The notes under the pieces are model-generated. The model made no database searches, was not told the origin of the DNA, and saw only the letters and a program-made list of their open reading frames with translations. 64,000 nt of DNA from Lytechinus pictus. Its lineage: Eukaryota. This document shows, piece after piece, positions 1 through 64,000 of the stretch. The DNA is taken from contig NC_087246.1 in assembly GCF_037042905.1 (NCBI RefSeq), positions 23,684,001-23,748,000 on the forward strand, read 5' to 3'. A program made the position numbers and the translations under genes. Numbering within the stretch: position 1 is the first letter of the stretch; each line of letters starts with the position of its first letter.

Positions 1-2279
1 CATTTACCATTTTGCACTTGCATCAGAGCATAAAAAGGGGAAAGTATAGGTCTTACATAATGATTATTATATTAACCATCACAATAAGATGCGTAGGTTC
101 TGTAATTATGTCGGTAAGAATGAGAACAGTCCTGTTCCCAAGTACAAGAAACCAATAGAGAGTTTATAAGCTGATAATAAACGCCAAAAAACACTTCTTT
201 TTTTACTATGTTTATTTATGGCATGCATAAACTAAGTAGATCGTCGTTTCTTTATGAAAAAAATACTTTGATAACCCACATCAATCATTAGTGCATTTAG
301 ATTTCAAAACACTCTATATTAGTGATTGGTAATTCCGTTTAATAACTAGTAATAACTGTTCAATAAAATGCAAGTATTCTCAACGAAAGTTTTCTTAACG
401 TTTAAATCTGCCGAAGATATGTCTATTATGTTTTCAATTAATTCAACATTATTTCATACTGAAAGTGAAACGACCAACTTTTAATGTGCTAGTTCACCCT
501 TGACTATCATCAATCACTTTGTTTGATTTATCTGAATAATTAATACTTTTGATTTGAATGGTATGATACCATTGTTGATATAGAGCTTATCATAAGATTT
601 CTAAGAGGTCATTTCTTTTTTCAAAGACCAGTGATCGAAACTTGATTTGAATTATTGAGTCAAGAGTAGAGTGATATGTTGGAAGTTTCGACGGTAGTTA
701 GCTTGGTATCTTACATTATTTGGAGCCCAACTTATGAATGGCCAATGTCCCCTGCTGACTACCCCATATTCTTTGTGTATTTTTTGTATATATTTGAAAA
801 TGCTTGTTTTACGACAATTAAAAATAAACAAAATGAATAAATGGCCATGATGACTGCTTTGGTTGGATAAGGACGCGTGATATCTATGTAAATGGACATA
901 CTAGCGGTGTATACTCGGGGGCCATTTTGTCACGATACAAAAGCCCGGAACAAAAGCGTACAACTATTTCCCCAAACAACAAAAATAAATGGAAAGTACA
1001 GTTGAATCATAACTATTCGACACTTACAGCAGCTGCGAACAAATAGCGTCATCTCGAGTCCTCAACTACTCATACCTGCATGGCCAGTGTCCTGACCCAT
1101 AATGCTAGTGTAGTCTAGTAATATAGACCCACTTGAATGATAACATGCTAATTTACTACTCGATACATTTATTCCGCAATAATTATATTACCAAGTAGCA
1201 AAACAATTACTTTTCCTCTCAAAACATTTTAGTTTCTCTATACAAAATACAATTATAGGTCAATTTATTCTCTGTAGTATTAGTATATATCTGAAAACGT
1301 ATATTTTAAGACTATGTATTTATAACACAGTCAATGAGAGACCACACGCAGTTCACTCCCCCTTTAAAACGTATCATAAAATGAGTGAATACAAGGTTAA
1401 AATGACAAAATATAGCGAATGCAAGACAGAGTTCAAATAGATAGAAACCATGCAAAAAGCAATAATCACTTTTATGGTTTTAATATTAGTTTGATCAACG
1501 GATGCACTCAGAACGAAAGAAAATAAAACAGACATTGCGGAATAATGAAATGAGGACAAGAACATCCGGCATCATTACACAAGGGCGGCCGTATGATATT
1601 TGATAAGTAGGAGTCCAAGACGATTTAAACTGCTACAGATGACAACATGTCAAATGAATTACAAACTCTTCTTCTATCTTAATTTTTATCTCTCTTTTTT
1701 TTTCTTACATGTTCCCCAACTACTTGCAAAAAAAAACACATCGGGGGATGTCACCCCTGCCTCCTCTTTGGCGCCTCCCCGTCATTACATTGTTGCATTA
1801 TTAGCCCACAAATACAACATAAATGTACAGCGTTATTTGTCTCTTCTTGATACGATGAAATCTTTCAATCATATCTTGTCCATCAGCCAATCAAAATTGG
1901 TTGCTTGAATATGTAAATATTGAAAACTATACCATTGCTACGTGGTCGAGTCCCGTATGCCATATATATTTTTCGGATTAAGCATGTTAAGCCGTATCAA
2001 CGTTTCACATGACCATCAATCTATCTTTTACTACTTCAAAGTCGAAACTACGGGACAATGCAGAGCACTTCATATCATCAAACAATTTGTTTTTGTATCA
2101 AGAATATTGACTGATAAAAAATAATGTATCATATTCATTTTATGAGCTTTTTGCTTCCTTAAGTGATTATCTAGCTGGTATAAAACCAATAAAGGCCTAT
2201 TTTAGAAACTTATTTTGTCATGTTGTGGATCAATGACGAGAACCTCCGTCGTATCAGATTGTCATACCAAAACCTGAAG

Positions 2280-2397
2280 ATGGAGATGCGTCTCAAGGTA
2301 TTGCTGGTCGTCTTTTTCATATCGAGACCGGTCAGTGTGTCCAGTTGGGAAAACTCTCAGACCTGGAGATCCGAAGAGCCCAAGAGATATGCCAAAG
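2280..2397 (+). CDS. Gene A exon 1: signal peptide of WSC-domain type I membrane protein
   Basis: ATG 2280 gives MEMRLKVLLVVFFISRPVSVSS (basic then hydrophobic, signal-like); ends AAA G|gttagt, phase 1. An in-frame upstream ATG at 2220 is an alternative start. Confidence 0.7.
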
Positions 2398-3997
2398 GTT
2401 AGTTCATGGAATGGGTTACTATCACTTAGGTCAGTCTACTTGTCTTTTGGTCTACACTTCCTAAGCACACTCCTGTCAGAGTGAGAAGAGGGAACCAGTC
2501 CTGAGTGAATGAAATTTCAATCTTTCAAGAGTGATTTATTACATTTTTTTGGAGTGAAAGTGTAAGATGCACACTTTCACTCCAAAAAAGGAAAAAATCT
2601 TTCTTGAAAGATTAAAATCTCATCCCATCGGGACTGGTCCTTCATCTCCTCCGAGAAGAGGCTGATTAGGGACCAAATTAGCTCTTTTGCATTTAGAGAG
2701 CTTTTTATAGTTTAATTCTTAATTATTCTGATAGGAGGTTCAATGTCCACTCCATCTGCTTATTTTTGTTTATGGCTTAGTCAAAATAAATTTTAGTTCA
2801 TAAACTGTTCATCGAGCAATATGGGGCATTGTAAGAAACATGCGATCAATTACAAGTTTATCTTTATCCCTAATTCAATCATAAGTTTTTAACATTTGAG
2901 ATTTTGCAATTGATTTCTAATATCCTTCATGAAATAAGCCGTGTAAACTGATTTGCTACTGTTAAAATTTATCTATCTTTTTCGAAATTGCAGCAGAATA
3001 TTTGCAATTGATTGCAAATATTTTCTTGCTACACCCCCTAAGTGGTGTAAAGATCAGTTGGATATTAGACGAAATGTGTATAGCCAAGCTGGAAGTAAAT
3101 CGACAAATGGTAATTAGGCAGAATGGCAAAAGACATTCAAATGCTCATAAATTTCTTATTGCTTTTCCAATTTCACTCAAACTTTCTTTGAATTTATTCA
3201 TCTTCATTTCTGCTTTCACACAAACTAGTCTCAATGGTTTTATTCTCATTCGAGGACATTGGTTCTGATACCATATAGTTTTTTTAACGGTGTGGTAGAA
3301 CATGAATACCAAAATTTATTTGGATTAAGCTCAAACGTAGATGGACGTAGATGGACAGTGTTTCACACTGTTAGAAGTAATAATGACCCATAAGGCCATG
3401 TCACATCCTGCTGTCCGATGATAAGTATATTAGAAATGAAATGAAAATCAAAGAAATGGTTGCATAGGCCTTACATTAATTTTATTTGACTTTTTTTTCA
3501 AAATTCATCTTTTATAAAGACATATCTATATACATCTAAATTTCATGGCAAGTAAAAATTGAATTTCCGAAAATCGAACAGCATATGTCGCAATGGCGTA
3601 CAGAGGGGGGGGGGGGGGGGGGGCTTGGGGCGCTTCTTCCCCCCCCCAAAAAAAAAAAAATCACGACCAAGAAACAAAGAGAAAATGAAAGAAAGAAGGG
3701 TGATATATGATACTGTTCTCTGAATATTATGTCAATATCTATCACAAAATTTTATTTTTTGAAATGAAAATGTCGAAATTTTGCTCGCTCACTTCTCTCA
3801 CTCGCAACTTTTTGTAAATTTCACGTGATGCGCCAAATCTAGCCCCCTCAAAATTTTGGCTCATCACATCACTGTCCAAAAACCATCACTCTAAGAAAAA
3901 GTTGTATTAGTGACAACCTTTTCCAAATGTTATCTCCAACATTGCATAAAGCTGAATCAAAAAATGTAAGTGCTGGTAGAACGTTTTTAAAAGGGTA

Positions 3998-4252
3998 CAC
4001 TGTAAAAACAAATATTGGGTAAAACTTTAACTAGCACGAGGGTAATTATGTTTCCAACCAATTATGGGCAGTATTTTAACCAATGCGGGAAGCATAATTG
4101 TCCAGTAAGGTTAAAAATAAGCAGCAATTATTTTAGAATGGGCAAACTATTCATCACGCTGGATAAATAAAAAAGCCCAAAAGATATGCCCAATGTTGGT
4201 TGGACACATATTTACCCTCATGGAGCATTTTTACCCAATACTTTTTAGAGTG
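3998..4252. mobile_element. CACT-ended MITE
   Basis: cactgtaaaaacaaatattgggtaaaa ... ttttacccaatactttttagagtg inverted ends; related sequence at ~7115-7340. Confidence 0.6.
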
Positions 4253-4360
4253 TAAATGCAACAGTCGGAAAAGGTTGTCACTCCTACAACCTTGTAAATG
4301 TTGATTTAACATTTCATTTTTTTTAGAGTAGATCATTGTCTTTGCTTTTCAACTTTTCAG

Positions 4361-4636
4361 ATGGTGATTTCGTCGGATGCTTTTCCCAAAGCTGCCTGAT
4401 CTCCGATTACAATTTGCAGAGCACAGTTCACATGACGCCAGATCTATGTACCAATAGTTGCAAAGCCAGAAGGTTCCCGTATGCAGCGGTGTTCAATTTT
4501 ACGGAATGCTCTTGTGCATGCGAGCTAACCTGTTCATCACAAGACAGAGATTGGGACCACGGGAGATGCGGGTTGCCCTGCAAACAAGATCAGGATAGAT
4601 TCTGTGGCGGTTTTATTGCTGCTGACGTCTACAAAG
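4361..4636 (+). CDS. Gene A exon 2: WSC domain 1
   Basis: ttttcag| acceptor, G|gtaaga donor, 276 nt, phase 1-1. FVGCF...MTPDLCTNSC...YAAV...ECSC...CGLPC.....FCGG....VY matches the WSC Cys pattern. Confidence 0.9.
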
Positions 4637-4647
4637 GTAAGAATGCA

Positions 4648-4890
4648 TGATGGTGGTGGTGGCGATGATGATAATGATGATGGTGATGATAAAAATGATT
4701 ATCATTATTATCATAACAATAACAACAACAGCAATTACAACAACAATAATAATAACAATCATCATCATTGTCATTATAATTTATTATATCAACAACAACA
4801 ATAATATATATGATGATTATATTAATGATAACAATTATAATAATAATGATAATAATAATTATGACAACAATAATGATGATAATAATTTAT
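4648..4890. repeat. Compound (GAT/AAT/AAC)n microsatellite
   Basis: Directly visible just 3' of the exon 2 donor; explains the low-complexity ORFs 4604 and 4647. Confidence 0.9.
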
Positions 4891-5184
4891 AGCAAAAATA
4901 CCCAAATTTACAAAGCGTTGAAAATAATCTGATTATGGAAAAAAAATTGTATCTATACGTTTGTTTCCTACGTTCTATTTATTCGTTTGGCTAAGGAAAA
5001 TATTCTGGGGAATCATTTCTTCGTTTTATGCTCTTGAGTTTGTTAAACATATCATGATGATATTGCTTATCGCAGGTTCTAAATCGTAGCTTCATCATCT
5101 CTGCATAGATATCAAACAAACAACAACGTGGAACTAATAAGACCTATGTATCACTTTTCCTGATACATTTTTCATAACTTGCAG

Positions 5185-5253
5185 TGTACCTTCACAGTTC
5201 TCCGAATATAGAATGTAACCGCATTATTCCAACTGATCATGAACCCGAAAAAG
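5185..5253 (+). CDS. Gene A exon 3: linker micro-exon (VYLHSSPNIECNRIIPTDHEPEK)
   Basis: cttgcag| acceptor, AAG|gtatgt donor, 69 nt, phase 1-1, open frame, one Cys. Confidence 0.7.
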
Positions 5254-5566
5254 GTATGTAGTGATATTTCTGGGGGTTATGTTTGTAGGGTAAAGTTATT
5301 CTCACCGATAAAAGGTTTTTCAGATACCTATTATAAGGTATCAGGACAAAAATTGGTCGCATATACTTTAATGATCATTGACCATTTTATGTTTGCTGAA
5401 GTCCAGACAATGTAATTAAACGTTGGGAATGGGAACGAATGAAATGGCAAGTTTATATCACATGACCTATTGGAAGGCTGCTCTCATGTAAATCTTTTTT
5501 TTTCAACAAATTTTACAAATCCATAACGTAGTTATTCTTTGACGAACTTTCGCCAAACCTTCAACA

Positions 5567-5804
5567 ATGGGTGATTTTAACTCTAGTGTTGACCTATTGG
5601 TGTTGGTGTTAGGTCAATTTTAACACGAGCATAACACCAAACATAACATGAAGATGGTCCTGAAAATTCACTCACTAGTTGTTGAGATGTCAATAGTGTG
5701 ATCTGGTTCAGTTTTACAAACTCAGAATAGTGTTTGGAGCTAGGGGAAGCAATCCAAATTCCAACACCAACACCAACGCCAACACCGGAGTTGAAATCAC
5801 CCAA
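5567..5804. mobile_element. MITE
   Basis: tgggtgattttaactctagtgttg ... caacaccggagttgaaatcaccca inverted termini. Confidence 0.65.
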
Positions 5805-6251
5805 TGTGTATATTGTGGATATTCTGCCATTTATTAAAGCAAGTTTTACAACATGGAAGCACTCCCTTAACTAAATGTCACTGACAATGTATTGATTGCA
5901 AACTGTGGGCTAAAAATTAAATGATATTAATATCAAACGGGGATTGATATATAGGTTCGTAGTCTTAACCTTTCTCATATGGGGATTTGAAATTTAGGAG
6001 AGTGATATTCAATTCATACAAAAACAAGTTTCGGAAGCTTTTTAGGTTCATGGGATTAGATAGGGAATTGCAATATAAAGAATTTAGCGGTATTTGAAAA
6101 TGAAAATCTATATTTTATTGCTTAATCTCTGAAATAGAAGTACTACGAAAATTCATTTTCCCCCATTAACTTCTGCCCGGCAGCCACTTTGCAGCGCCAG
6201 ATCCAAACAGGGTAGCAGCATCTCCCATCTCTAACGAAGCCGGGTCGTTTG

Positions 6252-6411
6252 CAGGGGCCGCGGAAGCGGGGGGGGGGGCTGGGGGGGGGGGGGCTTCAGC
6301 CCCCCACTTTTTTCCAAAACCGTGTACAAAATCGTAAAAATTACCATATGATTGTGATTTTTTGCATGGTCAGCCCCCCCCCACACTTTGAAAACCGTTC
6401 CGCGGCCCCTG
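6252..6411. mobile_element. Poly-G/poly-C MITE (CAGGGGCCGCGG TIR); inverted copy at 13521-13664
   Basis: caggggccgcggaa ... ttccgcggcccctg; the internal sequence recurs in reverse complement just 3' of gene A. Confidence 0.8.
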
Positions 6412-6776
6412 CTTTTTGTCTGACGCGCATGGGGCTCGCACTCCCGACCTTCCGATAGTGAGACGGACTCTCTACAAACTGAGCAAACACACCGGTCACA
6501 ACTTTGCATTTGTGGCGAAAATGGTTAAAACACAGATTATTTTAAACCAACAAGAATTATCATTGAGAGTGGGTAGATAGCAATTACCTCTTATACACTA
6601 CCTTTTGGTAAAATAAATAATTGTGTATGTTTAAAAAAATGTGTCCCATATAAGCAATTATGGAGAAAATCTCTCTTTTTTTTTTTTATTCACAACAGGA
6701 ATTTTAGCCCTCAGTAGGCCTACATTCGGGATAATTTCATGAGAGTTTGTGTTTACATTTATTTCTTTGTGATTAG

Positions 6777-7049
6777 ATTTCGAATACAAGGGGTGTTACG
6801 CGCAGTCGTGCATGGAATTTGATTACACTTTCAATACGACAGATTTCGAGAATGATCCCTCATCTTGCAGCGGTGCATGTCGGGAAGGCGGATTTCCAGT
6901 TGCGTCACTCTACAACCGATCGTTATGCTCTTGTTCATGTACGCATGCATGCACCAACTTTGTCTTGCCCGAGGAGTACTGTGGATTGCCATGTCCAGGG
7001 GATTCATTTAAAGCTTGCGGTGGTTTTACAAGTGTTTCTGTATACAGAG
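6777..7049 (+). CDS. Gene A exon 4: WSC domain 2
   Basis: Pyrimidine tract + gattag| acceptor, G|gtaaat donor, 273 nt, phase 1-1. YKGCY...CSGAC...LCSCSC...CGLPCPGD...CGG...VSVY parallels exon 2. Confidence 0.9.
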
Positions 7050-7915
7050 GTAAATCATTGACCCTAGCCAAACTTACAAAAAAAATGGTATTCATATACG
7101 GTATGATCAACCTACACTCTTAAAATTGTTGGGGGAAAAACGCCCTGCTTTTAACCAACCCTGGGCAACATAATACTGTCCACACAACTATTCGTTAAAG
7201 TCTTCCCAAATTGGGTAATAAAAACTAAAAATTGGGTAATAAATTTGCTCAATTGGATATTAATTTCCCAGAATATAAATATTTTTAACAACATACATTA
7301 CCCAACACAGTGGACAGTATGTTGCCCAACGTTTTAAGTGTGTAACCTGGGCTAACAGTAAACATGATCGGTAGTACTGAGCTGTTAGCAGGCATACACT
7401 GTAAAACTTCCACGGCCCCTGATGAAATATTGTTTTATCAAAGGAAAAATGATAACAGTCCCGCTGCCAAAATGACTACAGGCATAGAGGTGGAATTATG
7501 TTGAATTCGGTTTTCATTTTATTTTATTTTTGCAATTGTGGCAATTAGCAGATGATTAATCACTTTCTTATCATTTTTTAATCATTCGTGATTCCCGTGA
7601 TTTTTTCATAGTTCATGAGCAGATGAATATTCTCGATTCCAACGATTTATTTGTTTATATTTAGTCTTTCCTTTTATTATTATCATTATTATCATTATGA
7701 CAAGTATTTATTGTTGCTGTTGTAATTATAAGTATTATCAAACTTATGATTTGTCATATTTTGTTATTATCAATATATTTAATGTTTAGTGCTATCTTTT
7801 TCTATTATCTTTATAATTGTCATCATCATTATCATCTTTAACATGAGGACTATTATCATTAATTGTTATCATTATTATTAATACATTGTCCATGAATTCC
7901 ACATTTCTTGAACAG

Positions 7916-7972
7916 TGAAGACTGTAAACACATCATATACTCCCTGTTCGAAACCAGACAGTTTACTCACCG
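7916..7972 (+). CDS. Gene A exon 5: linker micro-exon (VKTVNTSYTPCSKPDSLLT)
   Basis: ttcttgaacag| acceptor, G|gtaagt donor, 57 nt, phase 1-1, one Cys; mirrors exon 3. Confidence 0.7.
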
Positions 7973-8848
7973 GTAAGTACCAGCAATTATCTTTTTTCTG
8001 AAATAATGAATGTAATCATTTTCATCATGTTCTAGTTTATAATTCAATATAGCCAAAAGTTCAGTCAGTTACCGATGTGGCTTATCATGGTATAGATCAC
8101 AATGGCCAATTTTTATATGACTGCTAGCCCTACAATACCACTACTGCTGCTGCTGCTGTTGCGGCCGCTGCTACCGCTACTATTGCTACTTCTTCTTCTT
8201 CTTCTTCTTCGTCTCGGGTCACTACATTAGTCCTGTCCAATTGAGTATACAAGATCTGGCTTTGGAGTGAGAGACTCCAGATCTTTGGCAATGCATGGCT
8301 ATGGTATAGGAGGGGCAGACTAAAAGGTATTACATGGTCTGGTCCCGGGGGGGGGGTGTAATAAATTTAAAAAATATAATGGGCCGCAGTCGAAACCTCC
8401 ATTTTCAGTCTAAATTTCCGTTCCAGAGCATTGCAAACTTAAAAAGACATTTCTATTTTTCCCCGTTCCGGAGGCCCTCAAATTTGGTTTCTCGTTACAG
8501 TGCCCGCTCAGACTCAGCGGAGCACAGTGGCAAATTGCGATCGACTGCGTTCAACGACAGCCAAAGCTCTGCGCAGCGATCCGGAGGCCGCTGATTGGTT
8601 CATCGCGCAGAAACGTCATGACCAATTTTATGCATATTCCTGCATGCAACGCTCCGAAACATAGAATTTACTATGATGCCGTTCAAGAGCATGGCATTTT
8701 CAGCAATTGTTGATACTAGAGCAGTTCTGGAGACACCCATTTTATGACCAAAGTTCAGTTCCAGAGCCCCCGATTTTCATTTTTTTGGTGCGGCACATAG
8801 GTATCATTTTATAATTCGAGTACTCCCGGGAGGGGGGAGTCAGGGGAT

Positions 8849-10186
8849 CTGGGCTCCGTAAAGCCCCTTTCACAATTGACGTACGACCTGTTTACGACCG
8901 CCTGCAACAGATTTTTCTTGTTGTTGCACGATCGATCTCTTGGTGTCTTGCGAGCACTCGCAGTGGTTGTAGACGAACGCACGAATTTGAGGTGGTCGGA
9001 GGTGGTCGTGACTGGTCGTATCTGAATCTGAACATGTTCAAAATCCAAACGCGATCAAATACGATTGGTTTACTCGCATCAGGTCGTACCATCGGTCGGG
9101 CGATCATCGTGTGAGTGTTGTTCAACGTTGTACGACTTGGTGCGAGAGGTGACACAACTACGTATAGTCGCATTTAGTCGACTGGAGGTCGTACAACACT
9201 TGCACATGCGCTAGATACCTACAGAGACCAGTCTTGCGACTGGTTGCGATAATATAAGACTGTTGCAAGACCGATCGAAATTACGGCTTACAACATTCCA
9301 CTACCGTTGCATTCGCATGTATGCGACCGTACAGCCCCTTTCACAATTGACATCCGACCAGTTTACGACCGCCTGCAACAGTTTTTTTCTGCTGTTGCAC
9401 GATCGATCTCTTGGTGACTTGCGAGCACTCGCAGTCGTTGTAGACGGTCGCACGAACTCGAGGTGGTCGTGACTGGTCACATCTGAACTTTGAACATGTT
9501 CAAAATCCGAACGCGATCAAATACGACCGATTCACTCGCATCAGCTCGTATCCGGGGTCGTACCATCGGTCGGGCGATCATCGTGGGAGTGTTGTTCAAC
9601 GTTGCACGACTTGGTGCGAGAGGTGGCACAACTAAGTAGTCGCATTTACTCTACTGGAGGTCGTACAACACTTGCACATGTGCTAGCGACCTACATGTAC
9701 AGAGACCTGTCTTGCGACTGGGTGCGATAATATGATGTGCCATAAGACTGTTGCAAGACCGATCGCAACGGCTTACAACATTGCACTACCGTTGTGTGCG
9801 ACCGTTCCCCTCGCAATCCCTCGTGCAACACTCGCATGTGATCGCACGAGCACAATAGGATCATAATCGACTTACTCGTGCAACGGGTTTTACTGGTTGT
9901 TTTTGTTGTACGGCAGCTGTTGCAACTGTGAAAGCCTATGTGCGATATTATGAGATGACTGGCGATTGATGCCTGTTGCAGCCTGTCGCACGACCAAAAG
10001 GTCGCAAGTGGTCGTACGTCAATTGTGAAAGAGGCTTAACACATACATAAGCGATCAATCGCTTAATGGACTGACAATCAAGGTCAATGTTACACGCGCA
10101 TTTGGTTTAAAATATTGACCAGGAACCAATCTGAAGTATTTTTTCATATTTGCTATTCATCGCTAAGCTTTGTGTTACGGGGCCCA
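8849..10186. mobile_element. MITE (GGGCCCCGTAACAC-type TIR) split by the 8862-10036 insertion
   Basis: ctgggctccgtaa|cac... on the left and tttgtgttacggggcccag on the right are inverted repeats once the insert is removed. Confidence 0.65.
8862..10036. mobile_element. Non-autonomous Harbinger-type element with TAA TSD and internal ~470-bp duplication
   Basis: TIRs AGCCCCTTTCACAATTGACGTACGACC / GGTCGTACGTCAATTGTGAAAGAGGCT; TAA at 8859-8861 and 10037-10039; 8862-9330 is repeated at 9332-9800. Confidence 0.88.
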
Positions 10187-10252
10187 GGTCCTCCCAACAG
10201 TCGCAGACAGTGTCTTCATCTCTACTGTAGTCCCATATCTGCATATCTTCTT

Positions 10253-10515
10253 ACACTCTAAAGGCAAAATAGCTAATCTGGTCCCTAATCACACTCCTAT
10301 CAGACGAGGGACCACTCGTTTTGGAGTGGGATTAACATCTTTTGAGAGTGCATTATATCTCCTTCCGAGTGAACAGTGTATATTTTAGACATCTTCACTC
10401 CAGAAGTAGCTATAATCCACTCTCATAAGATTTAAATCCCACTTCAAAATTATTGGTCCCTCTCACTCTGTGAGAGGAGTGTCATTGGGGACCGGATAAG
10501 TTCTTTTGCAAATAG
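10253..10515. mobile_element. CACT-ended MITE, related copy at ~2455-2700
   Basis: cactctaaaggcaaaatagctaatctggtccctaatcacactcct...gggaccggataagttcttttgca shares blocks with 2455-2700. Confidence 0.55.
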
Positions 10516-11878
10516 GCTGAAAGGGCTTGCACCGTCCTATTCCATTCTGTTGTCGGTTAAGACTTTTATAATTGGCCTTCGTCACCGTCTTGAACCAGGA
10601 TGGGGGGAATGATTCACTCGGTCAGTAGCAGAGCTTGTGCGTCACAGATTCAAGGTGGTTTCATGGACCACAGAGGCCTGGTGATCCTTTGACTGTGTGC
10701 AGAGCCATCAAGAGATTCAGTCGAGTGAAAAGAACTATTTCTAGATTTGAATCTCCTTTGTCAGGTTCATGGTTGAAGGGTTAATATAGTGTGTTAACTT
10801 CTTGCTTGTTTTTTTTTTACTATCCGTGCTGATACTTCTCTTCTGATGTGTGGTGTGGGCAATACTGCATAGTAGGTAAAGATTGTCTATTCTTGTTGAT
10901 CGCAGAGAGCGAGTGATTGATCTGCAAGCAGCATTCAGGACTGGGTCAATCTTTGCAGCATGGGGGTGACCTGCACTAGACGGGAGCTGTGTACTCAGCA
11001 GCGTATATAGCATAGAGCAAGAGCTGTGGTACGGATAGTTTTGGCATCTGTTCCTCATCGTGTGTTGGCAAGCTGCTTCATAATGATGTTCCTTGCTCCA
11101 TGCAGATTTTTTTTGTTTTTCGTAGCAATATGTTCTTTGTAGGTAAAGAAACGGATCTAGAGTGACGTCGGGGTAGATTTGCTTCCTGGTGTGTTTAGAT
11201 TATTTTCCATACCATCCGCCCTTCGGTTACCGGTCTGCGTGAAAGACGTTGAGTTGGCTTTCTCTGGATTCGGCCGGAGATGATTTGCAGCAAAGTAAGG
11301 ATAGAGTCAAACTTGCCAGAGTATCATTGAGTGCTTTTTCCACCTCTTCAAAGGATTGCTTCTGCGAGGCAATGCAGAGGTCATCAGTATACAGGTAGCT
11401 CTAATTGGTTAGTCGTTCGTGCAGATGTTAAAACAGGAGTGCATGGGGAGAGGACGCTTCCCTTTTTTAGACCATTTTTTCTGCCTCCGCCATCTGCTGC
11501 GAGAAACACTGAGATTCACAAAGAACCGCCTTTCTGAGGGCGATTTCTGGATCAGCTACTTTAGCATGACTTCCTTCGTAATCTCAAAAACCTTCCTTTT
11601 GAGGATCCTATGATTAAATGTATCATGGGCTGCAAAGCGGTCAAGAAAAGCTGCTCCAGTTACCAGCCCTTCCTCATAACCATCTTCGATGCACTGTGTC
11701 AGATTCAGCAGTTGACCAGTACAAGACATTCCTGGCGAAAATGTTAAATGCAATTAATTAGCGATGATTATGGTACAAGCATTTCCGTAAATGGAAAAAA
11801 GATTAATGAAAGTATTTTTTCCCATATTTTCCTATCTTTCTGTCCATCTAACCATATTTTCTTTTATTTTTGTTATAG

Positions 11879-13344
11879 ATAAAAGTGAGCGAAAGAGAAA
11901 CGTAGCCATCTACACGATAGTCACTTCAATCATAGTGATTGCCTTCATCATGCTTATTCTTTATGTGTGGCGAAAGAGGACCATCAAATCGCCTGTATCG
12001 AAGGGTAAGAGTAGCAGGTACTCTAACTTGAAAGTACGATATTGGGTACATTACCCAAAGAAGGGTAATCGATGCGACATTCAGCACAACGCGGTCTCTA
12101 GGCAGGATCAAGTGTCAACATCTATCTACCGTGAATTGGAACCTACATCATCAGGACAAGTAGGCCAAGCGCCACCAAGCGTCGAGAGAAATGACTTCCC
12201 TGGTGAGATCCGTTCTGAACTGAAATGGACTGCGGAGGGTCCCAACCAAATAAATTACGAATCTGTTGATACCTACCAGTATCCTGATCATATAATAGAC
12301 AGTGGAAGCAATACGGAGGATATTGATGGTCCACTGACAGGAAATGAGTATGACTACGTTGGCCTCAACTTTAAAGATATGCAAACGGAACACAGTCTGA
12401 CTTCAGAAAATCAGGTTCGGAAAAATATGTTACCTATGGTTCCAACTTACGATACTTCTATGAACCATTTAGCATTAATACATAGTTCAGACCTCAAAGA
12501 GGAGAGTAATCATAGAGAAAGTGACAACATTCAGAACTCTGAACAGTATGGAGCAGTTGGAAATCCAGTAAATCTTTCAGAAACTCTTGAAGATGCTACA
12601 TCAAACCTTTGTAATGACTTTCCTAAAACCTCCAGAGAGGTTTTTTATCAAGAACCTTGTCGTGTCGACGAAATTGTGAAAAATGATAGATCTGAAGCAC
12701 CTGAAGAAATCATTGAGCTAAATCAAGACGAAGCCACGTCGAACAGTCAGTTTGATGTACGGTCATTTCAAAATGGCACCTCTGATCAAACTGGCAACCA
12801 GAGTACAAAGACAGAACACGATGGTCATGTTTCCGAATTTCCTTTGCATAGCGATATTCACATGTATGACATTCGAATTAAAACTTCCCTCAATCCAGAT
12901 CAAACTGTAGCACCATGTGACAACCGCCAATCGTCAAAGCCACTACCCATTCAACAACTTTCTACCAACAAAAAACATTCGGTTGATGATGAAAGACAAG
13001 AATGTTCTGGAATAGCTGCAAAGGAATTCTGCCCAGAAGTTCATCACGTGCAAACTCCAATTGCAAGAGGTTCAAAAAAGAGTATATCTGGATCAGGTAA
13101 ACCGCCCAAGCCCCCACCGCCTCCTAAACGAGATCGTAAAGCAACTGCAGACACCAAGGGTTCAATGCCCGACATATCGCCTGAATGCTTCTACTCTGAG
13201 GCACATTATGGCCTTACCTCAATTGCATCCCTCTTAAAACATGAAAGACAACACGATTCACTTGAAAGCAGTCCAGTCGTAAGCCAATCCGGCGAGGACG
13301 GATACCTTATCCCTAAATCTCCTGAGGCAGCAATCAAGTATTAA
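11879..13344 (+). CDS. Gene A exon 6: TM helix plus ~455-aa cytoplasmic tail with tyrosine and proline-rich motifs
   Basis: ttttgttatag| phase-1 acceptor inside ORF 11791-13344. TM VAIYTIVTSIIVIAFIMLILYVW followed by RKR. Tail has SRYSNL, SIYREL, INYESV, NEYDYV, PPKPPPPPKR, DGYLIP. The six exons total 2259 nt with the frame intact. Confidence 0.85.
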
Positions 13345-15502
13345 TCTGCGCGTATACGTAAAAATACCGACGAGGAAAGAGACTGCCAAAATGACGGAAA
13401 TGAATACGACTTCTGAACATGCAACTAATGTACAACACAGTCCTTGCATCGATCTCCACATGGCCTGCTACCGAAAAGTGCCCCGTTTCAGGCACCCGGG
13501 CGTCGTCGAAGTGTATGGAACAGGGGCCGTGGAACGGTTTTCAAAATGGGGGGGCTGACCATGCAAAAAAATCACAATCATAATTTACGTTTTTGTACAC
13601 GGTTTTGGAAAAAAGTGTGGGGCCGGGGGGCTGAAGCCCCCCCCCCCCCCCATCCGCGGCCCCTGTGGAAAAGGGGTTGCTTTTTTTAGGATCATTCGCC
13701 AGCCATTTCCTCTTTGGGTAGCCTTTTTATCACTCGTCGCATTATTATTATAGGGTCGAAAGTTTGATCATAATATATGGATTGCGCCAATTATGGGTAA
13801 AGTTGAATTGTTTATTCATTAGGAAAAAACATGAATGAATTACAAGTTATTTTAATAAGGCTCTCTTGCATTGTGCATTGTCAAGTTACATGTTTTAGAT
13901 TAGAAGAAAACCCTTGTATAATGTTATTTGCTTACGCCACTTACATGACTTAGGTATCAGAATGAGTGAATTTTCCTTTTCTCGCTGCTTATGCTGACCT
14001 TTTCATGCGTTACGCTATTTAATACGCAAATTTAGTTACGCAGCTGAAGTCATTTAAGGTGCATTTCTGAGATTGTTGGACATGGGTAGATAGTCGGCCA
14101 TATGGAGCGAGAGAAGAACTGAAGCACGATGTTAATATCGATATTTCCAGGGCTAAGAAGAAGAAAAAAACGTGCTGTACTTTGTGGAATCATGCAGGAA
14201 TTCGGTTATTTGTATACAGATAGAATAGCATAACATGTCAGTTTAAGAAAACTATTAGGGATGCCACGAAAGTAGTAGAATTTTTCGTTTTTAACTGATA
14301 CTTTGATAATACCTTTTAAGTTGCTTTTCGGTCACCGCTCTTAACGAAAACCTTTTTCCAGGGATTTGTTCTCCTACAGTAAGATTGATGAGAATGGTTT
14401 TTAGCCAAATTGTACATGAATAATGTATACCTCATTAAACTCAATAGGAGAGATCGAAACCGTTTTATGATAAGAAATTTATCAAATAGAATGTCAATTT
14501 GTGAGTTATAAATGAAAAGAAAAATAACGTTGTTGTTTAGTCCTGTGCATTTACCATCTCGAGGCTTCATATCAGACATCATGATTAGCCATAATATCCG
14601 ACCCAACATCATCCATAATGCACATACCTAACAGTTTGATTTAGCTGAAAATACGAACTGTAACACTTGTAAGTAACACGAGACTAGATTAATATCTGCA
14701 TATTTATAGCCTATATAATTTGCAATATTAATTTGTCGTAATTATATCACAATTGATATTTTTTAGCATTATTATTATTGTATACTACGCTGACATTTTG
14801 AACATGTTGGATCACACCATTATATGTCATAAAAAGATAAAGCCATTGACATTGACAATAATGATTAATAAAGTGTAGATGAGACTATTAAAAAAAAACA
14901 CACTGGTACTAGAGATAGTGATTCAAGTATCGATGGTCGTTTATATTATTTTCCTTGTAATTTGAATACGTAATAGGAATGAATAGGCGTGATAAAAAGG
15001 GAAATAAATGGATATGATTGATTTCTGTCATGCACTGGTCGATATTGTACAGAGAGACTTGATGCACCTCACACTAATACAAAAATGCGTTATTCCAATT
15101 CGATTTTTTTCAAGGAGGGGGGTAGGTTTTGGGGAAAAAAATCTAATTTTACACATAGTGCATCATGAATCTTCTTGATGTATCCCTGTTATCTTAAATA
15201 TGCAGGTGGTTGTATGCCCAATTATTCAACCTCCATTTTTAAATTCCCATTTGACATTGGGTTGTTCTACGTAAGTGCGATTGCCAATGAATATGAGGCT
15301 AAAGTGAGAATGGTAGCAGATAATCACGAGACAGGGGCGCCGAAAGGGGGGGGGGGGCAGGAGGGGGAGATCACCGCTAAGGCCGGGCTTATTTTTGTAG
15401 TAATGAAAAGAGGGGAAAACAAGTGGGAAAAGGAACAAAAACGAGAAAGTAAACGAAAGAATGAAGAGTATTAATAAGAAAGATCTGGGTTGTGCAACTA
15501 TA

Positions 15503-16472
15503 CAGTGCGTTTAAAAAAAAGTTTACACTAAGAAAATATTAATAATCCTGTAAAATTACATATTTGTAATATCCTGAAGCCTTTTCCACCTTTAAACATT
15601 GGTACAGATCTCTTCAAGCAAAGGACGATGTAACTGTCGAAAAATCTTTCCGCTTGAGTGAGCACCGCTTACTTTTGAAAAGTTCGTGGAAAAGGATTTT
15701 CGCAGAAGTCGGAAAAAGTTATATGAATAAAATTCATGGAGAACACCTGGACTTTAGCTAGGAAGATTGATTTTAAGATATTTTTACCTCTTTAACTTGT
15801 TTCCTTGCCCAATACACTTCATAAAGTGTCATTGCACCCCCACCCCTCCCCACATGCCAAGGCTATCATGATTATAATCTGCTTTACACTGAGCATGAAA
15901 TTGGCTAAGGCTTGATTTTCCTTCTGTTAATCATTGTCATGCTTGGGAAAAGTGTGGAGAAACAAGTATTACATGAAATATGAAATGTAAATCAATTCTA
16001 AATGACAAAATTTAGTGAAAAAAATGCTGGAGATGTCAGAAATAGACTTTTGTTTACATTCAGCTCTGTCTTCAGATGCAGCTGACACAAAAAAGGAAAA
16101 GGTTGTGCTTACCGAGGGTAAAAATGTAAATTCGGGTGTCAAAGTTGTAACAAAATGTTTAAATGTATTTGTTTTATTTAAATTAGCTAAAAGTGCAAAA
16201 GAAATTATGAGAAACGTACCACACAGTCAGTTTGGTTTCGCCTTTTTTCCTTGACACAGCGTGAAAATGAGCATTTCTGCGCAAACCGATTTCTGCGAGC
16301 TTTGCAAAAATGGGCAGTGCTCACTCAAGTGTAACATTCTGTCAAAATCTTTACTTTCGTTTGATAGATGAGACCCAAACCCAAGAATATACGTGAAAAG
16401 ATTATCCCCATGTTGTATATTTTCAATTCCGAAGACTTCTTCAAAGTGTAAACTTTTTATTGATACGCACTA
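15503..16472. mobile_element. Tc1/mariner-type non-autonomous element with TA TSD
   Basis: ta|cagtgcgtttaaaaaaaagtttacact ... agtgtaaactttttattgatacgcacta|ta, with additional internal inverted blocks (cttgagtgagcac / gtgctcactcaag). Confidence 0.75.
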
Positions 16473-18416
16473 TATATTACCCGTGTTAATGAGGAAATAT
16501 GGGGTCATCTTCCTTTTCCCTATCAGAATACCACAATGCCGCCCCCGCTATCAGACAATCTAATTCGTACTCGCGATTCATCCTTCATCTCTATCATTGT
16601 GAATATTTGAAGAAGACCGAAAGCTTGGATGATTAATTTGCCGAATTTAAATTATCTATTTATTTCAGACTAATATAACACCAACTCTAGGCAATATATT
16701 CATATAGATATATTAGGTTTGTCTCGTCAATGCAGATCGTAAGTGTTGAGGTATTAAAATTTACAAACAACCAAGCCCAACACACCCTAGTAAATTGCAT
16801 GATGTTTGACAAGTGTCAACTTTTCTTTGAATTTCCTGGGTGTATGTAAACATATATATATATGTGTGTGTGTGTGTGTATATATATATAAAAGAACAAA
16901 AGGAATTTTACTCTCTCATGATCTAAATTATGATGTATAGCAAACGAAAAGAACGAACCTCAGGTTCAATGGTAGAACTGACAATGATATGGGATTATCT
17001 TTCCATATACAAGCCTTTGATAAGAAACAAACATCGGGCTTCCATTGGCGCTCTATTATAATAGTGAATAATTTGTAATACATGCATAAATTTACGATTG
17101 TTTTTAAACAATAAAATGCTAATGTAATTCAAAAGGGAGAATGCATGTAAGTTATTCTATTGTTCGCTTATATTCCATTAATTCTTCCTTGAGTTAAACA
17201 AAGTAAACCAATTAGGGGCGTCGGAGCGAAGTTGAAAGTGGGGTCACAGGGGAAAAAGACACCTTTTCTTTCGAAAAGGGCATCTTTAAACAAAATGACT
17301 TCTTCAGTGCTGTTATGAGTCAATAATTTTGAGGGGGCTAGATATGTCGTATAACGCAAAATTTTGACATTTTTAAAACAAAAATCCAATTTGTGATTTT
17401 GACATAATATTAAGAAAATTATATATTTCACATTCTCTCTTTCCTTTTCCCTTCTTTCTTGGTCGTGAATTTTTTTTCGGGGGGAAGGGCCCCAAGCCCC
17501 CCATTCTGTACGTCACTGCTTATCTACCCCACTCACATGACTCGTGAAACTTAAGGCACGTTGGATTAGTCTTACAATTTTTTTACTTTATAAATAGTAA
17601 CATCTAAAATGATATTATTGTTTTCTTGTTTCAAAGGGGCGCTCATTAACACATAAAACGGGTCCTTCTCACGGGTGAAAGGGGCACAGAACACGTTTGT
17701 GAGGGGCACTTTTCTTGGATAAAAAGGGGTACCGATACGAGAAAGGGCACCTATAAGAAAGCAAAGGGGCACTTTCTAACGGCATAAAACGGGTCCTTCC
17801 CATGTATGAAAGGGGCACAGAACATGTCTTCGTGAGGGGCACTTTTCTTGGGTAAAAAGGGGCACTGATCCGAGAAATGACACTTGCTAACACATAAAAT
17901 GGTAAAAGGTGAAAGGGGCATAGTACACGCTCGATTTGGGGGCATTTTTCTTACGTAAAAAAGGGCACTTTTCAGGGCTTCAAAAAGCGGGGGACCACTG
18001 TGCCCCCCCCCCCCGGCCCCCGTGATGGCTGCCCCTGAAACCGATGTAGAACATGCTTCTTACTTTGTGCAAAAGGGTTTCACATTATTAGCAAGTTGAA
18101 ATCTCCAATGTCACAAAATCAATCATATTTCGAGAGTGAAACATCTTAGACGAGATTAATTTCTGGATCAGTGGTGATTATCGATCAGAAACCCAATTAG
18201 AGACAGATAATAGCGGTATGGCAATACTTATCAACCCTCCAAACTCACATGGACACTCGCTAAGCATTAATTTATTAAAAAAGACTCTCTGATCAACTTA
18301 AACAGACGAGAGCCTACCTTAATCCAATATCACTATATTGTAACCACATCGACTATAGGATCTCCTCAATAGTGTCTTGCTTTTTTCTGTATATTTCCTT
18401 TTTAAAACGAGTTAAA

Positions 18417-18495
18417 ATGCATCATTTTATTGTCATCTGCATACTATTTAGTATGAATCGCTTCGCAGTATCGGGAAATGGTCACGAGACAGAAG
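18417..18495 (+). CDS. Gene B exon 1: signal peptide
   Basis: aaaATG context; MHHFIVICILFSMNRFAVSGNGHETE; GAA G|gtatgt phase-1 donor. Confidence 0.65.
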
Positions 18496-19238
18496 GTATG
18501 TTCATATTTTGAAAATCCTTTAATTAAGCATTTGAGTTTCTGTCATAATCATGACATTATGAAATAGGCCTTATTTATATTTTAAAAGTAAACTCCAAAT
18601 TTTCATTTTTTAAGTTGGAGTAAAGATAATGACTTATATCGATTTCAATCGATTGATCATTAACTTATCTAAAATGTATATAATTTACATAACATGATTA
18701 GAAAAATTGTGATTTCCCCCCAATTTTAAATATATTTATAATTCTTGTCAACTACTTTCTAATTTCAACTATCCTGATTCAGAAGTCTTACGACTATTTA
18801 GATATAAACCAAGGTAATGAAATATGTATGTTACCTGTAACCACCTAAAGATTCTTGCCTACTGTCTTCACTCTTCTTATTGTTTTTGGCCTATCGGAGA
18901 GAGTAATGTGGGACCTGTCCTGAGCCTTCCCCCCCCCCCCACGACCCCAACCAAAAGAAAAATGCTACCGATATTAGTTGAATAATATCTCCTTTTTTTA
19001 CAATAATATCAGTGAACAAGTTTTCCACTACTTGTCATATTTAAAAAAGAATTGCTTTAAGTTCATTTTGTGCCTTTATTTCTTTCTTGACCAAGTTAGC
19101 ATTATGAATTATTTTGTTGCATTATTTTCACATTGAATGCCCTTAATTTCGTTTTGGTCAGCCTATTCTGTTTAGTTTTACTTTGTTCCTTTTTTTAAAT
19201 CATATTTCATATGGTAACGTCATTGAACACCACAATAG

Positions 19239-19289
19239 AACCATGTAAAAACGGTGGATGTACAACCCAAGCAAATTTGGATACGGAAT
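19239..19289 (+). CDS. Gene B exon 2: short ectodomain micro-exon (EPCKNGGCTTQANLDTE)
   Basis: caatag| acceptor (weak pyrimidine tract), T|gtaagt donor, 51 nt, phase 1-1, frame compatible with both flanking exons. Confidence 0.5.
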
Positions 19290-19332
19290 GTAAGTATCAA
19301 CCATCGATATATATGTAATTAACCTATTGAAG

Positions 19333-19658
19333 ACGTTTACACGCTGCATCGGCTCGCGGTGCAATCCCGAGAGCCGGTGGAGACTCGGCTCGCGGATTAT
19401 CCTGCGTCGCGTTTACACGCTGCCCCAGCTCGAGGTGCAGAATCGGCTCGCGGGGCAAAAAACACAAATAAGTGGATTAAATTTACATCATGAAATGCGC
19501 GCTAATCGCCGGTGCAGACTCGGCTTCGTATTTACACGGAGAAAAAAATGCCGTGGCTGCACCGCAAGCCGGTGCATGTTAATCGCGTTTACACGCATTA
19601 AAAGGCGAGTCTGCACCTGTTCTCGGGTCTGCACCGCGAGCCGATGCAGCGTGTAAAC
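19333..19658. mobile_element. Palindromic MITE in gene B intron 2
   Basis: gtttacacgctgcatcggctcgcggtgca ... tgcaccgcgagccgatgcagcgtgtaaac, ~29-bp perfect inverted repeat. Confidence 0.85.
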
Positions 19659-20144
19659 ACGGTATATATTCTTGTAGTATGCATAAAATGTAATTGATGA
19701 TAAAATGATGATAAAGAAGGTGGTGGTTATGATTTTGATGATGACAATAATTATGATGATGATCGTGGTGATGATTTCGATGATATCAATTGTATCTACA
19801 CAGTACACACTGTTGAGGCCCTTACAAAATTGTAATGAATGTTTTGAGCAGCTATTGTTTAGCTTATTCTCCACCAAATTTTAGTATTATTTACAAGTTT
19901 ATCAATTCAACGTTGGTTTCAGAAAATCCTAATTTCGGTTTGACCATCTATGTTCTCATACTACATTTTCCCGTCATTTTATATCAGTATAATATAAGGC
20001 CTGATTCCCTGATTGTACCATTTTAGAATTACTCTTTCCTGACAAAATAATTCATGGATGTACACCCACCAGACCAATTCCATTGGTTTGTTTTTTAACT
20101 TGTAGCTTTCTTCTCCTCTCTTTTCTTTGCATAATATGAACCAG

Positions 20145-21295
20145 ATGACAGGGGTATGCTATCGACTATCCTAATTTCCATCTTCAGCACAGTTTTTGTC
20201 TGTTTTATTGTCTTCACTGTGGCTATTTTTCTTTATCGATGGCTACACAAGACAGAGTACATGGTATCTAGAAGAAATAAAGAAGAGGAGAATGTTGGAG
20301 AAAATCCCCCTACCAACATGACCAAGACGGAAGATTTCCCAACAGGTCGTCGGGTGGAACCCTCGAGACAACAGTCAACCAGAATATCAATTAAACCAAC
20401 GTTTTTTAGGTCTTCAGCGTTCAAAAATATCACAAGGAATTCTGAAGGGAGTTCAAAGGCATCCAAAGACTTCACAGGGGAGACTTGTGACAATTCAGCG
20501 CCAATCAACGAGATGGAAGGCAAGATTTACGAGGCTTCGACAGTGTTTGGAGACATTGCTATTAAGACCCAAGACGGTCCAGGGGCGTCCAGAAACATAA
20601 CTAGGAAGGTCAACGACGATTCAACGGCTTTTAGAGACATGAATAAAACGACTCACAACAGTTCAACATCGTTCAGGAGAATAAAAAAGAAAGCCCGCCA
20701 AAGTGTAGCAGCTTTTGGAGACATCAAAAGACGTGGCAATGGGAGTTCAGCAGCGTTCGGCAACATCACTCGTAGGACCCGAGACAGTTTAGCAGCTTTT
20801 GGAGATATCAGGAAGAAGACGCGACACAGTTTAGCAGCCTTTGGAGATATCAAGAGCATGGATAAGAAGGTCCGTGATAGGCTATCAGCACCTGAAACCA
20901 CCAGAACGAAAAAGGCCAGTGGCAGTGTGGCACCAAACAGAGACAACACAATTAATGACCTCGACGGTCTAGAAACAGAAGATTACTACTACGACGCAAA
21001 TTATGTCGACACCTCAATCACATCGGCCATTCAGAATGCAAAAGAAGACACAACAGCTGATAATAAGACAAACCCTAATGAAGTAGACCATGATTACATT
21101 TACCCAATTGAAAAACCAACCCAATTTCAACGCAGATTCATGGCAAGCCGAATAACGAAAGATGGGTATCTGGTACCTGAATTGCCATTACCCGAACTTC
21201 CCTCAACCACGACAGATAAATATCATTCTGCTCGTTTCTCCAGGCAACCTGGATGCCTTAAAGAGGACGAAAACATTTACTATGAGGTTGACTAA
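20145..21295 (+). CDS. Gene B exon 3: TM helix plus cytoplasmic tail with 14-aa repeats and tyrosine motifs
   Basis: Long pyrimidine tract then ccag| phase-1 acceptor in frame with ORF 20156-21295. TM ILISIFSTVFVCFIVFTVAIFLY; tail motifs DYYYDANY, DYIYP, DGYLVP, NIYYEV. Confidence 0.85.
20402..20863 (+). repeat. Coding 42-bp (14-aa) tandem repeat, ~11 degenerate units
   Basis: F (or S/I) recurs at ORF residues 89, 103, 117 ... 229 with exact period 14; best units RQSVAAFGDIKRRG, NGSSAAFGNITRRT, RDSLAAFGDIRKKT, RHSLAAFGDIKSMD. Confidence 0.85.
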
Positions 21296-21331
21296 ACTCA
21301 GTTGTGCCTACGATTTTAAGTATACCGTGAA

Positions 21332-21682
21332 CAGTGGCGTACCTAGGATTTCTCACAGGGGGGGCAAAACCGTCTGCCAAAAAAATTGACAAGCAAAATT
21401 TCGTACCAGAAAAAAATTTGACAAGCAAAAAACAAAAAAAGGTCTTCATTCACAAATGAAGGATTTCGTACCAGATAAAAATTTGACAAGCAAAAAAAAA
21501 AAAAAAGGTCTTCAAGCTCGTCAGGGGGGCAATAAAGGTATTCAAGCTCGTCAGGGGGGGGGGCAAAAAAGGGCCTTTCAAGCTCGTCAGGGGGCAGGGA
21601 TACGTCCTTTGTGCATGGGTTGTGGCTCGTCAGGGGGGGGCAGACTGCCCCATCTGCCCCCCCCCCCGTAGGTACGCTAGTG
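21332..21682. mobile_element. MITE (CAGTGGCGTACCTA TIR) with internal tcaagctcgtcagggggg repeats; inverted copy at 56505-56763
   Basis: cagtggcgtacctagg ... gtaggtacgctagtg; a near-identical reverse-complement copy lies at 56.5 kb. Confidence 0.85.
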
Positions 21683-24600
21683 CCGTGTACCCTAGAACTG
21701 TGCATAGACCATTGATATGCGTATATGTTTCAGTCAAAGTTGCCATGGTTGCAGTTGTTATTTCTGTATAATGAGGAGCAGTGTGCAGTGGACTATTTAT
21801 ACATACATGTCTGTCTCCTGTAATCGAAATAGAATACTAGTACTCAGTTTGACTTAACTTTCGTCTAGACATACAGGCACGCCATTCATAAGGACATTAA
21901 TTATTATTAAACCAACAAGGTTATTAAAATTGTGTTCACAGCACGCACGTAGTTTCAGTTTTGGATAGACAAAATTAATGCACACGGGTGAACATAAATA
22001 CACATTAAAAAAAATCGGTCTCAAATGTGATTTTATTTGTTTAAGTTTGTGAGCATACAACCGAGCATATCAATAGGCCTATTGGAAGAAAAGTATTCAC
22101 GTGTGCGCTTGTTGCTCACCAAATCAGAAGTCTTCAAACCATATACATGTAGACCTACATGTAGGTCTAATGTATGTGAACAACAAGATAGTTATATGAC
22201 TAAATAAATAAAGAAGACCAGAAATTGCAACTTTACAAAATGAGATAACACCATGTTTACCAGGATTTGTGCTTCATCACAAATGATTATCTTTGTTAAT
22301 AAATTATGTAGAAGATATGGTTTTCAGGTGTGGAATGTAAAACAAACATCACCTCTTCGTTTCAGGCATTAGGACGTTGTTGCAGCACAAATTGTCGCGG
22401 GGCGACAATTTGTGCTGCACGTGCCGTTCTCAATCTTTAAGCATATTGTGGCAATTTGTGTCGGCAAAAAGAAACCCAGAACCACAAGTTGTCGCCCATT
22501 ACAAAAATGTGCGTCCTGATGTGTGTCGTTGTTTGTGGTAAGGTTGTGTGTGTTGTGTTAGAAGTGAGTGTTGTATTGGTATAAGGGTGTGTGTGTGTGT
22601 GAGAGATGGTGTGTTTATGTGTGTATAATGGTTATTATGTTTTATCATTATTAGTTTTGGGGGGTTATATCCACTTGGTCTAGCAGTAGCAGTTGGTCAA
22701 ACACTCTGATCGTCTTATACCATACGGGCTAAACCCATTTGCTCTAGTAACAGTTTGGTCTAACTTTCACTTGGTCTAATGTATATGACTTGGTCGAATA
22801 TATTGGTCGGTATAATTGCCGAATCGTCGAATAGCCAAATGGTCTAATCGCCTTTTCGTCTTAATCCCAAATAAATATTTCCAGTCTTTCACTGGTATTG
22901 ACCAAGTGGTGTTAGACCAATTAGATATTAGACCAAGTAGAAATTAGACCAAATGGAAATTAGACGGAATGGTAAATAGACAAAATGACAATTAGACCAA
23001 AAGGTAAATTGGTTGTAGACGAAATGGAATTAGACCATGTATAGGATGAGGCTAAACGGCCCTAAGTCAAATCGGTTTTAGACCAACTGGTAATTTACCT
23101 TTCAGCAGCAGAACCCGTGGGAAATTCGGTTTTCATCAACGTGATCTAACAACAGTTGGACTAATTCTTCGTTTGTCTAATAACATATAGGTCTTAACCC
23201 ATTTGGTCTCCTAATAATTTGGTCTAATTTGGAATTGGTCTAGTATATACTTGGTCTAATTCTCATTTGGCCCATTCGTCTAAACGGTCTAAAAGCCAAA
23301 TGGTCTAATTGCATTTGCAACTCTACATGACCTATTTTGACTTTAGTTCAGCACCCCTGACGGATCAAGAATATTGTTTTGCTAAACCAATCATTGAATA
23401 TATTAGGACGGTATGACATATCATCATGATCATCAGTTGCATAATTGTTTTATGAGCAAAAATTTATGAGGGGCAGACATGTTTCATGCGGCATGTTTTT
23501 TATAAATGCTGAGCGTGAGCGAAACGAGCAATAAAAGTAACCTTCCTAATTGAAAAAAAAATCAAATTTTGTGATATATTTTGACATAATCATAATAATA
23601 TTCGGAAAATAATGTCATATTTCATACTTTTCCTTTTCTCTTATTTCTTGATCATGAATCAATCTTTTTTTTTTCAATTTTTTTGTTCGGGCATGGCTCC
23701 TAGGGCCCCACCCATCTGTACGACAGTGACGATCGTGTTTATTATCAAATCTTTCTACATCAGATCTTTTTCCACGCGCTCATTCACAAAAAAAGTTTTA
23801 TTAGTAATTGTTCATCGATTTCGCATGACTGGGTGGTTATAAAAAAAAAGATTTCTATGTGAAACAACCATTGTGGCAGTAAATGGATGTGCAGGTCAGT
23901 ACGTGCAATCGCCATTTAATGTTTATTTTTTTTTATTACAAATGTTGTTAGAACTGAAACAGTTGTACCTCATGCATGGAATTCTCTACTGTTATCTCCA
24001 TGATGTATTATTTCCATGATACAGAATAACACATATATATATCACATATCATTCACATTAATTATACAGTGCATGTTTATCATTATTCGTTAAGACTTTG
24101 TTTATCTTGATTAATTGGTAAGCCTAAAATATGGGATGTGACAAGGAAACTGAAGGCGACATTTAATTAGTTTTTAGTCAGGTGCGTATCCAATCTTTCG
24201 TAATGATCCCGTTTATAGTTAAGAATGTTCTTGTACTTGGAAAAGCAAAGAGAAAGGGGGTTATCACTCCAAACTTGGTTACAATTTCTTTCCAACCAAT
24301 TAACAAGGAACTAAAGAAGTCTCAATTCCGGAAGAAAAATATTTCCATCCTAAATTTGGAAAGAGATGCGCAACGCAAGAAGCCGCGCTAATTGTTCCCT
24401 TCTCCTGGATCTGAGCCTGATTGTTCTTATCCTGACCCGATATTGGAAAAGTGGACTTTGCTTTCATTATGTTCAAACCAAAATCATTTAAGTGATAATA
24501 CTAGTCAGTAAATAAACGTGATCGTGTTGGTACAGTGACAAACATCTTTCTCCATTTTGGTTTATCAAAGTGTATTAAAATGAATATTAAAAACATTTGA

Positions 24601-25447
24601 AATCCTTATTTTTTCGTATTTTTATTCAAATTTAAGGGCGTTACCGTGAATAGGTTCTCTTGAATCTTACTATAATAAACCAAAATTTAATTCAAATGAC
24701 TAAATATTAATTATTTTGCCTGCTACAGTACGATTATTTCCATTTCATAAAGGATATACATGGTCAAAAATTCAACGAGACACCTCCAATGTCTAATAAC
24801 TGACAACCTTCGTGAAAAAAGGGGGATTGCAAACACTCTTCAAGTTGTGACTAATGAATATCGAAGTCAACATGTCTGATTTTAGCATTACTTACATGAT
24901 GTTTAATGTATCTAGAGAGTTAGATTAGCATCTGCATCATCAAAAGAAAATTTTGAAGGCATTTTTTTTTCCAGAAAATTCAACCGACGCACTCATTTTT
25001 CTTTTTCAATTTCAATACATATACTATAGAACAAAATGAGAAATTTTGGTTTTTCCGGCTAAAACAGTAAACTATGTGCCTGATGCGTGAAGAGTGTGAA
25101 AACATTTTTAAAAAAGGGAAAACACATATGAGCCTAATTTGTCCCCAAACAAGCAAAACGAAGGTAAAATTCAATTTTTTTGTGCGATAAAAAATTTCTA
25201 ATCAGGGACATGATTCATAAGATGTAACTTGTCTACGGTGCAAAATTATAGCTGGGTGCCCCTTTTTTTCTCCACCTCGTTAAATCAAAAGTGGTTCTGC
25301 CAACCAGCTGAAACAGATTCATGTAGATTTCCAAAAATACATCTTGAAAATATAATTCTGAGTTAGAATGAAATGTCATTCGTATTGAAAGTCTCTCAGA
25401 ATCAGAAAAAACTGCAAACCTCCTGGGACGATCTTTAGCTAAGCTTA

Positions 25448-26794
25448 CTAGAAATTTGACACTGAATTGTTCTCATATTTTTTCGACGGGCAAATAAGCC
25501 TTCGTAAAGCTTTTCTGAAGTCTTTGTTGAATCCGTACAAGAAAGGATTAAGTGTAGAGTTCATGTAGGCCAACCAGTATGCCATGTCGTAGAGCCATAA
25601 GGGGACACAATTGCAGTAGGAGTTGACAGGAAAAAGAATCACGAAGAAAATCCAGCAGAGGATGAATGACACGACGATGACGCCAAGAGTTCGCGCTGTC
25701 CTCTGATGGAGACGATGCTTCACAAGATTATGGCGATGGGCCCTCTTCGCTGTAAGGCGTTTACTGTAACTTTCATTGGCGCCGCTGAGTGATTTTCCTG
25801 TCACACGTGTCTCCTGTTGTAAAGGAGAGGGTAATGACTGCGTTGGTGTTACGTGAAGACTATCGCTTGATAAGCGACTTACTGAATGAAGTTCATCTAA
25901 TCCAAGAGTATCGGTGCTTGTTCTACTAGAATAAGTTGTCTTCAAATCAGTATCTATGACGTTCTTGAGAGTAAATGAAGATGTTGAATCAACCAATATA
26001 GATACGGTCGATATCGACAATTGCTTGTTTTCCGCCAAAGTGGAGTCGGGTTTGAAGGTTTCTTTACAGCAACAAAATATTCTAGCATAGGCAGTATCTG
26101 GTAATCCCATCCTCGTGACTTCAGTCAGGTTGCGCAGATGTTTCTTGAGGGCGTACATCATCTTTGCGTAAAGGCATACCATCAATAACATCGGGCACAA
26201 GAATACTATAGTATTTGATAGGAGGACATAGATAAAACCCGGTAGGTACAGGCAAGCTGATTCTATCGCGTAACTACCAGATACGACTCCAATCACAATG
26301 ACAGCAGGTGTCCAGCATAACATCGCTACGACCCAGATGGCACAAACGATCAGAAGCGCCCTCTTTCTGCGTTGCCTCTTAAGATGCTTCAGAGGCTGGG
26401 AGATAGCCCAGTAACGGTCCAGGGATATAATGCTGATGCTAAAGATGGAGGCTGATACGCAAGAGAAATCAAATATGATCCATATTTCACAAACGACCGG
26501 TCCAAGAGGCCATCTTCCTAAGATGGTGTAAAGACTGAACATTGGGATGACGAATATCCCGACCACTAGATCGGCGCATGCAAGGCTGATTATGTAATAG
26601 TTGCTGTACCGACGTAACTTTGCATCTACGCAAACGAGGATAATTAACATCACATTTGCAAGAACCGTGGTCAATGACATCATCGATGCAAGGAAAATGA
26701 ATACACAGTTCTGGAAGGTGAACTCGAAATCTTCGGTGCTTTCCGATATAGTCGAATTCCATGGCGTATTCTTTGTTGTGACATTGCTTGACAT
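25448..26794 (-). CDS. Class A aminergic GPCR (histamine H1/muscarinic-like), paralog 1, intronless CDS, 448 aa
   Basis: 7 TM segments; LACADL (TM2), C3.25, D3.32, DRY, YWLAYMNSTLNPFLY (TM7 NPxxY), N-terminal sequons. A strong minus-strand splice acceptor at 27042 implies a 5'UTR intron. Confidence 0.93.
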   Translation of the reverse strand: MSSNVTTKNTPWNSTISESTEDFEFTFQNCVFIFLASMMSLTTVLANVMLIILVCVDAKLRRYSNYYIISLACADLVVGIFVIPMFSLYTILGRWPLGPVVCEIWIIFDFSCVSASIFSISIISLDRYWAISQPLKHLKRQRRKRALLIVCAIWVVAMLCWTPAVIVIGVVSGSYAIESACLYLPGFIYVLLSNTIVFLCPMLLMVCLYAKMMYALKKHLRNLTEVTRMGLPDTAYARIFCCCKETFKPDSTLAENKQLSISTVSILVDSTSSFTLKNVIDTDLKTTYSSRTSTDTLGLDELHSVSRLSSDSLHVTPTQSLPSPLQQETRVTGKSLSGANESYSKRLTAKRAHRHNLVKHRLHQRTARTLGVIVVSFILCWIFFVILFPVNSYCNCVPLWLYDMAYWLAYMNSTLNPFLYGFNKDFRKALRRLICPSKKYENNSVSNF

Positions 26795-29351
26795 TTTCTA
26801 AGGCCTTCCAGTCACCATCCACCTATTAGTAGAGGCGGTTGTCGAGCTATTGTTACCTGTCAGTGGTTCAAAAGTCAGTTCTGTCAATTCCTAGTCTTTT
26901 ACCTTGCGTACCGTCAGAGGTATATCACTTCCGGTCTCTCCGGAGTCCTTGCGCGGGTATATATTGTTTGAAAAGTGCTGAATTTCTGTAACAATTTTAT
27001 ACTCTAAATCTGATGAAGTTCTCGTTCTTGTTACTTGCGATCTGCAGTTTAGAAAAAGAGAAATGACAAAAAACATCCTAGTTTTAATAGATCATCATAT
27101 CTTAGGTTCCCTTATACTGTTATACCATTGTATACCACTGTAGCACTGCCCCTGCCTTTAAGAGAATATTGGGTAAATGCTTAATAATTAACAGTTTTTA
27201 GAGTGTACCATTCGTGGCAAAATAAACTGACAAGCAGTACGGTACAAGTTTAACCTCCCATCTTGATATGAAATATCCTTCGACATTGTAAAATTGAAAT
27301 ATTTGCGCAGTCAAGTCATGAATATGCTTTCAATCTTCAATCGATAAAGGACTGAATTAAAGTGTTAATCTTCCTCGTGTACGAATAAACTAAATAAAAT
27401 CAAATTTTAACGAGTTTTTTTTCCGATTTGGTAGGTAAACAGAACGCAGTCGTTGGTATGCAGGTGAAAAAGGACTAATTTTGTTACTCCTTTATTCATT
27501 TTGAAAAGGAGAAGGGTTGTGTGTTACAGAGGTCATCACTTTCACCTTGGTTGACTGCAGCAAAATATGGCGGATACATTTTGTTGCTGGACGAAATTTA
27601 AGCCAGGAGTAGGATATAAGATGGAGTCAGAACTACTTAACCGTGACGCCGCCATATAATGCAAGATTGTCCCATATACTATGCTGGATAAAGCGTATAT
27701 GAGTGTAACAAAATTAATGTATAAATGCCATGTCGTTAAAATTAAACACTAAAGATACTCGTATGAGTTGAAAACGAAATTAACAGAAATAAAGAAAAAA
27801 TTATATGTCGATAAGTTGAAAAGATACTCGTATGAGGAGAAAACGAAATTAGCAGAAATAAATAAAAAGTTATATGTTGGAAACGATATTCTATTTACCA
27901 TGCATCAAATTGATATGGACACACAGTACTCTGTATAGCAACGTCCTTCTTCTGAACCACTATCAGATGACCTTATTGAATGATTCATGTTCACTACAGA
28001 TGATATTTATTATTCTTTTAGTAATTCATGATTCGCGTTTCTCTTCAGGGTTATTGCTTTGAGAATAATGCCAATCAACGACCCTGTACAAAATAATGAA
28101 AGCTTTAGAATAATTCAACTGAAAATGGATATCGGATTTTACAAAATCTTTCGTCTTATGCTTGTTAGATTTTTTCTCCATTTACTCAAATCAACTTAGT
28201 GTTCATGGGTTAACTTGGCCCTAACTAATCTGAGGGATATCATGTATTTCATAGAATGGATGATTTGACTTCAATGGTGTATACATTAATTGCCTACATA
28301 TCCTAAGGGTCATTGCCCCAAGTTTTAGAAACCCTAACGAGTGAAATGCCAGAAATTAGCTCAATGTTTTGAATCAGTTGGAACACAAAAGTATTCATTG
28401 GTTTGGTAGTCAATAAGGAATTTACAATTGAAAAAAGGAACCTGCTATAACGTTAGGTCAGATATCCTAGAAAATCTAATCAAGTTGCCCTTCATGCGAG
28501 ATACGGGTTTTCTTGGCGTTATTAAAACCAATGACATTATTTAATTCTTTTTTAGTGTGTCGGTGCTATGAAAAAGTGCGCTCGGGACTTAATATCTACT
28601 GAGGCTTCACTAAAAACACAGTAAAACCACGCATGTGCTGGGGAATGGGGGAACGCTCCCGCACCCCATGTTAGTAATTTTCATGACATGGCATCCACAG
28701 AACATAGCTATTCAGTTATTAGCAGTTTTTGCTTGCAAGCTTGATTTACTTTCATTTTTCTGAGATCCGTTGTCATGGTTGTCTGGAAATGGGACCAGCT
28801 GCTGCTTGGAGGTATATTTTGTGATAAGGCGTCGTCAGATTAACATCCAAGATATTTTCATAATTTTACATTTCCTCTCGAATGTCGTCCTAATTTGAAA
28901 ACAAAATTCATTTTTTGGCTGGTTGTGCTTGATTCCGAACAGGTATGACAGGAAAAGGACAAATATTCGGAGAAAGAGGTTGTGATCGTAATAACATTTA
29001 ATGATTAAATTCTAATTAATGCAAAACACTAGAATGTTTTTTGCTTTCCTTTTCTTTCGACAAATACCACAGATAAAATTAGATGAAAGTGTCGTATGAC
29101 TCTTATTCAATATGATACAGTAACCCAGGGGCAGCGCTACAGGGTGCGACCCCCCCCCCCCCCCGGGTTTTCAAGTAGCATAAAAATGAAAAGAGCAAAT
29201 AGGGAGACCATGGAAGAAAGACGAAAAAGGCGGTATTTCGACTATATGAAGCTTCCAAGACAATATTCTGACAACATCCCTTCATTGACTCTTTTTTTTT
29301 ATAAGCATAATATTTCTGAGCGATGTTTGCTTTGTGTGAGCTGGAGGGGAG

Positions 29352-29857
29352 AGATCCTCAACACTGCAGCGAGAATGGTAACCTTGAGCAAGAAACACGA
29401 ACACATAACCCCTATTCTCCGATCACTTCATTGGCTTCCGGTTCACTCTCGCATAACGTTCAAAATTCTACTCATGTATACAAAATTACCCATAATATGT
29501 CACCCAAATATCTCCAAGACCTTATTTCCCTTCGTTCTTCCTTTTCTGCCAGATCCCTACGTTCATCATATTCCAATAATTTAATTCATGGCCCTCGCAC
29601 TAAGACCCGATATGGTGATCGTGCATTTTCTGTAATTGCTCCCACCCTCTGGAACAAACTCCCAACTCATATCCAAAATGCTCCCTCCGTGGAAATTTTC
29701 AAATCGTCACTAAAAACTCACCTTTTCTCATAACTTGTTTTCTTTTTCTTTTTTTCTTTTTTAATGGATTGACTGTATATTATTATAATCTGCCAACCTG
29801 TGCGCTTTGAAACACCAGTATATAAAGCGCCCTACAAATGTTATTATTATTATTATT
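29352..29857 (+). mobile_element. 3' fragment of a related L2/CR1-group LINE
   Basis: NTAARMVTLSKKHEHITPILRSLHWLP (frameshift) ...YGDRAFSVIAPTLWNKLP...FKSSLKTHLFS, with the same gcgccctacaaatgtta(tta)n tail as 46575-46612. Confidence 0.9.
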
Positions 29858-31474
29858 GTGTTTGATGAAAATTATGACATTGGCTTCAGATTATGCCTAT
29901 ATAACATGTCATACTAAAATAAACTTGGATACGTCTGACAATATAATCAAACGGCACGGTCAATATAGACAGGGGCTTAACCAGGATTTTTCGAAAGGGG
30001 GGTTTTAACCAAAACTTAAGGAGATTTCGTCCATGAAAAAAAATTTACAAGCAAAAAAAAGGTCTTCACTTTCAAAGGGGGGAGACACTTCTGTTTTAAC
30101 GGCATTTTTACATTACAAATATTAATTGTGCCTCTCAAAGGGGGGGCACGGGATGGATGTGCCCCCCCCCTGGATCTGCCAGTGAATATAGGCTGTTGTA
30201 GTCCTCTATCAAATCATCAGTGGATTATGAATTTGCATGGTCAGACTGTCTACCTTCCTTTCCATTTTTATTACAAAAAGGTCAGATAAAATGGAATCAA
30301 ACGCAGGAAGATTTCCAAGTATGATATGGGAATTCATGAGTGAATGGAATATTGGAGAAATCATCGGAGAATAATTACAGTCCACTGTAATCACTGATTT
30401 TCATTTTCGAAATCGCAATGTGAAATTATTATAAATGTGATGTCATAATTCCGCTTTGAAAGGCGCCTTTATGTATATCTTTATACCCGTTCAGTTACTC
30501 CATTTAATCCAATGCACTCAACTTTGCATGTGGTTACGCTTTTGTTCTCTTTTGTCGGTTTAATACTTATTGTTTTTATTTTTAAGTTGTTTGATCAACC
30601 TAAAACCATACCGCCAATCACTGGTGGATCCAGGGGGGGGGGGCACAGCCAGCCCCTGCACCCCCACCCCCTTGAGAGACAATCAAAATGTGTAATGTAA
30701 ATATACCCTTTTTACACAAGTGTGCCCCCCCCCCCCCTTGACATGCAGTGAGGACCTTTTTCTTTTTTTGCTTGTCAATTTTCATCGGATAAACGTATCC
30801 CCAACCCTCTTTGGAAAAACCTGGATCCGCTCCTGACGCCAATCAAATATTTCTCTTTTTTCTGGTTTTCTTTGCAAGGTTAGATGGAGTTTACCCTTTA
30901 CTGTGTACTGATAAATCATATTTTGATTATAATTATTGTTTACTGTTCTGTCAAATTTATATGTGAAACTTAATACCTTGTACAAACATTTGTAATGGTA
31001 ATTAAGCCTTTTGCTGCCAAGAATGGTTTGATGCTCTAATAAAGACCATTGTTATCATCATTATTATTATTATTATCAACTCATCTCAAAACATCAAAAA
31101 TAATTGTGGTTTTTGATTATCTAAAATCAGGGGCAATGACCATGTGTCATGGTAGAGTTCATCAATTTTCTTTAGTCCCATTCGGCTTTCATCAAAGGGG
31201 GGGGGGGAGATTTTCATCGTTTCCCCGTAGCTGCCGCCCAAATCTGATTTTTTTTTGTTCTTCTTTTTCTTCTTCTTTTTAATTAACATTCTTAGAAACA
31301 AGATAAGGTATTTCATATGACCTAAATAAAAATTACCCTGCTAGCGCGAAGGGCGAGCTCATTTATTTAGGATATCTTATATATTAAGACCTGAAAATTG
31401 AACATTTTTATCAGCTTTTGTAATCATGAACTAGATGTGTATCTAATTAAACCGTCAATGTGAGCGCGAAGAAT

Positions 31475-32211
31475 TCGCAGTCCGCAGGTCAAATGTCAAA
31501 AGTCACAGCTCATGAAATATGCGAGTTGGTTTCCGCGCAATAACTCGAAACATATTTAATGGATTTAAAAAAAAATTTGGTGTGTAAGTAGATGACACCA
31601 AAATACAGGCTTAGCTCGAATTAGGAGTCCGTAAGTCAAAAGTCACAGCTCATTAAATATGCGAGTTGGTTTCCGCGCAATAACTAAAAAAATGTTTAAT
31701 GGATTTAAAAAAATTTGGGTGTAGGTAGATGACACCAAAATACAGGCTATAAGTTCGAATTCGGAGTCCGCAGGTCAAAGGTCAAAGGTGGCAGCTCATT
31801 AAATATGCGAGTTGCTTTCCGCGAAATAACTCGAAACATATTTTATGGATTAAAAAAATTAGGGAGTAAGTAGATGACACCAAAATACAGGCTAAATTCG
31901 AATTCAGAGTCCGCAGGTCAAAGCTCATATAGATAAGCGAGTTGGTTTCCGCGCAATTACTCAAAAAATATTTAATGGATTTTAATTTTTTTGGTGTGTA
32001 GGTAGATGACACCAAAATACAGGCTAAGTTCGAATTCGGAGTCCGCAGGTCAAAGCTCATTATATATGCGAGTTGGTTCAAAGGTCTAGATTTGTCCATT
32101 ATAGATATGCATCATGGTTTCTGCACGAAATTAAGTTCAATCATATTGATTGAATTTTGATCGCGTTAAGCGGGGGCATCTGTGTCATTTGGACGCGTCA
32201 AATTTCTAGTT
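31475..32211 (+). mobile_element. Helentron/Helitron-associated (HINE-like) element carrying ~5 x ~120-130-bp tandem repeats
   Basis: The unit gtccgcaggtcaaa...aaatatgcgagttggtttccgcgcaataact...gtagatgacaccaaaatacaggct is repeated; ends gcgggggcatctgtgtc...tttctagtt (CTAG terminus). The repeat is certain; the class is inferred. Confidence 0.6.
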
Positions 32212-33957
32212 GTATGAATAATGTAACGAAGCATTTCATGCAAGCGCGAGCAGAAACTTTTAATTTACTGTTGATGGATTTCCCTCAAAATCTTCACCAA
32301 TATTTTGTAATATTTTTCTGCTATTTTTACAATGAAACTTTTGTCAGGGTGAACTTCCCCTAAGGTACGTCTAGGCAGGTGCAGAAAAGGTAATCTAGAC
32401 AGTAACAATCTCATGGTGGTCAATTACTGGGATACAGGAATAATTGATTATCATGGTAATTAGTGCTTATTTCAGCGCCACTGCATATTTTCAGAGGATT
32501 GATTTCATTAGGGAGGTAGCGGTTAACTGCCTCAAGTTTGATTTTATACGTACATGTATGAAAGAAACACAAAAATAGCTCTAAAGTGTTAGTGTCAAGC
32601 TCTCAAATCGTACTTCCATAACTCCTTCCTATTCTTGAATTGGACATTTAGAAATGACATTGTTTTATTTGACTATTTTCAATCTATTTCTACCTGCAAA
32701 GGTTAAACAGCGTAAGAGTGAGGCCTGTGCCTGTTTCTTTTCATACGAAGCAAAGCATGCCCTATGTACAACCTATTAATGCCTTAATTTGATGATGATT
32801 TCATAACTCACTCTGTAACTTCTAAAATGAGTGGTCTATGCATGGTAAACGATTGTTTTAAAAAAAAACCTTGCTTTGAGAAGAGCAACCTAAGGTGGTC
32901 CGAGGTACTCATCTGTGCGAATTGATTTTACACTTAGACTGATATCTAAGAGATTCACAATCAATATACTGGTGTTTTTTAGTTGACATACTTGTAATCA
33001 AATGGCAATGCCTATTCTGCTTAGGACACAAATCAGAAGGCCTGTAGAATCTTGGCCAGCATGGCAGCAGGACTGCAGGAGGGAGTGAGGCGAATACCAC
33101 CACTATCACCAAGACCACTCACCAAGACCTCTCATCCTGCCAAGACCGCAACTGACAAGCTACACGTTAACAAAAATAGGTTCAACTTTTCACATGCACC
33201 TATTATTACAACGTTTGGTTCCCCCTACATATAACGATTTACAAAACGCTCATTGGAACCATTAGTAAAAATGACTAGCTTTGCCAAATAACCTGATTTC
33301 CAAAATTAAATTAAAAAAATCACGCTTAGACCACTTTCTTACAATTACTTTTCCCAAACAGTCATGACAAGCGTAACACGTTCATAATATTTGAATTATG
33401 CAATTATTTTGTTAATTCACAGACCCCTCAACAGGTCTGATTCCTATGTAGATTATTCCCAGACCAATCTCTATACGACATTATTAAGGAGCAATTTCAC
33501 AAGTAAAAATAGAGTTTTATTGTCATTACACACAAGCATGAAAAGGTACTTTTTCATTGCCGAGCAGGTTCACCTTTGCGAGCATTTTGATAAGGATGAA
33601 GTATGACAGAACTATACGCGAGGTTCAAACTTGCACCCCAACCACCCGCTGCGGGCCTGCGCAGGCGCGGTGGCGAGTGAGAGGTGCATTTATGCTTGAA
33701 TACTCGCTCTGCACCTTTTCCTGCAAAGTTGCACCTTTCTTGCACCCTTATTCCTTACTGTGTAATTCAGCTGGAGAAGGAGAGGACTCAATAGAGATCA
33801 AGTTTCGCTCTTCAGAGAGCAAAACTTGTTTCTTAGTAGGATCACACATTCCTTGGAAATTTTTTTTTTTTTAAAATACAGCTCACCCATTTGGAGCATT
33901 AGAACTGTAGGTATCTGCAATTCTACTCTATACATGTATTCTACATTCAAACATAAG

Positions 33958-34350
33958 AGTGTTGCTTTCATATAGTCACAAATAATGATGGCAGATTTAA
34001 TAAAATGACCTATTTTTGGTATATCAAAAGCCTGTATACCTATTCATACAATTTAATTTCTTAGTAGTATTGCGAATTCTAAGAGATAAAAAAAAACGCA
34101 ATACATCCATGGGAGTTTTGCTTCCATATAGTCACAAATAATGATGGAAGATTTCATTAAATTGCCTACTTTGGTATATCAAGTCTGTACCTACTCATAC
34201 AATTCTGTTTCTTTGTAGTATTGCAAATTCTAAGAGATAAAAAAAAACGCAATACATCCATGGGAGTTTTGCTTCCATATAGTCACAAATAATGATGGAA
34301 GATTTCATAAAATAGCCTACTTTTGGTTTATCAAAAGCCCGTACCTACTC
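33958..34350. repeat. ~146-bp tandem repeat, ~2.7 copies
   Basis: catatagtcacaaataatgatgg..gattt recurs at ~33969, ~34116 and ~34266. Confidence 0.8.
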
Positions 34351-34933
34351 TATACATCTCCAACTTTACTTAACTGACTAAAACCGTATAAAAAAATTAT
34401 TCACTTGCAACAAGATTTCAAGCAGGAACGAGATATCGATCTCGATTATGTTTGCGATTTTGATTCTGGGTCATGTAAAAAGAAATAATTATCCAGTGCA
34501 TATATATATATAGTAACAGCATGCCCATGTTTGAATATGAATTTCATGAAATGTCCACCTTGATACCACCAAGCTCAAACTTCAAGGAATAGATAATTGT
34601 GTCTGATAACTTAAAATCAGCCATTAAGTCAAAATATGGATCTTTACTCTGAATTTTCCGGAATACTGTACAAGAAGGAAACCATACTCTGATGATCATT
34701 GAACACTTTAATATTCCCCTTTGTCTTTACTCTGATTTCTTGTACCTAGAATTTTCCTATAACCAAGAAAAAAACAAATTTAATGCACATTGCACAAAGT
34801 GACTTATAAATAATTTTGCACATAAAATATCAAAGGCCATTGAGAGGGGCGTATAGGCCATTCAATGGTACATGAATATGGCCGTTTATTCGTTTTAAGC
34901 TCGGTTTTTTTTCCAAGAATATATATATATATT

Positions 34934-34970
<37 letters not shown>

Positions 34971-35304
34971 ATATATATATAATGTGATGAGGTCAACTCA
35001 AAAGATGACGCAGGAAACCATTCTTAGCTTTATCTTGAATTCGTCTTTATTAAGACTTCGTCAGGAGCGGTCTGAAAAAATACAAGGGGATACAACATCC
35101 AAGCTTGGCTTATAATCACAAATTAATGCACATCAATGAATTATCATCAAGTCGAATATATTCCATAATTTCATTAGATAAATGAATGCATAAATAAATG
35201 AATTAATTTAATCAGGCTCGGACAAAGAAAGTAGAGGGGCACCTTTTGTCTGCCAAACAATAGGTGCCCCTCCACTTTCATTGTATGAGCCTGACGTACC
35301 GCCG

Positions 35305-36526
35305 CACAGTGGGCCGGGGCGAAACAAAAGTGCGCCAAAAGTAATTTTGGGCAATTTCAGATTTTTAATTTTTGTCATGCCCAGCTGAAAGACAACACTT
35401 TGAAGAATACTTCAGCAAAATATTTCATTCGGGAATTTGCATGAAGGTTGTTAATTTCCTACCTCAAATCGTAAAATGTGACATTTTGCGAAATGCCGCG
35501 TGTATGACAACTTAGTTGAAAAACAAGCAATTTCACGGGAGGTTTTTCATGTAGGAATCTGAAATGGCACCCACATAATCCTGATATATTCTTTTTTTCG
35601 TGTGAAATGGTTCAAATTAGATAAAAGACACATTTCAGGAGGTTTATAGAACATTTATTCCTCGAAATAGGCTGATAATCCATGTTTTTAGCATTTACAT
35701 GAGAAACGTTTAGATTTCCGTGGATTTCCGTTTAAATTCTATCATCATCATTTTGCCAGATGTCTAAGCTTTAAGTCGATACCAAATTTAGCTGCCCGTT
35801 TTTGCCCGTTTTCATGTTAGAGCCGATTTTACTTGGCACAACACCCCCAAAACCTGTTAAAAAACGGTCATTTTTATACCGCGCAGTCATCGCAGCGCAC
35901 CGTGTGGGGTGTACATTGCCGTTCATTTTTGCACGGCGAGGACGATTCCCCCTTCCATTCCATGAAAAAGACATGAATTCCGGGCATAATGCAAACAAAA
36001 TAAAGGTTGATAACGCATGTAAGGGCTACCCGCCCCTCTCCCAGAGATAAAATTTACTTGTAGAATAATTTCAGCCAAAAGCCCTCCTCACAGTAAAACA
36101 TTCGTGGTCCTATATAATCTGCGTTTTACCCAAGTCTACACCGCTTGATAAAGCACGGTTAATATTTTTCAGATTTTTAAGTATTTTTTTAATCTAATGA
36201 TCACTTTGATGCCATATAATTATTTTCAGGATCTCATACACACTTGTTAGGCCTGTGAGAAGCATAAACCAACATTCACTCTGGTCAATCTTAAAGTAGC
36301 ACATAACACACAATTTATATACCACACATTGTTTAGCGTAATTTGTCTTTTCACAAATAGGTTTTAAGCAGCCAATCAAAATTTGGTATCAAGGTGACGT
36401 CATATCGGCTTTAGATTATGTTCAGTCGATTCTACGCCCAAAATTACCCAAAAGCAACATGTTAAAGTAAAAATCTAACACGGAATATAATTTTGGCGCA
36501 CTTTCAACTCATTCTGGCCCACTGTG
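35305..36526. mobile_element. Non-autonomous Transib-type DNA transposon (RSS-like TIRs, 5-bp TSD)
   Basis: Ends CACAGTGGGCC...GGCCCACTGTG, ~36-bp imperfect TIRs, flanked on both sides by CGCCG (35300-35304 and 36527-36531). No transposase ORF inside. Confidence 0.88.
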
Positions 36527-37170
36527 CGCCGCCTCTGACATGGGGTATGGTTTTCTTCAAGTTCAATCCTCTCCTTTAATATTATAATGATACCAGTGAT
36601 AATCGAAAGGTCAAGTCCACTAAAAAAAGTGGAGTTGCACCAGAAGTAAATGGTATGAAATTCAACAGAATATAGGAAGTTACTACATTTCCAATTTATG
36701 TGTATATCTTCAAAATACAGCAATTCATTTTCAGTGAGCACAAGACAAAGCCACTGATGTCACATACATAATCTTTCTGTTCATCTACCAGTAAACAAGA
36801 CTGAAATTAGCATGAATTATGTATATGTTCCATTTTGTTGGGTTGGGGCCATGAAAAACAACGTGCAACGTGTTTATGTAAAAAGAAATCTACATCTCAA
36901 TCAGTGTGGAGAATTTGAATCAGGCAAAATAGATATATATATTTCAAATTTTATCTTCGGGGGCTACTTTTCACAACTCAATGCCTAAATCTGCAATATT
37001 GCATAAGCTTTAACACTGCAATGAATTCAGATTTTCCAGGGCTCCTGTTTCCTCGTACATTCACAAAGATGAACCATAAAATAAAAACATGAAATGTTGT
37101 CAATGCTGTCCAAATTTGAAAAAGATTGATGTATATTTTTCAAAATACTTCGTAGGACTTTGCCAAATAT

Positions 37171-40100
37171 TTACTGGAAGAAGCTAGCAACAATCTGCGC
37201 CCTTGTAGCAGGACCATTCACACCCTCTGGAAGATCAGGGATCTCGTCTTCATCATTGTCCACTAGTTGGAATGGGACTTTAGACTTATCAAGGTCTTTG
37301 CTCAGGTTGTGTAGAACTGCGCATGCCATAATAATATCCTTGGCGTTCAGAGGGCTCATTTCGAGGCCATGGCCGAAAAGGTAGCGAAACTTGTTTTTCC
37401 ACTGCCCGTTAAACATGCTCAACGAGAACTCTGGTGGAACTGTGGGCACTAAAGGAGAAAGAAATTTAAATGGGGAAATGTTTAAAATATACCGTAAATC
37501 AAAGGGAATGAATGGCATTGTTTCATGAGAGAGGGGGGTTGACAACTTATATCAACCCCCCTTCTCTCTGGGATACACGCTGTACTTATTTAAAAAGGAT
37601 TATGTTAAAGATTTATTGAACTTTTCCCAATGTAAAATCAGTGTTGTTCTTAATGACATATTTAAACTCGAGTAAAAAAAAAGATTCAGCAATTCTCACG
37701 CTATACTTTGTCATTTGGAAAAATTTTACACTAATATAAAATTATGACAAATGTTAAGGCCATGAGGCAAGTACATAGATACTATGCCATTTTTTGCCCC
37801 CATACTGCCTCCTCTTGTTCCCCATTCCATCAAATATGAAGATTTATATTATAAGGCCATGAATTCATGAAAATGAAGTCTGGCACTTGTATTCCTGTAC
37901 AGAAAGTCACTCAATTATCTTAAGTATTATTTCCGAAATATGAAAAGCAAGGAGAAAATTAAAGGCTTTTATAAATGTTTTCACTCACCGATTGAAGGCT
38001 CTTTCAGCCTGATTTGCAGGGTTTATGAAAGGGGTCATGATTCAGGGTTGAAGAGCATAACAAGAATCACCAAGCAGTATGCCATGGAGGTTTCCTCTGA
38101 TGAACTCATGTCCGACAATGCTGTTTTATAAATAAGAAAGAAGATTGAATTGATCTGCACTTTGGTGATTAAATAAGGAATGCAATAAATCAAGGCCACA
38201 TTTCCTTCTGAATGGATCAACGACATCTCTTATTAGGTATGTATTGTGTAATAGTGGAGGTGTATTTCAATCCAAATGATTCATATTCAGCTTTCAATTG
38301 TTTATATAAACATTATTCATCAACTTGCATAAGCAAGAAGATATTACACCACCATTTATTTTCATGCAACTGTCTGCAACTATTATTGGTGATGAAACAT
38401 ATTGTTCTTTGAAAGGTACCTTTATGCTCAAGTGCTATGTAGATGGGGAGTCCGGTGTCCTTCTTTTTTGTCTTTGGATTGCTCAAAAAATATGAATTCA
38501 ATAGTGGTAATTTTTTTCAGTTTTGATCTCTATAATATTGCCTATGACTTTGCACTAAAAATTGATGAGACTTTGCTTGTTAACTTATCAAATGGCCGTT
38601 TAAAATCGATGGTCCGGACACACAGACAGTCCATACACACAACAACTAGGTATACATATATTCTGTTTTGTTTTTAGTATAATTATCAACTGTATATCAT
38701 AAAAAGAAATACATAATATATAAGGTACATAATGTTGTTCTGCACAAATTCTCACCTTCAAAATACTCTTTTTAAGTGTGATTTTGTCCTATACTAACCT
38801 GGAGTATGCGACTGTCCTGTGTGCTCCCCGGCGGCGAGCTACACAATTCGTGAGCCCTGAACTTGTGGTCGCATATCAACTGCACATTAATGAAATGTCA
38901 GCCTTTGCGGTTAATAATATACACAATGTTCATCAGGACCAATTGGCGCTCCCGGCAGGTATACGTGGGTACCATCCACTGCACCGATAACGCAGGGAGA
39001 AGCGTGCGATCTTATAGAAGTTCATTTGTTGGTCTCTCACTTCATCATCGGTGCAGGGATACTTGATTATCTATATGAGGAAGAACGAAATATTAAGGAG
39101 TTTTCGTCTTGTTTGAAAAGATAAATATTGGAATAATATAAATTATATCAAGATGATGCCTTTTTTATGCATTTGATTACATGGCTACTCTTTTATTAGA
39201 TTCACATTATGTCTTATTGCACTGCAAAAACTCCGGAATCCATACATGTCCACACCAGAGAAGTATAAGCCAGTTCGTAGTTCCTTTCTGCGCATGATCA
39301 AAAGATTCTGCGCATGATCAGAGGAAGGTCATTTGTACTAAAATGACATGGTGGTTTAAAATATGAGATAAGCACCAACTTTGATGTCTTGATTATTCAT
39401 ATATTCTTTTAAATTGTGTTTTTCATTTACATCCAAAAACGACAACAATGCGTCCACGAACGACTGGTATTTCATTTGCCAAGTGCATTGTGCAACATGC
39501 TATGATATGCATTCAAAGTAGGAATGCAACAAATACCTTCATAAAGTGTTCATTGGTGTGCTATTCTAGTCACCTGGTCTATTCAATTTCTTCATCCTGC
39601 TATGTAAGGCATGCTTACGTAATATCTTGCTTTGAAATAATGAAAGAAATGAAAGGTCATTTGACCAAAATTGTCCCTGAAGTAACTACGAACTGGTCTA
39701 TTGAAATAAACCAGTTGGGAATCAAACCGATGCTGTTTTAATACTAATTGGTGTTGTATAGTTGTATAAACACATATCTGGTGTTAGACCAAAGCCAAAC
39801 TGGTGTTGTTTAACACTTCTCTGGTGTTATAAAGATTACGGGCTGGTGTTAAATCAACACCAGAGTTTTTGCAGTGTGTTTAGATATTTTATTTGTTTAG
39901 GAAAATAATAATATAAAGAAGATGACAAATTATATTTATTATTCATTTAGCAAACATACTTTCTACTAGTTCTAGTTAGAAACTGGAGTTGAGAAAGGTA
40001 ATAGAATAATGTGTTTCTGTAAGCACTGGGCCACTGGCATACAGACGGAAGGATGGAGTGTAAAGGTAAAAGGCCATCCACATCCCCCCCCCCCCCCCCA

Positions 40101-42226
40101 CGTCCGGAGACTGAAAATATAAATAATAAATAAACAAACTACTGAGAAAGTGAGAGGGAAAGTTGTAAAATATCATTCATGTTTGGTGTTTCTTTTTTTC
40201 TACATTCTGTCACCAAACTAGATTTTCATTTCCAAAAATAGCTTGTTTCTAGATTGCTCATGAACTGCTTGCCTACAACTGTGTTAACATGTCTTCTGTA
40301 TTCATTGTGCTGATCATCTTATTTTCTTACAACCATGGAGTCCAAGTATTTGAATGTTTTGTGACTGAATGTGTGTTAACTGTGAAAGAGGATTTTTTTT
40401 TTAGGTGTATGGACGTACGAGCAAATGTTAGTCCTATGAGGGGGCGGGGTGCTCCAGACTAAAAATAATATGAATTGAAAAGATTAATTACTAATCTGGC
40501 AAACTAAACATTAAAAAAATCATTTCATTTTAATGTTTAGACTTTAGTATCATTTTGGTGAAACAGTTCTAAAATTGCACGTTTAATGAATATGCAATGA
40601 GCAAGATGATGTCATATCCAAACATATTCTAATTTTGTCCTCCACTAAATAAAAAACAAACACTACTGAATTAATGTGCAAGATAATCACTTATGCAACG
40701 TATACATGCACATGCGTTAAAAGAAAAGGAAAGTGGAGTCATGACAACATTGGCCCACCTATTGCATTTTTATGGCACAGTGCGTAACTGTTTTCATACA
40801 TAGAACTAAAAAAATACAATAACTGCATATTTTAAACAGTTGATTTCTAATGCGATTTACAACATTTTGCTCTATTTAATAATGTACCTATTGTCAGCTT
40901 GTTAAGTAACATTTCTGTATGCAAAGAACCAAACCAATGTGTAGGAATATGAAAAATATAAACTTACATTTGAATGATGTTTTATTTTACATCATTATCA
41001 ATATAATACATTTAGAGGATGTTATTTAACGCTTTAACTTAGTTTTAGAAGAGGTATGAATAGGCCTACAATTCACCCTCGAAACATCAAACTCACAGTA
41101 TGGAGTTGTCAGGCAAAAACTAATAAATTCACTTTGGAAAATATATTCAAGTCATGTGCATGTAGGACTGCAAAATAAATCAAATCCATGAGATTTAATA
41201 TTTAGACATGATATACCTGTACCTTGCATAATCGAGGTCATTACCTTCCCGCCCCCTTTCTCTTCTTGTCAGTGTTTTCTTCTTTCTCATTTTCCTTAAC
41301 TTTGCCACAACAAAATGTTCCTATCATATTTTCTGTAAATTTATATTTTAGATAATTTTACAGTTTGTTTCTCTTTCTTTATCGTTTTCTTTACGTTTTC
41401 TCTTCCCTTATTTTTTTTACTTCATTTTTCTTTGTTTTGCTATTTCTTCTTTCGTCTCTCTATTATTATATTATTATTACTTTTTGGGGGCATTTTGTTT
41501 CTCAATTTCTCACGATACCTCATACCATATAGTCTATGAACAAAGGAGTGTTGACATAATAGTGTCTTAGAGATATATTAGGCTACTATATCTATTATGG
41601 TTGACAATTAGTTCTAAGTTAAAGAGATCGACGAATCAATCGCCGTTAAATCCATTTGGCAAAAATTTAATTCGTAGACCTACGCACTATAACCGGTACC
41701 GGTAATACTAATTTAGTAGTACTATACTAGCTACACATCGACGGTGCAGAAGCTGTGGAACCTGTCTCTGACTCTGAATGTGATTTTGTAAGTTGTAAAG
41801 CCGGATTTCTGCTTAAAAATAACAAACCATTTATTTTCAAACTGTTACTTAGTTTTATGATCTATGGTATTAGTGGGGTACTGTGTTAATTTATTGTATT
41901 GTCGGCTGAAAGAGAGCCTCGTTTCTTCAGTTCAGGGTAGCTAGATCGGCCAAATAACGTGAACGAGAAAGACAGCGCAAAATTACCCCTCGTCCGCCGC
42001 CGGCAAAGGTACTTAGAAACGAGCGCCTCGTAGGGACGTAGAAAAATGCAGGGCATGCATATGGCCAGCCGACAGTTTTAACCGAACCATGACAATTAAA
42101 ACAGCAACAATGAATCTTACCTCATTCTTAATGCTACACATAACCTCTGCAACACGATGGACTATGCATGCTTACTCCATGTATGGTGGCACTACTGTCT
42201 AGCATGGAACCTGTCGCGAAGAATCT
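37171..42226 (-). pseudogene. Intron-containing PIF/Harbinger (HARBI1-family) transposase pseudogene
   Basis: Four minus-strand exon relics: 42226-42121 (RFFATGS...GVS / IVHRVAE...NE|gtaag), 39070-38799 (IIKYP...GAVDGTHV...YINRKG*HFINVQLICD...PGSTQDSRILQ|gttagt), 38125-37989 (GILLGDSCY..P*IMTP...FNR|gtgagt), 37448-37171 (AHSSTRVLVEH / GQWKNKFRYL...IIMACAVLHN...R..IV..FF*). Contains stops, frameshifts and a mutated acceptor. Confidence 0.88.
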
Positions 42227-42284
42227 TCTTACTCGACTCCTAGAAAGTATCTTAGAATAGGGCAAATACGCGCGGTACACACTT

Positions 42285-42430
42285 GCACTGACGTGACGCA
42301 TGCAGGGCGCGGCGCGGCCGCCGGCGCGCAGCGCGGGGAATCGCGCGCCTCGTTCCTGATCGATATCCTGTGTGAGTTTGGCTGTAAGCTAGCGCTCAGC
42401 ATGCATTGGCTCCAATCGGCCAATTACACG
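42285..42430. promoter_or_regulatory. GC/CpG-rich patch with CRE-like TGACGTGA and CCAAT boxes; candidate promoter of the Harbinger element
   Basis: gggcgcggcgcggccgccggcgcgcagcgcgggg in an AT-rich background; ATTGG/CCAAT at ~42405-42425; lies between the element end and the first recognisable transposase exon. Confidence 0.35.
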
Positions 42431-42589
42431 ACAACAGTCACGCCATACATTTTAAACATTTTCATCATCATTTATAGTCTAGTCCAACGGGTTTATTTCT
42501 GTCCCGCTTACGCCGGGGGCGCTGCTCCTCCTGAGTCTTGGATTATTGCCCGGGGATTATTGCTAGCCATTTTCATGAATAAATGAAAC

Positions 42590-42760
42590 AGCTGTGCTGT
42601 TGACGTCAAATATTGCCGAAGAAATTGTCATTTGCCGCAGATGATTTATGCAGCCGAGTTTTATAAAACACAAACTTGACGCTGTTTTTAGATTTGCCGC
42701 AAAAACGATTTGACGCTGAAAATGGGCCGCTGCGGCTAATATTTTATGAAACGGGCCCCT
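42590..42760 (-). mobile_element. Probable terminus of the Harbinger element (GGGGCCCGTTTCATAAAA end with subterminal repeats)
   Basis: ttttatgaaacgggcccctg at ~42742-42760, with repeated tttgccgca/ttgacgctg motifs, upstream of the first transposase exon. A similar TIR bounds the MITE at 49486-49631. The partner end was not found. Confidence 0.5.
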
Positions 42761-44292
42761 GATTGTTACTGTATTGGATTTAACCACTGCAGAACTCAGA
42801 ATAGACCTTTACCTATGAAAAATATCAAAACGACTTCAAAATAATCAAAGCGTAGCTGATGATAAAGACACCTCGTGTAATTAGACCTATACTGTTCAAC
42901 AGTAAAATTACTAGGCCTAGACCACAGAGATGTATTATTAGTATCTCTATGGCCTATAGACACTCCAATATGAGCTCGGTCGATACCCTACGATGTAATA
43001 GGCATGGGGAATGCCCCCCGAAGTAGCGTACTTCAATCGACCATGAGACAAAATAACAACGAACACACACGCACTTACGCACACACATATCACATTTTTC
43101 CTCCCTTTGTATGAAAGTATCAAAGATCTTTTTAAAATTTTCAACTTAACCTTCACATTTCTTTTGAAAATGAAGAGAGCAAATAAAATTTATAGATCGC
43201 TTTGTTCCCTCGCTAACATATGTTTATGGTCGTTTTACACATTCTTGTCACCACCTCCCCACCAAAAAAATGATAATGTCGAGTATACAGCCATTTATCT
43301 GCATGATGATCACTAAGTATTTGTCTCGATCAAGACCGTTGAATTTCTCAACTAAGTTATCTACGGTAGATGTGAACTAAGTGAACAAAAAATTTTGTAT
43401 TACATCCTAAACACCAACCATCATCTTTCTTACTCAAGATCAAACTTTATTTTCAGTAGTGCAGGGTCGGCGATCCTGGAGGGGCAGCGTGGTAGACCGG
43501 TACGTGCCCCCCCCCCCCCCCCCACACGCTTTTTGAAGCATGAAAACCATAAAAAATGTGCCCCCTTACCACAAGGTTCTTAGATCTACGCTTTAAAATT
43601 TTAAGTTGATTCTCTTTTATTTGTATATCCTTTTTTTCTACCCTTGAAAGGTAATGAATAAAATACAAAGAAGACATGACTAAGTGAATACTATTCAAAT
43701 AAAGTTTTGTGACCGAAATAGATAACTTGGGAGAGGGGGAAAAGTTGGCCCCTCTCAACTTTTTTCCATGATAACATGGCCCTATATACATGTTCTCTTC
43801 GAGAGAGAAAAAAAATGTGTCTTTCGTGAGTGTGGTGAAGGAATTTTCCGACGATCACTTTCTCATACAAAATCATTTCCATGGGAAGAATTTCCCATAC
43901 CTTTTTAACACGCTACCAATTTCAGAGTTATCATTAGCGCCAGAATCGACCACAAAGCAAGTTCTAAGACTTAAATTTCCCAATTTTTCCTTCCAAATTG
44001 CGGAGTGTAATATAATTAAAATATACAAATTTCATTATCAGAAATCCCCTTCATAAGGATTTTACTCCACTTACATTACCACAGAAGACACAGATACATT
44101 AGGCATGAAGGTAATCTGATTGTGATGCTAACTGATTGACCTAAATTTCCTTTTAACTTAATTTAAGTGTTGGCTTTGCCCCTCCCCCAACGGAAATACG
44201 TTCCACTGCCCCTGATCCCACATGCTAAAAGTCTCATGACACTGTACGCTTAAGCATTCTTTTATTAAAAGTATAGGGTAGATTAAATAGGC

Positions 44293-46380
44293 ATGTTAAA
44301 TTCACCTTCCGAACTGACATGTCCATCTGAGGCTTTGGATCATTACAACACCTGCCTGAGCTCTCTGATTGACAGGCATGCCCCTCTTCAAGTAAAAACT
44401 GTCACTGTCAGACCAAAATCACCTTGGTTCACTGATGACATCATAGAAGCCAAGAGACGAAGGCGGCGGGCTGAACGCCGCATGATTAAGTCTGGACTTG
44501 GTGCTGACAGGGAACTGTATCGCCGAGAATGTGAGTCTTACTACGAGTGCATTTTCAATGCTCAGTCTACATACTTCAGAAATCTTATTGCAGAGTCGGA
44601 CACGAAGCAGTTATTCAACATCGTCAGATCACTTTCATCAACAGATCATTCTTCAGTTCTCCCAGATCATTCATCTGCAGAGAACCTCTCCAACCGGTTT
44701 GCTGAGTTCTTCAGGGAGAAGGTCTCGAAACTAGTATCATCCTTCAATCCTGCTATCCCAGGTCCAACAACTTCACCTTCTACAGAACACAACTTCTCAC
44801 AATTCCGTCTCATCAGTGATCTAGATATCCAGAAACTCATCAAGTCATTGCCATCTAAACACTGCAATCTAGATCCGATTCCTACATGGCTTCTGAAGAA
44901 CTCTCTCGAGGAACTTATCCCTGTCATCACAAAGTTTATTAATCTCTCTTTGTCATCCGGCATTGTTCCTGAAGCTCTGAAAACATCACTTCTACTTCCT
45001 CTCCTCAAAAAGTCGAGTCTTGATCCAAATAATCTCGGCAACTACAGGCCCATCGCGAATCTGCCCTTCATTGGTAAGGTCTTGGAGAGGGTTGTGACTT
45101 CGCAGTTAAAGGATCACCTTGAAGGATTTGGCATGCTTCCAGTCAATCAGTCAGCTTATCTGAATCACCATTCTACAGAGACTGCCCTGGTGAAAGTTTT
45201 CAATGATCTTCTCCTGGCTGTTGATAGGGGCGAGGAGGCAGTGCTCGTTCTGCTTGATTACACTGCTGCATTCGACACCATCGACCACGAACTGTTACTG
45301 TATCGCCTGCAAAATGACTTTGGTATAACTGGGACTGTCCTTGATTGGCTCCGTTCTTACCTCCACAATCGAAGTCAACAAGTTACCATCAACGGCACCC
45401 TATCGGCGAGATTCCCCTTGGTCTGCGGCGTTCCGCAGGGTTCAGTGGTTGGCCCGCTCCTCTTCATCTTGTACACAAGTCCTCTGTCAAGATTCATTGA
45501 CTCTCACCGGGACATTCGACATGCCATGTATGCTGATGATACACAAATTTACATCACTTTGAAACCCACTGGTAAACATGAAGCTGCACAGAAGCTCAAT
45601 AGTTGCTTAGAGGACATCAAAGCCTGGTCACATGATAACAAACTCTGTCTTAACGAAAGCAAGTCTGAAATGATCCACATCTCCTCCAAATTTAGAAACA
45701 CAGAGTCCTTCCCAATGCTCTCAACCACAAGTAGCACTAGCGATAATATTTTGATGTGTAATGAGTTGGTAAGGGATCTTGGGGTGACAATTGACAAGAA
45801 TCTCACATTTCAACAGCATGTTAAGAATATTTGTAAGTCTGCCTCCTTTGGTATTTTTAAGATTGGAAAAATGAGGAGGCTACTCGACCAACCCACAACT
45901 GCTAAACTTACCCATGCTTTTGTATCTTCCCACATTGATTACTGCAATTCTGCTCTTTCTGGTATCCCACTGTCACATTTACGCCCACTTCAAAGAATTC
46001 AAAATAGTGCTGCAAGGCTTGTTACTCTTTCAAGAAAATCTGAACATGTTACACCTATTCTGAAATCACTTCATTGGCTTCCAATACGCCAACGCATCAT
46101 TTTCAAAGTTCTTCTCATGACGTATAAAATAATCAATGGCCTAGCTCCTGAATACCTCTCTAATCTCATTTCTCTCCGCTCTTCTAGCTCACTCAGACCA
46201 CTTCGTTCTTCAACAACCTTGCAGCTTACTTTAGGACCACGTACAAATACCAGTTATGGGGATCGAGCCTTTTCCGTTTTCGCTCCAATCCAGTGGAATA
46301 AATTACCATCTTACATCCATAATGCCAACTCCCTTGATCAATTTAAGACCTTGCTAAAGACCCACCTTTTTAATGTATAG
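44293..46380 (+). CDS. LINE ORF2 reverse transcriptase (endonuclease domain missing), 695 aa uninterrupted
   Basis: NYRPIANLPFIGKVLE, QSAY..HHSTETAL, LLDYTAAFDTIDH, GVPQGSVVGP, YADDTQ, DLGVTID, LHWLP, GDRAFS...WNKLP...FKTLLKTHLF. Confidence 0.92.
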   Translation: MLNSPSELTCPSEALDHYNTCLSSLIDRHAPLQVKTVTVRPKSPWFTDDIIEAKRRRRRAERRMIKSGLGADRELYRRECESYYECIFNAQSTYFRNLIAESDTKQLFNIVRSLSSTDHSSVLPDHSSAENLSNRFAEFFREKVSKLVSSFNPAIPGPTTSPSTEHNFSQFRLISDLDIQKLIKSLPSKHCNLDPIPTWLLKNSLEELIPVITKFINLSLSSGIVPEALKTSLLLPLLKKSSLDPNNLGNYRPIANLPFIGKVLERVVTSQLKDHLEGFGMLPVNQSAYLNHHSTETALVKVFNDLLLAVDRGEEAVLVLLDYTAAFDTIDHELLLYRLQNDFGITGTVLDWLRSYLHNRSQQVTINGTLSARFPLVCGVPQGSVVGPLLFILYTSPLSRFIDSHRDIRHAMYADDTQIYITLKPTGKHEAAQKLNSCLEDIKAWSHDNKLCLNESKSEMIHISSKFRNTESFPMLSTTSSTSDNILMCNELVRDLGVTIDKNLTFQQHVKNICKSASFGIFKIGKMRRLLDQPTTAKLTHAFVSSHIDYCNSALSGIPLSHLRPLQRIQNSAARLVTLSRKSEHVTPILKSLHWLPIRQRIIFKVLLMTYKIINGLAPEYLSNLISLRSSSSLRPLRSSTTLQLTLGPRTNTSYGDRAFSVFAPIQWNKLPSYIHNANSLDQFKTLLKTHLFNV

Positions 46381-46460
46381 GTATCAGTTGTGGGTTGGTC
46401 TATATTGAGGTGCACATCTTAGTTGCATTTGTTTGTTTAAAATTTTGCTTTGAATATGTC

Positions 46461-46522
<62 letters not shown>

Positions 46523-46612
46523 CCCGGTAATTTAGTTGATAGGCAGAAAACTGAGCGCTTAGAAACACCTGTATTAAGCGCCCTACAAATGTTATAATTA
46601 TTATTATTATTA
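44293..46612 (+). mobile_element. 5'-truncated L2/CR1-group LINE with 3'UTR poly-T and (ATT)n tail
   Basis: RT ORF followed by 3'UTR with a T58 tract and gcgccctacaaatgtta(tta)n end. Confidence 0.92.
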
Positions 46613-46719
46613 GATTTGCTACTTTTCTTTTGGTGCCATTTTTCTTTGTTTTAAGATAGTGCCCGTTATTAAGAGAACGTATCCTCTGTTCCTGCCCCCA
46701 CCACTTTCGACCCTGCCTT

Positions 46720-47995
46720 ATACTGAGCACCAAACATTTATCTATCCCGAGAATAACCTAGTACATTCCTCTTCAGAAGATGTGAATAATAACTTGACCC
46801 CAAACAATGTATTTCTTACTTAGCACCCCAAATTGACTGGACATCAAACATAATTCGGAGAAAATGGATCATGTCTCTTCACCAACAGTGTCTTCCGTAC
46901 TGAAGACCAAACACTATCTTTATTATTGAACACCAAACACTGTCTTTCTTACTGAACAACAAACGCTGTCTTCCTTATTGAACACTATATTGTCTTCCTA
47001 TAACTGAACACCAAACATTTATCTATTCCGAGAGAATCTGGTGTACTTCTTTATCAACCTAACACTAACTGAACACCAAGCATTATCTCTCTTACTAAAC
47101 ACCCAACATTGCCTTTTGCACTAAACACCGAACTTTAGTTTTATCTATTCCGACGGAAATTTGTATATTTCTTCACCAATCTAACACTAATCTACAGCAG
47201 ATGGAAACTAACTGGACACCGAACATTGTTTTTATTACTGATCACCAAACGCTTTCTTCCTTACTGAGCAACAAACATTGAATTTATTATTAAAACTAAA
47301 ATTGTCTTCCTAGCTGGACACCAAACATTTATATATTCCGAGAGAACCTGGTATATTTCTTAACCAATCTAACACTCATCTAAAGTAGATGTATACTAAC
47401 TGGACACCAGGCATTGTCTTCCTTTCTGAACACCAAGCATTATATCTCTTACTAAACATATGATACAACATTGCCTTCCGTTGTACACCAAACATTAATT
47501 TCATATATTCCGAGGGAAATAATTTCTTAACCAATCAACACTCATCTAAAGTAGATGTATACTAACTGGACACCAGGCATTGTCTCCCTTTCTTAACACC
47601 AAGCATTATAATCATCTCTTACTAAACATAACGATACAACATTGCCTTCCGTTGTACACCAAACACTAATTTTATATATTCCGAGGGAAATAAGCATATT
47701 TCTTAACCAACCTAACGCTCAGTAGATGTTAACTATGATAGTAACTGGACACCATTTTTTTTTCTACTGAACAACAAACATTGTCTTTCTTACTAAACAC
47801 CAATCATTGTCGTTCTTACTGAGCAACAAACGTTGTCTTCCTCACTGAACACCAAACATTTATTTATCTGGCCAACACTTATCTAGAGTAGATGTTGACT
47901 TACTAAACAATGTCTTCCTTACAAAAACACAAAACACGTATATTTCTAATCATACAACCAACACTGTCTTCTTGCTCGATACCCAACATTTATTA
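46720..47995. repeat. Degenerate minisatellite (~27-bp unit actgaacaccaaacattgtcttcctt) with higher-order blocks
   Basis: Dozens of ctgaacaccaaaca/ctaaacacc variants; larger ~180-bp duplications at 47340-47700. Confidence 0.8.
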
Positions 47996-49231
47996 CTGTA
48001 TCTAAATGCACGAATTGTTATTTCATTTAAAACAAAATGGGCTTTAGTATATTTTATTTTTTTAATGGTTTCATATATAACTATTAATGTATTTATATGT
48101 TTATACACCTATTTACTTATTTATTTATTCAACTATCTATTTATCTATCTGTTTGTCTATTTATTCAGATATCAATATAAAAACACGGAAAATGTATAAA
48201 TGTAAAAATATTATAGAAATAAGAGCTATTATCACCAAGCAATAAGATCTATGATTTCAAGTCCTATTTACTCACTTGTCTAGTCTCTATACACTATTTT
48301 TAGAGATGAATATGGGTATTGAGAATATATATACATACATGAGTGGAGAAATAGGCTATTACCTACTATATTAACTATACTGTTAGAAGAAAAGTATCGT
48401 TGGAAAAAATACTGCTTTGACCTAGTCTCTATATTCATCAAGTAACCTCTACGAATCGTCGCCATGACAACGACAATGCATCCCGCTAGCGCTATTATCT
48501 TAAAAAGGGTATAAACCTTTTCGGTTCCTATACCCGCCATTCCAAAGGTCTGATAGGTCAGATTTCCATAATTATTGAGAATTTTTTTGTCAGTGCATGT
48601 ATGGATTCCCGATCACTATATTACACCGAGCAAGGGATATCAAATTAAAATCATTTGCATTTATTGGCATAACTCGAAAAAAATTTGTCAATATCAACAG
48701 TACTATTTGTATCCGTATTTTAATCCTATCGTAACATTAGCCGGGTGTACACTGGCCAGATCGACGGTTTTCGAATGTTGACATAAAGGATCTAGATTAT
48801 TATACTTAGTGTGAATCTATCCATAATCATCTATTTTGAAAAAAAAATCATGCTGAACCACCTAACTGCACGTAAGTGTGAGTCGTATCTGCATTTCAAT
48901 GCAAAATATAACGCCTCGATGTAATCCTTGCAAAGTACCGGATAAGCTTTGGTGTTGCTGTTTCATTTCTTTCATGACAAAGTTTTGACGTTCTTTGATG
49001 CATTTCCTATTTTTCTTTCGGCACGTTCGGAGAGATATTATTCATGAGCAAGGAGTACTCTCAGTTATTTTAGTTATCATTATAATACAAATTTTCTCTC
49101 CACATATCACTCTACCTTTTAAAATAATTCGTTCCTTAAAGAAGATACTCTTAGCCCAAACGCTGGGAATGCACAAAACAGGTAATAGGCGAGTGAGAGA
49201 GATGATGGTGACACACACTCACCACCTATTC

Positions 49232-49803
49232 GGTAAATTGCCAATTCGTCTACTACCAACTCGTCCACTCACCACATGGTCGACTTTTATTTAGTCTAAT
49301 GCAATTTTGTCCATCAACAAAAATTTCGTCTAACAACCATTTGGTCCAATAACCATTCGGTCCAATCATCACTTCGTCTAATCACCATTTTCATCTATGA
49401 CCATTTCGTCTCATAACCAGTTGGTCTAATATCCAATTCATTTTCATTCATTTTGCACAATTAACACTTCGTCCAATTAGACCAAGGGACCGTTTCATAA
49501 AGAGTTACAACTGTTGCAACTTTGCCATTATGGCAACTACCATGGAAAACCTCCATTCTGATTGGCTGCTGAGGCCTAGCTGTTACCATACCAAGTTACA
49601 ACAGTTGCAAGTCCTTTATGAAACGGGTCCCAAATGGTATATGGACTAAATGGCTATCGGACCAACTGGTTATTAGACGAAATGTTGAGTGGACGAATTG
49701 GCAATTAGACCATGTGGATAGTGGACGAACTGATGGTAGACCAAATGATAGTAGACGAGTTGGCAATTGGACGAATGGGCATTAGCCGAATTGGAAATTA
49801 ACC
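49232..49803. mobile_element. Repeat-array MITE (ttcgtctaa/ttagacgaa inverted arrays) with nested GGGACCCGTTTCATAAAG MITE at 49486-49631
   Basis: ggtaaattgccaattcgtct ... gccgaattggaaattaacc; nested gggaccgtttcataaag ... ctttatgaaacgggtccc. Related arrays at 22670-23320. Confidence 0.7.
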
Positions 49804-51862
49804 TTTTATTCTATGTACTGCGTTATGCATGCAATATGAAATGAAACAAAAATAAATTTATTTTTTTGTAGATTTTTCAGTGTGTATAGGAAAGTTCTTG
49901 ATTGAATAGCAATGGGTTACAACTTTGGCCATATCTATACAGGGAACATACATCCAGGTTCTAAATTATAATTAGAAGAAGCATAGTGAGTGGATAATAT
50001 CAGCTACTTATTTGCATATTCCCTGCATTCGATGTCTTCAAACAAACCAGCTAAAATGACTGAATCAAAGAATCGGATGGGTGCAAGTGTTCTCATATTT
50101 GACTATTTTCTGGTTCCATCTGACTAGAACACAGTCATTTATGACTAGAATTTAGGAGAAAATATGACTTGACATAAGGCAATGGTTCCCACTTCTTTCC
50201 TTTATAAATATGGATTTATTTATTCATTTTACCATTCCACGATCTAACGTATTATATAGCAAGGTAAATTCATGTTGTTTTTTTTTGGATTACATTGAAA
50301 TGAAATATAGGCCTAACTCCATTATAAACATGAAATAGTCACAAATTTAAAGAAAAACTTGTGCAACATATAGTACTTGAAAGTCTCGCAAAGTGAATGG
50401 ATCGAGAGGGGGTTGTAAGGAGTGAATATCATTATCAATCAAAGATAATCTACAAAAACAGCAAAAAAAAAGATGTTATACATTTCAAAATTATAATTGA
50501 AAACTCAATTCAATAACACATTTATATCAATTTAACTATCCCTATCGAGATTATCACTGATGAAACCTTAAACAAATAATTAAAGGAGAACAAAAATCTT
50601 AATTTATACTCACACAATCAATCAAAATCTTTCTTACTAGAAGAAGGATGTCCTCGGAGCTGTATAGATAAGATCGCTTTGCGAGGATTAATGCCTATAA
50701 ATGAGATGTTCAGTAATGATCATCATCCTTTATATTTTTCACTCGGGTAGTTCCATTTCGAGATAGGGGTGAGGAAGCGGTTTTATTTCAGTGGTATCGA
50801 TACCAAACTAAATTTTGTTATAGTCATGCTCTTCGTCAATGCATGGAGGTAAACTGCCCTACATATATTATACACCGAAAAACACCATGTTCAAATTACA
50901 CCATTGGTGTTCATTGCGGATAATGGATTTTACACCGGACCAGTGTAAGTTTCATTGCAATCCCAACTGGTTTCATCAGATATCTTTAAATGAATTCCGA
51001 TGCCTACTTGAAAGCCATTTTGTATTTGAGATGCTCAAACTTGATAGTGTTTGTAATTTTAACACTGAAGGCTTGGCTCGATCATCTCACAAAACCGAAT
51101 CTTGTGATTCTTTACATCTTACCTTTTCAGTGTATATAGGAAAAGAAAGCAAGTGACGAAAGTAACATTCCCTCATGACAATAATTTCAAAATGACAATG
51201 TAGATGATGTGCACTGACGTCAAGGGCATTATGATAAAGGGGTAATATGGGGGAGACTCTTCCGATTGACTTCTATTCATTGCCATTCTTTGATTAATCA
51301 CAAATATTTGTTTAACGGAGCTCTGGTTGCTTCCTTAGAGAGAGGGAACGTTTCAAACAGGTGAAAAGCTTCGTGCAATTGAAGGGTTATTTTGTTACCA
51401 AAAAAAAGACCTATGTGTATAGGCCTATACTGTAATCTCGAATCTACGATGAAAAAACATTTTAACACTGTTAGAACAATCTAAAAAAGAAAATGATGAT
51501 AGAAATACATATTCACTTTTCACAATGAACCATATTTAGGTAAAAATTATTCTTCTCTATATTTTCTTCATCTTCTTCTTCTCCTCCTTTTTTTCTTCTT
51601 CTTCTTTTTGTTATTATTCTTTTTCCTTCTTCGCATTAAGGCCTATTATCAACATTTTTCTTCTTTGCATTTGCATGATTTATACAAGTATGGGGGCTGC
51701 TCGTACGTGACGTAACGCACAACTGAAATATTACAAATTCATGTCTCTGTATTTTGTTTAGTTTTGTTGTTGTTGTTGTTGATGGGTAGTCACCAATTGT
51801 TCATCAATATTACCTTCCATACTTCTGCTGCTATCAAAACTTACATGAAGTCCCATTTGCGT

Positions 51863-53131
51863 TTACTTCGAAGAAAACATCAGTCTTTTGAAAGCTTTTC
51901 TGAAATCCTTGTTGAAGCCGTATAAGAAAGGGTTTAGAGTTGAGTTTAGATAGGCCAGCCAATAAGACATGTCATAAAGTCTAAGGGGGATACAGTTACA
52001 GTATGAATTGATGGGGAAGAGTGTCACGAATGATATCCAGCAACCGATAAATGCTACAACAATGATACCAAGAGTGCGAGCTCTCCGCTGATGAAGACGA
52101 AGCTTCTCTAGATTCCGGAGGTGGACGCGCTTGGCTCTGAAGCATTCACTTGAATGAGAGATAATCTTACTATGAGAATCTGCTAATTGTGCTTCCTGGG
52201 GGCTCTGAAATTGTGATATCTCTTTAGTGTTTCCATTGGTTACTTGACGACACGTTTCTCCATCTTCCGTAATGTGAAGGTCGTTCATTTTGATGGCATC
52301 TTCAATTGATTTAGATGTTACTTTCAATGAAATTGTTGAGATTGTTAAATTTGTTTCGCCTACAGGGATGGACTCAGGAACGACTGTCTCCTGAAAGCAA
52401 CAACATGGCATATTTTTGTAGCACGGTTGGGAAGGTCTAATTTGTGGATCCTGAGAGCTTTGGAACTTAAGCAGATTTTGCTTTAAAGCGTAGAGCATCT
52501 TGAAGTAAAGGTATACCATTGATCCCATGGGAATGAAGTAGATGATGGTATTCGAAAGCAACACGTAAATAAAACCTGGTAAATAGAGGCAGGCAGAGCC
52601 TATTGCGAAGCTACCTACGACGAATCTATGTACCAACACCGCAGGAACCCAGGACAGAACAGCCATTGTCCAGATGAAGCCGACAAACAGCAGCGCCCTC
52701 TGTTTCCGTTGTCTTTGAAAGTACTTCACAGGCTGTGTGATGGCCCAGTACCGGTTTAGCGAGATCATGCAGATGGTAAAGACTGATGCGGAAACACAAG
52801 TGAAGTCAACGACGATCCAGAGCTCACAAACAAATGGGCCTAATGGCCATCTTCCAAGAATGGTATAAACACTAAACATTGGAATTACAAAGATCCCGAC
52901 TAAAAGATCAGCACACGCAAGACTGATGATGTAGTAGTTGCTATTCCGACGTAATCTCATATCAACGCACACAAGAATGATAAGGGTGACATTTGCAAGA
53001 ACTGTGGTGAGTGACATCAGAGACGCAAGGGAAATGAAGAAGCAGTTTTGCCAAGTAAACTGAAAAGAAAAGGAATTATCCGACGTAGTCCCGTTAAAAT
53101 ACAAATCCATTGATTCGTTAGAACTAGACAT
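51863..53131 (-). CDS. Class A aminergic GPCR (histamine H1/muscarinic-like), paralog 2, intronless CDS, 422 aa
   Basis: Same motifs as paralog 1 with near-identical TM blocks (LACADL, GRWPLGP, ACLYLPGFIYVLLSNTI, NSTLNPFLYGFNKDFRKA); NRY replaces DRY. Confidence 0.93.
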   Translation of the reverse strand: MSSSNESMDLYFNGTTSDNSFSFQFTWQNCFFISLASLMSLTTVLANVTLIILVCVDMRLRRNSNYYIISLACADLLVGIFVIPMFSVYTILGRWPLGPFVCELWIVVDFTCVSASVFTICMISLNRYWAITQPVKYFQRQRKQRALLFVGFIWTMAVLSWVPAVLVHRFVVGSFAIGSACLYLPGFIYVLLSNTIIYFIPMGSMVYLYFKMLYALKQNLLKFQSSQDPQIRPSQPCYKNMPCCCFQETVVPESIPVGETNLTISTISLKVTSKSIEDAIKMNDLHITEDGETCRQVTNGNTKEISQFQSPQEAQLADSHSKIISHSSECFRAKRVHLRNLEKLRLHQRRARTLGIIVVAFIGCWISFVTLFPINSYCNCIPLRLYDMSYWLAYLNSTLNPFLYGFNKDFRKAFKRLMFSSK

Positions 53132-54910
53132 GACTCAAAGGTATCCTTTCTCGAAACACTGAGATTTATAACCAGAACGATGCGACACGCAAAGATTTCC
53201 CATCCTATTCTAAACGTGTCTTTTGATTCACTGCGTCGAGTATAAATTGCTTCAGCTTATTCCCCAAATCAAGAATGATCGATTAGGTTATACACCCACC
53301 AACACTTACTATTAACTGTTCGCGGAGCGAAGTTCCTATCTGCTAGATAGGTTGGTCATGTGTATAGTAATTTGTTTGTAGAAGGGAAGGTGCAACGTGC
53401 TCTCGTGAATAGAATCACGATGAAGGTGAGACTTTCATGATAAAAACGTGACCAGCTCCAATCCTGATAAATCACTCCAATAATTTCACAGAGCAACGTG
53501 AAATACGAGGTAAATCTCTTTATAAAACGAGCCGGTTTTATATGGAATTTTGTCATTTATTTTTACATCATAATTCTACAATTTCCGGTCATTTTTTTTT
53601 GCACAATGGTGGCAGGATTTGGGGAGACGAAATACTATTGGTATGATTGATGAGTTGACTTCCAAAAGGCGTTAAATCTACATCTGTTACCTTGTAGTCA
53701 TGTTGTATCTTCTGAGTATTCGAACTTTCGGAATGACAAATCTTCTGAAGAACGAACATCACCCTAGCTGGAAATGTGTTAAAGATTTTTTTTTCAAAGA
53801 CTAGTAAGAATATTGACTTATACTACTGTCTTAATCTGCGCTTTGATTGATTTTTCTCCTTTGGGGGTAATTATCTCCAAATGATGAATTTAGTTTTCAA
53901 AAGCGTTCACCTTGATATTTACATATTCGCGAAACATTCCAAACATCGCATTTCTGGAGGAGTCTGTACCTTTAAAGGTTTTAACAGACGGGCAGACATG
54001 GTACCCCAAACCATCATCACTCTGTATGATATTGTATCGTCATCATAATCACCCCCAACAACATAATTTGTTTGCACATATGAATTTGAATTAATGTCTT
54101 CACTTTTTGCCCTTTCCATCTCTTGCAAAATATGCTTAGCAGTGTTTTTTTAACAAGAAACATACAGAAAACATCAAATCTCGATTTCCATAGGTTTACA
54201 ACAGTTCGTTACAAAGAACTGTTCGTATATAGATAGGCGCAAATCATGTTAATCAGAAAATAAGTATAATTTTACTTATTCTTTCAAGAGGAAGGGATTA
54301 AGAAATTAAAGTAGCGAGCGGTTGTATACTGGTTCTCTAAGTCGTGCGTAAATCTATATTTCATGTCATATAAAAATGGTATGTAGCGTTTCTTAGAAAT
54401 AAACTCTTCATTTGCCTTTTAGAACGAAGTAAATTTATCATGCCTATATGTAGACCCGATTAAGTTTATGAATGAATAGAATGAAAGGGGTTTCCAGATT
54501 GATGGCTAAGATACTGACAGTCGCCCGAAATGACAATTTTGGTCCGTACTATGAACGACCCAAGCAACTATACAGAAGCCTCATAAGTTGGTAAAGAAAG
54601 GCGCAATTTTAAAAGCTCCAGCATCATGCAGAGGTTGGAAGGGTCGCGATTTATCATTTTAGTGTTTGCGCCTGCATGCTGGGAGCCACTGCTTTTCCTT
54701 CACTATCCTGACTGAGAACCCCTTGCTCTACCGCACTCCTCATTTCCATCTCTCTCCCTCTCCCTCCTCTTCCCTTTCATCCTTTATCTGTTTATCTACC
54801 ACTGGCGTACTGACGACCAAGAACCAAAAAAAAAGGGAGAAACGGGAAAGAAAAAGAAAGAGAAGGGTAAAATATGATACTGTTTTCTGAATATCATATC
54901 AAAATCTATC

Positions 54911-55140
54911 CCTAAGAATATCCATGGACTGTTTGAGTTTAACTCACATTTTCATGCTTATAATACCCGATCCTCTCAGAAATTCCACTATTTTGAAGCA
55001 AAAAACCAACTTAGTTTGAATTCTATTCGTCACAGTGGCCCCCGTATTTGGAATGTCATTAATTCTGATATTGCGTCTATCGGTAAATATTATCAACATT
55101 TAAGGTAAAGTACATGTCCACCTTGCTAGCAGGATGTACT
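54911..55140 (+). mobile_element. Decayed CR1-group LINE ORF2 C-terminal fragment
   Basis: PKNIHGLFEFNSHFHAYNTRSSQKFH...SIRHSGPRIWNVI: the H-x-YNTR and GPxIWN motifs are typical of CR1/L2-group ORF2 ends. Confidence 0.65.
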
Positions 55141-55750
55141 GTAAATTGAACTTTTATACAACCTGTTAATTGAACTGTACGTGTGTTTTGTATGTCTCTC
55201 TGTCTTGCCATTAATATTCTAGTTTTTAATGTATATTTTAATTTCCTATGTTTTATTATTACCTTTCGTAGTAGCTCGTGTACATGATTGCGCATGTGCG
55301 CGTGTGTTTTTGTGTATTGCCGTACATTAATTTTGTAAGCTATTTCATTCTACTCTTCCCTCTTCATCTTCTCTAGGCTCTCCTCTCCTGTCTCCACTTT
55401 CATATTTTCGATATACCTCCTAGCTCTGCCGTTTTTCTTCTATTTCTTAAAATTTTTCTCCTATTCTCTTCGCTTACATGATTTATTATCTTTGCACTGT
55501 TATGTTTCACAGGACGATCTATGTCTTACAAACTGTGCTTTTTAATAGATCACCTCAGTTCTGCATTTTAATCATTGTTAATTCATTGTTACTTCATTGA
55601 TGACATGTATAATGTTTTGTAGAATTGAAATAAACTGACATGTATAATGTTTTATAAAACTGTCTATCTATATATCTATCTTTACCTATATCATCTATCT
55701 ATCTCTCACCCCTTCCCCTATAGCCACCCCCCTCTCTCTCTCTCCCTCCC

Positions 55751-55781
<31 letters not shown>

Positions 55782-56480
55782 ATCCCCCCCCCCCTCTGTA
55801 TCTCTCTCTCTCTTCATCCTCGGTAGCTGCCTCCTTTCTTTAAACGTCTAAAATAAATTGATATCTTCCTCGTAATCCTCTCTGGTTTGTTCCCAACCAT
55901 ACATGTATAACTGAACAACCTGTGCATGCATGCAAGCCATAATTATCTCCATTTTCCGTACCAATCAATCAATCTTCCTTTGCAATTTGATGGTCTTAAG
56001 TAATATTAATAAGCAAATATGCTATAAAAAAGGATGGGTTTCGTCGTTTCGTCAAAGCAAAAAGTACACTTTATCTATCTATAATTCATTGTATCTCGAA
56101 TTTATTGTTCCATCTCTAATCAAATTCATTCAGTATTGATTCATTCGTTTTTGTTGAACGCAAACACGGACCAATTGTTCAAATATAAAACAGAATTGAA
56201 TGCTTCAGCAAAGAGCTGATTTGAATATAAACATGAATATTGATCAAACTGCTGAAAAGTTCATAATAGCTGGAAAGCATGCTTGTCAAGCACATCCCTT
56301 CTTATCTTTACGAAGCCTTTAGGATAATGCATCAGTGAATGTCATTACGTTGAATATTGAACAATGATAGGAGTAGGTGTTTACAAATGATTTCTCATAA
56401 GGTAATAAAAAAAGCAGAAAATAAGGGAGAAAGGGGTAAAAAAAAAAAAACGACATGTCAAAGTGTACTGGATCGATAAT

Positions 56481-57010
56481 CCCACCATGGCCTAGCGTCC
56501 TTTGCACTAGCGTACCTACGGGGGGCAGGGAGGGCAGTCTGCCCCCCTGACGAGCCACAACCAATGCAAAGGACGTATCCCTGCCCCCCCTGACGAGCTT
56601 GAAATACCTTTTTTGCCCCCCCTGACGAGCTTGAAGACCTTTATTGCCCCCCCCCCCCCCCTCCTGACGAGCTTGAAGACCTTTTTTTTTTTTTTTTTTT
56701 TTGCTTGTCAAATTTTTTGGCGGACGGTTTTGCCCCCCTGTGGAAAATCCTAGGTACGCCATTGGTCCTTTGGCAAGGCGTCAATCCACAATTTGCCACT
56801 CTCTTGGGTACCCGGTAGGATGCGAAAAGCCTAAGTAGTATGCCTAGCAATATTGGAACTCTTATTGGAATGCTCCCCAGGGAGTGGAGAAGGTGCATAC
56901 ATTGTATGCGAGCATGCCAGGATCCGATATAATAATATATCTGCAAAGCGCTTAGAGACGTCGTTCCGATGTATTTTAAAAGCGCTATATAAAAGCGGAT
57001 TATTATTATC
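56481..57010 (+). mobile_element. SINE with LINE-like 3' tail, interrupted by a MITE
   Basis: gtcctttggcaaggc..aatcca, gggtacccggtag and ggaatgctccccagggag blocks; tail aaagcgcttagagac...aaagcgctatataaaagcggattattatt resembles the L2 3' ends in this window. Confidence 0.55.
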
Positions 57011-57554
57011 TTTTAGTTAGACCTCCACCCCACAAAAAATCGTCATACTTTTTCTCATTGAATAAAAAAATTCAGAATAGTTTTCTTCTCTTTAAGTATA
57101 CGTATATTTTTTTCTTATCTGTCACATTTTTTACAGAGCGAAGTTCCCCTCCCTCATCCTCTAATCAAACTATCCTTTCATTGCGCTGCTACTGTCGATA
57201 TATGGCTGGCATAAATTATTTAATGAATATACGTTCGTGCACAAAAATATTAATAATAGAATAGAATAAATGAAAATAGATAAATAAATAATTGAATGAA
57301 TAAATAAATAACATATAATAATATTGATAATAATCACTGCAAACACACCAGTTTGGAATCAAACCGATGCTGTTTTAATACTATTTGGTGTTGTATAAAC
57401 ACCTATCTGGTGTTAGAACAAAACCAAACTGGTGTTGTTTAACACTTCTATTATATGGTGTGGACATAGATTCCACACTGGAGTTTTGCAGTGGATAATA
57501 ATAAAAATAATAACTATTCTATTTCTCAAGTTTAGTTGAAGATTTCACATATAC

Positions 57555-57765
57555 GCTTCTCAGAATAATCTTGCCTTTTTTAATCGAAGTAACTCTCACT
57601 TAAATCTAGACCTCCCGGTAGAGTTCCCTCAAGCACCGTGATGAGAAAAAAAACAAGCACGTACTGAAATCACAGTCATGCTCAGAAAAATCTTGCCTTG
57701 AAAGTAACTCTCACTTAAATCTAGATTTCCCGGTAGAGTTCCCTCAAGCACCGTGATGAGGGGGG
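57555..57765. repeat. ~115-bp tandem duplication
   Basis: aagtaactctcacttaaatctaga..tcccggtagagttccctcaagcaccgtgatgag occurs twice. Confidence 0.8.
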
Positions 57766-58324
57766 AAGCACTGAAACATTGATGATCGTACAATACTTAC
57801 ATGAATTAAGCCAATACATTACCAGTAATCAGGAGTCTTGAAGTCAAGGACAGGCATGGATTGAAGTTCCAAAGAATGACATGAAAGAAGATTCCAATCT
57901 CTGCTCTCCCATATCTATGCTGACAATAGATGGTACGACGACCTGACGTTATTGAAATTTTGAGGTGTCGGAGATTCGGCCCATAATGACTCTTTTCTAT
58001 CATGTCTATCTGTACTTGATTTCACCACAAGTGTGAATTACCAACCACCAGTGGATAGAATCGAAGGGATTTTTTTGAAATTTTGATGTTATGATTGAAT
58101 TAAAATGTGGAGTTCAAGCAGAGATTTCGAATGAAATTTCGCATACGTCCATGAAAAAAAGGGAAAGTGTAAAAGAAAATGACGGGAGAGGGCACTTGCG
58201 AACAATAAAAGTGTATAATGACATATGCTGAGTGATTTCAAATATGATTTTTACTCTTGATGAATTTGTTTGTCGTGCTTTGCCCCATGAAATAATTTAA
58301 TCTTTGCTGACACGCAACTTAATC

Positions 58325-58885
58325 AAAGGACAAGTCCACCCCAACAAAAAGATGATTTGAATAGAAAAATGAAAATAAAAGAATAACACTGATAATTTCA
58401 CCAAAATCGGATCTGAAAGAAGAAAGTTATGACATTAAAGTTTTTCTAAATTTCACAAAACAGTTATATGCACATCCTGGTCAGTATGTAATTGAGGGGA
58501 CCGATGACATCACCCACTCAATATTTCTTTTGTATTTATTATATGAAATATTTGAATTTTCACCTAATTGTCATGCGGAAAAAGTCCCTGATCAAGTGGA
58601 ATTCGGTTGTTTTAACAGTTTGTGGTTCAAATAAGATGGTCAAAATTGTCAAATCCGTAAAAAATGAAATTGTATAATTCAAACAAAAAATTTAACATCA
58701 TCGACTCTTTCATTTGCATATCACTGAGTTGAGCATAGAACTGTTTCGTGAAAAATAACCGACACTTTAAAATGTCATAGCTTTCTTATTTTCCATCCGA
58801 TTTTGATGAAGTTTTGAGCATTATTCTTGTTTGATTTTTCTCTATTATTCAAATCATTTTTTTCTGGGGTGGACTTAACCTTTAA
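58325..58885. mobile_element. TTAA-associated (Kolobok-like) non-autonomous element
   Basis: aaaggacaagtccacccca ... tggggtggacttaacctttaa termini, with long internal inverted blocks (caaaatcggat / atccgattttg). Confidence 0.65.
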
Positions 58886-60769
58886 GGTCGTGTCAACATT
58901 GGTAAGGTCAGAGTTCCATGTTTTTCTTAACCGCGGTTTACTATATAAAATGTCACCCCCTTCCCCTCCCTTGTTTTCTAATCAATTGACTTTTGTCTAT
59001 AATTATGACCATGCCATTTGAGTTACGAGTATCAACTAAAATAATGTATACAAATAAAATTATCCACGAAATACAAAAAAAATCTTTATACAAAGTTTCT
59101 GTATTTTGTATAAAGGACAAATCAGACTTTATTTTATATTTCTTTCTATTTTTCCGTCACACACATCACTTCTATACTTCTATATAAAAGATTATCGAAC
59201 TCCTGCAAATCTGCATACATTTTAGACATTAAACATTGCACACATTAAAACTCATTGACACACCATACAAATTAAACTTTTCAAGTATACTTTTGAACTT
59301 CAAATATAGCGCTTAAATGCTACTTGTAATTATCAAAGGAAAGAATTCAATCGAAGAAACTGAATCAAGAAAAAATATATGGGTGACATTATTGATATAA
59401 AAAAACATGACAATGAATTTTGAATAAACATTTCATTTTCTATTTCAAATTATGTAATGTCTTTTAAAATATCACTTCAATTGTGCAATGGTCAGACAAA
59501 ATGACATGACTGAAATCATTGCAAACTTTCAAATGAAATTATGTTGTAATAGAACATAATTTGATAATTTGTATGTTTCAATGACGTACCTGCCATGGAT
59601 CCTTTGAAATGTGAAAAAAGCATTATTTGATTTTGTTACAAAAATGTTTAATGATGCACATCACCTGCCAGTCTTTATTTTCTCTAAGTGACATGACAAA
59701 TTGGCAATCTCGGGAGTATAGGTTCTGTGAATGCGACGAGTCTCCTGACCAAGTTTGCCCCCCCCCCCCCATTTCACAACTAAGGGGGTGGAAGAAGTAA
59801 AGGTAAAAAAAAAACAGAAAAGAAAAGGAATGGGGGTGAAATATGATACAATTTTCGATTGATAGGTCAAAAATATCACGATATTGAAATTTCCTTTTAA
59901 AATGGCCAACTTTTTCGCTCACTAGAGGCTTTTCACATATTTTGGCTCACACGTCATGTAGTCCCCCCTCGGGTACTGATCAAGATATACATTTTTATTG
60001 TTTTATTTTATTGAACATAATTAATACAGGATTAACAAAAGCAAACAATTGAATCATCAAAGCTGTTTTTCATCGATGTCCTGTCAACACATGAATATAC
60101 ATAAAAATAAACCAATTATTACTTTAACTATTACCTAAAAGTTTTTTTAACAATTGCCAAGAAGCAATACCAGTAATAAGCTTCAATATATATTTACTGA
60201 CACCTTCATTTCACATTTTGTGTTCGTGCTTTTATCGTCTTTGTATGGTATATCAAAAAAGAGCTACAATATTAATTCGTTCGGGTTTCTCAACGAAAAA
60301 TCTCGTATGATAAAAAAAATGATCATTTTCAGGACAATTATTTGAAAACTGCGTCATCGACAAAAATGATGAATGCATCATGAGCCAGATCAGCCAAAAG
60401 TATCCTTTCTCTCACCACAACTGGATTGTAAGAAGAAATTTTATTCCGGTTCAATAATCATGATAATGAAACGTATGAGCGGGTATACCGCCCATTTCGG
60501 TATAGCCATCGTGTCCATTGTCGTTGAGGCATTTGGTGATTGGATCCTTCATAATTCATTAAACAAAATAAGGTTAACGAATTCATCTAACCATTAACCG
60601 TAATAGCCTGGGGCGGAATTGGCGCCCCGCCCCCCCCCCCCCCCCCTCTCGACATTTTTCTCTAAAATCCGGCGTGCGAAATTTTTGGACCGCGCCGCTT
60701 GCTGACATTTCACTTTCAAGTCTCGCGCAATTGACTTTTGACATCAAATTTGCGACGCCCCGGTATTGG

Positions 60770-60842
60770 AGATCCGAGGCTCGGTGGTTCGATTCACGGC
60801 ACCGCACATTATGCCCTTGAGCATGGCATTTTATCCACAATG
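60770..60842 (+). mobile_element. tRNA-derived SINE head fragment
   Basis: B-box GGTTCGATTC followed by tgcccttgagcatggcattttatccaca; no full cloverleaf. Confidence 0.45.
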
Positions 60843-63800
60843 CCGTTGTATCGTACATGAAATAAATCAAAATGCTATATGAATAACATTATAACAATGT
60901 GAAGACTTTTGGGGTTTTTAAGTCTGTTCAAAGAAAATTTGCTGTTTGGGGTTGTATTTAGGTGATTAGAGCAAATTCTAATTAGCATAATTGATTCAAA
61001 TAATTATGTTTTATTATTTTGGAAAAAAATAACCATACAGCCTTGTACATTTCAGAGCACTCTACCCTGCGCAAATTTTCTTGGCGCTCGCGCGATCGGC
61101 GGCCGAGATATCGGAGGGGGGATCCCCCCCCCCCCCACCCATGCACCCCTCCGCTATCAGATGGGTCCAAATAATCTGGCTCTGTCAGGGTGAAGGAAAG
61201 CCCCAATGATCACGCCAAATAAGCAGATTGATTTTTGAATCATTCATGTGGGTCTATCATAATGGCTGAATGTCGTTTCCGGTTTTTTTTGCTGTGTGTG
61301 TTATTATTGTTGTGTGTCTTCATTTTGGATAATGTCAGTAATTCCATCACCTGATGCATCAACGATCATGGAGAGGAACATATACCAAATCAAAATAAGT
61401 ACTTTCTAATGAATATCTCATAAATTATTGAACTGGCATGGTTTTCTTATCAATTCATTCGCTTGAGTTGGCAAGACAAGAAGTTAATATCGACGTGGGA
61501 AGTCCACAGAAAAGAACAAAAGAGACAAGTATTTTGTTCGTCATTTACGTTATTAGGTTATGTGTTGTGTGTTTTGGGCCTTCTTATTTTCACCAATATA
61601 TTAGATACCTAAGAAGATCAGTGACGTATTCCAAATGCATTATACATTATTTTTCTATCGCTAATATTATCCTTATCAGCATCATCATTTTTATCATAAT
61701 CGTTTTTTTTTACCGTGTGAAAATAAAATTTATCTATCTATCCTTATAAATGAAATTTGACGGATCAGCAAAAATCAACAATATCTAGCAGTACACGGAG
61801 AGAGAGAGGGGGCAGCACCCCCCCCCCCCCATATATACCCACCCCTTAATTGTTTTCTTTATTGGACAACATTTCAATGGAAGAGCAACCATTCTTTTTA
61901 ACCTGATCCATTGAATTGGGAGTTTGGTGTAAATACCCTTTGCTTCTTCGGGAGTCAAACAAAATTACATTTTGCATATAGCTCGAATCTAACGACGCTT
62001 GTTTATGTGCCCTTGAATTAAAAAAATAGTTGCTAAGCAGACACGCAAATATTCTGAATACTATAATCTGAATGCAAGTACTTTTTTCCGAATATGATTC
62101 TATTTTCTATAAACCATGATTGATATCGGTACAAAATGAATTAAGTTAACGATATTGCATACATAATTCTTATTGTTAAAATAACTGGATTCTTTGTTTG
62201 AACATCATTCATTAATGAACACAATTTATTATCACTGAATGGAAGATACACACCATTTTATTAAGCCTACAATTGATTCTGTTTACAATTTAATTTGGTT
62301 GCTTTATATGGAAACATTTTCAATTTTTTCGCACTCGGCTTGTATATCGTTACCAGACACGACCATGGTTAACGATCTCGAAGTAGAAATTTCTGCTTCA
62401 CTGCGCCATTATCGTTACAATCTGGTAGAAGATGCACGGGATATTCATCAATAAATGTTTCTGTATATACCTGCCACCCCCCCCCCCCCACACACACACA
62501 TTATCCTTCTCCCTTTACTCCATCCCCCTTTCTTCATCACTTTTCTATATTAGCCATTTTCTCCACTCATCCATCTTTCGCTATCTATCCTCTCTTTTGT
62601 CAGCCCTCTCTTCACTCTCCCTCTCCCCTATCTCTCCCTCTCTCTTTCTTTCTACATTACCATCCACATCAAACTATCTTGTTTTCCTGTTGTCCATTTC
62701 TATCATAGATCACTGGTGCATAGTTTAGACTAATCTGAAAATTCAAGAGGATAGATACCCGGTAAGATCTGACTCAGAAGAACTTCATCTCCATGCCAAC
62801 TGATAGAAAGCGGCTTTGAAAACCCAGATTATAATATAATTTATTAGAAATTTCTGTCATTTGTACTTGGTATTCATTTCTGGCTATAATGGATTTAATC
62901 AAAAGAGGTAGACCCTATTTCAAATAGCAATTCATAGACTATGAATGGCTTCACTAGTAAACTGAGATAAAAAGAGCCCAAGTTTAATGCTGTCGCATTT
63001 AACTAATAAAACTTTATTTCAAGTAAATCTCGATGGGCAACGAATTATGTATTCATCATGAAAAACATCTCAACATTAAGAAGTTTTATGTACATTTACC
63101 TGCTGAAATGATTAGCGACAAACAAGAAATATTCAAGTCAAGTCATAAAGTCATGCATAACTTCATAAACAGCTTAATGAAAATGGGTCCACAAACCATT
63201 ATAATTTCTTTAAAAACCCACTCGCCATATCAAAATCAAATTTCATGCCTCACGCAACGTTGCATTGTGTGTTCTTCAGAGAATACTGAAAGTATGATAG
63301 TCAAGGGAAAGAACCATTAAAAAAATAAAAAACACAACCACGATACATGTTTGTAATTCAAACTTCGTGTTTTGTTTTAAATCCAATTTCATACATGTTT
63401 GCCATAAAAGTACATTTCCAAAGTGATTATCTGGCTTTGAGATTACATACACCATCGATGAAGGTAAGGTGTACTTCCTAAGGATAAAATATTGAATTGC
63501 AACCAAAAACAAGCTCAGTCTCCATGGGATATGTTTGTAATATATACAAATCAATGGTAATGTACATTGAAATGACAAAGGGAAAGAATTCCCAAGCTCT
63601 TAAAATAGTAGGTATTCTTTGAAATTCGAAAACACAAAAGTTGGGCAAGGGAATTGCAGTCCATTACCACATTCAAATTTTTAAAAGAAATATGGATTTT
63701 CCACTCATCTCAAATCTGTATGAGTAGCAAAGTACAGAAAGCGAGTTTGAGTAGTGATTAACAGGAAAAATTTATATAGTAGAACAAATTTGCCGTTTGT

Positions 63801-64000
63801 GGGTGGGTTGTTGTTGTTTTTTGGGGGAGGGGGGATGTGATCAACATTACGATCCATGTAAGCTCCAAGGACTCATTTTGTCAGCAGCCTAACATTTTCA
63901 TTATCATATCAACTATTTACAATCCATGAACAAGAGCTTTGGCTAAAATGGAGTAAAACAATGGTCCTCCATGAACTATGATACCATAATGAATACAATA

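Follow-up and report, generated by a model that had tools for sequence, protein, structure and literature searches.

Tandem sea-urchin paralogs encoding a WSC-domain membrane protein and a WSC-less relative with tyrosine-motif cytoplasmic tails

Two neighboring genes in a 64,000-nucleotide stretch of Lytechinus pictus DNA (the window) were found to be tandem paralogs from a small family that has so far been found only in sea urchins. Gene A (LOC129282724) encodes a membrane protein with WSC domains, and gene B (LOC135153284) a transcribed protein without them; both correspond exactly to L. pictus RefSeq models, each of which is labeled “uncharacterized”. The structure and paralogy of the two genes, as given here (Table 1), are put forward with high confidence. 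As for their function, the best explanation, to which we give about an even chance, is that the family consists of glycan-binding surface proteins with disordered, SH2-docking tails and that B is a derivative that has lost WSC and is still expressed. The WSC-carrying members would bind extracellular carbohydrate, the conserved tail tyrosines would be phosphorylated by cytoplasmic kinases and dock SH2-domain proteins, and B would present these docking sites while binding no ligand itself, so as either to provide a scaffold or to compete with the full-length receptors. None of A, B, and three relatives searched by locus name is named in the searchable literature, in keeping with the suggestion of an undescribed system in the earlier note, which had been made from the sequence alone.

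Table 1 Features of genes A and B in the window
Feature	Position	Strand	Remarks
A exon 1	2220..2397	+	hydrophobic signal segment; phase-1 donor
A exon 2, WSC domain 1	4361..4636	+	92 codons, phase 1-1; Pfam WSC E=1.1e-10
A exon 3, linker between WSC domains	5185..5253	+	23 codons
A exon 4, WSC domain 2, cassette exon	6777..7049	+	Pfam WSC E=8.7e-8
A exon 5, juxtamembrane stalk	7916..7972	+	N-glycosylation sequon and one Cys; homologous to B first coding exon
A exon 6, TM helix and cytoplasmic tail	11879..13344	+	TM helix 11902-11970; ends at TAA 13342-13344
A ITIM-like strings	12013..12267	+	SRYSNL 12013-12030, SIYREL 12121-12138, INYESV 12250-12267
A shortened C-terminal motif module	13180..13341	+	FYSEAHY...DGYLIP...KY
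In-frame stretch 3' of A stop	13345..13416	+	SAR...C...N-E-Y-D-F, then TGA
Likeliest candidate for the previously proposed B signal exon	18417..18495	+	unsupported; no in-frame canonical acceptor downstream
B first coding exon	19144..19289	+	transcribed from at least 19144; ATG 19211; phase-1 donor 19289
B TM and tail exon	20145..21295	+	TM helix about 20159-20236; stop 21293-21295
B-specific repeat array	20405..20881	+	14-residue repeats, consensus ..AAFGDI+R....S
B complete C-terminal motif module	20972..21292	+	YYYDANY, HDYIYP, DGYLVPELP, KYHSAR, C..., NIYYEVD

Translation of A starts at ATG 2220 in the RefSeq model or at ATG 2280 in an older model, as in the earlier note. All of its internal exons are of phase 1-1 and have GT-AG sites, and the joined exons reproduce the RefSeq protein exactly; the small linker and stalk exons are additional to the plan stated previously. 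Against PF01822 (gathering score 27.8 bits), the two WSC exons scored 42.1 and 32.7 bits and the whole protein 58 bits (E=1.1e-15), and these hits, together with one TM helix, bear out the reading of A as a single-pass membrane protein with two WSC modules. The exon of WSC domain 2 is skipped in the 661-aa model P0002. With a family WSC HMM, no third WSC exon was detected in the window (best other match E=0.69), both WSC exons belonging to A. The single stalk Cys of A is apparently unpaired, and the cytoplasmic tail comprises about 460 aa.

Gene B has a much simpler layout. Its first coding exon contributes 27 codons, which specify two Cys and an N-glycosylation sequon, and the TM and tail exon begins in phase 1 with “at”, exactly as in A. 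The protein thus has 30 residues before the TM helix, followed by a 350-aa tail modelled as disordered (Atlas pLDDT 0.43), which agrees with the previous description of an adaptor-like sibling almost without an ectodomain (about 30 residues with two Cys). B is transcribed and is spliced at the canonical sites of the RefSeq model: in run X1, the only public run with B (library type unknown, depth low), contigs cover 19144-19289 and 20145-21361, ending and starting exactly at the predicted donor and acceptor. At the same time, the signal exon formerly assigned to B turned out not to be real. The likeliest candidate for it is unable to join the Cys exon because of an in-frame TAA at 19196 with no AG between this codon and the ATG, and a run X1 contig (18448-18692) is unspliced across the proposed donor. 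Neither a signal peptide nor any upstream coding exon that could be joined was found for B. As the earlier note had stated, one exon encodes the TM helix and tail in each gene.

The ATG of B sits where the stalk exon of A begins, and the two stalks resemble each other more than shuffled sequences do (P=0.007). The exons for the signal, the WSC domains, and the linker are gone from B, and its start ATG lies at the former stalk-exon acceptor site. The TM helix of B is flanked by acidic residues before it (EYDRG) and basic residues after it (RWLHK...RR), so that a signal-anchor (type III), N-out topology is predicted from the positive-inside rule. The repeat array that follows in the tail is composed of six consecutive units at an exact 14-aa spacing and two degenerate units upstream.

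Direct comparison of A with B gave only E=0.004, and their similarity exceeds chance only via relatives: the C-terminus of B matched the Strongylocentrotus purpuratus ortholog of A (itself 36% identical to A) with E=1e-12 and 43% identity over 72 aa, and a family profile recovered both genes, which confirmed the tandem paralog pair. The family was defined by a single phase-1 TM and tail exon and by the presence, C-terminally, of H-E/D-Y-x-Y-P, D-G-Y-L/I, and a Y-x-S-S/A-R unit. When 1.84 billion proteins were searched with a profile, nine hits were obtained, and all of the named ones were from Lytechinus or Strongylocentrotus; protein searches yielded an L. variegatus ortholog for neither A nor B. 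A genome search revealed at least five members in L. pictus, namely two on contig C2 (A and B) and three on contig C17, each of the latter with a WSC exon, so that four members carry the domain and only B lacks it. The Pfam WSC domain was also matched in a C17 paralog (31.6 bits) and in the S. purpuratus ortholog of A, and no Pfam family was matched in B or in any of the tails. In the general family plan, a signal peptide precedes one or two WSC domains, which are followed by a short stalk with Cys, by a TM helix, and by a long cytoplasmic tail that is disordered. The end of this tail displays, in this order, F/I-Y-x-E...G..S-S-V, H-E/D-Y-x-Y-P, D-G-Y-L/I-x-P/A, and at least one Y-Y-S-S-R-like unit.

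The motifs by which the family was defined are complete in B and in the three C17 genes, and in A only D-G-Y is retained, the others being degraded or located 3' of the stop. The C-terminal elements that had been reported as common to both genes, DGYL(I/V)P, KY.SAR, and N.Y, do exist in the DNA of each, but the “x” of KYxSAR in A is the TAA stop itself, so that SAR...N-E-Y lies outside the open reading frame of A. This TAA removes the last 23 codons of the module, and the stretch beyond it is still alignable with the C-termini of B and a C17 paralog; the remaining part has internal deletions relative both to the S. purpuratus ortholog and to B. The tail end of A is thus decaying, which could mean that the module is dispensable and so counts against a docking role.

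The same decay (premature stop and deletions) would suit a quite different explanation, in which B is the relic of a partial duplication, transcribed but without function, with no joint A/B biology, and A itself may drift towards loss. The low contig depth for B, its lack of a signal peptide and a ligand-binding domain, and the failure of protein searches to find an ortholog of B in any other species are in line with this explanation as well. However, the last exon of B retains an open frame of 383 codons even though most of the tail is unalignable with that of A, which argues for coding selection; moreover, the family-invariant residues are better kept in B than in A, including positions common only with the distant C17 paralogs, splicing of B is canonical, and B has gained a regular repeat array. 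We therefore consider the relic explanation rather improbable.

Three strings matching the ITIM consensus (S/I/V/L-x-Y-x-x-I/V/L) are indeed present in the tail of A, against 0.71 expected by shuffling (P only 0.03), and they formed part of the proposal that A is an ITIM inhibitory lectin receptor and B its physically associated signaling adaptor, comparable to DAP12, FcR-gamma, or LAT. An adaptor-like build of B, the loss by A and retention by B of the distal motif module, as if functions had been divided, and the possibility of disulfide-linked dimers between the stalk Cys of A and the two ectodomain Cys of B all accord with such a pairing. The strings themselves, however, are not conserved, and lack of conservation of the Tyr motifs in orthologs is what the earlier note had named as a refutation: in the S. 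purpuratus ortholog, not one of the three still reads as an ITIM, two having His and Ser instead of Tyr and the third having Glu at +3, and no ITIM-like strings occur in the tails of the other family members. On these grounds, a role of A as an ITIM inhibitory receptor is not supported. The pairing fares no better, as neither TM helix contains a charged residue, B has no ITAM (Y-x-x-L/I, 6-12 residues, Y-x-x-L/I), and the three other WSC members possess their own complete tails with no adjoining WSC-less partner. The receptor–adaptor explanation is accordingly judged very unlikely, and any direct partnership between A and B is just as doubtful.

The explanation preferred here, SH2 docking by the tails of glycan-binding surface proteins, draws on what is conserved in the tails. 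No tail residue is conserved as well as Tyr (12/17, compared with 37% overall; Fisher P=0.0046), which fits a tyrosine-motif function. D-G-Y is invariant in all nine tails (9/9), as part of a site in which an acidic residue precedes D-G-Y and two hydrophobic residues and a Pro follow it, with another Pro two to three residues further on; it reads KDGYLVPELPLP in B and EDGYIIPNRP in one C17 member. Conserved Tyr in disordered tails can also serve sorting or non-phospho contacts, and phosphotyrosine docking by these tails is proposed tentatively, with somewhat less than even confidence. Binding of the PLCgamma1 C-SH2 domain to the PDGFR peptide DNDpYIIPLPDPK has been documented (PMC7337045). Judged by its sequence, the D-G-Y-hydrophobic-hydrophobic-Pro site fits the PLCgamma/Crk ligand class and not the ITIM class. 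Some C17 members have Ala instead of Pro at D-G-Y +3, so that one SH2 class cannot suit all members.

A more specific version of this explanation, which we regard as highly speculative and very improbable, would make the proteins sea-urchin-specific docking platforms for PLCgamma- or Src-family SH2 domains that couple WSC glycan recognition to Ca2+ signaling. A and B would then have divided an ancestral job, with A providing the WSC ectodomain with a decaying docking module and B only the docking module, and the two might be joined via their stalk cysteines. Echinoderm egg activation needs SH2 domains of SFK and PLCgamma, and its upstream membrane component is reported to be unknown (PMC11593052). 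If the platform version were true, such a protein would be a candidate in egg activation or in coelomocytes.

Should the tails prove to be phosphotyrosine scaffolds, the family would represent a non-vertebrate, lineage-specific group of tyrosine-motif receptors that are non-catalytic and carry WSC in the ectodomain; WSC, a carbohydrate-binding fold, is not known to act in this way in animals. B would then be a natural experiment in adaptor origin, leading from a full receptor through 5' exon loss to a start codon located at the site of the former acceptor. If the tails are not scaffolds, five uncharacterized genes still receive a corrected annotation, and B is a clean case of a truncated duplicate in which the ancestral tail module has survived longer than in its parent. 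L. pictus is genetically manipulable, and knock-outs are therefore feasible.

Among known systems, the fungal Wsc1-4 cell-wall integrity sensors share with A and the C17 genes the order of signal peptide, WSC, stalk, TM helix, and tail. The nearest solved structure by sequence was 7pz2, which we take to be the cysteine-rich domain of yeast Wsc1, although the match of the WSC region was weak (E=0.004). Together with the disorder of the tails, this likeness would allow the family to be one of surface or matrix sensors or adhesion proteins of the Wsc1 type, the tyrosines of which act unphosphorylated in sorting, endocytosis, or cytoskeletal contacts. Fungal Wsc-type sensors have a Ser/Thr-rich stalk and a short tail binding Rom2, whereas the sea-urchin stalks are only 19-33 residues long (longer only in A, where the WSC2 exon and the linker intervene) and are not Ser/Thr-rich, and the tails are long, rich in Tyr motifs, and without similarity to fungal proteins. 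In addition, most of the conserved sites take the form Y-x-x-P or Y-Y-S-S-R, in contrast to AP-2 signals, which are Y-x-x-hydrophobic, and A contains a second WSC domain, one of the two being subject to alternative splicing. A Wsc1-like function is considered unlikely. Kremen1/2 and polycystin-1 are, like A, animal membrane proteins with a Pfam WSC domain in the ectodomain; A differs from them in being single-pass and having a different tail, and Kremen identity (kringle, WSC, and CUB) was rejected, because only WSC was matched by Pfam (no kringle, CUB, PKD, REJ, or GPS domains). The ITIM receptors share with A the three consensus strings, but its ectodomain is neither Ig-like nor C-type lectin. 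Compared with the PLCgamma docking site of PDGFR, the family shares only the short motif, has no kinase domain, and in several members carries Ala for Pro.

For B, a type such as DAP12, FcR-gamma, or CD3-zeta was rejected by its uncharged helix and the lack of a Y-x-x-L/I pair. Poxvirus A36R is an architectural analogue; the language-model features of B were nearest the A36R, SCIMP, and LIME1 clusters at 0.83-0.87, which is chance level, as one third of shuffled proteins reach 0.8. LAT, PAG/Cbp, LIME1, and SCIMP resemble B in lacking a signal peptide, in having only a very short N-terminal ectodomain, and in combining a single TM helix with a long disordered tail that contains several Tyr motifs. 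B has no sequence homology to them (no Pfam family) and no juxtamembrane Cys motif for palmitoylation after its TM helix, the sole nearby Cys being inside the helix. Unlike the vertebrate TM adaptors, B arose when exons of a WSC receptor were lost, and it contains a 14-aa repeat array.

Both genes of the pair, which lie on contig C2 of Lytechinus pictus (window at 23,684,001-23,748,000), are already annotated in RefSeq, each as 'uncharacterized protein', yet they are undescribed, and a literature search under the locus names or for WSC in sea urchin returned nothing about them. The canonical GT-AG exons of gene A (LOC129282724), when joined, gave exactly the 772-aa protein model (P0001), with phase 1-1 for all four internal exons. 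The two WSC modules proposed in the earlier note were recovered, each of the corresponding exons passing the Pfam gathering score, and the WSC2 exon is absent from the second, 661-aa model (P0002) and therefore behaves as a cassette. The last intron of A carries a GC-rich block (43-48% vs ~35% nearby) with internally duplicated segments and two ORFs encoding near-identical peptides; this block is probably a repeat or transposon insertion.

Coordinates of the genes and other features (window positions unless a contig or locus is named)
Feature	Position	Strand	Description
A exon 1	2220-2397	+	start codon, signal segment
A exon 2	4361-4636	+	WSC1
A exon 3	5185-5253	+	linker
A exon 4	6777-7049	+	WSC2
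A exon 5	7916-7972	+	stalk
A exon 6	11879-13344	+	TM helix, tail
GC-rich block	8000-11800		last intron of A
Last-intron ORFs of A	8876-9025, 9263-9472		near-identical peptides
Candidate B signal exon	18417-18495		rejected
B upstream stop	19196		in-frame TAA
B start	19211		ATG
X1 contig	18448-18692		colinear with genome
X1 contig	19144-19289		ends at B donor
X1 contig	20145-21361		starts at B acceptor
B 14-residue repeat	20405-20881	+	tail
High-depth repeats in X1	16200-16600, 17600-18000, 21400-21700
Paralogous intronless ORFs	25448-26794, 51863-53131	-	448 and 422 aa
Reverse-transcriptase-like ORF	44293-46380	+	695 aa
Shorter related ORFs	29096-29733
C17 genes	C17:23,195,453-23,231,496	-	three tandem genes
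ORF adjoining C17 cluster	L013:5937-6458 (G000:C17 ~23,235,036-23,235,557)	+	C-P-W...C-x-C...C-A-C pattern

For gene B (LOC135153284; 409-aa protein, P0004), the signal exon that had been assigned to it was not borne out. An in-frame TAA lies upstream of its ATG and no AG occurs from the one to the other, so that an upstream exon cannot be joined to B in frame through a canonical acceptor. The most likely candidate for this exon, which has a good phase-1 donor, was ruled out by the upstream stop without acceptor, together with an unspliced contig that runs colinear with the genome straight across the proposed donor. This contig comes from X1, the sole public sequencing run returned by the run search and the only source of RNA evidence for B; it is stored as contigs, its library type is not on record, and it provided three unique contigs at the B locus. 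The start of another of these contigs coincides exactly with the predicted acceptor of B, and the third ends exactly at the predicted donor, followed by 13 further letters that do not match the genome. Because two contig ends fall on two splice sites, an RNA origin is indicated rather than low-coverage DNA, and we conclude that transcription and splicing of B follow the RefSeq model, the junction itself being inferred from the contig ends. Note that X1 also contains high-depth repeat elements, with summed contig depths of hundreds to thousands, one of which, directly 3' of B, interrupts the B contig at position 21361.

The short N-terminus of B was confirmed in the RefSeq protein: 30 residues, including two Cys and one N-glycosylation sequon, precede the TM helix. 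The residues flanking the helix are acidic on its N-terminal side and basic on its C-terminal side, and under the positive-inside rule B would be a signal-anchor protein oriented N-terminus out; its tail comprises ~350 aa. Part of this tail follows a strict 14-residue period (..S-x-A-A-F-G-D-I-K/R-K/R-x-x-x-S; six consecutive units and two older ones), visible at the protein level only, as TRF found no DNA tandem repeats in the tail. The repeat is absent in A, in its ortholog and in the C17 gene of the same family, and its basic residues followed by Ser may resemble basophilic-kinase sites.

The paralogy of A and B, weak in direct comparison (E=0.004 only), became evident through the Strongylocentrotus purpuratus ortholog of A (LOC105440652, P0003), which is 36% identical to A over the tail and matches the C-terminus of B at E=1e-12 (43% identity, 72 aa). 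A mid-tail island, V-G-x-N...D-F-P-x-x-R, is common to all three proteins. Moreover, the first coding exon of B resembles the stalk exon of A (V-x-x-x-N-T-S/T-x-x-P-C; shuffle P=0.007), both lie directly 5' of the TM exon with a phase-1 donor, and the position of B's ATG is that of the acceptor of A's stalk exon; at the DNA level, the two stalk exons have diverged too far for informative alignment. The family HMM and a motif scan found no other WSC exon or relic in the window, including upstream of B. The tandem paralogy thus stands, and B therefore descends from an A-type gene through loss of its signal, WSC and linker exons.

The C-terminal ends of the two genes agreed with the earlier description only in part. 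The D-G-Y-L-I-P and K-Y of A are in its reading frame, but the 'x' of the reported KYxSAR is a TAA stop (...D-G-Y-L-I-P-K-S-P-E-A-A-I-K-Y-TAA), and S-A-R onward lies beyond it. For 23 codons 3' of this stop the same frame stays open and can be aligned with B and a C17 paralog, through S-A-R, a conserved Cys, acidic residues and N-x-Y to a further stop. A sequencing error is unlikely: both protein models of A end at K-Y, yet a single residue distinguishes them (N/S in SRYS[N/S]L), which places the stop on two different alleles or assemblies. Readthrough was also weighed and judged unlikely, since TAA is the least leaky stop codon and the next codon, TCT, provides no readthrough context known to us. 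A deletion in A has also removed an H-x-Y-I stretch kept in B and in the S. purpuratus ortholog, whose annotated protein ends just past D-G-Y-L-V-P-E-L-P-S-P. So, the ancestral tail end is better preserved in the WSC-less B than in the full-length A.

The three ITIM-consensus strings reported for A are present (P0001 residues 330, 366 and 409), but none is kept as an ITIM in S. purpuratus, where the Tyr of SRYSNL is His, that of SIYREL is Ser and INYESV reads IIYDPE; these motifs are therefore not conserved, an outcome that the earlier note had itself named as refuting, and the ortholog has no ITIM-like strings at all. Shuffling of the tail gave a mean of 0.71 such strings, and at least three in 3% of trials. 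At the same time, Tyr is the best-conserved residue of A's tail: S. purpuratus keeps 12 of 17, whereas identity over all residues is 37% (one-sided Fisher test, P=0.0046). The conserved sites are R-Y-W, N-Q-I-x-Y, Y-Q-Y-P-D, E-Y-D-Y-V-G, E-Q-Y, Y-Q-E-P (aligned to H-Y-P-E), H-M-Y, F-Y-S-E-A-H-Y and D-G-Y-L, several being of the Y-x-x-P form. The F-Y-S-E-A-H-Y island is triplicated in P0003 as a ~45-aa tandem repeat (residues ~505-625); in L. pictus, A has a single good copy beside a degraded one (F-C-P-E-V-H-H).

When 1.84 billion representative proteins were searched with a C-terminal module profile, nine matched, the named ones being without exception from Lytechinus or Strongylocentrotus and none having a described function. 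The module consists, in this order, of F/I-Y-x-E...G-x-S/T-S-I/V, H-E/D-Y-x-Y-P, S/N-R-I/V-x-x-D-G-Y-L/I-hydrophobic-P/A...P, a Y-Y-S-S-R-I-like unit present one to three times and, in some members only, a conserved Cys with a final Y-Y; D-G-Y is invariant (9/9 tails). Three additional L. pictus genes with this module lie within ~36 kb on contig C17, each containing a WSC exon plus a phase-1 exon for the TM helix and tail. No Pfam family matches any of the family tails, and B has a low-confidence model in the ESM Atlas (pLDDT 0.43); the tails are therefore disordered carriers of short linear motifs, not folded domains.

The C17 cluster spans loci L003, L013, L017 and L019-L023; one of its genes has three copies of a Y-Y-S-S/T-R/K-I unit, and some short fragments there are named 'xylosyltransferase oxt-like' in RefSeq, which looks like an automatic misnomer. 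An ORF adjoins this cluster whose cystine-knot pattern we take to be interleukin-17-like; sea urchins have an expanded IL-17 family. Within the window, two intronless paralogous ORFs in tandem, 25 kb apart, show rhodopsin-type GPCR hallmarks (D-R-Y-W after TM3, N-P-F-L-Y in TM7, a long third loop), and the 695-aa ORF looks, from sequence alone, like a non-LTR retrotransposon reverse transcriptase.

Nothing supports a physical A-B pair, as had been suggested: both TM helices lack charged residues, B carries no ITAM, and the three C17 receptors have complete tails and no truncated neighbour. Complex prediction for A residues 255-345 (stalk, TM, juxtamembrane) with B residues 1-85 gave 0.02 against a mark of 0.34, which is evidence neither way. 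Given the single stalk Cys in A, in its ortholog and in the annotated C17 gene LOC129280083, and the two ectodomain Cys of B, disulfide-linked dimers are conceivable. Going by how WSC domains behave in general, those of this family would bind extracellular carbohydrate. The conserved tail tyrosines could be phosphorylated and dock SH2 domains, and B might act as a ligand-independent scaffold or competitor. The earlier observation is thus partly confirmed and its interpretation partly supported.

The family's invariant site, D-G-Y-L/I-hydrophobic-P...P, is similar to DNDpYIIPLPDPK, the PDGFR peptide known from structural work as a ligand of the C-SH2 domain of PLCgamma1 (PMC7337045); the likeness is one of short motifs. 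Single-pass receptors that combine a lectin-like ectodomain with a tyrosine-motif tail, accompanied by an adaptor-like truncated sibling, are a familiar kind of protein; new here are the WSC ectodomain in such a receptor role, the particular C-terminal motif module and the route by which B arose.
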